From a virus (Duplodnaviria; Heunggongvirae; Uroviricota; Caudoviricetes): a stretch of 16,478 nt of DNA. Where the stretch lies: IMG/VR virus record IMGVR_UViG_2526164601_000013; one strand, given 5' to 3'. Below the pieces are notes generated by a model. It did not search any database and was not told where the DNA came from. It saw nothing but the letters and a program-made list of their open reading frames with translations. Of this stretch, positions 1-16,478 are shown piece after piece; position 1 is the first letter of the stretch, and each line of letters opens with the position of its first letter. The translations under genes were made by a program, and so were the position numbers.

Positions 1-211
1 TCAGATAGTTGATAGCCTTTTGTTTGTCGTTCTGGCTGAGTTCATGCTTACCGCAGAATGCAGCCATTCCGAATCCGGCTTGTGATTGCGCCATCCCCAT
101 AGCAGCCATCACATCAGTACCGGAAAGAGAGTCAGAAGCCGTAGCCCGTGGTGAGTCACTCATCATCGGGCTTTTTGGCGAATGAAATTTAGCTACGCTT
201 TCGAGTCTCAT
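1..211 (-). CDS. Q: Antitermination protein Q, lambda type; N-terminal 70 codons only, 3' end lies beyond the window start
   Basis: Minus-strand ATG at 211..209 overlaps the ninH stop (ATGA). Frame stays open to position 1. Translation MRLESVAKFHSPKSPMMSDSPRATASDSLSGTDVMAAMGMAQSQAGFGMAAFCGKHELSQNDKQKAINYL matches my recollection of the lambda Q N-terminus. Position after the nin region is as in lambda. Confidence 0.75.
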   Translation of the reverse strand, partial: MRLESVAKFHSPKSPMMSDSPRATASDSLSGTDVMAAMGMAQSQAGFGMAAFCGKHELSQNDKQKAINYL

Positions 212-396
212 CGTCTTCCCTTTTTGCCTGGCGTGACCATCAGGACGCCGTTAACTATTACGTGACGCTCGCCTTTGCTGTCTCGGTTGTACTTGAGCAC
301 TGTTCCTCTTGCGCAGGAAAGCATCCTTGCCACTTCGGTCTGATTTCCTCGTGTCTGGATAAGAAGCTCTGGTATCGTTTGAATTGTGGCGTTCAT
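208..396 (-). CDS. ninH: NinH-like small DNA-binding protein (Fis-like HTH)
   Basis: Track ORF, 62 aa. GNQTEVARMLSCARGTVLKY HTH motif. Sits directly upstream of Q as ninH does in lambdoid phages. Confidence 0.6.
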   Translation of the reverse strand: MNATIQTIPELLIQTRGNQTEVARMLSCARGTVLKYNRDSKGERHVIVNGVLMVTPGKKGRR

Positions 397-755
397 ACGT
401 TCTCCAGTTCGGTGATTTTTATTCCAAGCCTTCCGCCTGGTACTTTCACTCCACGAATTACGCGAATGTCATCGAATTGCTCGTCGTCTTCCGCAAATCC
501 GGCGTGGATAAGTGAGTCGAGTAAACCTTTCAGGATGTTATCGAGGTCGCGGCGGCGGGAGTCTGGAACGTCTGCGATTACTTTGATGCGGAGTCGTGAT
601 TTGGTGAAAATGTCTAACTTGAGTTGGCGGATGATTTTCTGAACGTCTTTTCGGTATTTCTGGCCTTTATCGCTGATGTAGTATTGGCTTCCCCGTCTTC
701 GCCAGTAGGTATTCACCGACGGCGGGTATGGAAGCACAAACTGATATTCGTTCAT
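393..755 (-). CDS. rusA: Holliday junction resolvase RusA
   Basis: Track ORF, 120 aa. LPYPPSVNTYW and DSRRRDLDNILK motifs are characteristic of the RusA family. 4-nt overlap with ninH. Confidence 0.85.
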   Translation of the reverse strand: MNEYQFVLPYPPSVNTYWRRRGSQYYISDKGQKYRKDVQKIIRQLKLDIFTKSRLRIKVIADVPDSRRRDLDNILKGLLDSLIHAGFAEDDEQFDDIRVIRGVKVPGGRLGIKITELENV

Positions 756-1042
756 GGCTTAATCTTCCCCTCCTTCAGCAGTATCGCCTGCGTCCTGATC
801 ACGCCTTCGAGGTGGTAAAGTCTGGCGTCTTTGTTGTCGAGGTTATGGGTGCGTCGGTCGATTTCATCGTGACACGCGCTACAAGCCCATGCGCCGATCA
901 GGTCGTCAGGCTTCATTCCCGTTCCGCAAATTCCAGCCATCCGGTAATGTGCCAGAACTGTAGTTTCAGGATTGCCATTGCATATGCCGTAAATACGTAC
1001 CTGGCATTCTCTGCCGCGCACTTCTTTGCGTAGGTTAGCCAT
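752..1042 (-). CDS. ybcO: YbcO-like (DUF1364) Cys-rich putative nuclease
   Basis: Track ORF, 96 aa. MANLRKEVRGRECQVR...CNGNPETTVLAHYR...ACSACHDEIDRRTH pattern resembles the prophage YbcO family. Conserved position upstream of rusA. Confidence 0.6.
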   Translation of the reverse strand: MANLRKEVRGRECQVRIYGICNGNPETTVLAHYRMAGICGTGMKPDDLIGAWACSACHDEIDRRTHNLDNKDARLYHLEGVIRTQAILLKEGKIKP

Positions 1043-1311
1043 TATGGTTCACTCCAGTAATTCTCAATTGCAGCAGCCATTCTCTGCATCCACTCAGCCA
1101 GCTTTAACGCGGCTTCTCTTTCAGAACCACATTTAGGGAAATCCTTCATTTCCATGCTGGCCTTATATGTTCTGAATGCCAGGTCTCCGGTAATAACCAG
1201 CTCCTGATCAAGCACCGAGCGTTTATTCCGGTGTTGAACGTAATAGACAGATTCAGTCCGCATTTCTTCTCTGTCTTTTTTGAAGGAAATAAGCTCAGAG
1301 AAATCACTCAT
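1042..1311 (-). CDS. Hypothetical nin-region protein (89 aa)
   Basis: Track ORF, tightly packed in the nin operon (start/stop overlap with neighbours). No family recognised. Confidence 0.45.
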   Translation of the reverse strand: MSDFSELISFKKDREEMRTESVYYVQHRNKRSVLDQELVITGDLAFRTYKASMEMKDFPKCGSEREAALKLAEWMQRMAAAIENYWSEP

Positions 1312-1480
1312 CGTCTTCTTCCTCGTACATTGAGCTATTCGGATCGCTCATCAGTTCTGCGCAGCAGTGCTCACACACGTGAACTTCCAGCACATGCAGC
1401 TTCTGACCGCAGTTAGCGCACGTTAAAGCCCGCTCGACGCTTTCTTTCTGGTATTGAAGGGATTGGGATGGGCTAAGCAT
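1304..1480 (-). CDS. ninF: NinF-like protein (58 aa, Cys-rich)
   Basis: Track ORF 1304..1537, trimmed to the internal Met so the protein starts [40 protein letters not shown], matching my recollection of lambda NinF. Confidence 0.6.
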   Translation of the reverse strand: MLSPSQSLQYQKESVERALTCANCGQKLHVLEVHVCEHCCAELMSDPNSSMYEEEDDE

Positions 1481-1880
1481 GGCTTTCACCATTAAAAAGT
1501 CGCTTGTAAGCATCAATGTCTCGTTTTGCTTCACCAAGCTTTCGTCTTAATTCCATGTTTTCTGATTCAAGCTTTTCCATGTCTTGCTGGTATCGATCGC
1601 GGTGTTCTTTCCATGCTTTTTGATACGCCTTCATGTATGTCATGTTGGCCTTTCTCTTTGCCTGACGAACTGCGTGGTGGTTTTTCACAAACCAGTCAGG
1701 GTCGTTAAATGCTGCTCTGGCGCATGTATACCAATAATTTGTTGCCTCCCTGTTTAGCCAATAAATACTGATAAATGGCAACCGGATAGACACCATTTTT
1801 CGTTGTGACTCTTTCTCGCCAAACATGTGGCCTTTTTTGATGCTAAGTCCAAATCCAGGTTGAATTAAAAGCATTGTCAT
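1473..1880 (-). CDS. Hypothetical nin-region protein (135 aa, coiled-coil C-terminus)
   Basis: Track ORF. ATGA-type overlap with the ninE stop suggests translational coupling. True start uncertain. Confidence 0.4.
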
Positions 1881-2053
1881 TTCCTCGCACGTTCTCTAAG
1901 CCACCGGATATCCCACAGGTGAGCCGTGTAGTTGAAGGTTTTTACGTCAGATTCTTTTGGGATTGGCTTGCGTTTATTTCTGGAGCGTTTCGTTGGAAGG
2001 TATTTGCAGTTTTCGCAGATGATGTCGGTGATACTTCGTCGCTGTCGTCTCAT
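1877..2053 (-). CDS. ninE: NinE-like protein
   Basis: Track ORF 1877..2098, trimmed to internal Met 16 ([51 protein letters not shown]), matching my recollection of lambda NinE. The chosen start gives an ATGA overlap with the ninB stop. Confidence 0.65.
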
Positions 2054-2460
2054 TCGTACCTCCTGTCGGTAAATCTGACACCCTGACCAATAGCCCATGC
2101 TGTCGTGTACTCAATCAGACTTGCCATACGCTTCACACTCATCTGCGCGCTACTTTCGCGAATGTTGACGTATTCGCCTTCAAGCCCGGGCAAAACATCA
2201 GCTTCCTGTTTTGTTGCCACTGCATGACCGCTGATCAACAAAACCTTCCATTGTTCCGGTTTTAACCATTTTCCGCACCATTGAACCTGACGTGCGATAT
2301 CCGCCAACATCGCGTGAAATTTTGCGTTCTGGTCAAGGTTGCGCTTGTAGTCAGTAATGCGGATGGTAACTGGCTTGTCTTTATCGAGTGGTGTTGCGAG
2401 GATGGCGTTGATTGCGGCTTGCTGTTGTTGCTTAGTTCGGAGGAAGATTGTTTGCTTCAT
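2050..2460 (-). CDS. ninB: NinB-like recombination protein
   Basis: Track ORF, 136 aa. [26 protein letters not shown] region resembles lambda NinB (Orf family). First gene of the nin cluster. Confidence 0.8.
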
Positions 2461-2788
2461 CGAAATTCTTCTCTTTAATTCCAGCGGCTCTGATAGCTTT
2501 CATTACTGCAATTACCGTTTTGTCACGCCCATCCTCATAACCCATCGCATAAGCACCTTCTTCACCATCTCTCCAAAAGTCGTCATTCGATTCTGGCCAG
2601 TCGATATCCAGTTCAATAGCTGCTCGCGATGCCTGCCATAAAGTCCACCACTCATTTAAGGAGTGACGAATATCCATGCTTGAAAATGCGAAGTACCTAT
2701 CACCATTTCTTGCCTCGGTTATCATCTCGAATGGTAATCTCAATTTTTTGGCAACGTATTCCTCAAACTGCTTTCTTGATTCGCCCAT
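2432..2788 (-). CDS. Hypothetical protein (about 118 aa, acidic, Trp-rich)
   Basis: Track ORF 2432..2800. Start moved to the second Met (MGESRKQ), which has a GGAGAG Shine-Dalgarno 5 nt upstream. Confidence 0.5.
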   Translation of the reverse strand: MGESRKQFEEYVAKKLRLPFEMITEARNGDRYFAFSSMDIRHSLNEWWTLWQASRAAIELDIDWPESNDDFWRDGEEGAYAMGYEDGRDKTVIAVMKAIRAAGIKEKNFDEANNLPPN

Positions 2789-2815
2789 ATCACTCTCCAT
2801 CGATGATTTTTTTGG

Positions 2816-2998
2816 TTACCAATAATATTTGATAGTCGCCATAATTATCGGTAGCAACGCGCAGACAACTGAAAACCGTAAAACAAAACCTACTCCCAAT
2901 ATGCGATATCCATTATTCCAGAGAACAAAACTCATCATCAGAAGGAATCCATGAAAAATCGCGACAAGAAATAAACTACAAATAAATGCATTTACCAT
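2816..2998 (-). CDS. Small hydrophobic protein, 60 aa, two predicted TM helices
   Basis: Track ORF. Translation is almost entirely hydrophobic (FICSLFLVAIFHGFLLMMSFVLW ... VVCALLPIIMATI). AT-rich. Weak RBS. Confidence 0.4.
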   Translation of the reverse strand: MVNAFICSLFLVAIFHGFLLMMSFVLWNNGYRILGVGFVLRFSVVCALLPIIMATIKYYW

Positions 2999-3057
2999 CG
3001 GTACTTACCCCTCGCTCTTAATCCAATAAAAAAGGGTTTGCTTCACTGAACACTCCT

Positions 3058-3249
3058 TTATTTTTTATGCCTGTAACCCCATTCTTCCAGCAACCTTGCG
3101 GCGTACCACCCAAGAAACAAAGGAAAGAACATTACAATGAGATATTCCCCGCCACGGTCAATGTTCGAAATTGACCAGATTACGATGTAACCAGTGCAGG
3201 ACAGGAATATTACAAACCCCAAAAAGCTACTTCGTCGACTCATACTCAC
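3058..3249 (-). CDS. Small membrane protein, 63 aa, two predicted TM helices
   Basis: Track ORF. Strong GAAGGAG Shine-Dalgarno upstream of the ATG. Hydrophobic segments FLGFVIFLSCTGYIVIWSI and YLIVMFFPLFLGWYAARLL. Confidence 0.5.
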   Translation of the reverse strand: MSMSRRSSFLGFVIFLSCTGYIVIWSISNIDRGGEYLIVMFFPLFLGWYAARLLEEWGYRHKK

Positions 3250-3253
3250 TCCT

Positions 3254-3469
3254 TCACTTTGATTCCAGACTCCGGATTATTCTGTTGCGCTGAAACTCAT
3301 TGTTGAGTTTGAACAACCGTCGAAGAACACGGTCACGCGGATAGCGTCGTGCAGCAGGTGAATGCTCATACAACTCATCAATCGGCAAACTGGACGATGA
3401 ACGATACCGATACCAACGCACCAACTCTTCACGAAAATTAGCCCTGACAAGCTCAGCTATCGTACTCAT
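3254..3469 (-). CDS. Hypothetical basic protein, 71 aa
   Basis: Track ORF with a GGAGG Shine-Dalgarno 7 nt upstream. First gene after the tR2-like terminator. Confidence 0.5.
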   Translation of the reverse strand: MSTIAELVRANFREELVRWYRYRSSSSLPIDELYEHSPAARRYPRDRVLRRLFKLNNEFQRNRIIRSLESK

Positions 3470-3499
3470 TTCTTAAAGCCTCCAATTCCCTCTCCCCCA

Positions 3500-3530
3500 A
3501 ATAAAAAGGCCTGCGATTACCAGCAGGCCT
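3500..3530 (-). terminator. Rho-independent terminator on the minus strand (tR2-like), between ren-like and the small-gene cluster
   Basis: Minus-strand transcript forms an 8-bp GC-rich stem (AGGCCUGC / GCAGGCCU) with an 8-nt loop, followed by UUUUAUUU. Confidence 0.55.
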
Positions 3531-3555
3531 GTTATTAGCTCAGTGATGTAGATGG

Positions 3556-3846
3556 TCATTGCCTTACTTCCATAAGCGCCCTATTAATAAACGCCGTCAT
3601 TGGATTTGCACATCCCCACCCCGTACCATCTGGATTTCTTTTAATTGGCTCCTTCTTCACTTTGCGTTTTGCATAAATAACCGTCTTCCACTTGCGCTCA
3701 ACAACACTCAAATGCCCTTGTTTCACCATATGCCTTGCTGCTTGAGCGATTCTGTTATTTGGTATTCCGGTGATCAGAGCTAATTCATGTGGGGAGAATT
3801 GTTCATGAGTTTTCAGATATTCCAGGATGATTTCTTTTCCAGTCAC
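3556..3846 (-). CDS. ren: Ren-like winged-helix DNA-binding protein
   Basis: Track ORF, 96 aa. Same size and position (just after the replication genes) as lambda ren, with an MTGKE start and an HTH-like segment. Family assignment is from memory. Confidence 0.5.
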   Translation of the reverse strand: MTGKEIILEYLKTHEQFSPHELALITGIPNNRIAQAARHMVKQGHLSVVERKWKTVIYAKRKVKKEPIKRNPDGTGWGCANPMTAFINRALMEVRQ

Positions 3847-4706
3847 AATCTGCTCCTGTAACTATCCCATGTAAACGCAAGGGTGCATCCGCCGCCATCA
3901 TTCATCCTGTCAATAACACGCTCACCAATGAATGCAGACAGTTCATCTTTGCTCTGGTTGCTAATCAGGATTGTTGGCTTCATACGCTCGTAGCGGGTGT
4001 TGATGATTTCGAACATGATCATCTTTTCCGCCTCGCTTCCAAACTGCACACCAACCTCATCGATAATTAGCAGGTCAGGTTTAGTGAACTGTCGGATCAC
4101 TTCATCCTCAGTGCGGGTGGAGTTTTTCGACCATGTTGATTTATATTCTCTGGCAATTTTCAGCGCCGTTGTGAAAATAGCTGAGCTTTGATGTTCCGTA
4201 ATTGCGTGCCGGGCGATAGCCAGTGCAAGATGATTCTTTCCAGTACCAGGCTTTCCACACATAACCAGCCCACCGCCTTTCTGTAACCTCTCAGGCCATT
4301 TGCTGGCGTATGCCTGACACACCCTGAGCACTCTCTTTGCATCGTCGTTGACTGGCTCGTAGTTCTGTAGTGTGCAACCCTTGAATCGTTCAGGAATATC
4401 AAGATTATTCAACAGAAACTCGACATTGCGCTTACGTGATTCCTCGTCGATTTTAATCTTCTCTGCCTGTAGCCGAATAAGATCATCTCTCATGCATTCC
4501 GGGCATTCGCTAGGTCTTGAAGCAAACTTAATTGGCCCAGTCGAGTAACGGTTACGCTGCTCAAACTCACCATGTTTTTCACAGATGCCAGTGCCAATTT
4601 CTACAGCTGTATGCTCGATAGCAATTGGCGGAGAACTCAATTCTGCAAGTTTTTTCTCCAGTTGGGAGATCTTTTCATCCAGCGTCATGTTCACTCCTGC
4701 GCCCAT
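3843..4706 (-). CDS. Replication protein, DnaC-type helicase loader (AAA+/IstB-like ATPase) with an N-terminal Cys-rich domain
   Basis: Track ORF, 287 aa. Walker A GKPGTGKNHLALAIA, Walker B LLIIDEVG, sensor region and ISNQS motif as in DnaC/IstB. Overlaps the O-like gene stop. Occupies the lambda P position. Confidence 0.85.
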   Translation of the reverse strand: MGAGVNMTLDEKISQLEKKLAELSSPPIAIEHTAVEIGTGICEKHGEFEQRNRYSTGPIKFASRPSECPECMRDDLIRLQAEKIKIDEESRKRNVEFLLNNLDIPERFKGCTLQNYEPVNDDAKRVLRVCQAYASKWPERLQKGGGLVMCGKPGTGKNHLALAIARHAITEHQSSAIFTTALKIAREYKSTWSKNSTRTEDEVIRQFTKPDLLIIDEVGVQFGSEAEKMIMFEIINTRYERMKPTILISNQSKDELSAFIGERVIDRMNDGGGCTLAFTWDSYRSRL

Positions 4707-5557
4707 GAAGGCATTTCAGTTTGTCCGTAATCTTTGGTGGCAAAGTTTTCCTGCATAGCTCGATGCTGCGGACTCGGTTGAGATTTCCCCTTTGGAGTCT
4801 TGGGCTCAAAAATCCCCTGCCAACCACTGGCGATGCTCTGGTTTATAATTTCTTCAGGTGTATATCCCTTCTCCAGACTTCTGCTTAGAACGTTGATAGC
4901 CTGAGTGACACTTTGCTTAGACTTGATCGACTTACCTATCTCCTTGCGATAGGTAACCCACGACAACCATGTTTCTGCCGATAACCAATCAGGCAACTCT
5001 GTTTCTAGCGGGTCGAACTTCTGAGAAACTTTTTTGGGGGATATAGGGGGTTTATTAATATTTTCTTTTGTCTTTAAAGAATGTCTTTTGTGTGTCTCTA
5101 ACTTCGAGACATTGAGTGTCTCTAACTTCGAGACATTGAGTGTCTCTAATTTGGAGACATTTTTTGTCTCTAACTTCGAGACAAAGTTGCTAACTTGGAG
5201 ACACTTGCTGAATTGCCACGCAGATACCTCCCTGTTTACACCGATTTGATTTCCATCCATAAACAGGCAATTCATTGAAATCAGTTCTTTTTTAGCCTTG
5301 TTAACATTCTGCCTTGACAGTCCTGTTAACTGAGCAATTTGCTCATCGGCTATTCGATCTGTTTTCTTATTGAAGCCATATGTTTTCCGGACGTAGGCCA
5401 GCATAACTTTCAACTGGCGAGCGGTTAAATCGGCACTTGCGATAGCTTCCAGCAGCTCGTTAGCGAATCTGGTGTAACCATCATCGATATCAGCCACTCT
5501 TCGCTCCTGTTCAACAGGTTCACTCTTCGGCAGGTAAAATACTTCAGCCAGGCTCAT
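4691..5557 (-). CDS. O: Replication initiator, lambda O-like, with iteron-encoded peptide repeats
   Basis: Track ORF 4691..5617, trimmed to Met MSLAEV, which has a GGAGG Shine-Dalgarno 7 nt upstream. N-terminal domain ERRVADIDDGYTRFANELLEA...KTYGFNKKTDRIADEQIAQLTGLS resembles lambda O. The SKLET(L/K)NV x4 repeats are encoded by the iterons. Confidence 0.85.
   Translation of the reverse strand: MSLAEVFYLPKSEPVEQERRVADIDDGYTRFANELLEAIASADLTARQLKVMLAYVRKTYGFNKKTDRIADEQIAQLTGLSRQNVNKAKKELISMNCLFMDGNQIGVNREVSAWQFSKCLQVSNFVSKLETKNVSKLETLNVSKLETLNVSKLETHKRHSLKTKENINKPPISPKKVSQKFDPLETELPDWLSAETWLSWVTYRKEIGKSIKSKQSVTQAINVLSRSLEKGYTPEEIINQSIASGWQGIFEPKTPKGKSQPSPQHRAMQENFATKDYGQTEMPSWAQE
5040..5202. 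repeat. Putative origin of replication: four 17-bp iterons with 24-bp periodicity plus a partial fifth, and an adjacent AT-rich region
   Basis: GTCTCTAACTTCGAGAC at 5094-5110, 5118-5134 and 5166-5182; variant GTCTCTAATTTGGAGAC at 5142-5158; partial copy to 5202. Each unit is itself an inverted repeat (GTCTC...GAGAC). AT-rich tract at about 5040-5093. All lie inside the O-like gene, as for ori-lambda. Confidence 0.7.
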
Positions 5558-6188
5558 TTCCAACCTCCGCATCAAAGCATTGGGCTTCAAGAGACTTAAC
5601 CATCGCCACACTGCCATCTGTATTAATAACTATCGATGAGTTATATTTGCTTATCAGTTGCTTCGCGTAATCAATTCCGGCGCGAATAAGGAAATTTTTC
5701 ACCGCAGGAAGATGACCAACTACACTACCCATACCTTGCTCTATAAGCTCATCATTAAGATCAAGCTCATTTTCATGGCGAAAAGAAATGAATGAGTCGT
5801 AAATTGCGTATTCTGCCGTCTCGCCATTTCTTTCAGGGCCAACCAGCGCCCTTATTTCATTTAGAGATTCAGAAAGCTCATTATCTTCAAGCTTGAAAAA
5901 CTCTCGATTATCACTAAGCCTCTCTTTTGCAAAGGCTTTATGAATGAGTTTTTCATCTGATGCGGGATTATTTGAATGAAAGGCTGCTATCACCTTAAAT
6001 GGCTTAGGAACGCCAGTAGAGGCTGAAATTTCTTTAGCCCTAACTTCTGGTGAATGCTTAGTCATCCCAATCTTATAAATTCCTGGCATGCACTCATTCG
6101 AAAGCACATAAACAAAGCCATTTGATTTAAAATCATCTGGCACCTTCATGCTCTTCAGAACCTGGAATTTGTCATTTTCGTATGTCAT
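5544..6188 (-). CDS. T5orf172 / GIY-YIG-like domain protein, putative nuclease (214 aa), inserted between cII and O
   Basis: Track ORF. AGGAG Shine-Dalgarno 5 nt upstream of the ATG. N-terminal segment FVYVLSNECMPGIYKIGMTKHSPEVRAKEI ... NREFF fits the GIY-YIG-like T5orf172 pattern as I recall it. The C-terminal ~110 aa are unassigned. Confidence 0.65.
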   Translation of the reverse strand: MTYENDKFQVLKSMKVPDDFKSNGFVYVLSNECMPGIYKIGMTKHSPEVRAKEISASTGVPKPFKVIAAFHSNNPASDEKLIHKAFAKERLSDNREFFKLEDNELSESLNEIRALVGPERNGETAEYAIYDSFISFRHENELDLNDELIEQGMGSVVGHLPAVKNFLIRAGIDYAKQLISKYNSSIVINTDGSVAMVKSLEAQCFDAEVGNEPG

Positions 6189-6222
6189 AATTACTCCTGT
6201 GGATTGATCCAGTCTTTCTACA

Positions 6223-6501
6223 TCAGGCCTCGAAGAATTCGCCGTTCTTCGGGGCTTTTTCTTTTGTCAGCATTCTGGCTACTTTCTTAGCCAGTTCCGC
6301 CAACTCCTCGTCTTCAACACCCCATTCAAGAACAGCCAGAAGCATTCCCATTTTTGGGATGAAGCTGTCTTTCCATCGCGAAATTTGCGATTCATTAATC
6401 CCTAACGCGTCGGCAACCTTTCGCTGACCACGTACAGCAATTCGATTCAGGATGTTGCTTGTAATTGCATTCGCTTTCTTGCGAGTACTTGTAAGTTCCA
6501 T
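6223..6501 (-). CDS. cII: Transcriptional activator cII-like
   Basis: Track ORF 6223..6588, trimmed to Met MELTSTRKK, which has an AAGGA Shine-Dalgarno. QISRWK...IPKMGMLLAVLEWGV closely resembles lambda cII (SQISRWKRDWIPKFSMLLAVLEWGV). Lies downstream of cro and nutR. Confidence 0.8.
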   Translation of the reverse strand: MELTSTRKKANAITSNILNRIAVRGQRKVADALGINESQISRWKDSFIPKMGMLLAVLEWGVEDEELAELAKKVARMLTKEKAPKNGEFFEA

Positions 6502-6559
6502 ATGTAAGTATTTCCTTAACAAATAAGAAGTTATGCGCATCAACTTATGCGCGTTGTAT

Positions 6560-6602
6560 TCCCGCATTTCGGCGGGAATGAGGACCATGACTGTTAAAGA
6601 GC
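6560..6602 (-). promoter_or_regulatory. nutR site: boxA and boxB hairpin
   Basis: Read on the minus strand: boxA GCTCTTTAACA (plus 6592-6602) and boxB hairpin TCCCGC-CGAAAT-GCGGGA (plus 6560-6577). Both elements are identical to the nutL copies. Confidence 0.65.
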
Positions 6603-6610
6603 GGTGTTAC

Positions 6611-6835
6611 TTATGCTGCCTGATTCGGTTTTGGAAACAGGTGTGGCAAATCGGGGCGAATTTCGTAAGCCTTGATCTGCCCTCCAGTGGCGTTAACGAT
6701 GGCGGTAACTTTCTCTGGAGAGACCAACCCGCCTTTCAGCCATTTGTGTACTGCTGGCTGCGTTACACCACACTTGTCGGCAAGGCGCTTTTGGCTACCG
6801 ACAATTTTCAAGGCTCGTTGAATTACTAAATTCAT
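6611..6835 (-). CDS. cro: Cro-like repressor (HTH)
   Basis: Track ORF 6611..6856, trimmed to Met MNLVIQ, which has an AAGAGG Shine-Dalgarno 6 nt upstream. HTH segment GSQKRLADKCGVTQPAVHKW. Divergent from cI across the operator region. Confidence 0.7.
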   Translation of the reverse strand: MNLVIQRALKIVGSQKRLADKCGVTQPAVHKWLKGGLVSPEKVTAIVNATGGQIKAYEIRPDLPHLFPKPNQAA

Positions 6836-6859
6836 GAGCATACCTCTTGTGGTCATTAC

Positions 6860-6946
6860 TTATAACCAAAGATAACTCAAGTTATAAAAAATAGCAATAA
6901 CCTTTGTTATTTTACTTTGGATAACCGTAGTTATAGATTTGTGGGT
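6860..6946. promoter_or_regulatory. OR operator region with divergent pR/pRM: three 14-bp palindromic operators ATAAC-N4-GTTAT
   Basis: ATAACTCAAGTTAT at 6872-6885, ATAACCTTTGTTAT at 6897-6910, ATAACCGTAGTTAT at 6921-6934, spaced 24-25 bp centre to centre, between cro and cI. Confidence 0.6.
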
Positions 6947-7654
6947 ATGAAAACATTCGCAGAAAGACTAAATGCAGCCATGAGCTCAGCAGGGGTATCA
7001 CAATCACAGCTTGCTGACATGGTTGGAATATCTCAGCCAGCCATACAGAAGATGTCGTCCGGTAAAACAAACGGATCTCGCAAGATGGTTGAATTAGCCA
7101 ATGCTTTAAAAGTGCGTCCTGAATGGCTTAGTTCTGGTATTGGTGAAATGAGGGATGGTGCACATGAAGAACCATCCAATGTCCGTGATTCATCTTTAAA
7201 AGCTGTGGTATGGGAAGACATTAAAAGAAACGATGACGAGTTTGTTGCGTTGCCTCTTCTTAACGTTTCGCTTTCAGCTGGAAGCGGTAGCTGCGAGCTA
7301 GAGGAATCATCGGAGTTCTCTTTGGTTTTCAGAAAGCACTATCTGAAAAAGATGGGAGTATCTGAAAGATCAGCCAAGCTAGTTAGGGTTGTAGGGCAAA
7401 GCATGGAACCAACGCTTCACGATGGCGATGTTGTTGGTGTTAACACGCAAGATACCACAATCAGAGATGGTAAAACCTACGCTATTTGCCAGTCTGATTT
7501 GTTACGAGTAAAAACATTAATCGCCACCCCTACATCGGTGATAATCAGATCAATAAATCGCGAAGAGTACCCGGATGAAGTAATGGATAGAGATGAATTT
7601 CATGAAACCGTAAGGATTATTGGCAGAGTATTCTGGTCGTCTCATAGTTGGTAA
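6947..7654 (+). CDS. cI: Prophage repressor cI-like (N-terminal HTH, C-terminal LexA/S24 autopeptidase domain)
   Basis: Track ORF 6917..7654, trimmed to Met MKTFAERL because the upstream part overlaps operator 3. HTH segment GVSQSQLADMVGISQPAIQKM. S24 motifs GQSMEPTLHDGDVVGV (Ser) and LRVKTL (Lys). Confidence 0.85.
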   Translation: MKTFAERLNAAMSSAGVSQSQLADMVGISQPAIQKMSSGKTNGSRKMVELANALKVRPEWLSSGIGEMRDGAHEEPSNVRDSSLKAVVWEDIKRNDDEFVALPLLNVSLSAGSGSCELEESSEFSLVFRKHYLKKMGVSERSAKLVRVVGQSMEPTLHDGDVVGVNTQDTTIRDGKTYAICQSDLLRVKTLIATPTSVIIRSINREEYPDEVMDRDEFHETVRIIGRVFWSSHSW

Positions 7655-7694
7655 CCGATAATCAGAAGAAGACTTACGGAAGTGCGGAGGGATA

Positions 7695-7991
7695 ATGGAA
7701 TTTCTGATAGTTTTTGTTGTTGTTTTGGTCATCATTCTTTTTGTTTTGCTAAGCATTAGTAAAAAGCTATCTCAAATGATTGAACATAGCTCTAATCGTG
7801 CAAAAGAAGAAGAGCATATAATTGATATAAAAGAGATTCTCTCTGATATAAAAATCACATTAGATGAAATAAAATACACAACAGATCTAATTGAACAGTA
7901 TAAAATACCAACCCCAAACGAGAGAAAAGCAATAGATCAATATCGTATTGACTTAGAAATCGACGAAATGCTAAGCAAAAGAAAAGACTAA
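7695..7991 (+). CDS. Small membrane-anchored coiled-coil protein (98 aa) downstream of cI; candidate exclusion/abortive-infection moron
   Basis: Track ORF. GGAGGG Shine-Dalgarno upstream. N-terminal TM helix FLIVFVVVLVIILFVLLSI, then a charged helical region. Strongly AT-rich codon usage. Followed by an intrinsic terminator. Confidence 0.6.
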   Translation: MEFLIVFVVVLVIILFVLLSISKKLSQMIEHSSNRAKEEEHIIDIKEILSDIKITLDEIKYTTDLIEQYKIPTPNERKAIDQYRIDLEIDEMLSKRKD

Positions 7992-7996
7992 AAACA

Positions 7997-8023
7997 CCCG
8001 GCCTCAGCGCCGGGTTTTCTTTT
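7997..8023 (+). terminator. Rho-independent terminator ending the cI - orf98 transcription unit
   Basis: Stem CCCGGC / GCCGGG (7997-8002 / 8009-8014), loop CTCAGC, then TTTTCTTTTCC. Confidence 0.7.
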
Positions 8024-8145
8024 CCTGCCGTTCACCACCCAATCAACCATCCTCATCATAGACAAGCATCAAGCCAAAGGTAACACCTTCACCCCGCACG
8101 CAAGCCCTCAAACACCAATCAATCAGCAACATTTACAAAAATAAA

Positions 8146-8230
8146 ATACCTTTGTTATCCATCACTTATAACCTATTTACCATAAAATATAAATTAGGTT
8201 ATTGACCACACCTATAACCTAAGTTATCTT
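8146..8230 (+). promoter_or_regulatory. OL operators and candidate pL promoter
   Basis: ATAACCTAAGTTAT at 8214-8227 and ATAAATTAGGTTAT at 8189-8202, same family as the OR sites. Degenerate third site at about 8146-8181. Candidate -35 TTGACC at 8202-8207 and -10 TATCTT at 8225-8230 with a 17-bp spacer. Confidence 0.5.
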
Positions 8231-8276
8231 TAAGCCATCAGCAGGACGCTGGAAGCCAAACGGAACAGATTGGCAG

Positions 8277-8317
8277 GCTCTTTAACATTGATGGGATTGT
8301 CCCGCCGAAATGCGGGA
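8277..8317 (+). promoter_or_regulatory. nutL site: boxA and boxB hairpin
   Basis: boxA GCTCTTTAACA at 8277-8287 (close to the rrn boxA consensus as I recall it). boxB TCCCGC-CGAAAT-GCGGGA at 8300-8317. Both identical to the nutR copies. Confidence 0.65.
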
Positions 8318-8424
8318 ACCAAAGAGTAGTTGGCTTTGGGGTGACGTGAAGTGCAGCTGCACGACGGCAACCGGAAGATAAGCACCCGGCGCGTCACCGC
8401 CAAAGTCAATCATCGGAGGTCAAC

Positions 8425-8696
8425 ATGACAGTAGTCATTACATATCTGGCTGACGATAACGCCAGAAATCGCGCAGAGCACGCAGACAGGCTCAACGTGA
8501 ACAGGCAATGCAAGAACAGCGATTGGCACGAAAAATTGCGCTAAAGCTCTCTGGTTGCGTCAGAGCAGATAAAGCAGCATCACTCGGAAGCCTTCGCTGC
8601 AAGAAGGCAGATGAATGCAGTGGAAGTATTTGCCTGCCAAACGTAGCCATTTACGCGGCAGGCTACCGGAAATCAAAACAACTGACGGCGAGGTAA
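8425..8696 (+). pseudogene. N: N-like antiterminator, 5' portion, apparently frameshifted
   Basis: GGAGGT Shine-Dalgarno then ATG at 8425 opens a frame reading MTVVITYLADDNA... that stops after 39 codons. The arginine-rich motif (RQKSRRARRQAQREQA) and the N-like body lie in the next frame with no in-frame start before the track ORF's ATG at 8508. Confidence 0.5.
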
Positions 8697-8698
8697 TT

Positions 8699-9061
8699 AT
8701 GGGTCAGGAAGAAAAATATGAGCTTAAAAAGCTCATTGGAGAAGACGCCATAGAAGAAATTGCAGCATTAACAACAGCTATAAAGAATATTAGGTATGCG
8801 CTAAATACGCTTATCTCCTCATGCGACAAAAATAGCAGGGAATTTTTGATACTTGGCGCAGCTCTAGGAATAGTTGATGCGGCAACGCTTCACCTAATTA
8901 CTCATGACGATATTCTTATTGAGCCGTATGAAACATTACTGCTTGTCAGGCAAAAAATGGCTGATGCCGCAGCAAATGGAGACCTTCAACTTTACATCGA
9001 CTTAAGGAAAGTATTAAGGCGAATGGTCAAAACTGAAGGAGATATCCCCCTGACAAAGTAA
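8699..9061 (+). CDS. Hypothetical protein, 120 aa; gene A of an AT-rich two-gene cassette
   Basis: Track ORF 8615..9061, trimmed to Met MGQEEKYELKK, which has a GAGGT Shine-Dalgarno. Start lies immediately after the stop of the N 5' fragment. AT-rich. No family recognised. Confidence 0.55.
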   Translation: MGQEEKYELKKLIGEDAIEEIAALTTAIKNIRYALNTLISSCDKNSREFLILGAALGIVDAATLHLITHDDILIEPYETLLLVRQKMADAAANGDLQLYIDLRKVLRRMVKTEGDIPLTK

Positions 9062-9091
9062 GGGGGTGAAGAGGCCATTTCAGGAATAAAA

Positions 9092-9586
9092 TTAATAATT
9101 TGTCAGCGGCGGTACATATACAGGCTTAGGGTCTGGCGCTCTATACATCCGGTATTCATTCTTACAGCGAGGACATGAATGCACAAAGAACCCATTAGAT
9201 TTTATAGTAACCGTGCTTGGTTGAAGTATCGATATTTTATGTTCGCCGAAGCAATGTGCACAAAGGTTATGCTGCTGAATAGAAGGATCGGAATGACTCT
9301 TAGGTCGATACACGACAGAACCACCTTCAGTTGTATGAAGTTCATAATTCTCAGCTTGCACAACAAACATCTTGATTTTTCTATTTTCATCTCGAAGCTT
9401 CATTGCGATCTCCTTCTCGGCCTGATAAAGGCCAGAGAGCTCCGCATTAAGCATCTGTAAGTCAGTTATTCTTTGGTGTAGATCACCAATAGCTTTAGCG
9501 ATAACAGCATCGTCTCTGGTTTCTTTTATTGTCTTCAGCAGATCATAAGCCTGTTTCGCGGCAGTTATACCAGATAACACATCCAT
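9092..9586 (-). CDS. Hypothetical protein, 164 aa: N-terminal coiled coil plus C-terminal CxxC...CxxC zinc-ribbon-like domain; gene B of the cassette
   Basis: Track ORF, antisense to the pL operon and convergent with gene A. Cys motifs CAHC and CPRC about 20 residues apart. AT-rich. No family recognised. Confidence 0.55.
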   Translation of the reverse strand: MDVLSGITAAKQAYDLLKTIKETRDDAVIAKAIGDLHQRITDLQMLNAELSGLYQAEKEIAMKLRDENRKIKMFVVQAENYELHTTEGGSVVYRPKSHSDPSIQQHNLCAHCFGEHKISILQPSTVTIKSNGFFVHSCPRCKNEYRMYRAPDPKPVYVPPLTNY

Positions 9587-9667
9587 ATAAATTACTCTCT
9601 TACTGTAGGGGTAAGAGGATTTTACTATTTTTCTCGCTGTAGGGGTACACGAGAACCACCGAGCCTG

Positions 9668-9778
9668 ATGTGGTTAAAAGACAGGCACAATCTTTACTAC
9701 CGCAAGCCACGCAGTGAAATGGGTGTGACTTGTGTTGGTCGCCAGAAAATGAAATTAGACAGCAAACCACTTATTTGA
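9668..9778 (+). pseudogene. N: N-like antiterminator, C-terminal remnant
   Basis: Translation ...NLYYRKPRSEMGVTCVGRQKMKLDSKPLI* closely matches my recollection of the lambda N C-terminus (RTWYSKPGERGITCSGRQKIKGKSIPLI*). The frame is open only from a stop near 9575, so it cannot encode a full N. Confidence 0.5.
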
Positions 9779-9786
9779 GGTGAGAT

Positions 9787-10257
9787 ATGACAAAATCATG
9801 GAGCGTACCTTTTCCTGAATCAGAAACTGAACATGATGGAATGCCTGTTTTCTGGAGATTCCAGGCGACAGTTGAAGAAGATGGAATCAAAATATTCGCA
9901 CTTCAATATATAGCTTTTCATCAGACAGAGCATTATGCATGGTTGGTTCCTGCGCATTGGATTGTTAATTTTAAACCAGCACCAAATCAGTGGTTACAGG
10001 AATGGAAACAAAAGAGAAATAGATATGCAATTAAGAAAGTAGCAAAAAATGCAGAAAGATCTTTTGCATTCCCAACGAAGAAACTTGCTATTGAAAGTTT
10101 ATTGCGCCGGAAGAAATACCATTTAATGAGAATAAAACAAGATTTGGCTGTTGTATCAACTCTTGTTGATGGGATGAAAAATATTGATACATCAACACCA
10201 GATATTGAATATAACTTTGGACACAACCAAGAAACAGAAAATTGGGTATTTTATTAG
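9787..10257 (+). CDS. Hypothetical protein, 156 aa
   Basis: Track ORF. GAGGTGAG Shine-Dalgarno. Starts 9 nt after the N-remnant stop. AT-rich. Confidence 0.55.
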   Translation: MTKSWSVPFPESETEHDGMPVFWRFQATVEEDGIKIFALQYIAFHQTEHYAWLVPAHWIVNFKPAPNQWLQEWKQKRNRYAIKKVAKNAERSFAFPTKKLAIESLLRRKKYHLMRIKQDLAVVSTLVDGMKNIDTSTPDIEYNFGHNQETENWVFY

Positions 10258-10361
10258 TACGAATAAGCACTGTGTATTCATTCCAACGAGTGAATACACG
10301 GAGCAATGTCGCTCGTAACTAAACAGGAGCCGACTTGTTCTGATTATTGGAAATCTTCTTT

Positions 10362-10388
10362 GCCCTCCAATGTGAGGGCGATTTTTTT
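10362..10388 (+). terminator. Rho-independent terminator (tL1-like) in the pL operon
   Basis: Stem GCCCTC / GAGGGC (10362-10367 / 10374-10379), loop CAATGT, then GATTTTTTT. Ends 12 nt before the ATG at 10401. Confidence 0.55.
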
Positions 10389-10400
10389 GACGGAGGAAAT

Positions 10401-10712
10401 ATGAAATTACGTGTCTGGCATATCCCGCAAGTACCTATGAAACCGTTCATTGCAGAAGTGGCAAGTGTTGAAGAGGGTGTTCGCCTGATGGGCGCACTGG
10501 CTGATTATGACGCCTTTCAGTATGACAACAACATCAAGCCTGATTACTGCAATGCTAACGGCCTTGAGATGTGGGATGAGAGCCTTACCGATGAAGATTT
10601 ATCAGAGGTGGGGCTTACTGATCGCTGGGTGGATTGGTACAGCGAATGCCAATGTTACGACGACCCACGTAAATATCTCGAAAGCCTGAAAGAAGAAACA
10701 TCAGCCGCCTAA
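10401..10712 (+). CDS. Hypothetical acidic protein, about 103 aa
   Basis: Track ORF 10347..10712 begins at a TTG inside the terminator. Start moved to ATG 10401 (MKLRVWHIPQV), which has a GGAGG Shine-Dalgarno. Confidence 0.5.
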   Translation: MKLRVWHIPQVPMKPFIAEVASVEEGVRLMGALADYDAFQYDNNIKPDYCNANGLEMWDESLTDEDLSEVGLTDRWVDWYSECQCYDDPRKYLESLKEETSAA

Positions 10713-10787
10713 GCGCGGCTTTACCGCATACCAATAACGCTTCACTCGAGGCGTTTTCGTTATGCAATCAAATATAAGGAGTTACCC

Positions 10788-10922
10788 ATGATGCACTTTC
10801 AGCTCGCGGGTAGCGGCGTCATGTCCGCTTTCTACCCGCACGAATCTGAATTATCACGCCGAGTTAAACAATTAATTAGAGCAGCAAAGAAACAACTGGA
10901 GGCGTTATGCGCAATGAAATAG
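10788..10922 (+). CDS. cIII: cIII-like small protein, 44 aa (below the 60-aa ORF-track cutoff)
   Basis: AAGGAG Shine-Dalgarno 6 nt upstream of ATGATG. Translation MMHFQLAGSGVMSAFYPHESELSRRVKQLIRAAKKQLEALCAMK resembles lambda cIII (YAIAG...ESLLERITRKLRDGWKRL) in its central amphipathic helix. Confidence 0.55.
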   Translation: MMHFQLAGSGVMSAFYPHESELSRRVKQLIRAAKKQLEALCAMK

Positions 10923-11059
10923 CCATTAATCACCAGATGCTTCGTGCGGCACAAAACAAAGCAGTAATAGCCAGATTTATTGGTGATTCAAAAATGTGGC
11001 TTGAAGCAAATAAAGCGATGAAATCAGCTATCAACCTTCCGTGGTATCGCAGGAAATGA
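10907..11059 (+). CDS. kil: Kil-like small protein, 50 aa (below the track cutoff)
   Basis: GGAGG Shine-Dalgarno then ATG. Overlaps the cIII-like 3' end. Contains AVIARFIGDSKMW, similar to the FIGDEKM segment I recall in lambda Kil. Low-certainty family call. Confidence 0.4.
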   Translation: MRNEIAINHQMLRAAQNKAVIARFIGDSKMWLEANKAMKSAINLPWYRRK

Positions 11060-11134
11060 GTTTCACAGATAACTGGTCAGACGAAGAATTCATTCGTCAG
11101 ATGAAAGAATTAATCGGTAACGAAGGAGATATTC

Positions 11135-11305
11135 ATGTCACTTGCAACCACAGTGAAGGAGAGCAAGTTACAGAGACGCATGTACACGCAGCAGGCGTTA
11201 ATGTATCGCCAGAAGGGAGATCGTGAAGGTGTTCGCGTATTTTTAAATGCGGCAAAGACTGAAGTATTAAATCAGCGTTATTTCCTTGGGCCATGCCCAT
11301 TCTGA
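11135..11305 (+). CDS. Small protein, 56 aa, directly upstream of erf (P22 arf-like position)
   Basis: Strong AAGGAG Shine-Dalgarno 6 nt upstream of the ATG. Translation is helical-looking throughout. Competes with the track ORF 11041..11226 in another frame. Confidence 0.35.
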   Translation: MSLATTVKESKLQRRMYTQQALMYRQKGDREGVRVFLNAAKTEVLNQRYFLGPCPF

Positions 11306-11315
11306 GAACAAACAT

Positions 11316-11921
11316 ATGAGCAAAGACTTTTACGCAAGACTGGCAGCTATTCAGGAGAACTTGAACGCGCCAAAGAATCAGTACGACTCATTCGGTAAAT
11401 ATAAATACAGAAGCTGCGAAGACATTCTTGAAGGCGTTAAGCCGTTACTGAATGGCCTGTTTTTATCAATCAGCGATGAAGTTGTGTTGATTGGTGATCG
11501 GTATTATGTGAAAGCCACGGCAACTATTACCGATGGCGAAAACAGTCATACGGCAACCGCTCTTGCACGAGAGGAAGAAAGCAAGAAAGGAATGGATTCT
11601 GCACAAGTTACGGGAGCTACAAGCTCTTATGCACGCAAGTATTGCCTCAATGGTTTGTTCGGCATTGATGATGCGAAAGATGCAGATACCGACGAGCATA
11701 AACATCAGCAGAACGCAGCAGCAAAGCAGTCAAAACCATCACCTACACCTGAACAGGTTCTAAAAGCATTCACTGACGCAGCATTGCAGAAAAACACCGT
11801 GGAAGAGCTTAAACAGGCGTTCGCCAAAGCGTGGAAGATGCTCGAAGGCACACCGGAGCAGCACAAAGCGCAGGACGTTTACAACATCAGACGAGACGAA
11901 TTAGAAGGAGCTGCTGCTTAA
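11316..11921 (+). CDS. erf: Erf-family single-strand annealing recombinase
   Basis: Track ORF 11286..11921, trimmed to Met MSKDFYARLAAIQENLNAPKN, which matches my recollection of the P22 Erf N-terminus. Followed by ssb. Confidence 0.65.
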   Translation: MSKDFYARLAAIQENLNAPKNQYDSFGKYKYRSCEDILEGVKPLLNGLFLSISDEVVLIGDRYYVKATATITDGENSHTATALAREEESKKGMDSAQVTGATSSYARKYCLNGLFGIDDAKDADTDEHKHQQNAAAKQSKPSPTPEQVLKAFTDAALQKNTVEELKQAFAKAWKMLEGTPEQHKAQDVYNIRRDELEGAAA

Positions 11922-12304
11922 TGGCACATTCGATTACTGTAAGACTAAACAAGCCCGCAAGAGAGTTTCAGGCCGGGGAAAATATCGGATTCAACATCCG
12001 TGCTGGCGTTCAGTATTACGATCGCCAGACAAAAAAGAAAGAATGGACAAACTACAGCGCCGTTGTATTTGCCAAGCCGGGAGCGCAAGCGGATTACTAC
12101 CGTAGTGTTCTTGTTGAAGGTGGCATTGTGGAAATTACCGGAGAAAACATCAGGGTTGATGTTTATCAGGGGCAAAATGGTCAATCAATCACTCTTGAAT
12201 TACTGAATGCAAAGATTGGATTTGCAGCTTCAGGAAATGGCCCGCAGCAGCAAAGTAGTAACCAGCAGAACACTCCTGTATACGACGATTCCATCCCATT
12301 CTGA
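11921..12304 (+). CDS. ssb: Phage single-stranded DNA-binding protein (short SSB)
   Basis: Track ORF 11831..12304, trimmed to Met MAHSITVRL (TAATG overlap with the erf stop). Gln/Gly-rich tail ending DDSIPF, like the acidic C-terminal tip of bacterial SSB. Confidence 0.65.
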   Translation: MAHSITVRLNKPAREFQAGENIGFNIRAGVQYYDRQTKKKEWTNYSAVVFAKPGAQADYYRSVLVEGGIVEITGENIRVDVYQGQNGQSITLELLNAKIGFAASGNGPQQQSSNQQNTPVYDDSIPF

Positions 12305-12327
12305 TTTAGAAAAATAAGGATTTAATT

Positions 12328-12621
12328 ATGCCAGCGCCTCTGTATGGTGCGGATGACCCACGCCGCTGTTCCGGCAATTCCGTATCGGAGGTGCTGGATA
12401 AATTCAGAAAAAACTACGATCGGATAATGTCGCTACCGCAGGAAACGAAAGAGGAAAAGGAATTTCGCCATTGTATATGGCTTGCAGAGAAAGAAGAACG
12501 CGAGCGAATTTACCAGACATCAATCCGACCATTCCGCAAAGCCACATATACCCACTTCCCTGAAATTGACCCGCGCCTGCGTAATTACCGCTCACGCTAT
12601 GGCGCTATCAGTAATGACTGA
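12328..12621 (+). CDS. Hypothetical protein, 97 aa
   Basis: Track ORF. AAGGA Shine-Dalgarno. Confidence 0.5.
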
Positions 12622-12792
12622 GGAATTTACCATGAGAGGACTTGCATACAATCCCGGCATTCTTCCGGCAGAAATGATTATTCGCCAACGCGTAAAGCCA
12701 ATGCCATCGAGAGAGTAATTGCTTAAGAGAAAGAGTTTCGGTTCTGTTAATGACAACAAATATCTGAATGCTATGTGGCGGAGTGGGAAAAA

Positions 12793-13380
12793 ATGAAACA
12801 AATGTCACTAATTGAGATGGATGGTTTTCTGAAAGGTAAATGCATCCCACGAGATCTAAAGGTTAACGAAACAAACGCTGAATATCTTGTCCGTAAGTTC
12901 GGTGAACTTGAATCAAAACTGGAAACGGCGTTGCGGGAGTGTCGTTCTGCTGGAATCACGATTGATAACCTTGAGGCCAAGTGCGCGGCGCTGGCAGCGG
13001 AGAGTGCGGGGATGAAGAAGTTCTGCAAAGACGCTGCATTCGATGCCGATTACGAAGCAGAGCTAGGTATGGAGCGTGGTTTATTCAGTGATGCGCTTAA
13101 CGAAATCAAAACCCCAGCCACCGATGCTTTCCTGGCTGAAGTACGTGCGGAAGCACGCAACGAGGGTATTAACTATGCCGCAAGCCGTCTTGCTGCTGCT
13201 TTCAACCACGGATTTATCAATAAGTCTTTACGTGAAGTTTTCGATGTTACGCGCATGATTCTGTCAGCGAAAGAAGAGTTGGCTAATGAACCGCATCCGA
13301 TTGATGGCCTGTCTGGTGAATATGCGGAGAAATCCCTTGAAGAATGGGCGGAACAGATTCGCAAAGGAGGCAACCAGTGA
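12793..13380 (+). CDS. Hypothetical protein, about 195 aa
   Basis: Track ORF 12775..13380 starts at GTG. The ATG at 12793 (MKQMSLIEMDG) is preferred but the start is ambiguous. Confidence 0.5.
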   Translation: MKQMSLIEMDGFLKGKCIPRDLKVNETNAEYLVRKFGELESKLETALRECRSAGITIDNLEAKCAALAAESAGMKKFCKDAAFDADYEAELGMERGLFSDALNEIKTPATDAFLAEVRAEARNEGINYAASRLAAAFNHGFINKSLREVFDVTRMILSAKEELANEPHPIDGLSGEYAEKSLEEWAEQIRKGGNQ

Positions 13381-14045
13381 GCAAGATTGACTATCAGGCA
13401 CTGCGTGCCAAGGCAGAAAAAGCAACGTGTGGTGTATGGTCGCTCGAATATGGAGAGAGCCGATTTGATTGTGATGATGCGTTAATTCATCGTGAAGTTG
13501 TTGGATATCTTCCCATTTGCAGAATTGAAGGAGCACATCCAGAAAGCGGTTTCGATGAAGATTTCCAAATGGAACAGCAGGCCAATGCTGAATTCATCGC
13601 CGCAGCCAATCCGGCTACTGTGCTGGCATTACTGGATGAACTGGAAAGAAACCAGCAATACATCAAACGCCGCGATCAGGAGAACGAGGATATTGCGCTA
13701 ACGGTAGGGAAACTGCGTGTTGAGCTGGAAGGCAAAGACAAGCTGATTGCAGAGCTTGGAAAACAATGCGCCGAATGGGAGCGAAAAGCATTAAGCAACT
13801 TTGAAGAGTGTGCTGCGATGGCTGAACGTATCGAAGAGATGAGTAAGCAAAGTTGCGAAGCCCGGGAGCGTGATTTGTTTGAATCATGGGTAATGCATTC
13901 AATTTGTATCTCCAAATCGACGCTTGAAGGATTGCGTACCGAAACTGGATACCGTAACGCAACCTTATCAGGCACAGACTTCAACCGAATGTGGAAACAA
14001 TGGAAATCTATCCGCGCTACTGGCATTCGCATCAAAGGAGAGTGA
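13377..14045 (+). CDS. Ea22-like prophage protein
   Basis: Track ORF 13344..14045, trimmed to GTG 13377, which has an AAGGAGG Shine-Dalgarno. The ANAEFIAAANPATVLALLDELE region resembles the Ead/Ea22-like family common in enterobacterial prophages (from memory). Confidence 0.5.
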   Translation: MSKIDYQALRAKAEKATCGVWSLEYGESRFDCDDALIHREVVGYLPICRIEGAHPESGFDEDFQMEQQANAEFIAAANPATVLALLDELERNQQYIKRRDQENEDIALTVGKLRVELEGKDKLIAELGKQCAEWERKALSNFEECAAMAERIEEMSKQSCEARERDLFESWVMHSICISKSTLEGLRTETGYRNATLSGTDFNRMWKQWKSIRATGIRIKGE

Positions 14046-14046
14046 G

Positions 14047-14235
14047 ATGTCGCTGACGGTTAGGCAGTTAATCAGCAAGCTCAGAAAAATGCCTCCTGAG
14101 GCTGTCGTGGTCTGGCAGGGCTATGACCAATCAGAGGGTGAGTATAACGACTTTGTAGGTCATGTTGCTGATGTTACAGATGAGAATGCACCATCTTTTG
14201 ACCCAGAAGTGCGCGTTGTGGCGCTAAGAGGATAA
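14047..14235 (+). CDS. Hypothetical small protein, 62 aa
   Basis: Track ORF 13924..14235, trimmed to Met MSLTVRQL, which has an AAGGAG Shine-Dalgarno and starts right after the previous stop. Confidence 0.45.
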   Translation: MSLTVRQLISKLRKMPPEAVVVWQGYDQSEGEYNDFVGHVADVTDENAPSFDPEVRVVALRG

Positions 14236-14238
14236 CCC

Positions 14239-14856
14239 ATGACCACTATTACCAAAGAGCGACTACTGACAATCAAGCAGTGGCGCGAAACATACGGACC
14301 TGGTAGCAACGTTGTACTGCCAGCAGAAGAAGCGGAAGAACTGGCACGAATTGCTCTGGCATCGCTGGAAGCAGAGCCTATTGGTGAGGTTTCAGAGAAG
14401 CGACTCGGCCTTGTTATGGATGGAACGGTAGACCTTGGCGGGAAATCAACTTATCGCATCATTAAGGGAGAAAAAGCGATGAAGTTGTTGCCGCTGGGGA
14501 CGAAGTTTTATACCGCACCGCCAGCGCCGATAGCGTTGGAGGCCATTGAAAATGCAATAGAATACATCCGCAGTATCGCTTTTCACATCGATGAAGACGA
14601 TTACCACGGCAAACATATTGCGTATTTCATGCGACAAGCATTGGCCTGGCTGGAAGGGCATTCATGCAGTGATGACAGTCAGGGCAAATCCGATAATTCA
14701 CCATTGCCGCGCTACCAGGTGATCGAATTAACAATGCTGGTTAAACAATTGGTCAGCCAACTGAAAAAAGCAAAACCTGATTGCAAATTACCTGATAGGG
14801 CGATGGATTATCTTTTGCGAAACGGACTGGTAAGTGCGGAGGATGTTTTACGATGA
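14239..14856 (+). CDS. Hypothetical protein, 205 aa
   Basis: Track ORF, closely packed in the operon. Confidence 0.5.
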   Translation: MTTITKERLLTIKQWRETYGPGSNVVLPAEEAEELARIALASLEAEPIGEVSEKRLGLVMDGTVDLGGKSTYRIIKGEKAMKLLPLGTKFYTAPPAPIALEAIENAIEYIRSIAFHIDEDDYHGKHIAYFMRQALAWLEGHSCSDDSQGKSDNSPLPRYQVIELTMLVKQLVSQLKKAKPDCKLPDRAMDYLLRNGLVSAEDVLR

Positions 14857-15440
14857 CCATTTCTACAAAAAAGCCTCTTTATGCTGAGGTTCACAATGTT
14901 CCTGATGATTATGAGTTCACTGACGAGGAACTAAACAGAATTATTGCAGGTGATATGTTCACTCCTCGTCAGGACGCAATAATGGCACGGGAGATACAGA
15001 AACTCCGCGCCGCCATGCTTCATGGTGCCGAACCTGTAAGCCAAACTTACAAGTCACAACATACGCAGTTTGAACAAGTTGCTGACCTCTACGAAATGCA
15101 ATTTGATGACGGTCGCACTTGTGCCTTTCACACTGATGCGCAAAAGGCTGCGCAATGGCTTCAGGCATGCGACGGAAACAGGGTTCAGGAATACGTGAAG
15201 CTGGAGCGATTGCGTAATGCGCTATCGGGCAACTCTCCGGTAACTCCGGATGGTTGGATATGCTGTAGTGAGCGAATGCCGGATAAGTTAATTCCGGTAA
15301 TGGTCATGTATGAAGACGGTGAGATGTGGTCTGCAATGTGGAATGGCAATCGCTGGGATGATGGCACCGAATATCCGGATCCGCACTCAGTTACGCACTG
15401 GCGTGAAATGCCAGCAGCACCGCAGCAGGAGGTGAAGTGA
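14853..15440 (+). CDS. Hypothetical protein with a DUF551-like C-terminal domain
   Basis: Track ORF, 195 aa. C-terminal GWICCSERMPD...WNGNRWDD...VTHWREMPAAP resembles the DUF551 pattern typical of prophage early-region proteins (from memory). Confidence 0.5.
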   Translation: MTISTKKPLYAEVHNVPDDYEFTDEELNRIIAGDMFTPRQDAIMAREIQKLRAAMLHGAEPVSQTYKSQHTQFEQVADLYEMQFDDGRTCAFHTDAQKAAQWLQACDGNRVQEYVKLERLRNALSGNSPVTPDGWICCSERMPDKLIPVMVMYEDGEMWSAMWNGNRWDDGTEYPDPHSVTHWREMPAAPQQEVK

Positions 15441-15718
15441 TGGACTCCTTCGCGAAATATACGATTATTGACTGGATAGCATTCCTTCAGGTTTTGCTCA
15501 TCTGGTTTTATATGGCTTACAGGAGTGGGCAGTGGATTGTCAGTGTAGCCTGTAGCAAGGGATGGCGTTGGTGGAACCGAAAGAATAAAAAAGCGCTGGC
15601 CTTGGATTCGTTTTACGAAGCATTCAATCTTAACAGTCTTCAGCCTGGTTATGTCATTGTAGTCACCACTCAAAGCGGCATGACCATTCAGATTCATAAA
15701 CCAAAAGAGGAAAAATGA
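15437..15718 (+). CDS. Small membrane protein, 93 aa
   Basis: Track ORF with a hydrophobic N-terminal segment IIDWIAFLQVLLIWFYMAY. Its stop is 2 nt from the IS2 end. Confidence 0.45.
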   Translation: MMDSFAKYTIIDWIAFLQVLLIWFYMAYRSGQWIVSVACSKGWRWWNRKNKKALALDSFYEAFNLNSLQPGYVIVVTTQSGMTIQIHKPKEEK

Positions 15719-15811
15719 TGTAGACTGGCCCCCTGAATCTCCAGACAACCAGTATCACTTATTTAAGTGATAGTCTTAATACTAGTTTTTAGACTAGTCA
15801 TTGGAGAGCAG

Positions 15812-16141
15812 ATGATTGATGTCTTAGGACCGGAGAAACGCAGACGGCGTACCACACAGGAAAAGATCGCAATTGTTCAGCAGAGCTTTGAACCAGGGAT
15901 GACGGTCTCCCTCGTTGCCCGGCAACATGGTGTAGCAGCCAGCCAGTTATTTCTCTGGCGTAAGCAATACCAGGAAGGAAGTCTTACTGCTGTCGCCGCC
16001 GGAGAACAGGTTGTTCCTGCCTCTGAACTTGCTGCCGCCATGAAGCAGATTAAAGAACTCCAGCGCCTGCTCGGCAAGAAAACGATGGAAAATGAACTCC
16101 TCAAAGAAGCCGTTGAATATGGACGGGCAAAAAGTGGATAG
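15812..16141 (+). CDS. insC: IS2 transposase OrfA (InsC)
   Basis: Track ORF 15767..16141, trimmed to Met [56 protein letters not shown] (HTH), the IS2 OrfA start as I recall it. Confidence 0.85.
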
Positions 16142-16478
16142 CGCACGCGCCCTTATTGCCCGGGGATGGGGAGTAAGCTTAGTCAGCCGTTGTCTCCGGG
16201 TGTCGCGTGCGCAGTTGCACGTCATTCTCAGACGAACCGATGACTGGATGGATGGCCGCCGCAGTCGTCACACTGATGATACGGATGTGCTTCTCCGTAT
16301 ACACCATGTTATCGGAGAGCTGCCCACGTATGGTTATCGTCGGGTATGGGCGCTGCTTCGCAGACAGGCAGAACTTGATGGTATGCCTGCGATCAATGCC
16401 AAACGTGTTTACCGGATCATGCGCCAGAATGCGCTGTTGCTTGAGCGAAAACCTGCTGTACCGCCATCGAAACGGGCA
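16134..16478 (+). CDS. insD: IS2 transposase OrfB (InsD), 5' part; made as a frameshift fusion with OrfA
   Basis: Shifted frame reads [34 protein letters not shown]...[22 protein letters not shown] to the end of the window. The slippery-looking CAAAAAG lies at the OrfA/OrfB overlap. Confidence 0.75.

Follow-up and report, generated by a model that had tools for sequence, protein, structure and literature searches.

The window, by which I mean the whole stretch of 16,478 nucleotides of Caudoviricetes DNA that was analysed, carries a run of small minus-strand genes between a ren-like gene and ninB: ninA with the tR2 terminator inside it, ORF-A, ORF-B, ORF-C and an EaD-like gene (Table 1). The initial annotation had described three small genes behind a terminator. 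All three ORFs are present at the coordinates it gave and on the minus strand, but a fourth small gene, ninA, had been overlooked.

Table 1. Features of the ninA-ninB interval and of the antitermination system in the window.
Feature	Position	Strand	Basis and remarks
ren-like / MarR-like gene, 96 aa	3556..3846	-	last gene 5' of the terminator
ninA homologue, 28 aa	3473..3559	-	MTIYITELITGLLVIAGLFIWGRGNWRL; one hydrophobic segment; contains tR2
lambda tR2 intrinsic terminator	3498..3530	-	stem 3530-3507, U-tract 3506-3498; terminator scan and lambda identity
ORF-A, 71 aa, basic, helical, DUF7301 family	3254..3469	-	PF23975, PHROG 1785
ORF-B, 61 aa, two hydrophobic segments	3058..3243	-	ATG at 3243
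Recombination scar, 13-codon hybrid mini-ORF	3005..3046	-	first ninB codons fused to a variant ninA/terminator tail
ORF-C, 60 aa, two hydrophobic segments	2816..2998	-	HMMER/profile relatives, AlphaFold hairpin
EaD-like gene, 122 aa	2432..2800	-	PHROG 343 match
ninB (Orf recombination mediator)	2050..2460	-	PF05772, 1e-55; closes the variable interval
nutR	6559..6603	-	boxA CGCTCTTTAA 6603-6594; boxB hairpin 6578-6559; intact
nutL	boxB 8300-8317; boxA 8277-8285		boxB the same as in nutR; intact
N antiterminator pseudogene	8425..8697	+	lacks 1 nt between 8471 and 8472, within the arginine-rich motif

That the terminator lies downstream of a ren-like gene, as first annotated, agrees with the matches of that gene's product to lambda Ren (43% identity across 58 aa), PHROG 1687 (6e-40) and PHROG 142 (Ren-like). 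The TGA stop of the gene overlaps the ATG of ninA. The terminator stem consists of 8 pairs (6 G-C) closed by an 8-nt loop, and is followed by TTTTTATTT (terminator scan); the hairpin is also present in the MFE fold (-17.9 kcal/mol, 56-nt context). "tR2-like", the term first applied to it, was too cautious. Hairpin and U-tract are an exact copy of lambda tR2, the flanks are identical as well, and between the ninA ATG at 3559 and a point near 3482 the window differs from lambda by just one base, upstream of the hairpin; by sequence identity this is lambda tR2 itself. Lambda tR2 stops transcription unless RNA polymerase has been modified by N. In P22 the same site is annotated as a terminator ('L2') inside ninA. 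The nin deletions are covered elsewhere (PMC5630979).

The short ORF spanning tR2 has the hallmarks of ninA, namely a length of 26-28 aa, an MTIYITEL start, a start codon overlapping the upstream stop, and a terminator within it. Its product (MTIYITELITGLLVIAGLFIWGRGNWRL) is near-identical to P22 NinA (MTIYITELVTGLLVIAGLFIWGRGKT) and to the lambda equivalent, which lacks annotation in lambda; the last residues differ, GNWRL here versus GKS or GKT in lambda and P22. Every one of the 36 surveyed alleles keeps the frame open. The same bases serve as a terminator hairpin and as coding sequence for a membrane peptide, and the two are maintained together. Both hairpin types found at this site leave the ninA frame open, so that ninA translation might conceivably modulate termination at tR2. 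In position, too, the pair corresponds to lambda and P22, lying between replication or ren genes on one side and the nin genes on the other with the same ATGA overlap upstream, and homology with lambda and helicase-type phages starts exactly at the ninA ATG within this overlap. Whereas in lambda and P22 ninB comes next after ninA, four genes (ORF-A, ORF-B, ORF-C and the EaD-like gene) are inserted here. The initial annotation had placed its three genes outside the canonical lambda nin set. This holds for lambda, where tR2 leads directly to ninB and the genes are absent, but they fall within the wider mosaic pool of the nin region (PMC5630979), and ORF-A already belongs to a Pfam family.

ORF-A scores 90.2 bits with PF23975 (cut-off 27), over model positions 1-64 of 65, and so passes the gathering threshold; it also matches PHROG 1785 (3e-33), and in E. 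coli O26 its PGAP name is 'DUF7301 family protein'. Its product has 16 K+R against 9 D+E residues (GRAVY -0.88). The AlphaFold model is all-helical (pLDDT 73) and gave no fold match among PDB structures; a search of PDB sequences was also empty. A literature search on DUF7301 returned no papers, and I found no study of ORF-A, ORF-B or ORF-C.

At least two of the three ORFs had been credited with good ribosome-binding sites, and in fact sites can be read at all three: GGAGG, 9 nt 5' of the ATG of ORF-A; AAGGAG, 5 nt 5' of that of ORF-B; and GAGGGG, 9 nt 5' of that of ORF-C. The ORF list gives ORF-B as 63 aa with a GTG start at 3249. Hydropathy confirms the claim that both proteins of about 60 aa are strongly hydrophobic, with two hydrophobic stretches in each, and ORF-B ends in a charged C-terminal tail, EEWGYRHKK. 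By the positive-inside rule alone, ORF-B would be a helical membrane hairpin of N-in/C-in topology with both ends cytoplasmic, and the conserved, positively charged loop of ORF-C would by the same rule alone be cytoplasmic, giving a predicted N-out/C-out topology. AlphaFold models ORF-C as a helical hairpin (H2-29 and H32-59), which among viral structures retrieved non-specific helical hairpins only, at E > 1.

Neither ORF-B nor ORF-C has a match in Pfam (E <= 0.1 for ORF-B, E <= 1 for the ORF-C family), PHROG (E <= 0.1 for both), NCBIfam, PADLOC or PDB sequences. The best candidate for ORF-B, Acyl_transf_3 at E = 0.013, was dismissed as a hydrophobic match. Relatives of ORF-C were nevertheless recovered by exhaustive HMMER and profile searches. 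They are proteins of 61-65 aa and 30-47% identity encoded in Enterobacter, Atlantibacter and Erwiniaceae prophages, they are reciprocal in tblastn, and all lie in early operons of lambdoid prophages. The family is characterized by a length of 60-65 aa, two helices, and a loop motif, SFVxWxN[AG][YF][KR]xLGxG[YF][VI]xR, all of which ORF-C possesses; S23, F24, W27, N29, L34, G35 and R41 are invariant. I propose that ORF-C founds a family, so far undescribed, that is marked by the conserved motif in the loop. For ORF-B, tblastn against phages added no distant relatives, and metagenomes yielded mostly identical copies and one at 88%. A scan of genome contigs found one identical copy of ORF-B and nothing for ORF-C.

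Both ORFs are unannotated (RefSeq/PGAP) in all four E. coli loci inspected, as would be expected if they were chance ORFs in a non-coding spacer that automatic annotation rightly skipped. Chance might seem sufficient, since 15% of shuffled versions of the AT-rich 453-nt stretch contain a single ATG-ORF 60 or more codons long, and close alleles of ORF-C have dN/dS of 0.64-0.85, values resting on just 10-16 substitutions. Two such ORFs on the same strand, however, arose in none of 2000 shuffles. The locus copies of ORF-B and ORF-C are intact in 154 of 154 cases (ORF-B in 84 loci and 16 alleles), and the start codons overlap or abut upstream stops in homologues. Tight packing of the ATGA type is usual for nin genes (PMC8022706). 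More divergent pairs show clear constraint, with stops in every other frame: ORF-B against its single clearly divergent relative, the 72%-identical P0004, has dN 0.19 and dS 1.0 (dN/dS ~0.19; ratios of 0.6-1.9 in the other frames), and the ORF-C relatives P0009 and P0017 have dN 0.20 and dS 1.24 (dN/dS ~0.16). Given how few substitutions separate the close alleles, the evidence of constraint on ORF-C comes from the wider family and not from the E. coli clade directly; in that family, the homologues hold their length and motif over several genera. The initial annotation had made the reality of these ORFs depend on their conservation as coding sequences, and it is conservation that was found, both in the dN/dS of 0.16-0.19 and in the same-length homologues of ORF-C. 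Chance ORFs are thus hardly credible, and comparison at the sequence level demonstrates that ninA, ORF-A, ORF-B and ORF-C are genuine protein-coding genes under selection.

The ninA-ninB interval occurs in about 40 arrangements, in four replication-module backgrounds. ORF-B is found alone, ORF-C is found alone, both are found in the orders B-C and C-x-B, and in many genomes the ORF-B module is directly followed by ninB. One small ORF of the window, the 13 codons at 3046-3005, was considered as a gene and rejected as a recombination scar upon alignment with L004 and the phage Gally, in both of which a variant terminator (GGGGCTA...TAGCCC-T6) lies 5' of ORF-C. In the same alignment a conserved block spans the ORF-C ribosome-binding site through to the MxESRKQFEE start of the EaD-like gene, whose first codons are thus part of a homology block common to ORF-C. 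Across these genomes, the arrangements demonstrate that ORF-B and ORF-C, which encode unrelated proteins, behave as independent cassettes, freely recombining among phages. Because they assort independently they are not a pair, and a functional pair of the toxin-antitoxin or holin-antiholin kind was rejected for this reason. Both genes are carried by Gally, an active, infectious and highly productive phage (PMC9928086), and hence are compatible with phage viability. The accessory pool of the lambdoid nin region comprises 30-50 genes, about 10 per phage, which are non-essential in the laboratory (PMC5630979, PMC8022706). ORF-B and ORF-C match these mosaic genes in position, tight packing, cassette shuffling and presumed dispensability, but neither corresponds to a named nin gene, no family in Pfam, PHROG or NCBIfam includes them, and both encode predicted membrane proteins.

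Expression of these genes would appear to depend on the operon. A crude sigma-70 consensus scan, which a weak or activator-dependent promoter could escape, detected no promoter-like site on the minus strand from 3498 to 2050, nor was any terminator-like site detected there. On the plus strand, a weak promoter-like site lies at 2816-2845 (9/12); the scan total was 11 such sites compared with 25.7 in shuffled sequence. Rfam searches of the window and of 2400-3900 gave nothing at gathering thresholds, and matches at E <= 1 were chance-level. With no promoter of their own found, the small genes should need N-dependent read-through of tR2. The initial annotation considered antitermination apparently lost, and it does look lost: N carries its frameshift in the arginine-rich motif (three-frame translations and alignment with HK620 N), while both nut sites are intact, nutL being annotated at the homologous place in HK620. 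The frameshift could be a sequencing error. Of positions 2000-9100 of the window, complete E. coli genomes each contain 80% at most. With N frameshifted in the prophage, ORF-A, ORF-B and ORF-C should be largely silent.

The explanation that I consider probable, by a small measure, is that the region from 2816 to 3530 forms the variable leading part of the nin region in the early-right (pR) operon of a lambdoid prophage, behind a ren-like gene. ORF-B and ORF-C would then be accessory, delayed-early inner-membrane microproteins. Their synthesis would be confined to delayed-early lytic growth, once RNA polymerase modified by N passes tR2, and with N frameshifted they would be largely silent in the present prophage. 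Each would enter the inner membrane as a helical hairpin. My best guess, by analogy, is that they would be dispensable modulators which, in lytic growth, bind an inner-membrane protein of the host or of the phage, for instance to block further DNA entry or to adjust membrane physiology. The analogy I favour is with T4 Imm, an early-expressed small membrane protein that stops DNA injection by superinfecting phage (PMC11436027). As with T4 Imm, ORF-B and ORF-C would be small inner-membrane proteins from an early lytic transcript, but Imm has no sequence relationship to either in PHROGs or Pfam.

The initial annotation had instead suggested membrane-depolarising toxins or exclusion factors. The analysis gave no support for this: Pfam, PHROG, NCBIfam and PADLOC showed no homologue among families of toxins, holins, exclusion or defence proteins, the consensus scan no promoter or terminator belonging to the genes themselves, and Rfam no RNA. 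Such features would be expected of a moron expressed from the prophage or of a locus for a type I toxin. The layout argues against autonomous toxins as well as exclusion or immunity genes expressed by the prophage or lysogen.

Many small hydrophobic proteins, such as Hok and TisB, are toxic if over-expressed, and ORF-B and ORF-C are small and very hydrophobic; furthermore, the plus-strand site noted above could yield an RNA antisense to ORF-C. Nonetheless, that site matches at only 9 of 12 positions and such sites are fewer than in shuffles, and the two hydrophobic segments in 60-61 aa differ from the single helix, usually under 50 aa, of type I toxins. Neither protein matches a Pfam toxin family (Hok/Gef, TisB, Ldr, Ibs, Zor and similar) or a PADLOC defence entry, Rfam detects no antitoxin RNA, and the genes do not form separate loci, each with a promoter and a long leader of its own. 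Either gene can occur in the absence of the other, neither has a constant neighbour, and a phage that carries both is highly productive (PMC9928086). Membrane-depolarising toxins of the type I or abortive-infection kind are thus quite improbable.

Superinfection exclusion by proteins expressed from the prophage is, to my mind, unlikely as well. One or both genes could be prophage-expressed inner-membrane morons that block DNA entry, like HK97 gp15 or P22 SieA, and small inner-membrane proteins of lambdoid prophages are known to do so (PMC3594210, PMC10883804). Movement as cassettes would fit, as would the G+C content of ORF-C, 35% compared with 45% for the window (ORF-B, 43%). T-rich hydrophobic codons (T makes up 54% of codon position 2) would account for much of this low G+C. 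By definition a moron is transcribed independently, from its own promoter to its own terminator (PMC3594210), and the consensus scan detected neither here; instead, the genes sit within the repressed pR operon behind tR2, so closely packed against their neighbours that start and stop codons overlap or abut. No homology to exclusion families (T4 Imm, HK97 gp15, P22 SieA/SieB, Cor) was found in PHROG or Pfam. HK97 gp15, of the YebO family, is a moron-encoded inner-membrane exclusion protein (PMC3594210). Like the predicted ORF-B and ORF-C products it is small, sits in the inner membrane and comes from a lambdoid phage, but it is an independent, prophage-expressed unit in the tail operon with chromosomal YebO relatives. 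The relatives of ORF-B and ORF-C with examined context are all in a lambdoid prophage or phage contig, and no similarity to gp15 was found.

A role in lysis timing, as holin- or antiholin-like proteins, is very improbable. Class II holins such as phage 21 S have two membrane segments, N-in/C-in topology and a charged C-terminus, an outline that ORF-B shares in its predicted topology and its tail. It differs from them in genomic location and homology: both genes belong to the early operon, a long way from the lysis cassette; in related prophages a separate holin, of lambda type or otherwise, stands beside the endolysin, beyond Q; and there is no match to a Pfam or PHROG holin family. A more specific version of the modulator idea, unlikely but not negligible, is that ORF-C and, separately, ORF-B represent undescribed families of early membrane microproteins aimed at a specific host inner-membrane protein. 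Candidate targets would be a component of a DNA-entry channel, a defence effector anchored in the membrane or the protease system FtsH/HflKC, and the cytoplasmic loop of ORF-C (WxN[AG][YF][KR]xLGxG) would be the interaction surface.

The locus is an ordinary case of shuffled accessory genes in lambda-like phages, and the general picture of these phages is unchanged, since the terminator, ninA, mosaicism and uncharacterised nin genes were already known. It is at the same time a clear example of gene-sized cassettes shuffling at the head of the nin region. If the interpretation is true, two small membrane-protein families escape standard annotation and lack coverage in domain databases, and they are carried by prophages of pathogenic E. 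coli (O26 STEC and the adherent-invasive strain LF82) and of related Enterobacterales. Because the active phage Gally carries both, ORF-B and ORF-C would then be easy candidates for functional screens at the phage-host membrane.

All three small ORFs reported in the initial annotation behind tR2 are present in the window, and its statement that at least two have good ribosome-binding sites was borne out, with Shine-Dalgarno sequences ahead of ORF-A, ORF-B and ORF-C. When these 453 nt were shuffled 2000 times, a pair of same-strand ORFs of 60 or more codons did not occur once. In the four RefSeq E. coli loci that were checked, PGAP annotates neither ORF-B nor ORF-C; both are also missing from the manual re-annotation of phage Gally, although a few records do list them as hypothetical proteins. 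On the sequence evidence, ORF-B and ORF-C are genes despite what automatic annotation mostly says. Rfam contained no family matching the ORF region.

Coordinates of the features discussed (- and +, strand of the window)
Feature	Position	Strand	Remarks
cro	6856-6611	-	early-right operon
nutR	about 6603-6559	-	early-right operon
cII		-	early-right operon; listed between nutR and the nuclease-like ORF
Nuclease-like ORF	6188-5544	-	214 aa, inserted; PHROG 8430, weak endonuclease-like match
O	5617-4691	-	
DnaC/IstB-like loader	4706-3843	-	
Ren-like gene	3846-3556	-	directly ahead of the stretch under study
ninA	3559-3473	-	encodes MTIYITELITGLLVIAGLFIWGRGNWRL
ORF-A	3469-3254	-	71 aa; K+R 16, D+E 9
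ORF-B	3243 (ATG)-3058	-	61 aa; two hydrophobic stretches
Hybrid ORF	3046-3005	-	13 codons; strong ribosome-binding site AAAGGAG
ORF-C	2998-2816	-	60 aa; two hydrophobic stretches
ninB	2460-2050	-	
Further nin genes	down to RusA (755-393)	-	
nutL	boxA 8277-8285, boxB 8300-8317		intact
N gene	8425-8697	+	frameshifted

Comparison with relatives, which the initial annotation had proposed as a check on coding, favours both ORFs. The ORF-B relative P0004 (61 aa, 72% identical, directly behind a DnaB helicase gene) differs at 46 sites without an indel, comprising 21.8 of 39.5 synonymous and 24.2 of 143.5 non-synonymous sites (dS about 1.0, dN about 0.19, ratio about 0.19); each of the five other frames is interrupted by stops, with ratios of 0.6-1.9. 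ORF-B is also intact in all 84 loci, representing 16 alleles. One allele, in locus L152 (3773-3958), begins MTTRLLGF instead of MSRRSSFLGF with the remainder of the protein unchanged, the product of a recombination junction within the first codons.

Close ORF-C alleles (80-98% identity) are uninformative, their ratios of 0.64-0.85 coming from only 10-16 substitutions. Relatives of 61-65 aa that are 30-47% identical emerged from an exhaustive HMMER search against 1.84 billion representative proteins and a subsequent profile search; their sources are Enterobacter cloacae, Atlantibacter hermannii, an Erwiniaceae genome and metagenomes. The family has seven invariant residues (S23, F24, W27, N29, L34, G35 and R41) and the motif SFVxWxN[AG][YF][KR]xLGxG[YF][VI]xR. 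For two of its members, P0009 and P0017, which are 73% identical in nucleotides, dN is 0.20 and dS 1.24, with the other forward frames closed by stops, and reciprocal tblastn with distant members as query matched ORF-C of Gally. This evidence of selection and homology contradicts the reading of ORF-B and ORF-C as non-coding. All ORF-C relatives whose genomic surroundings were inspected lie in lambdoid prophage early operons, most of them between a helicase (or MarR/Ren-like) gene and ninB, and the Atlantibacter one in the early-left operon behind dam. Each start codon either overlaps the preceding stop codon or directly adjoins it; nin genes are typically packed this tightly (PMC8022706).

The window itself covers the early genes of a lambdoid prophage with a P22/HK620-like mosaic, with the early-right operon on the minus strand and the repressor gene and early-left operon (N, erf, ssb, abc2) on the plus strand. 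The 214-aa ORF lies between the cII/oop terminator and O, whose listed start it overlaps. E. coli strain 222 carries, in the matching stretch, a gene whose annotated product is a GIY-YIG nuclease, and the ORF may be a homing-endonuclease-type insertion. Another ORF, of 164 aa (9092-9586, minus strand; PHROG 1244, unknown function), runs opposite to the surrounding early-left operon with hairpin/T-run sites on either side (9037-9051 and 9596-9618), a moron-like layout.

The terminator, previously called tR2-like, can be identified more sharply. A scan of the minus strand placed the stem AGGCCTGC...GCAGGCCT at 3530-3507 and, behind it, TTTTTATTT. Between the ATG at 3559 and about 3482 the window agrees with lambda except for a single mismatch, which lies upstream of the hairpin; the terminator is therefore lambda tR2 itself. 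Past this point lambda continues into ninB and the window into ORF-A. The shared block begins exactly at an ATG overlapping the upstream stop codon (ATGA), an overlap seen with the ren-like gene of the window, lambda ren or a DnaB-type helicase upstream. It also contains a fourth small gene, ninA, absent from the initial annotation; the P22 record labels the equivalent 26-aa ORF ninA and places the terminator within it. All 36 ninA alleles among the loci compared are open, and the frame is kept with both hairpin types, AGGCCTGC/GCAGGCCT and GGGGCTA/TAGCCCC, the latter found in other phages (as in locus L004, 2452-2532) where the ORF is open and hydrophobic. One further allele, in locus L030, is a hydrophobic ORF without a convincing hairpin. 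The terminator and the peptide appear to have been conserved jointly, and ninA translation might influence termination.

Across about 150 loci the interval from ninA/tR2 to ninB takes about 40 arrangements, counts that are not independent because some loci share a contig. It draws on a small set of cassettes, namely DUF7301 (the family of ORF-A), a 68-aa ORF, a 106-aa ORF, phiTE_015 or EaD-like genes, ORF-B and ORF-C, and there are four replication backgrounds (lambda P/ren, DnaC-like/Ren-like, DnaB helicase and toprim primase-helicase). ORF-B and ORF-C each occur without the other, and their order is B-C in the window and C-EaD-B in Gally; they are therefore independent genes and do not form a two-component system. 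The hybrid ORF between them fuses the first four ninB codons to a variant ninA/terminator tail, the variant standing directly ahead of ORF-C in L004 and Gally, and is a recombination scar that marks the cassette junction. The EaD-like gene of the window and phiTE_015-family genes elsewhere share their first codons, MxESRKQFEE (2788-2800, minus strand, in the window; 5211 onward in loci L008 and L014). A single block of homology always spans ORF-C and these codons, so that ORF-C moves together with the 5' end of the gene downstream of it. Both families are rare: ORF-B occurs in 4 and ORF-C in 1 (Gally) of 50,697 GenBank phage records, and one or both in 214 of 5,426 complete E. coli genomes. 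Since Gally, which resides in strain LF82, is a highly active and infectious prophage (PMC9928086), the two genes are compatible with a productive phage.

On the minus strand from the tR2 U-tract to ninB a consensus scan found no promoter-like or terminator-like site; therefore, ORF-A, ORF-B and ORF-C should be transcribed from pR, only by polymerase passing tR2. In lambda this passage requires N, the basis of nin (N-independent) deletions (PMC5630979). nutL and nutR are both intact (boxA GCTCTTTAA, boxB TCCCGCCGAAATGCGGGA). The N gene is near-identical to HK620 N except for one missing C between 8471 and 8472, within the arginine-rich motif, which yields a 38-residue out-of-frame product. This frameshift supports the earlier remark that antitermination appears lost here. 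It may reflect a real pseudogene or a sequencing error; none of the complete E. coli genomes has exactly this mosaic to compare it with. A sigma-70-like site antisense to ORF-C (2816-2845, plus strand; TTACCA, 18 nt, CATAAT) is probably due to chance, since it is weak (9/12) and such sites are rarer in the window than in shuffled sequence.

ORF-B has R3 and R4 at its N-terminus, a short loop of acidic or neutral character (SNIDRGGE) and, at the other end, a basic tail (RLLEEWGYRHKK), and the positive-inside rule predicts that both ends are cytoplasmic. The structure predicted for ORF-C is a helical hairpin (helices 2-29 and 32-59; pLDDT 69); the protein's positive charges, including invariant R41, fall within and just past the conserved turn, which suggests a cytoplasmic loop and both short ends outside. 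The ORF-A model is basic and all-helical (pLDDT 73), with no fold match. Neither the three proteins nor the ORF-C family profile matched any toxin, holin, exclusion or defence family, or any solved structure. The initial suggestion of toxins or exclusion factors, the latter taken here as prophage-expressed genes (morons), is weakened: for ORF-B and ORF-C the consensus scan showed neither an own promoter nor an own terminator, Rfam gave no antisense RNA, and no gene accompanies them consistently. An own promoter and terminator is a defining feature of morons (PMC3594210). A holin-like role fails on location and on the lack of homology.

The best-supported reading is that the small genes are accessory delayed-early members of a mosaic nin-region pool, two of them encoding predicted inner-membrane hairpin microproteins. 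These might bind a membrane partner during lytic growth, the closest functional parallel being T4 Imm (PMC11436027), although there is no homology. Whereas tR2, ninA, nin-region mosaicism and DUF7301 were already known, the two small membrane-protein families, covered by no domain library and usually missed by annotation, are new, as are the details of their shuffling. Their main value lies in correcting annotation and in providing tractable candidates for functional screens.

Follow-up and report, generated by a model that had tools for sequence, protein, structure and literature searches.

An optional GIY-YIG nuclease cassette at the cII-O junction of a lambdoid prophage

What is the role of a nuclease-like gene located between cII and the replication initiator gene O of a lambdoid prophage? 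It could spread as a homing-like element, serve the phage that carries it, or belong to the replication machinery itself. This question is raised by ORF214, which is found in a stretch of viral DNA of 16,478 nucleotides (the window; Table 1), whose source is a P22/lambda-like E. coli prophage. The window is 100% identical to IMG/VR UViG 2778261214_000028 over the compared regions, i.e., the ORF214 and O-body protein matches. On the minus strand, the genes are arranged in the order cro-like, cII, ORF214, O and DnaC/IstB-like loader. The initial annotation described ORF214 as a T5orf172/GIY-YIG-like gene, which is arranged like a homing endonuclease gene; a literature search retrieved no paper that deals with ORF214 or with nucleases encoded between cII and O in lambdoid phages. 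The analysis presented here identifies ORF214 as an optional accessory GIY-YIG nuclease cassette with a probability of about 0.9. That it acts on cassette-less rival genomes, either directed against competitors or in a homing-like manner, is proposed tentatively and with somewhat less than an even chance of being correct.

Table 1. Coordinates of ORF214, its domains and the neighbouring features in the window
Feature	Position	Strand	Evidence or remark
ORF214	5544..6188	minus	214-aa T5orf172/GIY-YIG family protein; CDS, stop included
Nuclease domain, residues 24-112	5853..6119	minus	Pfam T5orf172 PF10544 / MUG113 PF13455
Family-specific C-terminal domain, residues 113-214	5547..5852	minus	no relative outside family
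SD AGGAG and ATG of ORF214	6186..6198	minus	site starts O in cassette-less N7 / lambda-type phages
Presence/absence cassette, 680 nt	5513..6192	minus	ORF214 and first 15 codons of divergent O 5' end
O, replication initiator, 288 aa	4691..5557	minus	Pfam Phage_rep_O, E 5e-36
Origin iterons inside O	5088..5183	.	four copies of 24-nt unit
DnaC/IstB-like helicase loader	3843..4706	minus	next replication-module gene
cII	6223..6588	minus	Pfam Phage_CII, E 2.4e-42
oop-like antisense RNA unit	6163..6267	plus	terminator prediction; promoter hexamers read from sequence
cro-like gene	6611-6856	minus	
cI-like repressor	6917-7654	plus	divergent

ORF214 is a genuine gene, as had been assumed, rather than an open reading frame that occurs by chance: it starts with an ATG, it has homologues and it shows the signature of purifying selection. 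Among the 51 homologues, 27 are full-length with identities of 55-97%. In pairwise comparisons of homologues, pS is saturated (0.63-0.88) and pN lies between 0.07 and 0.28 in most comparisons for both halves of the protein; judged by this substitution pattern, both domains are under purifying selection. The gene has a good ribosome binding site (RBS), AGGAG at 6198-6194, which is located 5 nt ahead of the ATG (6188-6186). The open reading frame of O was listed from position 5617; however, the real start is the ATG at 5557, and the overlap between O and the end of ORF214 (stop codon at 5546-5544), which had been put at about 14 nt, is exactly 14 nt. The new Shine-Dalgarno sequence of O, GGAGG (5568-5564), lies inside the last codons of ORF214, and the overlap suggests that the two genes are translationally coupled. 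The start of the neighbouring cII gene is likely the ATG at 6501, since the Pfam match begins at residue 30 and the RefSeq homologue is 279 nt long.

The gene is part of a 680-nt cassette that stands in place of a 52-nt segment of cassette-less phages. Its boundaries are identical across nine carriers (the window, CurroJimenez_Bas106 and seven E. coli prophages) and seven cassette-less loci. The left junction is inside the conserved block ACTGGATCAATCCACAGGAGT, and the right junction is GAACAGGAGC (5512-5503). Base 6192, 4 nt ahead of the ATG, is an A in all nine carriers and a C in 7/7 fully sequenced cassette-less loci. The empty allele can be seen in phage N7, which lacks ORF214 and has a cII protein that is 100% identical to that of the window and an O body with 97% nucleotide identity. 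The homology between N7 and the window extends through AGGAGT and the first two codons, ATGACA, breaks, and restarts at window position 5512. In N7, the shared RBS and ATG start O itself, resulting in the lambda-type N-terminus MTNTAKILNFGRGNFAEQE. In the window, the same RBS and ATG start ORF214, and O starts 632 nt further on (5557 vs 6188) with the N-terminus MSLAEVFYLPKSEPVEQE; the compared O N-termini are MSLAEVFYLPKSEPV in the window and MTNTAKILNFGRGNFA in the cassette-less allele. ORF214 takes over the RBS and ATG of O and provides O with a new RBS and a divergent N-terminus of 15 codons. An ACAGGAG repeat at both ends of the cassette was considered as a target-site duplication and rejected, as it also flanks the cassette-less segment.

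The oop-like unit, which we take to be the counterpart of lambda pO/oop, is affected by the cassette as well. Its -10 hexamer CATAAT (6186-6191) overlaps the ATG of ORF214, its -35 hexamer is now TGGAAT (6163-6168) and lies within ORF214, and its terminator consists of a 14-bp stem (6225-6257) followed by a T-run. The 5' end of O that is linked to the cassette differs in sequence from the 52-nt segment of cassette-less phages. This divergence could be due to O being freed of the overlapping promoter pO, rather than to immunity of the target site. Neither a same-strand terminator nor a convincing promoter was found between cII and O; the sole strong terminator is that of the oop-like unit on the opposite strand. 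Given this and the gene order, ORF214 would be transcribed from pR, together with O during lytic growth, and would be silent in the lysogen.

The N-terminal half of ORF214 had been assigned to the T5orf172 family by its motifs, and all of these were found (GFVYVL, GIYKIGMT, R50 and NREFF). The assignment is borne out by profile searches: residues 24-112 match the T5orf172 profile with 57.9 bits (cut-off 20, E 1.5e-15) over profile positions 1-100 of 101, and residues 38-111 match MUG113, a family of the GIY-YIG clan, with 59.2 bits (cut-off 22.3, E 6.3e-16). Both scores are above the curated gathering cut-offs by which Pfam defines membership. The structure model of ORF214 shows the alpha/beta core of the GIY-YIG fold, and the structure it matches best is that of Slx1, a structure-specific nuclease. 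A loss of the catalytic Arg and Glu would have spoken against the assignment; instead, Y27, Y38, R50 and E96 are invariant in 37/37 aligned family members with identities of 33-97%. Based on motif and spacing, these residues would correspond to the GIY Tyr, the YIG Tyr, the Arg and the metal-binding Glu. The distances are 12 residues between Y38 and R50 and 46 between R50 and E96; in I-TevI, Tyr and Arg are 10 and Arg and Glu 48 residues apart. An hhalign comparison of the family with I-TevI was uninformative.

The cassette replaces the -35 hexamer of the oop promoter, a relative in Salmonella phage S107 has a Leu at the second Tyr position, and Iyer et al. reportedly first described T5orf172 in 2002 as a DNA-binding domain of viral regulators. 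All three observations would suit a catalytically inactive DNA-binding or regulatory protein, i.e., a domesticated nuclease fold that modulates O, the origin or oop/cII expression. We regard this as very improbable, since an invariant Tyr/Tyr/Arg/Glu set at GIY-YIG spacing would not be expected if catalysis were dispensable.

In SNIPE/PD-lambda-1, nuclease activity has been proven for a domain of the T5orf172 type (10.1101/2025.11.03.685801). Judged by its family, and with SNIPE as the example of an active domain of this type, ORF214 is probably a DNA-cutting nuclease. The homologous domain is shared with SNIPE/PD-lambda-1 and with PDC-S57, and PADLOC reports matches to PDC-S57 (E 4.5e-29) and PD-Lambda-1 (E 4.6e-12). 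PDC-S57 proteins are also similar in size and carry an N-terminal T5orf172 domain. ORF214 could thus be an anti-phage defence or superinfection-exclusion nuclease of the prophage, which is expressed in the lysogen and cuts incoming phage DNA. However, only the nuclease domain is covered in both cases: residues 23-113 align with positions 355-450 of the 496 positions of the PD-Lambda-1 profile and residues 21-113 with positions 3-94 of the 212 positions of the PDC-S57 profile. For PDC-S57, the C-terminal halves are left unaligned and the model is not matched over its full length. SNIPE is a membrane-anchored host defence protein of ~490 aa with an N-terminal transmembrane segment, a DUF4041 domain and a C-terminal nuclease, whereas no transmembrane segment or DUF4041 was detected in ORF214, which is soluble and is encoded in a lytic operon. 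Located between cII and O, the gene belongs to the repressed pR operon; this position, the lack of a convincing promoter of its own and its use of the translation signals of O also make the defence function improbable.

A comparison of the cII-O junction, which the initial annotation had called for, revealed that ORF214 is either present or absent among close relatives, about half of which lack it. The cassette was found in 19 of 5426 complete E. coli genomes, in all of which ORF214 is annotated as an intact gene, and in one phage in INPHARED. The accompanying O allele is present in 46 E. coli genomes, 27 of which do not contain the cassette, and among 70 loci with this O allele there are 35 carriers, 30 non-carriers and 5 unclassifiable loci. 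The gene always adjoins an initiator and appears to be translationally coupled to it, as a core accessory factor required by O-type initiators would be. This explanation is barely conceivable and was discarded, as cassette-less alleles exist: the gene is absent from the viable phage N7, from these 27 prophages and from the lambda-type junctions of 1740 genomes. The universal presence that would have marked ORF214 as a core gene was thus not observed.

The genetic background of the cassette indicates that it has moved. In each of three matched pairs of loci (L062/L069, L066/L070 and L065/L072), the cI and cro proteins are identical, and only one partner has ORF214. At least five cII alleles, which are 33-53% divergent, adjoin the cassette, and both carriers and non-carriers are found in each O sub-lineage and with each DnaC-like allele (~29% apart). 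The O bodies of carriers and non-carriers differ by as little as 0.1%. In a sample of 63 IMG/VR and genome loci, the linkage between the cassette and SNPs of the right flank decays from an r2 of 0.59 at the junction to 0.27-0.47 at ~270 nt and to 0.15 or less beyond ~500 nt, which is compatible with co-conversion and also with ordinary recombination. A second cassette allele (70% amino acid identity, 60-80% nucleotide identity) is associated with the same O type and has the same right junction, where the identity rises to 88-97%. The shared backgrounds, the SNP decay and the second allele imply that the cassette was repeatedly exchanged, gained or lost via two short fixed junctions.

We propose that ORF214 is an optional early-operon cassette, which is moved by recombination and would encode an active DNA endonuclease of the T5orf172 class of GIY-YIG enzymes. 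Its preferred target would be co-resident or co-infecting lambdoid DNA without the cassette, which would be cut at or close to the cII-O junction of the lambda type. Cuts of this kind would harm rivals, and where homologous flanks are available, repair from the carrier would copy the cassette into the cut genome, resulting in a homing-like drive. The domain, the fold and the invariant residues count for an action on cassette-less genomes, and so do the exact null alleles in N7 and the seven cassette-less loci, the matched pairs and the sporadic spread. The precedent of T5orf172 homing genes and the SNIPE nuclease count for it as well. T5orf172 genes that stand alone are considered to encode homing endonucleases, and they are located beside essential genes at recombination boundaries (Barth, Dunham & Seed 2023, PMC10448857). 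Like the T5orf172 homing genes of ICP1, T5-like and other lytic phages, ORF214 belongs to this domain family, is free-standing, occurs sporadically and adjoins an essential gene at a boundary of genetic exchange. It differs from the genes of lytic phages in that it is part of a temperate lambdoid phage and that its whole family keeps a single slot. Empty junctions of the lambda type occur in 1740 of 5426 E. coli genomes, but only one O allele family is accompanied by the cassette, which is not as expected of an efficient invader. Of the homing-like arrangement claimed at the outset, the free-standing, optional nuclease cassette between conserved genes was confirmed; homing itself is an interpretation of this arrangement, and the position would fit a resident accessory gene equally well.

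Relatives of ORF214 with identities of 33-97% were sampled from Klebsiella, Pectobacterium, Pantoea, Enterobacter, Mixta, Lonsdalea, Tatumella, Dryocola, Providencia and Morganella as well as from Proteus phage Brookers, Salmonella phage S107 and 40 IMG/VR contigs. In every examined relative, the gene is located directly upstream (-73 to +131 nt) of an ORF in initiator position on the same strand. This holds for relatives down to ~35% identity from about a dozen enterobacterial genera. At ~60 loci, the gene is found at the head of the replication module, whatever the class of the initiator. At least four initiator classes are represented, namely the PF04492 O type, the HTH_36 type and two types without Pfam match, and the upstream gene encodes cII, YdaT or an HTH_39 protein. 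All relatives begin at the conserved junction ...CACAGGAGTAATTATG. The identities of the gene and the initiator are discordant; genes that are 63% identical are accompanied by unrelated initiators, and genes that are 50% identical by initiators that are 79% identical. Most clade B proteins end with GIYGPxxP...F, and several with ...DDSDIPF or ...DFDDAPF, which resembles the C-terminal tip of SSB; the window protein, which belongs to clade A, lacks such a tail.

The constant position, the intact reading frames down to ~35% identity and the range of initiator classes suit a long-resident, useful accessory gene equally well. ORF214 may therefore be a nuclease that benefits the phage, is tied to replication and made with the initiator, and is not a selfish gene. 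Its targets would be replicons of the host, of plasmids, of satellites or of rivals, or else branched intermediates of replication or recombination; acting on them would favour the phage's own replication, and the mobility of the cassette would be nothing but ordinary shuffling of lambdoid modules. We consider this explanation nearly as probable as an action on cassette-less rival genomes. It gains from the location at the head of the replication module regardless of initiator class or upstream gene, the long-term purifying selection on both domains and the 19/19 E. coli copies annotated as intact. The SSB-tip-like tails of clade B would point to partners in replication or repair, the predicted similarity to Slx1 is to a structure-specific enzyme, and Odn is a T5orf172 nuclease that was domesticated against rival replicons. 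However, the gene is dispensable: roughly one in two phages that are otherwise identical do without it, among them the isolate N7. Moreover, the window protein has no SSB-like tail, and its C-terminal domain is unlike O or the other initiator class.

The slot upstream of the initiator is also used by other genes. Among 80 loci with the MARSRNIKPGFF-type initiator, it is occupied by a T5orf172 gene in 57, by an HNH endonuclease gene in 10 and by phrog_30464, a gene of unknown function, in 13 cases. The same ATG can also serve as the start of a DUF2740 gene or of other small genes in E. coli. The HNH endonuclease (266-270 aa, Pfam HNH E 1.1e-13, phrog_16986) is unrelated to ORF214. Like ORF214, it is encoded directly upstream of the initiator and combines an N-terminal nuclease with a C-terminal extension of 100-180 aa; unlike ORF214, it has another catalytic fold and is seen only with the MARSRNIKPGFF-type initiator in this sample. 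Two unrelated nuclease families alternate at one site, which fits the published location of nuclease genes at exchange boundaries beside essential phage genes (PMC10448857) and counts for an action of ORF214 on cassette-less genomes. The non-nuclease cassettes (phrog_30464 and DUF2740) count against it, since occupants that share the slot and the start junction mark the junction as a general mosaic point.

The C-terminal ~100 residues, which the initial annotation had left unassigned, remain without assignment: neither Pfam nor a PDB profile search gave a match, and residues 113-214 had no structural match either. A phmmer search with this domain against 1.8 billion representatives retrieved only its own family and two giant repetitive proteins, which contain CARDB-type repeats according to Pfam and were rejected as spurious. 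In the model, the domain consists of short helices, a long helix (160-182), a beta-hairpin (184-198) and a terminal helix. Its pLDDT is ~90 within the whole protein and 74 when it is modelled alone, and it seems to pack on the nuclease core. Since pS is saturated and pN is low in both halves of the protein, the domain is not decaying.

Searches of ORF214 against Pfam, PDB and structures found no sequence-specific DNA-binding module, which counts against an action as a competitor-directed or homing nuclease. Zn-finger domains (CapR/DUF723/DUF4397) are present in 87% of the described T5orf172 homing genes (PMC10448857). ORF214 has no Pfam match to CapR, DUF723 or DUF4397 and contains no CxxC-type Zn-finger motif; unlike the homing genes of ICP1, T5-like and other lytic phages, which usually carry repeats of these domains, it has a C-terminal non-nuclease half without a Zn finger. 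DNA recognition could be built into the fold itself, by analogy with GIY-YIG restriction enzymes. The architecture of an N-terminal GIY-YIG catalytic domain and a C-terminal extension is shared with homing endonucleases of the T4 Seg/Mob and I-TevI type. As with these, the gene is intergenic and free-standing, and the sequence of the neighbouring gene differs between carrier and cassette-less alleles; a difference is that searches of ORF214 detected neither a NUMOD nor an HTH or Zn-finger module. The 2006 survey of GIY-YIG proteins does not mention orf172. Odn of ICP1 (T5orf172 and RepA_N) resembles ORF214 as a phage T5orf172 nuclease that is linked to replication origins and replicon competition; however, Odn owes its specificity to the DNA-binding domain captured from an initiator, whereas the C-terminus of ORF214 is unlike O or other initiators. 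A similar capture was rejected for ORF214, as hhalign comparisons of the C-terminal profile gave a probability of 1.3% with O and of 0.3% with the MARSRNIKPGFF initiator, and the phmmer search retrieved no initiator.

It is conceivable, if unlikely, that ORF214 is a weapon for replicon competition within the lambdoid replication module. The nuclease would be produced stoichiometrically with the initiator and would cut rival lambdoid or satellite replicons at the cII-initiator junction or at forks. In many relatives, the SSB-tip mimic would deliver it to the replication and repair machinery, and homologous rivals would be converted to carriers as a by-product. If true, the cassette would be a weapon and a gene drive at once in a temperate phage; to our knowledge, work on homing-type nucleases has been confined almost entirely to lytic phages. 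If ORF214 is a non-specific accessory nuclease, the finding is an ordinary one. The locus offers a clean system of two alleles, cassette and empty site, each near 50%, in a well-understood module of temperate phages. With CurroJimenez_Bas106, which carries the gene, and N7, which does not, a culturable pair is available, making the homing question directly testable. The cassette also raises the questions of what a T5orf172 nuclease without a Zn finger targets, what role the new C-terminal domain has, and whether the mosaic pattern in which lambdoid phages exchange their replication and immunity modules is the work of nuclease genes.

The GC content of the cassette (~0.39-0.41) is slightly lower than that of its flanks (0.43-0.47) and was not counted toward a foreign origin. 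NCBIfam gave no useful match for ORF214, and Rfam gave zero matches in the window. The family is represented in PHROGs by phrog_8430 and phrog_16524, both listed as 'unknown function', and the same protein is labelled 'GIY-YIG nuclease family protein' in RefSeq (WP_000220587.1).

The position between the conserved junction ATG on the cII side and the replication initiator is occupied by other genes in some loci, namely those encoding an HNH endonuclease (phrog_16986), a 134-aa protein of unknown function (phrog_30464) or, in E. coli, a DUF2740 protein. One conserved ATG appears to be the common start of all alternative occupants. In some of the same prophages, ninB is adjoined by further genes of nuclease type, one for a protein with a NUMOD4 domain and one for an HNH endonuclease (loci L063, 1-6, and L064, 1-460), and therefore several homing-endonuclease-like genes are present in these phages. 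The genome of E. coli ET776 (NZ_CP100909.1; hit H79) matches the cassette at two places, one of which was inspected.

The ATG of ORF214, the T5orf172/GIY-YIG family gene of the cassette, is overlapped by the -10 element (CATAAT) of the oop-like antisense RNA unit. The -35 element of this unit is TGGAAT, derived from ORF214 codons, whereas it is TTGAGT, derived from O codons, in the cassette-less phage N7. Since the -35 element now comes from ORF214 codons, the cassette may alter the regulation of oop and cII. Furthermore, the cassette would lift the promoter constraint on the 5' end of O, which could explain the divergence of this end.

The O proteins also differ in length, with 288 aa for the allele in the window versus 280-282 aa in the cassette-bearing phage CurroJimenez_Bas106, N7 and RefSeq prophages, a difference that would fit the presence or absence of a single iteron unit. 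The motif AE(I/V)F.(F/L)P is common to the O partners of cassette-bearing loci, and the cassette-less lambda type has AKILNFG. In Klebsiella aerogenes (locus L004, 5634-5700), an in-frame ATG located directly 3' of the stop codon of the nuclease gene starts a stretch encoding MNTAEILNFPGFQPEKIRSNR, which precedes the called start of an initiator of different build; the body of another initiator thus seems to bear an N-terminal peptide resembling that of lambda O.

Most clade B relatives of ORF214 with a length of 225-250 aa end in GIYGPxxP...F, and several clade B relatives terminate in ...SDDSDIPF, ...PDFDDAPF or ...VDEPIPF. The C-terminal tip of E. coli SSB is DFDDDIPF. Several clade B tails closely resemble this tip, and this sequence similarity suggests that they contact replication or repair proteins which bind the SSB tip. 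The window protein ORF214 itself lacks such a tail.

Features in the window and related loci
Feature	Location	Strand	Remarks
Four 24-nt iterons inside O	window 5088-5183		consensus TTGAGTGTCTCTAACTTCGAGACA
oop-like antisense RNA unit	window 6163-6267	+	kept despite insertion
Terminator of oop-like unit	window 6225-6267	+	14-bp stem followed by T-run
98-aa ORF	window 7695-7991	+	directly 3' of cI-like repressor, rexAB position
164-aa Cys-rich ORF	window 9092-9586	-	CxxC ... CxxC; opposed to surrounding leftward-operon genes
P22 gp17 superinfection-exclusion protein homologue	window 10347-10712	+	Pfam GP17, E 3.4e-53
Putative IS3-family transposase orfA	window 15767-16141	+	right end of window; judged by eye
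Alternative occupants between junction ATG and initiator	L281 477-1289; L305 897-1301; E. coli hits H131, H133		
Clade B relatives, examples	L010 5001-5693; L018 2944-3660; L021 2968-3675; L023 2971-3678		proteins P0030, P0034, P0038, P0039

The 98-aa ORF next to the repressor gene encodes a hydrophobic N-terminal helix and a charged coiled region and is a candidate for an exclusion gene expressed in the lysogen; neither this ORF nor the Cys-rich ORF had a match in Pfam or PADLOC. In a related prophage of E. coli B1_2, an IS3-family element (L003, 9843-11056) is located just 3' of O, where it replaces the DnaC/IstB-like loader gene, and the loader of strain TST3 is interrupted by ISKpn26.

Follow-up and report, generated by a model that had tools for sequence, protein, structure and literature searches.

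Phage 434 has 14-bp operators of the form ACAA-N6-TTGT, and in the 434 repressor–operator structures Gln28 reads the A at position 1, Gln29 positions 2–3 and Gln33 positions 4–5. The operators of lambda and P22 differ from the sequence considered here, which is ATAAC-N4-GTTAT. Putative operators of the Stx phage PA28 (a member of the PST3 cluster) have already been given by Yin et al. 2015 (PMC4587872, Table S5) as ATAACCACGGTTAT, ACAACAATTGTTAT, ATAACTCATGTTAT, ATAACCTAAGTTAT and ATAACTATATTTAT; these are predictions, not measurements. Operators of VT2-Sakai (PST1) are 17 bp long and of the TA(C/G)TAC...GTA type (PMC4587872, Table S5), and 933W has a lambdoid Stx-phage switch with three OR and two OL sites (PMC3317979). 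The searchable literature yielded no footprint, EMSA, reporter or immunity test for the repressor described here or its close relatives, no relevant paper when queried with the operator sequences reported here and those of PA28, and no operator measurements when searched for HK639 and Stx-phage immunity.

The window, by which we mean the whole 16,478-nucleotide stretch of viral DNA that was analysed (IMG/VR record IMGVR_UViG_2526164601_000013), contains a lambda-type immunity region in the orientation opposite to that of the lambda map. Matches to Pfam and PHROG together with the ORF layout identify divergent cI (HTH plus S24) and cro genes flanked by cII and N, with cII past cro (Pfam Phage_CII) and the N-peptide gene past OL. 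Three related palindromes lie between cI and cro and overlap the candidate PR and PRM, and sites of the same family are present at PL (8214 exact, 8189 with one mismatch). The two regulatory genes and the sites are:

6947–7654, plus strand: cI-like repressor gene, 235 aa; Pfam HTH_3 and Peptidase_S24; PHROG 4
6611–6835, minus strand: cro, 74 aa from a likely ATG at 6835 with an AAGAGG Shine-Dalgarno; Pfam YdaS/P22_Cro/HTH_3; PHROG 35
6872–6885: OR1, ATAACTCAAGTTAT, exact match, the site closest to cro; 3-bp overlap with the PR -10
6897–6910: OR2, ATAACCTTTGTTAT, exact match; 1-bp contact with the PR -35, adjoining the PRM -35
6921–6934: OR3, ATAACCGTAGTTAT, exact match, between the PRM -35 and -10; conserved at -25 from the cI ATG
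8214–8227: OL1, ATAACCTAAGTTAT, exact match; 3-bp overlap with the PL -10
8189–8202: OL2, ATAAATTAGGTTAT, one mismatch (ATAAA for ATAAC); 1-bp contact with the PL -35
8168–8181: degenerate OL3, ATAACCTATTTACC, left half-site alone intact, 21 bp upstream of OL2
8145–8158: distal weak site, AATACCTTTGTTAT, two mismatches, right half-site conserved, 11 bp in common with OR2

We propose, with a probability of about 0.9, that the five 14-bp palindromes OR1–OR3, OL1 and OL2 are the CI operators of a lambda-type lysis/lysogeny switch, because the sites are clustered non-randomly, are placed on promoters, and co-vary with the CI recognition helix across genomes. The first-pass annotation had described three 14-bp ATAAC-N4-GTTAT palindromes at 24–25 bp spacing between cro and cI, and these are found exactly, beginning at 6872, 6897 and 6921 (25 and 24 bp start to start). 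It had also placed two members of the same family at OL, of which the site at 8214 is exact and the one at 8189, 25 bp away, is not, departing from the motif at one base. As to their proposed position at the -10 of the candidate pL, OL1 does overlap that element, by 3 bp, and OL2 shares a single base pair with the -35.

The exact sequence ATAAC-N4-GTTAT occurs four times in the 16.5-kb window as against 0.01 expected from dinucleotide-preserving shuffles, and all four copies are confined to two intergenic stretches of about 70 bp. Besides OR1–3, OL1 and OL2 there is no further site with zero or one mismatch anywhere in the window, so that the whole-window scan finds none beyond the operator regions. 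The motif is short, with just 10 specified bases, and this is all that speaks for a chance origin of such palindromes; with none of 200 shuffles reaching four matches, and with the sites conserved across genera, we consider chance vanishingly improbable. Sites with two mismatches are near chance expectation in the window as a whole (14 found, 6.5 expected); two of them, at 6862 and 8145, lie inside the operator regions, most of the rest are dispersed over the window, and those at 3587, 7472, 8425, 8456, 8768, 10967 and 16299 were dismissed as chance matches. An operator longer than 14 bp was likewise rejected, there being no conservation at flanking positions -3 to 0.

At OL the window has two good sites. 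A third was sought, and all that was found is the half-site remnant at 8168–8181 and the two-mismatch site at 8145–8158, and a good OL3 is thus rejected. Many relatives have ATAACTTATGTGAT, with one mismatch, at the OL3 position, and binding at the degenerate copy in the window is doubtful; at the distal weak site, a merely putative one, the GTTATC half-site is kept across OL alignments of relatives. When the DNA upstream of OL2 (8145–8181) is aligned among 52 distinct relatives, the ATAAC half-site at -21 is conserved, as a full OL3 (ATAACTTATGTGAT) in many of them and in degenerate form in the window, and the family also keeps a GTTATC half-site some 35 to 44 bp upstream of OL2. These two half-sites face outwards, as GTTATC-N8-TATAAC.

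The promoters with which these sites are associated are as follows.

8202–8230, plus strand: PL, TTGACC-17-TATCTT, found by promoter scan
6869–6897, minus strand: candidate PR, -35 TTGCTA (6892–6897), 17-bp spacer, -10 TATCTT (6869–6874), read from the sequence
6911–6939, plus strand: candidate PRM, -35 TTTACT (6911–6916), 17-bp spacer, -10 TAGATT (6934–6939), read from the sequence

PL and the putative pL annotated in HK639 are one and the same element. The candidate PR has geometry and a -10 identical to those of PL, and relatives have TGGACA-17-TATCTT at this place; the geometry of the putative PRM is also conserved in relatives, and OR2 ends one base before its -35. Two observations on the promoters count against the CI-operator model: PR and PRM each match the consensus at 8 of 12 positions, which is under the promoter-scan threshold, and the depositors of HK639 annotated a different putative pR. 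That element (TTGGGT-17-AGTAAT) was rejected as a model for PR since its spacing is not conserved in the window, in contrast to the PL-like TTGCTA-17-TATCTT geometry. In HK639 itself (locus L126) the annotated pR at 3407–3435 is a poorer consensus match than TGGACA-17-TATCTT at 3424–3452, and the latter relates to OR1 and OR2 as the annotated HK639 pL does to OL1 and OL2. The cI ATG lies 7 nt past the PRM -10 and has no Shine-Dalgarno, and transcription from PRM therefore probably starts at or next to the ATG to give a leaderless cI mRNA, as in lambda.

The arrangement resembles that of lambda in several respects. First, cI and cro diverge, OR has three parts at 24–25-bp spacing, and the OL sites lie on PL. 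Second, OR1 is on the PR -10, OR2 between the -35 elements of PR and PRM, and OR3 within PRM. Third, the PRM -10 is TAGATT and the cI mRNA probably leaderless, CI contains both an Ala-Gly site and an S24 domain, and cII and N with its nut sites flank the region. There are also differences from lambda, in that the operators are 14 bp long and unrelated in sequence to the 17-bp lambda sites, the distance from OR to OL is about 1.3 kb as against 2.3 kb in lambda, and OL has only two good sites, OL3 being degenerate.

Closest among phage records are Stx1a_10051 (98.5% across the region, with an identical cI), SH2026Stx1, and the PA28-type Stx phages (cI 84%, DNA about 78%). In PA28 there are five sites at the corresponding places, with the half-sites kept and the N4 centers and flanks changed. 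The published PA28 operators are the reverse complements of the PA28 sites located here. When Table S5 of PMC4587872 is set against locus L002, the published OL1–3 correspond to the sites between cI and cro, and the published OR2 and OR3 to sites between cI and N; it appears that OR and OL have been transposed in the labels of that table.

Conservation of the sites was examined in two sets of loci. The first, a scan of IMG/VR for two adjacent sites, gave 120 loci, in 99 of which three sites are followed immediately by a cI-like ORF (47 distinct CI sequences); because these loci were retrieved with the motif, the invariance of OR among them is partly by construction, and only the OL sites count as independent there. 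In 83 of 97 distinct related loci an exact site, lying 25 bp downstream of a one-mismatch partner, is present 0.1–2.3 kb after cI, and the 14 loci in which no OL pair was found all end within 2.1 kb after cI. The deviation in OL2 is itself conserved in relatives, as ATAA[A/T/G], as is its 25-bp spacing from OL1, and the OR2 center CTTT with the adjoining TTT(T/G) is widely conserved as well.

The second set was obtained with a CI peptide pattern, using one genome per species, and is unbiased by the motif. All 13 evaluable loci in which CI has the helix [ST]QPAIQK[ML] carry two to four sites, none with more than one mismatch, in the 120 bp preceding cI, and they derive from Enterobacter, Kluyvera, Entomohabitans, Symbiopectobacterium, Serratia, Hafnia and Gilliamella. 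The sites are at -74, -49 and -25 from the cI ATG in the Enterobacterales loci, and the OR1 position, approximately -74, is filled in these protein-retrieved loci too. Among 48 half-sites from the eight loci not ascertained by motif, positions 1–5 are conserved in 47–48 of 48, position 6 is C, T or A, and the center and flanks are unconstrained.

These data bear on whether the repeats could be bound by a different factor (a host nucleoid protein, for example) or reflect AT-rich promoter symmetry with no specific regulator involved. The region is indeed AT-rich. Positions 1–5 are nonetheless invariant while the neighboring AT-rich positions drift, and the motif changes when the CI recognition helix changes. 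Moreover, of the 490 exact sites present in 1.39 Mb of retrieved loci, 480 are clustered at 20–26 bp next to cI where composition predicts 1.6 sites, a clustering figure that is inflated by the ascertainment of the loci. We regard an unrelated factor or mere promoter symmetry as very unlikely, and favor recognition of the sites by CI.

The N-terminal domain of CI is closest, among solved structures, to that of the 434 repressor (E = 3e-8), with CI residues 6–66 aligning with residues 4–64 of the 434 repressor chain, an alignment of 60 residues. The predicted recognition helix is S29-Q-P-A-I-Q-K-M36, in which Gln30 pairs with 434 Gln28, Pro31 with Gln29 and Lys35 with Gln33. The two systems have in common the fold family, a 14-bp operator with A1 and A3–A4 shared, three OR sites, and the conserved glutamine (Gln30, 434 Gln28). 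They differ in the half-site, which is ATAAC in the window and ACAA(G/T) in 434, and the proteins are only about 40% identical. Nor is the Cro of the window 434-Cro-like, being closest to Xfaso1 Cro and lambda-type Cro. With QPAIQKM and ATAAC in place of the helix QQSIEQL and ACAA-N6-TTGT, the window does not have 434 immunity. The departures of ATAAC from the 434 half-site at positions 2 and 5 would fit the Pro31 and Lys35 substitutions.

Related repressors with altered helices are informative here. ATAAC-N4-GTTAT is absent from all four protein-retrieved loci in which the helix is SQGAIQK, and TTAATMC-N4-GKATTAA is present instead, so that in this sister group, with Gly for Pro31, the half-site differs at positions 2–3. 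(Yersinia phage YP3, whose cI is 40% identical, was considered as an operator homologue and rejected; it belongs to the SQGAIQK sister group and has no ATAAC-N4-GTTAT.) The AQPTIWR phages 4A7 and ST104, together with a Klebsiella phage, have ATACG-N4-CGTAT. A Xenorhabdus locus with the helix SQPAIWRL has ATAAC-like sites nonetheless, and the residue-to-base code is therefore not clean at positions 4–5, a further point against the CI-operator model. The sister repressors with other palindromes at the equivalent place (loci L140, L145, L148, L149, L130 and L004, and L127–L129) may constitute a natural specificity series for 434-type domains. In loci collected by protein or DNA similarity, and not by the motif, the motif accompanies the [ST]QPAIQK helix, and it is absent when the helix differs, and on this pattern of co-occurrence it is very probably the recognition sequence of the repressor and defines the immunity type, as the first-pass annotation had supposed.

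Whether CI and Cro both read the palindromes is a separate matter. Cro has the recognition helix TQPAVHKW, and at 74 aa it is the length of the annotated Cro proteins of SH2026Stx1 and PA28. It is possible that one regulator alone reads the palindromes, with CI bound there and Cro using a different or partly overlapping determinant (which might include the half-site at 6862–6866), or the reverse. The closest solved structure to Cro is that of Xfaso1 Cro (3bd1), which belongs to a structural family other than that of CI and the 434 repressor, and in Gilliamella loci the motif and the CI domain are present with no Cro homologue nearby, which points to the N-terminal domain of CI as the constant partner of the motif. 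A direct-repeat half-site 10 bp from OR1 in both the window and PA28 could be read in the same way. Against this, the CI and Cro helices open with shared residues, [ST]-Q-P-A-[IV], and in the Enterobacterales loci a Cro (about 73–100% identical, mostly about 84%) always accompanies the motif. In lambda, 434 and P22, furthermore, CI and Cro use common operators. Use of the palindromes by a single regulator seems to us unlikely, and the data are consistent with a Cro that shares the CI operators, as happens in lambda and 434. At 6862–6866 there is an extra ATAAC half-site, a direct repeat 10 bp from the left half of OR1 (TTATAACCAAAGATAAC), which is also found in PA28 and in one further locus (L078), and is absent from HK639-type loci.

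The switch would then operate as follows. CI dimers would use the 434-like HTH of their N-terminal domains to read the half-site ATAAC(Y) through the helix SQPAIQKM. CI bound at OR1 and OR2 would block the -10 and -35 of PR, and at OL1 and OL2 those of PL, and this occupancy would silence transcription of cro, cII and the replication genes on one side and of N and the early left genes on the other in the lysogen. From OR2, directly upstream of the PRM -35, CI probably activates its own transcription, and OR3, inside PRM, would mediate shut-off at high CI concentration or on Cro binding; Cro would probably read the same sites. CI has a candidate cleavage site at Ala111-Gly112 together with Ser152 (in GQSMEP) and Lys189, and because of these residues RecA-stimulated self-cleavage is expected, such that SOS-activated RecA would lead to cleavage at Ala111-Gly112 and hence induction. 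Binding as such, with its order of affinities and its cooperativity, is inferred, as are activation of PRM, a leaderless cI transcript and the use of these sites by Cro.

The motif had been expected to define an immunity group that could be compared with known lambdoid types, and the comparison indicates a type that is not new. With the CI N-terminal domain as query, tblastn gives no more than 22 phage records that reach 80% identity, and these are Stx1a-type phages, SH2026Stx1, PA28/06-3462, two partial records, and the coliphage HK639 (HM208537). The helix SQPAIQKM falls within the pattern [ST]QPA[IV]QK[ML] that characterizes the PA28, HK639 and Stx1a_10051 type, and the sites, at -75, -50 and -26, correspond to the operators of that type at about -74, -49 and -25, with an OL pair 25 bp apart. 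PA28 has an identical CI helix, SQPAIQKM, a Cro helix SQPAVHKW, and the same operator family at the same positions; it differs in the N4 centers and in having one mismatch in OR2. In HK639 the CI N-terminal domain is 85.5% identical, there are three ATAAC-N4-GTTAT sites at -74, -49 and -25 as well as OL1–3, and the annotated putative pL stands in the same relation to OL1 and OL2. HK639 differs in that its CI C-terminal domain is only about 26% identical, put-RNA antitermination takes the place of N, no operators are annotated, and the annotated pR deviates from the PL-like geometry.

Affiliation with 933W was considered, as the Cro of PA28 is annotated as 933W-like, and was rejected; the annotated 933W operators are 15 bp long and of the CGTACTGAAAGTACG (CGTAC) type, the window has neither such operators nor the 933W CI, and the recognition helices of CI and Cro are unrelated. 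The VT2-Sakai operators also differ in sequence from those found here, excluding the window from that type. By sequence, the window shares its immunity type with PA28 and HK639, and this type differs from those of lambda, 434, P22, 933W and Sakai.

The window is thus a new and previously unannotated member of an immunity type that had already been predicted computationally, and its operators are a routine feature of a lambdoid prophage that adds nothing conceptually to the lambda paradigm. What is gained is the assignment of an operator sequence, and hence an immunity type, to a prophage family that includes Stx1a-converting phages of O26, O111 and O157 strains. Of 5,426 complete E. coli genomes, 196 have a match to this family and 98 of these contain most of the region (about 2–4%). 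The assignment helps to predict exclusion or co-repression between Stx prophages, and provides defined targets for reporter and footprint work on Stx-phage induction.

Two by-products are of somewhat greater interest: CI is mosaic in structure, and sister cassettes appear to form a series in which specificity changes with single residues. One type of DNA-binding domain, with its operators, is found with very different C-terminal S24 domains (loci L009, L021, L007, L102 and L012), and among phages that share the operators CI identities are 53–89% for N-terminal domains and 21–62% for C-terminal domains. The junction lies directly after ...EWLSSGxGxMR, and the -74/-49/-25 spacing of OR is unchanged across the Enterobacterales C-terminal-domain types. 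With the evidence evenly poised, the CI N-terminal domain and its operators, usually with cro, may form a portable specificity cassette that is distributed across Enterobacterales and Gilliamella and joined through the linker to four or more widely differing S24 C-terminal domains, with sister cassettes in which single recognition-helix residue differences are accompanied by matching half-site changes (QPAIQK with ATAAC, QGAIQK with AATMC, QPTIWR with ATACG). If so, these cassettes would provide a natural series for reading the 434-type recognition code, and homoimmune phages could carry independent induction and cooperativity modules.

Several other features of the region were noted. Identical 18-nt boxB-like hairpins (CCCGCCGAAATGCGGGAA) are located at 6559–6576 (minus strand) downstream of cro and at 8301–8318 (plus strand) downstream of PL, and the N protein of the phage presumably uses them as nutR and nutL. 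The N antiterminator gene (8425–8696) is split by a 1-bp deletion within 8464–8479, where CGCCGC has become CGCGC in the arginine-rich motif, leaving two ORFs, an N-terminal one of 39 aa and a C-terminal one of 62 aa (8508–8696). An intact N allele is present in all 17 same-type IMG/VR loci, and no complete E. coli genome is identical to the window at the deletion (the best match is 99.4%, with a span of 342 as against 341 bases). The frameshift is either a private inactivating mutation, which would make the prophage defective, or a sequencing error.

Between cII and the replication genes there is an inserted gene for a 214-aa protein (5544–6188, minus strand) with T5orf172/MUG113 (GIY-YIG-like) domains, the PHROG matches of which are mostly of unknown function. 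Directly after cI lies a 98-aa ORF (7695–7991) with a hydrophobic N-terminus, no Pfam match, and a match to PHROG 18389 (unknown function), and it is followed by a strong terminator-like hairpin at 7996–8015. In the lysogen, PRM probably drives transcription of this ORF along with cI, and the position of the ORF resembles that of lambda rex, or of the 933W genes between cI and tM.

Follow-up and report, generated by a model that had tools for sequence, protein, structure and literature searches.

What a small gene placed directly behind a prophage repressor might do for the lysogen is the question raised by orf98, a 98-codon gene in a 16,478-nt stretch of phage DNA (IMG/VR record IMGVR_UViG_2526164601_000013; the whole of this stretch is referred to here as the window). 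In phage lambda, the genes cI, rexA, and rexB occupy the space between the operators OR and OL, and in HK022 the RNA-binding termination factor Nun, one of the products that the cI–N region of lambdoid prophages has already yielded, is encoded after the repressor. The same region has also yielded rexAB, Hex, and BstA, all of which occupy the same position after the repressor (PMC8585504; PMC3564112), and the cI–N interval is described as a mosaic hotspot with rexAB and BstA (PMC8585504). The presence of a small membrane protein after cI will be no surprise to a specialist, and orf98 is best described as an interesting candidate, representing an uncharacterised protein family in a well-known functional slot. 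To the genes of this region it adds a compact single-gene family that is strictly tied to repressors of many immunity types and that is carried in Stx1a prophages of the O26:H11 and O111 outbreak lineages. Its family-wide linkage to the repressor, its conserved hairpin and its presence in Stx1 prophages make it an inexpensive target for experiments, and a well-defined one.

The window represents a lambdoid Stx1a prophage of Escherichia coli. A 2-kb stretch around orf98 showed 99.8% identity with the Stx1a-converting phage Stx1a_10051 (LC744178.1), and the orf98 region was 100% identical in the prophages of E. coli O26:H11 11368 and of many other O26/O111 strains. The genes are arranged as in a lambdoid immunity region in reversed orientation (Table 1), with the replication genes, cII and the cro-like gene on the minus strand. 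The operators, cI, orf98, the terminator, and PL follow one another in the lambda order, which bears out the lambda-type layout suggested in the initial annotation of this sequence, and, because operator clusters flank both of them, cI and orf98 fill the OR–OL space in the way that cI-rexA-rexB do in lambda. The operator motif ATAAC-N4-GTTAT has five matches in the window, as compared with 0.47 expected, and all of them fall within the two clusters. The promoters PRM and PR presumably lie within the OR cluster. The cI product has the same length as the annotated XRE-family regulator of locus L001. The element listed as nutL-like is assigned as such from the presence of GCTCTTTAA followed by a hairpin and is to be regarded as putative. 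Further downstream, the N-type antiterminator gene is followed by a gp17-like exclusion gene, kil and erf.

Table 1. Coordinates of orf98 and of the surrounding features of the immunity region in the window.
Feature	Position	Strand	Remarks
cro-like repressor gene, divergent from cI	6611–6856	−	YdaS_toxin/P22_Cro/HTH_3 matches; O26:H11 copy annotated as transcriptional regulator
OR, three perfect palindromic operators ATAAC-N4-GTTAT	6872–6885, 6897–6910, 6921–6934 (span 6872–6934)		Between cro and cI
cI repressor, 235 aa	6947–7654	+	HTH_3 (E 8.5e-07) and Peptidase_S24 (E 1.6e-17)
cI–orf98 spacer, 40 nt	7655–7694	+	Shine-Dalgarno GGAGGG at 7686–7691
orf98, 98 aa, ATG to TAA	7695–7991	+	Membrane helix, variable linker, acidic helical hairpin
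Intrinsic terminator of the immunity operon, tImm-like, bidirectional	7996–8023	+	Stem 7996–8015
OL operators	8189–8202, 8214–8227	+	Just past the terminator; overlap PL-like promoter
PL-like promoter TTGACC-17-TATCTT	8202–8230	+	Promoter scan
PL operon start	8277–8696	+	nutL-like element and N-antiterminator gene
nutL-like element	8277–8318	+	Inverted copy at 6559–6602
N-antiterminator gene	8425–8696	+	Frameshifted in the window

The shortness of orf98, its low-complexity composition and the fact that the phage record leaves it unannotated could all be taken to mean that it is a chance open reading frame in an AT-rich spacer. However, this is extremely improbable, and the comparative data on selection and conservation rule it out. 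In comparisons with homologues of 77–78% identity, the dN/dS ratio for orf98 was 0.145–0.163, and the architecture and the sequence motif of the protein are retained in homologues down to about 26% identity. The ribosome binding site is also conserved among the homologues, the RefSeq annotation treats orf98 as a coding sequence, and all 98 residues of the protein align with positions 1–98 of the profile of phrog_18389, a PHROG family with no assigned function, with an E value of 6.4e-62. Hence, orf98 is a real gene under purifying selection. The strong ribosome binding site that had been noted for it is present 3 nt upstream of the ATG, and its striking AT-richness was also confirmed. The GC content of orf98 is 29.3%, whereas cI has 43.2% and the window as a whole 45.2%; a GC content this low occurs in only 0.07% of the 297-nt segments, and the minimum for the entire window falls on orf98. 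The homologous genes have GC contents of 29–40% in loci of 45–53%.

The protein encoded by orf98 can be divided into three parts, consisting of a predicted membrane helix (residues 3–21; nt 7701–7757) with a mean Kyte-Doolittle hydropathy of 3.67, a variable linker (residues 22–42), and a conserved acidic hairpin (residues 43–96; nt 7821–7982) with a YK(I/L)P turn. An AlphaFold model (mean pLDDT 82.5) placed helices at residues 2–38, 45–68, and 74–96 with the turn KIPTP between the last two of them, and a second model based upon a deeper alignment gave the same C-terminal hairpin. The protein had initially been described as a transmembrane helix plus a charged coiled-coil; the N-terminal transmembrane helix is indeed predicted, but the remainder is modelled as an intramolecular helical hairpin with a heptad-like spacing of Ile and Leu. 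The conserved block has the form IKY(T/V)TD-IE-YKLP-x3-ER-x2-ID-x4-D-EI, in which the best-kept residues are those around the turn. Four residues (Y69, P72, D81, and E88) are invariant among the aligned members and these, together with the one short conserved hairpin, provide easy targets for mutation. When the selective constraint was determined separately for the two parts of the protein, dN/dS was 0.07–0.10 for residues 43–98 and 0.26–0.28 for residues 1–42, which comprise the anchor and the linker. The lower ratio in the hairpin indicates that this is the selected part of the protein, the helix behaving as an anchor.

None of the 19 aligned family members has a Lys or Arg ahead of the membrane helix, each has 1–4 such residues within the 15 positions that follow it, and the net charge of their soluble parts ranges from −2 to −9. 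Application of the positive-inside rule to this distribution of Lys and Arg predicts that the hairpin is cytoplasmic. It is therefore likely, as far as such predictions go, that the protein is a bitopic inner-membrane protein with its N-terminus outside and its hairpin in the cytoplasm; the inner-membrane location is predicted from the hydropathy, the AlphaFold model and the positive-inside rule. A Sec signal peptide or a secreted protein was ruled out by the Met-Glu start lacking Lys and Arg, the 19-residue hydrophobic run and the Lys-Lys pair directly after it, and a lipoprotein by the absence of any Cys from the protein.

The nature of the membrane helix is of importance for one possible role of orf98, that of an abortive-infection effector or small membrane toxin whose helices, once triggered, would form oligomers that depolarise the membrane. 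The rexAB position of the gene, the combination of a single membrane helix with a helical region able to drive oligomerisation, and the toxin-antitoxin-like arrangement in which a soluble relative of the hairpin is encoded 19 nt ahead of a PIN-domain gene (see below) are in accordance with such a role. However, the helix has a purely aliphatic composition (FLIVFVVVLVIILFVLLSI) with abundant Val, Ile, and Leu, and, in comparison with holins and type I toxins, it lacks the polar, charged, or small residues that would line a pore. It also evolves faster than the hairpin, as seen from the dN/dS ratios above, constitutive expression together with cI is apparently tolerated, and the slot contains no antitoxin partner. 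A suicide effector is in our view improbable, and the same low probability applies to its specific forms, i.e., a one-protein version of RexA/RexB or a protein resembling holins and type I toxins. Since the helix is both purely aliphatic and the less conserved part of the protein, a tethered binding module is favoured over a pore.

The family to which orf98 belongs is rare. All 19 of the aligned members match phrog_18389. A word-indexed search of 5.8 billion proteins recovered 11 clusters from E. coli and Citrobacter, and a profile search of 1.84 billion representatives recovered only 14 clusters at E ≤ 0.001. Later searches added members from Yersinia frederiksenii, Enterobacter asburiae, Cronobacter dublinensis, and a Pelagicoccus species as well as from metagenomes, bringing the family to about 25 clusters among the 5.8 billion proteins. 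The members are 73–126 aa in length, none of them is fused to another domain, and homologues down to about 26% identity share the architecture of orf98. No relative was found in a scan of species-representative genomes, and when three family members were used as tblastn queries on 50,697 phage records, only the source phage was recovered. Pfam gave only sub-threshold matches driven by the membrane helix, NCBIfam nothing significant, and PADLOC-DB v2 no significant defence model, its only match being to ZorB (E 0.017) over the membrane helix. Sequence searches of the PDB yielded only designed coiled coils, a composition effect, Foldseek searches against the PDB and BFVD gave zero matches, and nothing was found by Rfam over positions 6400–8800. 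Literature searches found no paper on the orf98 family and no match to the RefSeq protein accession.

Within E. coli the gene is present in 102 of 5426 complete genomes (about 2%), from cattle, pigs, chickens, and humans, and its carriers include both Shiga-toxin strains and others. This breadth of hosts, extending beyond the Shiga-toxin strains, is what would be expected if orf98 were a lysogenic-conversion factor that binds a host protein located in the inner membrane or associated with the membrane (a transporter, a protease or a sensor, for example) and confers a benefit unrelated to phages. Small bacterial membrane proteins often act by binding other membrane proteins, and orf98, being small and bitopic with a conserved soluble tip and no need of a partner gene, resembles them; AT-rich cargo behind the most active prophage promoter is also a classic pattern for conversion genes. 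Nothing, however, indicates a particular host target, and the rarity of the family fits poorly with a gene of general value to host fitness. We therefore consider a conversion factor to be an unlikely explanation.

The most informative result of this work is that the linkage to cI extends across the family. In every one of about 55 loci examined, containing members of at least about 35% identity, the orf98 homologue starts 1–44 nt after a cI gene; these loci span at least seven repressor types, and the named hosts are E. coli, Citrobacter, and Yersinia. A scan of IMG/VR revealed a cI-type open reading frame ending 1–40 nt upstream in all 35 loci, linkage to cI was also seen in all four of the annotated chromosomal loci of E. 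coli that were read, where one copy is interrupted by IS3, and the same held for 13 of 13 loci from seven lineages at 38–78% identity. The wide alignment was too divergent for locus scans. The lineages include Citrobacter freundii and two metagenome relatives (L003–L007), L009, Y. frederiksenii (L013, L014), L015, L017/L018, and L019/L020. In these loci, the upstream partner is a gene on the same strand with HTH and Peptidase_S24 domains (Peptidase_S24 alone being on record for L017/L018), the far side of the repressor is occupied by cro, cII and replication genes and, where the contig is long enough, genes of the PL operon follow, with an N-type antiterminator domain in most cases. The partner repressors are only 22–59% identical between types, save for the L003/L005 pair (70%), and they are unrelated in their DNA-binding domains; the adjoining orf98 homologues are clearly related. 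The Citrobacter-type repressors (L003, L005, L007) have a C-terminal domain which we take to be nearly that of lambda cI, and on this basis the gene in these loci would sit at the position of lambda rexA. In two lineages, the start codon is found 1 nt after the cI stop codon.

Strict linkage to LexA-like repressors over such a deep divergence provides the main argument for the possibility that orf98 modulates the lysogenic switch or the stability of the prophage, its membrane-held hairpin tuning repressor cleavage or induction. The Enterobacterales-type members, for only some of which the hosts are named, are all located directly behind a cleavable LexA-like repressor of the S24 type, with seven or more repressor types represented and member identities as low as about 35%, and the 1-nt gap in two lineages is suggestive of translational coupling and a fixed stoichiometry. 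Such a protein might sequester a regulator, act on RecA-stimulated autocleavage in a Hex-like manner, or aid the transition from lysogeny to lysis, as has been proposed for RexA/RexB. Precedents are provided by the lowering of RecA-dependent induction by Hex, a product of the PRM-cI-hex operon (PMC3564112), and by the role in the switch that is described for RexAB (bioRxiv 10.1101/2021.04.19.439022). On the other hand, a specific contact with cI would be hard to maintain with partner repressors of identities as low as 22%, phages with the same cI allele manage without orf98, and distant family members of 26–34% identity are not found beside repressors. A role in the switch is thus a realistic possibility, though on balance a rather unlikely one. 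In an Stx1 prophage, a modulator of this kind would govern the rates of spontaneous induction and toxin release, and tuning of induction would bear on the release of both Shiga toxin and phage by O26/O111 strains.

A related and more speculative idea is that the family is a dedicated partner of LexA-like repressors, in which the membrane-tethered acidic hairpin, produced in a fixed ratio to cI, captures a basic protein there, either a regulator or a nuclease, and so sets the threshold for induction. The captured protein would be an antirepressor, an arginine-rich antiterminator of the N type from the incoming or the resident phage, activated RecA, or a PIN-like toxin, the last of these being suggested by the soluble relative encoded beside a PIN-domain gene. 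We assign a low probability to this idea; if it were true, orf98 would directly control Stx1 phage release in O26/O111 strains.

The comparison of related loci also allows the limits of the orf98 cassette to be delineated. Between the window and a Citrobacter homologue, similarity is confined to positions 7685–8018, which cover the ribosome binding site, the open reading frame and the terminator. As only 10 nt upstream of the ATG are included in this similarity, and 1–44 nt separate the homologues from cI, the cassette is promoterless; judged by these boundaries it is a unit of about 340 bp that has been inserted after the cI stop codon and ahead of the immunity-operon terminator. The E. coli loci retain a cro-cI-orf98 block of 98–100% identity, and the surrounding replication and PL modules vary. 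The phage SH2026Stx1 has the same cro-cI allele, with 94.3% identity up to window position 7656, i.e., 2 nt past the cI stop codon, after which its slot contains 1.4 kb of cargo comprising a DUF3024 gene, a 177-aa and a 44-aa open reading frame, followed by the terminator and OL/PL. In H-19B, a phage of another immunity type, the slot is filled by a HigB toxin (E 4.5e-30), an HTH antitoxin (HigA) and a 93-aa open reading frame. The different contents of the slot in these two phages support the earlier suggestion of a cargo hotspot equivalent to that of rexAB.

The terminator has a 7-bp stem (six G-C pairs) and a 6-nt loop, followed by TTTTCTTTT, with a folding energy of −13.7 kcal/mol and a z value of −2.4 relative to shuffled sequences; a run of A residues 5′ of the stem gives it a terminator score on the minus strand also. 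H-19B has an almost identical copy and SH2026Stx1 one of 87% identity (window 7996–8026), both phages lacking orf98, and in the Citrobacter-type loci the stem is kept and the loop is altered. Hence, the clean intrinsic terminator reported initially does exist, but it does not belong to orf98 alone, being common to immunity operons without this gene. It is better read as the equivalent of lambda tImm, which bars transcripts from the repressor promoters from the PL operon. Judged by base composition, orf98 differs from the flanking phage genes (29.3% versus 45.2% GC) in the way that morons do; an independent moron with its own promoter and terminator is ruled out by the cassette boundaries, the shared terminator, and the gaps of 1–44 nt.

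The suggestion that orf98 is expressed together with the repressor is supported at the level of its genetic architecture. The gap to cI is short, no terminator intervenes, and the cassette contributes no promoter, so that co-transcription of orf98 with cI is very probable. In the spacer of the window there is neither a terminator nor a convincing promoter, and the promoter scan gave only a weak 9/12 site at 7620–7648, inside the 3′ end of cI, where a cryptic promoter could exist. As PR points away from orf98 and PL begins downstream of it, transcription would come only from the repressor promoters. From this arrangement, we infer that orf98 is specific to lysogeny and that its amount is proportional to that of cI. 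Transcripts from PRM in the lysogen, and from PRE during establishment, would cross both cI and orf98 and end at the shared terminator before OL/PL, and the protein would thus be produced whenever the repressor is, and not from the lytic promoters. At a GC content of 29%, H-NS might silence or lower the expression of orf98.

Among the roles considered here, we favour, tentatively and as somewhat short of probable, that of a lysogen-expressed, membrane-tethered factor which excludes other phages. This reading is suggested by the record of the slot, by how rare the family is, and by the patchy distribution and dispensability of the gene; the IS3-split copy in one E. coli strain and the phages of the same immunity that lack the gene indicate that a prophage can be carried without it. 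In this proposal, the hydrophobic Val/Ile/Leu helix would serve as a plain anchor and the variable helical linker would hold the acidic hairpin in the cytoplasm near the membrane, where the hairpin may bind a protein of the incoming phage, a component of DNA entry, or a host membrane protein required by the phage, at the cytoplasmic face. Protection of the lysogen against other phages would then result from binding and not from a pore. If correct, orf98 would represent a new defence protein that is among the smallest known. The lack of homology to known defence or exclusion proteins argues against an exclusion factor, and so does the predicted cytoplasmic location of the orf98 domain, as the best-known blockers of DNA entry are not known to use a domain facing the cytoplasm. 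Further, orf98 has kept its place across deep divergence and in many immunity types, a pattern that a housekeeping role in lysogeny would explain no less well than an arms race.

By its position, orf98 belongs to the rexAB/nun/hex/bstA class of accessory genes of immunity operons, but it is a member of none of these families. It resembles lambda rexA-rexB in lying downstream of cI on the same strand, before the operon terminator and OL/PL, in having a membrane component, and in its expected expression from the repressor promoters. In contrast, the lambda system consists of two genes, and RexB has four membrane helices, whereas orf98 is one gene with one helix, which is not channel-like, and with no RexA-like sensor. 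When homology to RexA/RexB was sought, none of the Rex families in Pfam was matched at E ≤ 1 and PADLOC gave nothing relevant, and a RexB homologue is ruled out by the lack of any similarity. Hex and Nun, like orf98, are encoded after the repressor; to judge from their descriptions, orf98 is set apart from both by its architecture. The Hex protein of phage 434 is transcribed from PRM on the repressor mRNA, excludes heterologous phage and stabilises the lysogen, and it is described as a predicted protein of 158 aa, with no membrane association mentioned (PMC3564112). BstA, from the Salmonella prophage BTP1 and its relatives, is a single cargo gene right after diverse repressors with a Rho-independent terminator (PMC8585504); it is highly expressed in lysogens, is described as localising to the places where phage DNA replicates, and possesses a self-immunity element that is DNA-based. 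The orf98 gene is also a single cargo gene behind diverse repressors, and its layout leads one to expect expression in lysogens, but its product is a 98-aa membrane-anchored protein without similarity to BstA.

A different type of comparison is offered by small exclusion proteins of the membrane. Genes of the Sie2009 type are also found in the lysogeny module. HK97 gp15, T4 Imm, P22 SieA, and the lactococcal Sie2009 are small single-gene modules expressed from prophages and located in the inner membrane, as is predicted for orf98 (in part from PMC11436027). Unlike these proteins, to which it has no sequence relationship, orf98 has a domain that is predicted to be cytoplasmic rather than periplasmic or within the bilayer. 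In architecture alone, orf98 also resembles phi29 p16.7, with its N-terminal anchor, helical/coiled-coil region and small cytoplasmic domain. A weak match to the corresponding PHROG family (phrog_6682; E 0.088) was below significance and was probably driven by composition; further, p16.7 acts early in the lytic cycle, organising replication at the membrane, whereas orf98 is a gene of the lysogeny operon.

The most distant family members (26–34% identity), from a Pelagicoccus species and three metagenome contigs, are located outside lambdoid prophages and away from repressors, in surroundings that contain small hypothetical genes, lipoproteins, an IS200 transposase, a recombinase fragment, and similar accessory DNA. 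These neighbourhoods, of the Pelagicoccus species and the three contigs, have no partner gene in common, and guilt by association consequently gives no function for them. One relative, seen on two metagenome contigs, is a protein of 73 aa that lacks the membrane helix, carries the motif MRIIEKYKLPSRKEQEALDE, and is encoded 19 nt upstream of a PIN-domain gene. This pairing resembles that of toxin-antitoxin genes and, as a single case, it hints that the hairpin may be a protein-binding, perhaps nuclease-neutralising, module.

The slot behind cI that is occupied in the window by orf98, the AT-rich gene for a 98-aa protein with a membrane helix and a helical hairpin, was found to hold different cargo in other phages. 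In H-19B, this interval contains a HigB toxin gene that is unannotated in this classic Stx1 phage (Pfam match, E 4.5e-30), together with an HTH antitoxin and a further ORF, and this cargo closes at the same terminator as that of the window. Phage SH2026Stx1 shares its cro-cI allele with the window (94%), but its cargo is different, and a 1.4-kb segment is present in place of orf98. In E. coli strain 3CM, orf98 itself is disrupted by an IS3-family element, and the remnant is a truncated 75-aa ORF in which the hairpin is kept and the membrane helix is lost. A hairpin relative lacking the membrane helix was also detected in two metagenome contigs (L011 and L012), where a gene for a 193-aa PIN-domain protein (Pfam, E 3.7e-07) lies 19 nt downstream of it, a layout that looks like a toxin-antitoxin pair.

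Features identified in the window and its relatives
Feature	Location	Details
Conserved small gene, 68-90 aa (MGRDELLEDRAAFIA...)	L003 5324-5530; L005/L007 5324-5548; L009 4733-5005	- strand
AT-rich island (second)	window 9711-10478	minimum GC 0.316; 156-aa ORF at 9787-10257
164-aa ORF	window 9092-9586	opposite strand, within PL operon
N-antiterminator gene	window 8425-8696	1-bp deletion near 8472 relative to O26:H11 11368 copy
boxA-like GCTCTTTAA then hairpin	window 6559-6602 and 8277-8318	inverted copies, about 82% identical
IS3-family element inside orf98	L023 (strain 3CM) 1761-3191	
cI-N interval	L002 (H-19B) 1151-2493	HigB toxin, HTH antitoxin, 93-aa ORF
Cargo replacing orf98	L025 (SH2026Stx1) 3563-4987	DUF3024 gene, 177-aa ORF, 44-aa ORF
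Hairpin relative (73 aa) and PIN-domain gene	L011 5001-5822; L012 1786-2607	
Replication module	window 3559-6183	

In the Citrobacter freundii and metagenome relatives (L003, L005/L007) and a further lineage (L009), the conserved small gene points toward the orf98 homologue, and a bidirectional terminator is common to both genes. This gene has no match in Pfam, and it is missing from the window. The 156-aa and 164-aa ORFs of the window, neither of which matched Pfam, may be additional cargo genes.

In the O26:H11 11368 prophage, the N gene product contains NARNRRRARRQAQREQ as its arginine-rich motif, and its C-terminus resembles that of H-19B N. The reading frame of the window copy is broken, with a stop after 39 codons; either the prophage is defective in N or the break stems from a sequencing error. 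The inverted boxA-like elements flanking the immunity region are presumably nutR and nutL. The window and the O26:H11 11368 prophage are near-identical apart from their replication modules, which are completely unlike each other, and the mosaic junction is located near the cII gene.

Follow-up and report, generated by a model that had tools for sequence, protein, structure and literature searches.

We analysed a 16,478-nucleotide stretch of viral DNA (IMG/VR record IMGVR_UViG_2526164601_000013; hereafter the window), whose plus strand is the "leftward" strand of a lambdoid early region. On that strand lie, in order, a cI-like repressor gene (6947-7654), a 98-aa open reading frame (ORF), a terminator (7996-8015), a PL-like promoter, nutL and, from 8425, the antiterminator gene N. 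The minus strand carries cro, nutR, cII, a GIY-YIG gene, replication genes, a terminator-like hairpin, nin genes and the start of Q. N is the first gene past PL and nutL and adjoins the immunity region; the locus represents a lambdoid prophage's PL-nutL-N module, with an N of the HK620 type. The transcription signals of the two early operons are as follows.

8202..8230, plus strand: PL-like promoter (TTGACC-17-TATCTT), from a consensus scan
8277..8316, plus strand: nutL, with boxA at 8277-8287, a 13-nt spacer and boxB, a predicted hairpin, at 8301-8316
8329..8410, plus strand: long hairpin in the leader, downstream of nutL and upstream of the N ribosome-binding site (8318-8430 folded: -44 kcal/mol, z = -3.5)
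6561..6602, minus strand: nutR in the cro/cII interval, with boxA at 6592-6602 and boxB, a predicted hairpin, at 6561-6576
3499..3530, minus strand: tR2-like intrinsic terminator at the boundary between the replication genes and nin-Q (consensus match)
10360..10389, plus strand: first strong intrinsic-terminator-like hairpin past N in the leftward operon (consensus match)
10736-10755, plus strand: second terminator-like hairpin of the leftward operon (consensus match)

A first-pass annotation of this DNA had described nutL and nutR as intact and identical. Both are indeed present, giving each early operon a cognate site with a boxA and a boxB hairpin, and their cores are the same: boxA (GCTCTTTAACA) lies at 8277-8287 on the plus strand and at 6592-6602 on the minus strand, and boxB (CCCGCCGAAATGCGGG) at 8301-8316 and 6561-6576, respectively, a match with a shuffle expectation of 0.01 for boxB. 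The identity does not extend to the spacers, which are 13 nt in nutL and 15 nt in nutR, and the full 43-nt nutL has no second copy in the window at up to three mismatches. The window's nutL corresponds to the nutL annotated in HK620, and the position of the PL-like promoter to the pL/OL operator annotation of the same phage. Farther along the leftward operon, the hairpin at 10360-10389 precedes a GP17-family gene (annotated as superinfection exclusion) and the cIII-like, kil and erf genes.

The leader hairpin at 8329-8410 is very stable and recalls the RNase III-sensitive leader of lambda N; in one related locus, L014, about 200 additional bases separate it from the N start. We considered the single-nucleotide differences at 8362 and 8386 as private changes that strengthen the hairpin, and rejected the idea: they belong to a common haplotype found at 83 loci, including HK620. 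On the minus strand, the gene of the GIY-YIG / T5orf172 nuclease family (5544-6188) is flanked by cII and the replication initiator and is part of a replication module unlike the O/DnaB-type module of the O26 prophage. The initiator gene itself contains about four to five copies of a 24-nt iteron-like repeat (5064-5206), and the window has one unit (5092-5115) more than the otherwise 99% identical locus L133.

N and its missing base

Three overlapping features describe N in the sequence as given.

8425..8696, plus strand: apparent N pseudogene of the HK620 type (alignment and translations; the intact form is 273 nt, 90 aa)
8425..8544, plus strand: truncated product of 16 N residues and 23 out-of-frame residues, then a stop (ORF and alignment)
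8508..8696, plus strand: 62-aa internal ORF with the N centre and C-terminal part, lacking the arginine-rich motif

A GGAGGT at 8415-8420 precedes the N start codon, ATG 8425. As had been noted at first pass, this start opens a frame of 39 codons beginning MTVVITY (8425-8544), which exits the arginine-rich motif (ARM) after R16 and meets a stop at 8542-8544. It had also been noted that the ARM lies in the adjacent frame with no in-frame start, and we find the same: the motif-bearing frame is open from 8460 to its stop at 8694-8696, and direct reading reveals no ATG, GTG or TTG in it from 8460 to the ATG at 8508. Because this frame is in addition closed upstream by stops at 8451 and 8457, no alternative start rescues it, and from the real start codon the ARM is not in frame with the rest of the protein.

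Alignment with HK620, the O26 prophage and Stx1a_10051 shows one gap only, at about 8472, where CGCCGC has become CGCGC (relatives, AATCGCCGCAGAG; window, AATCGCGCAGAG). The missing C falls within the codons of the RNA-binding ARM. Of the two lesions suggested earlier, a 1-nt deletion or a 2-nt insertion near 8446-8460, the alignment thus supports the deletion and moves its site downstream; a deletion before 8460 would leave the stops at 8451 and 8457 in the target frame. Apart from this single indel, intact homologues are nearly identical to the window. The interval 8230-9790 has full-length matches of 99.8% in 55 complete genomes of E. coli, mostly O26:H11, and a match of 99.8% in the Stx1a-converting phage Stx1a_10051; in phages HK620 and HK630 the match is 99.4% and covers 93% of the interval. 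Wherever a match is full-length, the matched sequence exceeds the query by one base.

The intact gene, annotated as N in HK620, encodes MTVVITYLADDNARNRRRARRQAQREQAMQEQRLARKIALKLSGCVRADKAASLGSLRCKKADECSGSICLPNVAIYAAGYRKSKQLTAR. This 90-aa protein consists of an ARM (...NARNRRRARRQAQREQ...), a centre in common with phage 21 N, and a C-terminus, CSGSICLPNVAIYAAGYRKSKQLTAR. With the base restored, the window's protein matches Pfam PF25694 (N_peptide) at 58.4 bits (cutoff 27.9), and N here matches phrog_271 with E = 4e-34; a sequence search of the repaired protein against solved structures gave chance matches to RNF168 only. In the sequence as given, then, the earlier proposal that N is knocked out while the nut sites are present is borne out, by a 1-nt deletion in the RNA-binding motif.

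We found this allele nowhere else in the collections scanned. Of the 509 E. coli complete-genome records that contain the 5' 96 nt of this N, none matches at 100%; the best of them reaches 99.0%, the difference being the single gap. The deletion-bearing 37-mer is absent from the species-representative genome, IMG/VR and metagenome contigs scanned, whereas at least 120 viral contigs contain the intact 38-mer, and neither the exact 39-aa nor the exact 62-aa truncated product is on record among the called genes of the assembly collection. An exact look-up of a 308-aa replication ORF was equally without result. The nearest relative, IMGVR_UViG_2526164688_000036, is collinear with window positions 208-15721 (15.5 kb) and has an intact N. 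Four differences separate it from the window, namely two substitutions, one additional T at 2807 and the C at 8472. The indel at 2807 was considered as a sign of an error-prone assembly and set aside, the window agreeing there with O26 and four other genomes and the relative being the odd one. The deletion is also the only indel relative to O26:H11 11368 across 6413-15721 (about 9.3 kb). With the allele absent from these collections and the nearest relative intact, the missing base reflects either a null mutation of very recent origin or an error in base calling.

If it arose in sequencing or assembly, the true sequence is CGCCGC, a complete N of 90 aa is encoded and the prophage is under normal regulation, leaving the downstream N relic described below as the one true feature. 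Among assembly errors, single-base indels are the commonest. None of the more than 600 homologous sequences shares the allele, the nearest relative with its intact N differs at just three other positions in 15.5 kb, and the context is G+C-rich, all of which would fit an error. On the other hand, the site is a CC dinucleotide with no long homopolymer, and the same prophage has an IS2 insertion that is absent from its two closest comparators. Moreover, the deletion is the only private indel in the 15.5 kb, so the assembly is not generally error-prone. Because the assembly is otherwise clean and the context is not homopolymeric, we modestly favour a real mutation, which is somewhat more likely than not; an artefact is possible but less likely.

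N proteins bind RNA through the ARM, NusA through a central region and polymerase through the C-terminal region (PMC3526286). The 62-aa ORF at 8508-8696 would keep the centre and C-terminus, the counterparts of the parts of lambda and H-19B N that bind NusA and RNA polymerase. Its frame is open and scores 52.8 bits on the C-terminal 44 positions of Pfam N_peptide. Through internal initiation, or re-initiation past the premature stop, it might supply enough N activity or modulate it, in which case the gene would be shortened rather than dead. However, the entire ARM is missing from this product, and in H-19B N even point mutants of the ARM are severely defective in antitermination (PMC3526286). 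The start is used by no relative. We translated N in 117 related viral contigs, a sample selected for the intact 38-mer at the deletion site, and 112 of the alleles are 87-101 aa long and begin at the upstream ATG. The AGG before the internal ATG lies just 2 nt upstream of it, and the exact product is, as noted above, not on record. That a functional N of this family might consist of the 8508..8696 ORF alone, a possibility raised at first pass, does not agree with the intact homologues, which are 90 (or 99/101) aa and start at the ATG at 8425. We consider a working 62-aa protein very unlikely. Programmed recoding, in which a -1 ribosomal shift or transcriptional slippage would yield full-length N at a regulated low level, has the overlap of the frames as its sole point in favour (a -1 shift past 8472 would restore the protein), but AAT CGC GCA offers neither a slippery heptamer nor an A/T run, and no relative in the alignment, the 117 contigs or the E. 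coli records has this arrangement in place of the intact form, making it the least credible of these explanations.

An exchanged C-terminus and a displaced 3' end

Downstream of the deletion, the N coding sequence passes into a cassette with further genes, followed by a second N-like sequence.

8616..9692: 1,077-bp cassette replacing N nt 193-214 of a 99-aa allele (junctions against the empty-site loci L014 and L133)
8699..9061, plus strand: hkaQ homologue, 120 aa, function unknown (HK620 annotation; phrog_7374)
9092..9586, minus strand: hkaP homologue, 164 aa, a putative superinfection exclusion protein in the HK620 record
9598..9687: conserved right end of the cassette, common to HK620 and VT1-Sakai up to 9687
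9693..9778, plus strand: relic, the last 28 codons and stop of a phage-21-type 99-aa N (YYRKPRSEMGVTCVGRQKMKLDSKPLI, then stop; DNA comparison)

In the 117 viral contigs, one N-terminal and central module is joined to alternative C-termini. Alleles of 90 aa, ending ...ADECSGSICLPNVAIYAAGYRKSKQLTAR, account for 52 of the 117 and alleles of 99 aa, ending ...AEEVERKQNRIYYRKPRSEMGVTCVGRQKMKLGSKPLI, for 45, and a 101-aa variant makes up another 13. Phage 21 combines the 99-aa end with an ARM of its own and VT1-Sakai combines the 90-aa end with the phage-21 ARM; all four combinations of ARM and C-terminus therefore exist.

The history of the window's allele can be read from loci that lack the cassette. 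Window positions 8410-8615 correspond to N nt -14 to 192 of 99-aa empty-site loci, and from 9693 the window resumes at N nt 215, continues to the stop and enters the same 156-aa ORF, with 99.1-99.6% identity. One such locus, L133, shares the window's sequence from 2923 to 8606 (N nt 182), including cI and the replication module, and is 99.6% identical over 9693-10386; there, the sequence that forms the relic is translated, as the end of a 99-aa N. From this mapping of the junctions, we conclude that 1,077 bp replaced 22 nt of an ancestral 99-aa N. The incoming DNA supplied another N C-terminus together with the homologues of hkaQ and, on the opposite strand, hkaP, and the conserved right end.

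The relic at 9693-9778 matches the 3' end of intact alleles, with a DNA identity of 100% for N of L133 and 95.9% for phage 21 N; it also matches phrog_271 with E = 7e-11. Empty-site relatives with the same flanks exist. In the window it is displaced, joined to no N reading frame and untranslated, and it is without function in the present gene. At other 90-aa loci, different cargo separates N from the relic.

The N-like C-terminus about 1 kb downstream, which the first-pass annotation had taken for a 3' remnant, is thus real, but it was not broken off by the lesion. The same junction and relic stand beside an intact N in the 55 E. coli genomes and in the Stx1a phage record, so that the split was no part of any inactivation of N. 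The alternative offered at the time, a mosaic junction between two N alleles, proves right for the downstream remnant, given the empty-site junctions and the relatives with intact N. Because the viable phages HK620 and HK630 carry the 90-aa form, the cassette replacement is old and compatible with function. Mosaicism by module exchange has long been established for lambdoid phages.

Neither PADLOC nor Pfam gave a credible hit for the products of hkaQ, hkaP, the 156-aa ORF and the 98-aa ORF. In the HkaP homologue, the N-terminal half looks like a coiled coil and the C-terminal part shows a CxxC...CxxC pattern (CAHC...CPRC); the protein's sole match is phrog_1244, of unknown function. Just upstream of the opposite-strand hkaP, a 16-nt direct repeat, TCTyrCTGTAGGGGTA, occurs at 9598-9613 and 9632-9647. 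The surrounding element of about 85-90 bp is conserved and stands before hkaP in HK620 and before sieB in VT1-Sakai, ending at the same mosaic boundary. This right-end element may be the promoter/operator of the exclusion gene.

What loss of N would mean

Overall, we estimate at roughly 0.6 the probability that N was broken by one missing base. Of N, the sole translatable product from its start retains 16 residues; the later part of the ARM, the centre and the entire C-terminus are lost. By analogy with lambda, phage 21 and H-19B, RNA polymerase would, without an ARM-bearing N, remain unmodified at nutL and nutR. Leftward transcripts would then end at or before the terminator-like hairpin at 10360-10381, upstream of the cIII-like, kil and erf genes, and rightward transcripts would end at tR1 or at the terminator-like hairpin at 3507-3530, short of nin and Q. 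Rho-dependent polarity caused by the premature stop may contribute. Such a prophage would be expected to keep its immunity, while its lytic programme could not run. If the lesion is real, the lysogen is predicted to be unable to produce phage or to express its late genes on induction.

One further feature bears on the state of the prophage.

15722..16478: end of an IS2 element (IS3 family) inserted in the leftward operon (comparison with relatives)

IS2 follows ...AAATGATG, at a point where the nearest relative and the O26:H11 prophage run on with TGGCCTATATG...; the element sits right at the start codon (ATG) of a short ORF in the leftward operon. Of the 117 viral contigs, a sample that was selected for an intact deletion site, 5 carry N alleles truncated in other ways. 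These alleles are independent, with products of 39, 6, 55, 83 and 86 aa in L071, L076 and three other IMG/VR loci; that of L071 results from a different frameshift and, at 39 aa, shares its stop codon with the window's product. The IS2 insertion and the other truncated alleles make it reasonable to see the window as part of a decaying prophage, and domestication, as the first-pass annotation had it, is plausible. They do not show that N loss is a "common" step, and a search of the literature on N loss in defective prophages found nothing directly usable. It is highly improbable that the deletion, if real, has been retained as useful, locking a prophage that could not kill its host and whose immunity and exclusion genes are still on, with a re-initiated ARM-less 62-aa protein that would, on derepression, act through its NusA and polymerase modules as a decoy against the N of superinfecting lambdoid phages.

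The mosaic architecture described here is classic lambdoid module exchange and the lesion is a one-off null allele; there is nothing new in kind. Beyond annotation, the locus has little importance. Loss of N would be relevant only if the prophage carried cargo such as stx, and none is shown in the window. The relic, with its empty-site relatives, is a clean, datable example of module exchange within N, at the boundary between centre and C-terminus.

Relation to known N systems

The window's N is a member of the known group formed by the N proteins of HK620, phage 21 and VT1-Sakai. It is closest to HK620-type N. The repaired protein is 100% identical to WP_012817806.1, an HK620-type N of E. coli prophages, and 98% identical over 90 aa to N of HK620 itself (AAK28866.1); HK630 also carries an N of this type. 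HK620 has the same nutL sequence, ribosome-binding site, start codon and hkaQ and hkaP neighbours as the window, but in the window's N one C is missing at about 8472, which puts the gene out of frame. No phage-21-type 3' relic exists in HK620, whose similarity to the window stops at 9687.

Phage 21 N, present in phage DE3 (ACF32368.1, 99 aa), has its centre, ARKIALKLSGCVRADKAASLGSLRCKKAEE, in common with the window. Its C-terminus is the source type of the relic, although in phage 21 it is contiguous with the gene and translated. Its ARM, GTAKSRYKARRAELIAERR, differs from the window's, and a different boxB specificity is therefore expected. N of the Stx1 phage VT1-Sakai (BAB19610.1, 90 aa) has the window's centre and the CSGSICLPNVAIYAAGYRKSKQLTAR C-terminus, and is followed by the opposite-strand superinfection-exclusion gene sieB and then by the same right-end element; in contrast to the window, its ARM is of the phage-21 type and its cargo is sieB rather than hkaQ and hkaP.

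Phage mEp213 (L126) has two N genes in one leftward operon, at 555-887 and 2040-2312: a lambda-type N with a phage-21-like tail and, about 1.2 kb further downstream, a complete HK620-type 90-aa N. Lambda N, represented by this lambda-type copy (AFM76391.1), occupies the same genomic position as the window's gene, in the order PL, nutL, N and terminators, and has a C-terminal tail similar to the relic (YSKPRSEMGVTCVGRQKMKLGSK...). Its identity to the repaired protein is only 28%, however, and both its ARM and its centre are different.

What the first reader, a model, noticed from the sequence alone, without database searches (positions are those of the whole stretch)
8699..9586. AT-rich convergent two-gene cassette of unknown function between the two N-gene fragments
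Two ORFs with no recognisable family lie between the 5' and 3' pieces of the N antiterminator gene. Gene A (8699..9061, +, 120 aa) has its own Shine-Dalgarno and starts right after the stop of the N 5' fragment. Gene B (9092..9586, -, 164 aa) is convergent and antisense to the pL operon, with a coiled-coil N-terminus and a CxxC...CxxC zinc-ribbon-like C-terminus. Both look clearly more AT-rich than the flanking phage genes (by eye, not computed), which suggests a horizontally acquired moron. A gene with its own promoter, antisense to an early operon and next to the immunity region, is the classic layout of prophage-encoded exclusion, abortive-infection or toxin-antitoxin modules. Function is unknown; a defence role is a hypothesis.
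Basis: partly seen in the sequence, partly recalled or inferred. Interest (0 to 1): 0.78.

Follow-up and report, generated by a model that had tools for sequence, protein, structure and literature searches.

The report
Rip1-type prophage defence gene beside N
The two unknown genes are hkaQ and hkaP of phage HK620: hkaP is a distant relative of Rip1, a recently solved prophage protein that blocks other phages by binding their small-terminase ring, while hkaQ is an unrelated orphan early gene, so this is a new member of a known kind, not a new system.

Summary
The window is the early region of an Stx1 prophage of E. coli O26:H11.

Gene B (HkaP) is a homolog of Rip1 ("ring interacting pore 1") of phage HK446, solved in complex with the T6 small terminase (PDB 9oox). 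The evidence:
- profile against PDB sequences: E = 1.9e-18
- profile-profile comparison: 99.6 % probability
- Foldseek: probability 1.0
- same 164-aa length and same CxxC...CxxC motif
- same position and orientation next to N

Its 104-bp upstream block is about 86 % identical to the mapped sieB promoter and RNA start of P22. In about 100 phage contigs this block precedes either SieB or a Rip1/HkaP protein. HkaP is therefore alternative cargo of the sieB exclusion slot.

Gene A (HkaQ) is an orphan four-helix early protein, translationally coupled to N. It accompanies only 9 of 36 Rip1/HkaP loci and also occurs beside SieB or a GhoS-like gene, so the two are not an obligate pair.

The "N 5' fragment" is a complete 90-aa N allele carrying a window-specific 1-bp frameshift. 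The 3' fragment is a real, widespread relic. AT-richness is marginal. A defence role is supported by homology only.

The parts
8425..8696 (+). Complete N antiterminator gene of the 90-aa H-19B/21/HK620 type. In this window it carries a 1-bp deletion between 8471 and 8472, inside the arginine-rich motif, which splits it into ORFs 8425-8544 and 8508-8696.
   Evidence: Alignment with HK620, HZ41 and phi367. The HK620 annotation gives N as 273 nt. Pfam PF25694 matches to profile position 100/100. The deletion is absent from the best matches shown among complete E. coli genomes. RefSeq annotates the intact 90-aa gene in O26 strains.
8699..9061 (+). hkaQ (gene A): 120-aa orphan early gene of the pL operon, translationally coupled to N (stop + 2 nt, SD GAGG). 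Predicted four-helix protein.
   Evidence: 100 % identical to HK620 hkaQ by tblastn. phrog_7374, unknown function. No Pfam, NCBIfam or PADLOC hit. Only two real relatives in an exhaustive HMMER search. AF2 pLDDT 76. No fold match in PDB or BFVD.
9046..9066 (-). Weak candidate terminator hairpin for hkaP (CCCCC-N11-GGGGG, then a U-containing tail), lying inside the 3' end of hkaQ.
   Evidence: Read from the sequence. The fold of 9030-9095(-) contains this stem but is not better than shuffles (z = -0.9). Candidate only.
9092..9586 (-). hkaP (gene B): 164-aa Rip1-family protein with an N-terminal helical hairpin/coiled coil and a C-terminal beta-rich CxxC...CxxC zinc ribbon.
   Evidence: Foldseek hit to 9oox_M/L: E = 1e-6, probability 1.0. 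Profile against the PDB sequence of Rip1: E = 1.9e-18. BLASTP: 28 % identity over 145 aa, E = 4e-14. hhalign: 99.6 %. Invariant cysteines and SILQP motif.
9587..9612 (-). Predicted 26-nt 5' UTR of hkaP, starting at the A of the second ACCCCTACAG copy (9612-9603). Contains the SD AGAGAG.
   Evidence: Mapped by alignment to the annotated 'sieB RNA start site' of P22 NC_002371. Unstructured on its own. Inferred, not measured, for this phage.
9619..9649 (-). sieB-type promoter of hkaP: -35 TGTACC (9649-9644), 19-nt spacer holding the first ACCCCTACAG copy (9646-9637), -10 TAAAAT (9624-9619).
   Evidence: 85.6 % identity to the P22 region annotated 'sieB: promoter' and 86.5 % to the lambda sieB upstream region. 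Missed by the generic sigma-70 scan.
9650..9686 (.). Conserved stems upstream of the promoter: GCCTG 9686-9682 / CAGGC 9667-9663, AACCAC 9675-9670 / GTGGTT 9659-9654 (pseudoknot-compatible), and TTCTCG 9655-9650 pairing with CGAGAA 9636-9631. The block as a whole (9587-9690) travels with the gene.
   Evidence: 24 distinct leaders: 92.7 % of cells paired, 8 pairs changed on both sides, 0 of 500 shuffles reach this, slid controls 27-46 %. The strand cannot be decided (GU 13 vs AC 13). No Rfam family.
9693..9778 (+). Relic of the last ~28 codons of a lambda/HZ41-type N gene (...YYRKPRSEMGVTCVGRQKMKLDSKPLI*). Its stop overlaps the SD/ATG region of the next gene (ATG 9787).
   Evidence: 99 % identical over 97 nt to the HZ41 N 3' end. 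A shortened copy occurs at the same joint in P22. The same flank occurs in many IMG/VR loci.

Best explanation
Gene B (hkaP) is a single-gene prophage defence module of the Rip1 family sitting in the sieB exclusion slot.

Shown here:
- It is homologous in sequence and predicted fold to HK446 Rip1.
- It has the same length and zinc-ribbon motif, and the same position and orientation next to N.
- It carries the same ~104-bp upstream block as sieB of P22 and lambda. That block includes the region annotated in P22 as the sieB promoter and RNA start.
- The block plus gene moves as a unit: in Yersinia it lies between Q and the holin gene.

Inferred:
- In the lysogen, HkaP is made from this promoter (-35 at 9649-9644, -10 at 9624-9619, start near 9612).
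- When another phage infects, HkaP recognises the oligomeric ring of its small terminase, assembles on it and forms a membrane pore that aborts the infection, as reported for Rip1.
- When the resident phage's pL fires, convergent transcription across hkaP and its leader shuts it off. From my memory of Ranade and Poteete 1993, this may involve a sas-type antisense RNA like the one P22 uses against sieB.

Gene A (hkaQ) is a separate early gene. It is co-translated with N from pL and is not needed for B. Its function is unknown. My best guess is an accessory early protein, for host takeover or counter-defence, that travels with the 3' end of this N allele.

The N-like piece downstream is a relic of an older recombination joint.
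For: Homology of HkaP to Rip1:
- Foldseek top hits 9oox_M/L, E = 1e-6 and 2.4e-6, probability 1.0, TM 0.57/0.71; the next hit has E = 0.9.
- The HkaP family profile hits the Rip1 chain at E = 1.9e-18, over residues 28-158 of 164.
- BLASTP E = 4e-14. tblastn with Rip1 finds hkaP in HK620, HK630, HK629 and the Stx1a phage. hhalign 99.6 %, 149 columns.
- CxxC...CxxC and SILQ are conserved in both subfamilies.

Same slot: HK446_037 (Rip1) lies immediately after N and convergent with it, and its GenBank note reads 'similar to HK620p16'.

Rip1 function: the PDB title and molecule name; a prophage protein that blocks incoming phage, with 12 Rip1 capping an 11-mer terminase (PMC12908700); 'Rip1 ... 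sense the small terminase subunit' (bioRxiv 10.64898/2026.04.30.721860).

Promoter: 85.6 % identity to the P22 sieB promoter/RNA start region.

Shared leader: about 104 phage loci carry it. Those with a complete downstream ORF split into SieB (62 loci) and Rip1/HkaP (37), plus two singletons.

Independent mobility: found in the pL slot in Serratia and Pantoea and in the Q-holin slot in Yersinia, always antisense to the surrounding operon.

A is not a partner of B.
Against: - No experiment on HkaP itself was found. The only wet-lab mention uses the intergenic regions of HK620 as insertion sites (PMC4506075).
- Identity to Rip1 is only 28 %.
- HkaP lacks Rip1's first 11 residues. Where Rip1 has a Gly/Ala-rich N-terminal stretch (SGAGGALMSAVGAV), HkaP has a more polar one (SGITAAKQAYDLL). 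HkaP also has a Pro-rich C-terminal tail that Rip1 lacks. Trigger specificity or the effector step could therefore differ.
- PADLOC 2.0 has no model for it.
- The primary Rip1 paper was not available, so the pore mechanism rests on a PDB title, a molecule name and a conference summary.
- The promoter and transcription start are transferred from P22 by alignment, not measured. The generic promoter scan did not find the promoter.
- The sas-type antisense control is recalled from memory. [quoted passage not shown]
Confidence: 0.75

Rival explanations
1. A and B form one functional unit, such as a toxin-antitoxin or abortive-infection pair. In one version, HkaQ made early from pL neutralises HkaP so that the resident phage escapes its own defence, as Esc does for SieB in P22.
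For: - The two genes are convergent and adjacent, and are always together in HK620-type phages and in 55 E. coli genomes.
- HkaQ relatives always lie next to the 3' end of whichever gene fills the exclusion slot: HkaP, SieB or a GhoS-like gene.
- P22 does encode a self-protection factor, esc, annotated in NC_002371.
Against: - 27 of 36 Rip1/HkaP loci, including experimentally studied HK446 Rip1, have no HkaQ.
- The HkaQ family has only about three sequence types, against 34 clusters for HkaP.
- One small protein is unlikely to neutralise three unrelated partners.
- The adjacency follows simply from HkaQ being the first gene after N.
- No toxin or antitoxin family matches.
Confidence: 0.1
2. 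HkaP is not a defence protein. It is instead a coiled-coil/zinc-ribbon regulator or structural adaptor, for example a nucleic-acid-binding factor serving the prophage itself, and the Rip1 family is functionally heterogeneous.
For: - Zinc ribbons often bind nucleic acids; there is a weak Pfam hit to Zn_ribbon_SprT, E = 0.014, below the cut-off.
- Identity to Rip1 is low and the N-terminus differs.
- No phenotype is known for HkaP.
Against: - Homology to Rip1 runs nearly full length (149 of 164 columns).
- The gene occupies the sieB slot under the sieB promoter, alternating only with SieB.
- It is always antisense to lytic operons, as expected for a lysogen-expressed gene.
- HK620 carrying a gfp-kanamycin cassette on either side of hkaP induced and titred like wild type, so these intergenic regions tolerate large insertions.
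Confidence: 0.1
3. The locus is a decaying remnant in a defective prophage. The N frameshift would mark a cryptic phage in which hkaQ and hkaP no longer matter.
For: The window's N carries a 1-bp deletion in its RNA-binding motif, not seen in the best matches among complete E. coli genomes.
Against: - hkaQ and hkaP are intact and about 99-100 % identical to those of the viable phage HK620.
- The frameshift is private to this sequence and may be a sequencing error.
- hkaP expression does not depend on N.
Confidence: 0.05

Closest known systems
Rip1 (ring interacting pore 1) of Escherichia phage HK446, PDB 9oox (complex with T6 small terminase)
   Same: - Homologous over nearly the full length: profile E = 1.9e-18, hhalign 99.6 %.
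- Same 164-aa length.
- Same architecture: helical hairpin plus CxxC...CxxC zinc ribbon with a SILQ motif.
- Same slot: immediately after N, convergent with the pL operon.
- Virtually identical ~104-bp upstream block.
   Different: - Only 28 % identity, forming a distinct subfamily (HkaP type, starting MDxxSGxxAAKQAYDLLK).
- HkaP lacks Rip1's first 11 residues and its Gly/Ala-rich N-terminal stretch, and adds a Pro-rich C-terminal tail.
- In HK446, N abuts rip1 directly, whereas here hkaQ is interposed.
- No phenotype, trigger or structure is known for HkaP.
SieB superinfection exclusion (abortive infection) of P22 and lambda, Pfam PF14163
   Same: - Same genomic slot and orientation.
- Same promoter/leader: 86 % identical, with the P22 promoter and RNA start annotated.
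- Prophage-expressed.
- The same leader precedes either SieB or Rip1/HkaP proteins in about 100 phage contigs.
   Different: - The proteins are unrelated. SieB is a membrane protein with N-terminal transmembrane segments, and HkaP does not match PF14163.
- No internal Esc-like product is evident in hkaP.
Morons of lambdoid prophages (self-contained promoter-gene-terminator units inserted between operon genes)
   Same: - Own promoter.
- Antisense to the host operon.
- Found at two different sites (the N/pL slot and the Q/holin slot) with its leader attached.
   Different: - Compositional contrast is weak (GC 0.41 vs 0.45).
- The terminator is only a weak candidate.
- Gene A is not part of the moron.
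Two-gene toxin-antitoxin or abortive-infection modules
   Same: Small adjacent genes in a prophage immunity-proximal region.
   Different: - The genes are convergent, not co-transcribed.
- They do not co-occur outside HK620-type phages.
- No toxin, antitoxin or PADLOC family matches.

Membership tests
Rip1 family (HK446 Rip1, PDB 9oox) | Significant sequence homology to Rip1 over most of its length | tested here: met
   Profile against the PDB sequence E = 1.9e-18 (q16-148 / t28-158). BLASTP E = 4e-14, 28 % identity. hhalign 99.6 %, E = 7.9e-25, 149 columns. Reciprocal tblastn.
Rip1 family (HK446 Rip1, PDB 9oox) | Same fold as the solved Rip1 chain | tested here: met
   AF2 model (pLDDT 84) against 9oox_M: Foldseek E = 1e-6, probability 1.0, TM 0.57 (query) / 0.71 (target), 123 columns. 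The next hit has E = 0.9.
Rip1 family (HK446 Rip1, PDB 9oox) | C-terminal CxxC...CxxC zinc ribbon with the conserved SILQ motif | tested here: met
   C109, C112, C138, C141 and S119-P123 are invariant in 17 HkaP homologs. The cysteines and S/L of the motif are invariant in 5 Rip1-type sequences. The two sets align. Metal binding itself was not tested.
Rip1 family (HK446 Rip1, PDB 9oox) | Prophage-encoded, in the slot after N, antisense to pL | tested here: met
   Map of HK446 compared with the window, and the shared upstream block.
Rip1 family (HK446 Rip1, PDB 9oox) | Binds the small-terminase ring of an infecting phage and assembles on it | not testable with these tools
   Known for Rip1 only from the PDB title and a conference summary.
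Rip1 family (HK446 Rip1, PDB 9oox) | Forms a membrane pore and protects the lysogen from phage | not testable with these tools
   No phenotype data for HkaP were found. The N-terminal segment differs from Rip1, so this step is the least secure.
SieB (Pfam PF14163) | Match to the SieB profile / N-terminal membrane segments | tested here: not met
   HkaP has no PF14163 hit, whereas leader-associated 177-193-aa proteins score E = 6e-9 to 2.5e-22.
SieB-slot regulatory unit (P22 sieB promoter/leader) | Upstream block homologous to the mapped P22 sieB promoter and RNA start | tested here: met
   85.6 % identity over 104 nt to NC_002371 29644-29743, which carries 'sieB: promoter' and 'sieB RNA start site'. 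Alignment A4.
Two-gene toxin-antitoxin / Abi cassette (A+B) | The two genes co-occur across relatives | tested here: not met
   HkaQ is present in 9 of 36 Rip1/HkaP loci and absent from HK446 and from the Serratia, Pantoea and Yersinia loci. HkaQ relatives lie beside a GhoS-like gene or SieB.
Moron (gene B plus leader) | Own promoter and independent mobility between insertion sites | tested here: met
   The same leader plus gene occurs in the pL slot and in the Q-holin slot. The promoter is assigned by homology to P22. The terminator is only a weak candidate.
N antiterminator (Pfam PF25694 N_peptide) for 8425-8696 | Full-length match including the C-terminus | tested here: met
   HK620 N (90 aa) matches profile positions 13-100 of 100, and the window's second ORF matches 57-100 of 100. 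The reading frame is broken by a 1-bp deletion in this window only.

The most novel reading that the evidence does not exclude
The sieB slot may be a general 'plug-in' defence site. Its ~104-bp leader, with two ACCCCTACAG copies and covarying, pseudoknot-compatible stems just upstream of the promoter, would be a shared switch (RNA or DNA) that silences whatever defence gene is plugged in once the resident phage's pL fires. HkaQ, the first gene after N in three different slot contexts, would be an early anti-exclusion factor acting on that switch or on the slot proteins. That would make hkaQ, the leader and hkaP a defence/self-immunity circuit of a kind described only for P22 sieB, esc and sas.
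Probability: 0.12. Interest if true: 0.65.

Novelty: new member of a known kind. Interest (0 to 1): 0.4.

Why it matters
- It gives a testable function to a gene that RefSeq still calls 'hypothetical protein'. That gene sits in Stx1 prophages of at least 55 complete E. coli genomes in the collection (those listed are O26-type or related STEC) and in the model phage HK620.
- HkaP represents a second, divergent branch of the Rip1 family (28 % identity, different N-terminus). Comparing the two should show which parts recognise the terminase ring and which execute the defence.
- Rip1-type and SieB-type genes alternate behind one conserved promoter/leader. This marks the N-proximal slot of lambdoid phages as a defence hotspot, so the leader can serve as a search handle; two further unknown cargo proteins turned up this way.
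- For genome annotation: the apparent 'split N' is a frameshifted complete gene plus an old relic, not an insertion event.

Tried and rejected
- Pfam, NCBIfam and PADLOC scans of both proteins gave nothing usable. The PADLOC Cas10 hit (E = 0.0035, 14 bits) and the Pfam coiled-coil hits are noise. PHROGs gave only 'unknown function' families.
- HkaQ remains without a lead:
  - The word-indexed search found 5 clusters.
  - In the exhaustive HMMER search, the 776-1334-aa 'hits' are repeat proteins whose scores add up from six weak stretches, so I rejected them as spurious.
  - Fold searches of the AF2 model against PDB and BFVD found nothing below E = 0.5. afdb50 was unavailable.
- The 148-aa version of gene A (8615-9061), which NCBI names 'antitermination N domain protein', is rejected. 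Its 28 extra residues overlap the N 3' end in another frame, and the 64 %-identical relative starts at the Met that corresponds to 8699.
- A generic sigma-70 scan found no promoter for hkaP. The promoter came only from homology to P22.
- Rfam has no family for the leader.
- The GU/AC asymmetry test could not assign the covarying stems to a strand: 13 versus 13. The third hairpin (around the SD) is out of register between sequences, lies partly upstream of the predicted start, and was not scored.
- The primary Rip1 paper and the Ranade and Poteete sieB/sas papers are not in the library.
- A simple 'cassette inserted into N' model is rejected. phi367 has the same 90-aa N without the cassette, HK620 has the cassette without the relic, and P22 has the relic next to sieB.
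Full report
**What is in the window.** The window is the early region of a lambdoid Stx1-converting prophage of the E. coli O26:H11 type. It aligns at 99.8 % with the 30 best matches listed among complete E. coli genomes, many of them O26 strains, and with Stx1a phage Stx1a_10051. The RefSeq map of one such genome runs from the Q/nin genes through replication, cII, cro, cI, N, kil, Erf and anti-RecBCD genes to TorI/xis. The pL operon reads on the + strand.

**The two ORFs.** They are hkaQ (8699-9061, +, 120 aa) and hkaP (9092-9586, -, 164 aa) of coliphage HK620, at 99.4 % nucleotide identity. They also occur in HK630 and HK629 and in 55 complete E. coli genomes, where RefSeq calls them 'hypothetical protein'.

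**The 'two N fragments'.** The upstream piece is not a fragment.
- In HK620, phi367 and the O26 genomes, 8425-8696 is a complete 90-aa N gene of the H-19B/21 type. It ends 2 nt before hkaQ and matches Pfam N_peptide up to the last profile position.
- In this window one C is missing between 8471 and 8472, inside the arginine-rich motif. This splits N into ORFs 8425-8544 and 8508-8696. The best matches shown among 5,426 complete E. coli genomes all carry the extra base, and their best identity (99.1 %) is what that one gap gives. The deletion is therefore a private mutation or a sequencing error.
- The downstream piece (9693-9778...YYRKPRSEMGVTCVGRQKMKLDSKPLI*) is a genuine relic. It is 99 % identical to the 3' end of the 99-aa N of phage HZ41, which shares its first 64 codons with the window's N and then has a lambda-like C-terminus.
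- The layout is not a simple interruption of N. phi367 has the 90-aa N without the cassette. HK620 has the cassette without the relic, its similarity ending at window 9687. P22 carries a shortened copy of the relic at the same joint next to sieB. Many IMG/VR phages have the same flank.
- The relic's stop overlaps the SD/ATG region of the next gene, which may be why it persists.

**Composition.** GC is 0.40 for hkaQ and 0.41 for hkaP, against 0.452 for the window. The cassette is at the 9th percentile of equal-length windows. N is 0.50, but the flanking 98-aa ORF (0.29) and 156-aa ORF (0.35) are more AT-rich. The composition argument is therefore weak.

**Gene B is a Rip1 homolog.**
- HkaP has 34 homolog clusters at 48-79 % identity in Salmonella, Serratia, Yersinia, Pantoea, Hafnia, Edwardsiella, Sodalis and Enterobacter.
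- C109, C112, C138, C141 and the SILQP motif are invariant.
- An AF2 model (pLDDT 84) shows helices at 3-22 and 26-78, then a beta-rich domain at 81-149.
- Foldseek against the PDB gives one outstanding match: chains M and L of 9oox, 'Cryo-EM structure of the Escherichia phage HK446 Rip1 in complex with the Enterobacteria phage T6 small terminase'. E = 1e-6 and 2.4e-6, probability 1.0; the next hit has E = 0.9.
- This is also homology at sequence level. The family profile hits the 164-aa 'ring interacting pore 1 (Rip1)' chain at E = 1.9e-18. BLASTP gives 28 % identity over 145 residues, E = 4e-14. tblastn with Rip1 recovers hkaP. A profile-profile comparison of the HkaP and Rip1 subfamilies gives 99.6 % probability over 149 columns.
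- In HK446, rip1 (HK446_037) lies immediately after N and convergent with it. Its GenBank note already reads 'similar to HK620p16'.
- What Rip1 does is available to me only second-hand. [quoted passage not shown] It is also described as a system that senses the small terminase subunit (bioRxiv 10.64898/2026.04.30.721860). The primary paper is not in the library.

**Gene B sits in the sieB slot under the sieB promoter.**
- The ~104 bp upstream of hkaP (9587-9690, read on the - strand) are nearly identical upstream of HK446 rip1, although the proteins are only 28 % identical. The block is also recognisably conserved upstream of the Serratia, Pantoea and Yersinia homologs.
- The block is 85.6 % identical to the P22 region annotated 'sieB: promoter' and 'sieB RNA start site', and 86.5 % identical to the lambda sieB upstream region.
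- Transferring the P22 annotation through the alignment gives -35 TGTACC at 9649-9644, a 19-nt spacer, -10 TAAAAT at 9624-9619, a start at A9612 and a 26-nt unstructured leader. The generic promoter scan had missed this.
In those with a complete downstream ORF, that gene is SieB (PF14163; 45 distinct proteins, 62 loci) or a Rip1/HkaP-family protein (21 distinct proteins, 37 loci), with two singletons of 80 and 168 aa.
- In Yersinia pseudotuberculosis the block plus gene lies between the Q antiterminator and the holin gene, again antisense to the surrounding operon.
- HkaP with its leader is therefore a mobile, self-contained unit and an alternative to SieB. This is strong contextual support for an exclusion function.

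**Structure in the leader.** Just upstream of the promoter there are two stems that could form a pseudoknot: GCCTG/CAGGC and AACCAC/GTGGTT. A third stem encloses the -35 region. Across 24 distinct leaders, 92.7 % of cells pair and 8 pairs show changes on both sides. No shuffle out of 500 reaches this, and slid controls pair at 27-46 %. G-U against A-C counts (13 vs 13) do not reveal the strand, and Rfam has no matching family. From memory, P22 makes an antisense RNA (sas) that switches sieB translation from SieB to Esc when the phage grows lytically (Ranade and Poteete, Genes Dev 1993). [quoted passage not shown] A similar antisense shut-off of hkaP by pL transcription is plausible but untested.

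**Gene A.**
- HkaQ has no Pfam, NCBIfam or PADLOC match. Its PHROG (phrog_7374) has unknown function.
- An exhaustive HMMER search of 1.84 billion representatives finds only two real relatives (64 %, and about 41-52 % depending on the alignment). The larger 'hits' are repeat proteins with additive weak matches.
- The true start is 8699. The 148-aa ORF that NCBI names 'antitermination N domain protein' merely overlaps the N 3' end in another frame.
- AF2 predicts four helices (pLDDT 76). The most conserved motif (LHLITHDDxLxEP) falls in a low-confidence loop. PDB and BFVD fold searches give nothing.
- In all contexts seen, it is the first gene after N (the same 2-nt spacing in the 64 % relative, 37 nt in the most distant one). 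It is followed by a convergent gene that differs between contexts: HkaP here, a GhoS-like protein (PF11080, E = 8.6e-7) in L004-L006, and SieB in L016 and L133.
- Only 9 of 36 Rip1/HkaP loci have it, all of HK620 type. It is an early pL gene that travels with the 3' end of this N allele and is not an obligate partner of B. Its function remains unknown. A counter-defence or self-immunity role is possible but unsupported.

**Verdict.**
The ORFs, their orientation and their motifs are right. The AT-richness is marginal, and 'between two N fragments' is misread.
Gene B is indeed a prophage-expressed moron and very probably an anti-phage protein, but of a family that is now known (Rip1), in a slot that has been known since the sieB work. 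Gene A is a separate orphan early gene, and there is no evidence for a two-gene or toxin-antitoxin module.
- This is a new, uncharacterised and divergent member of a known kind.
- The least secure step is the effector mechanism. HkaP lacks Rip1's first 11 residues, has a more polar N-terminal stretch where Rip1 is Gly/Ala-rich, and adds a Pro-rich tail.

Noticed in passing
window 8471-8472 (within N, 8425-8696): One C is missing relative to HK620, HZ41, phi367 and the O26 genomes compared (AATCGCCGCAG becomes AATCGCGCAG). This shifts the frame of N inside its arginine-rich RNA-binding motif. The best matches among 5,426 complete E. coli genomes all carry the extra base. It is either a real inactivating mutation of this prophage's N or a sequencing error.
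   Followed up: partly
window 9587-9690 (- strand): A ~104-bp block with two ACCCCTACAG copies 34 bp apart (9646-9637 and 9612-9603) and three stems. It is conserved upstream of both sieB and rip1/hkaP genes in about 100 phage contigs. Two stems just upstream of the promoter covary and could form a pseudoknot. No Rfam family matches, and the strand and function of the structure are undetermined.
   Followed up: partly
IMG/VR loci L067 and L075 (downstream of the same leader): Two further proteins follow the sieB-type leader in place of SieB or Rip1/HkaP: an 80-aa protein (L067) and a 168-aa protein (L075). Neither has a Pfam match. They are possible additional cargo of the exclusion slot.
   Followed up: partly
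loci L004-L006 (Logan metagenome contigs): The 64 %-identical HkaQ relative follows a 90-aa N. It is convergent with a 94-aa GhoS-like protein (PF11080, E = 8.6e-7) in place of HkaP. L004 and L005 also show a 98-aa protein further downstream that the precomputed tables tag PF26859 'Phage_N_antitermin', possibly a second N-type gene in the same operon. My Pfam copy did not reproduce that hit.
   Followed up: partly
window 7695-7991 (+): A very AT-rich (GC 0.29) 98-aa ORF with an N-terminal hydrophobic segment lies between the cI-like repressor and pL. This is the position of rexAB in lambda and hkaS in HK620. It belongs to phrog_18389 (unknown function) and looks like another lysogen-expressed moron candidate.
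   Followed up: no
window 9787-10257 (+) and about 10401-10712 (+): The gene after the N relic is a 156-aa AT-rich ORF (GC 0.35; phrog_1636, unknown function) that also occurs in phi367. The next gene (103 aa in RefSeq) is named 'superinfection exclusion protein' by PGAP, although it lies in the pL sense orientation.
   Followed up: no
N alleles: window 8425-8696 vs L002 2126-2425 (HZ41): Two N alleles share the first 64 codons (98 % identity) and then switch to unrelated C-termini: ...CSGSICLPNVAIYAAGYRKSKQLTAR versus the lambda-like ...YYRKPRSEMGVTCVGRQKMKLGSKPLI. The 90-aa allele's C-terminal 25 residues are 76 % identical in a phage whose N-terminal half is different (L005). The N C-terminus therefore behaves as its own exchangeable module, and in these two phages it travels with hkaQ.
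   Followed up: partly
tblastn with Rip1 against phage genomes: Rip1-family genes at 30-34 % identity occur in Mu-like Pseudomonas phages (D3112 orf25, DMS3, JBD30, MP38), and more distant ones (26-27 %) in Rhodobacter and Pelagibaca phages. The family thus extends well beyond lambdoid coliphages.
   Followed up: no
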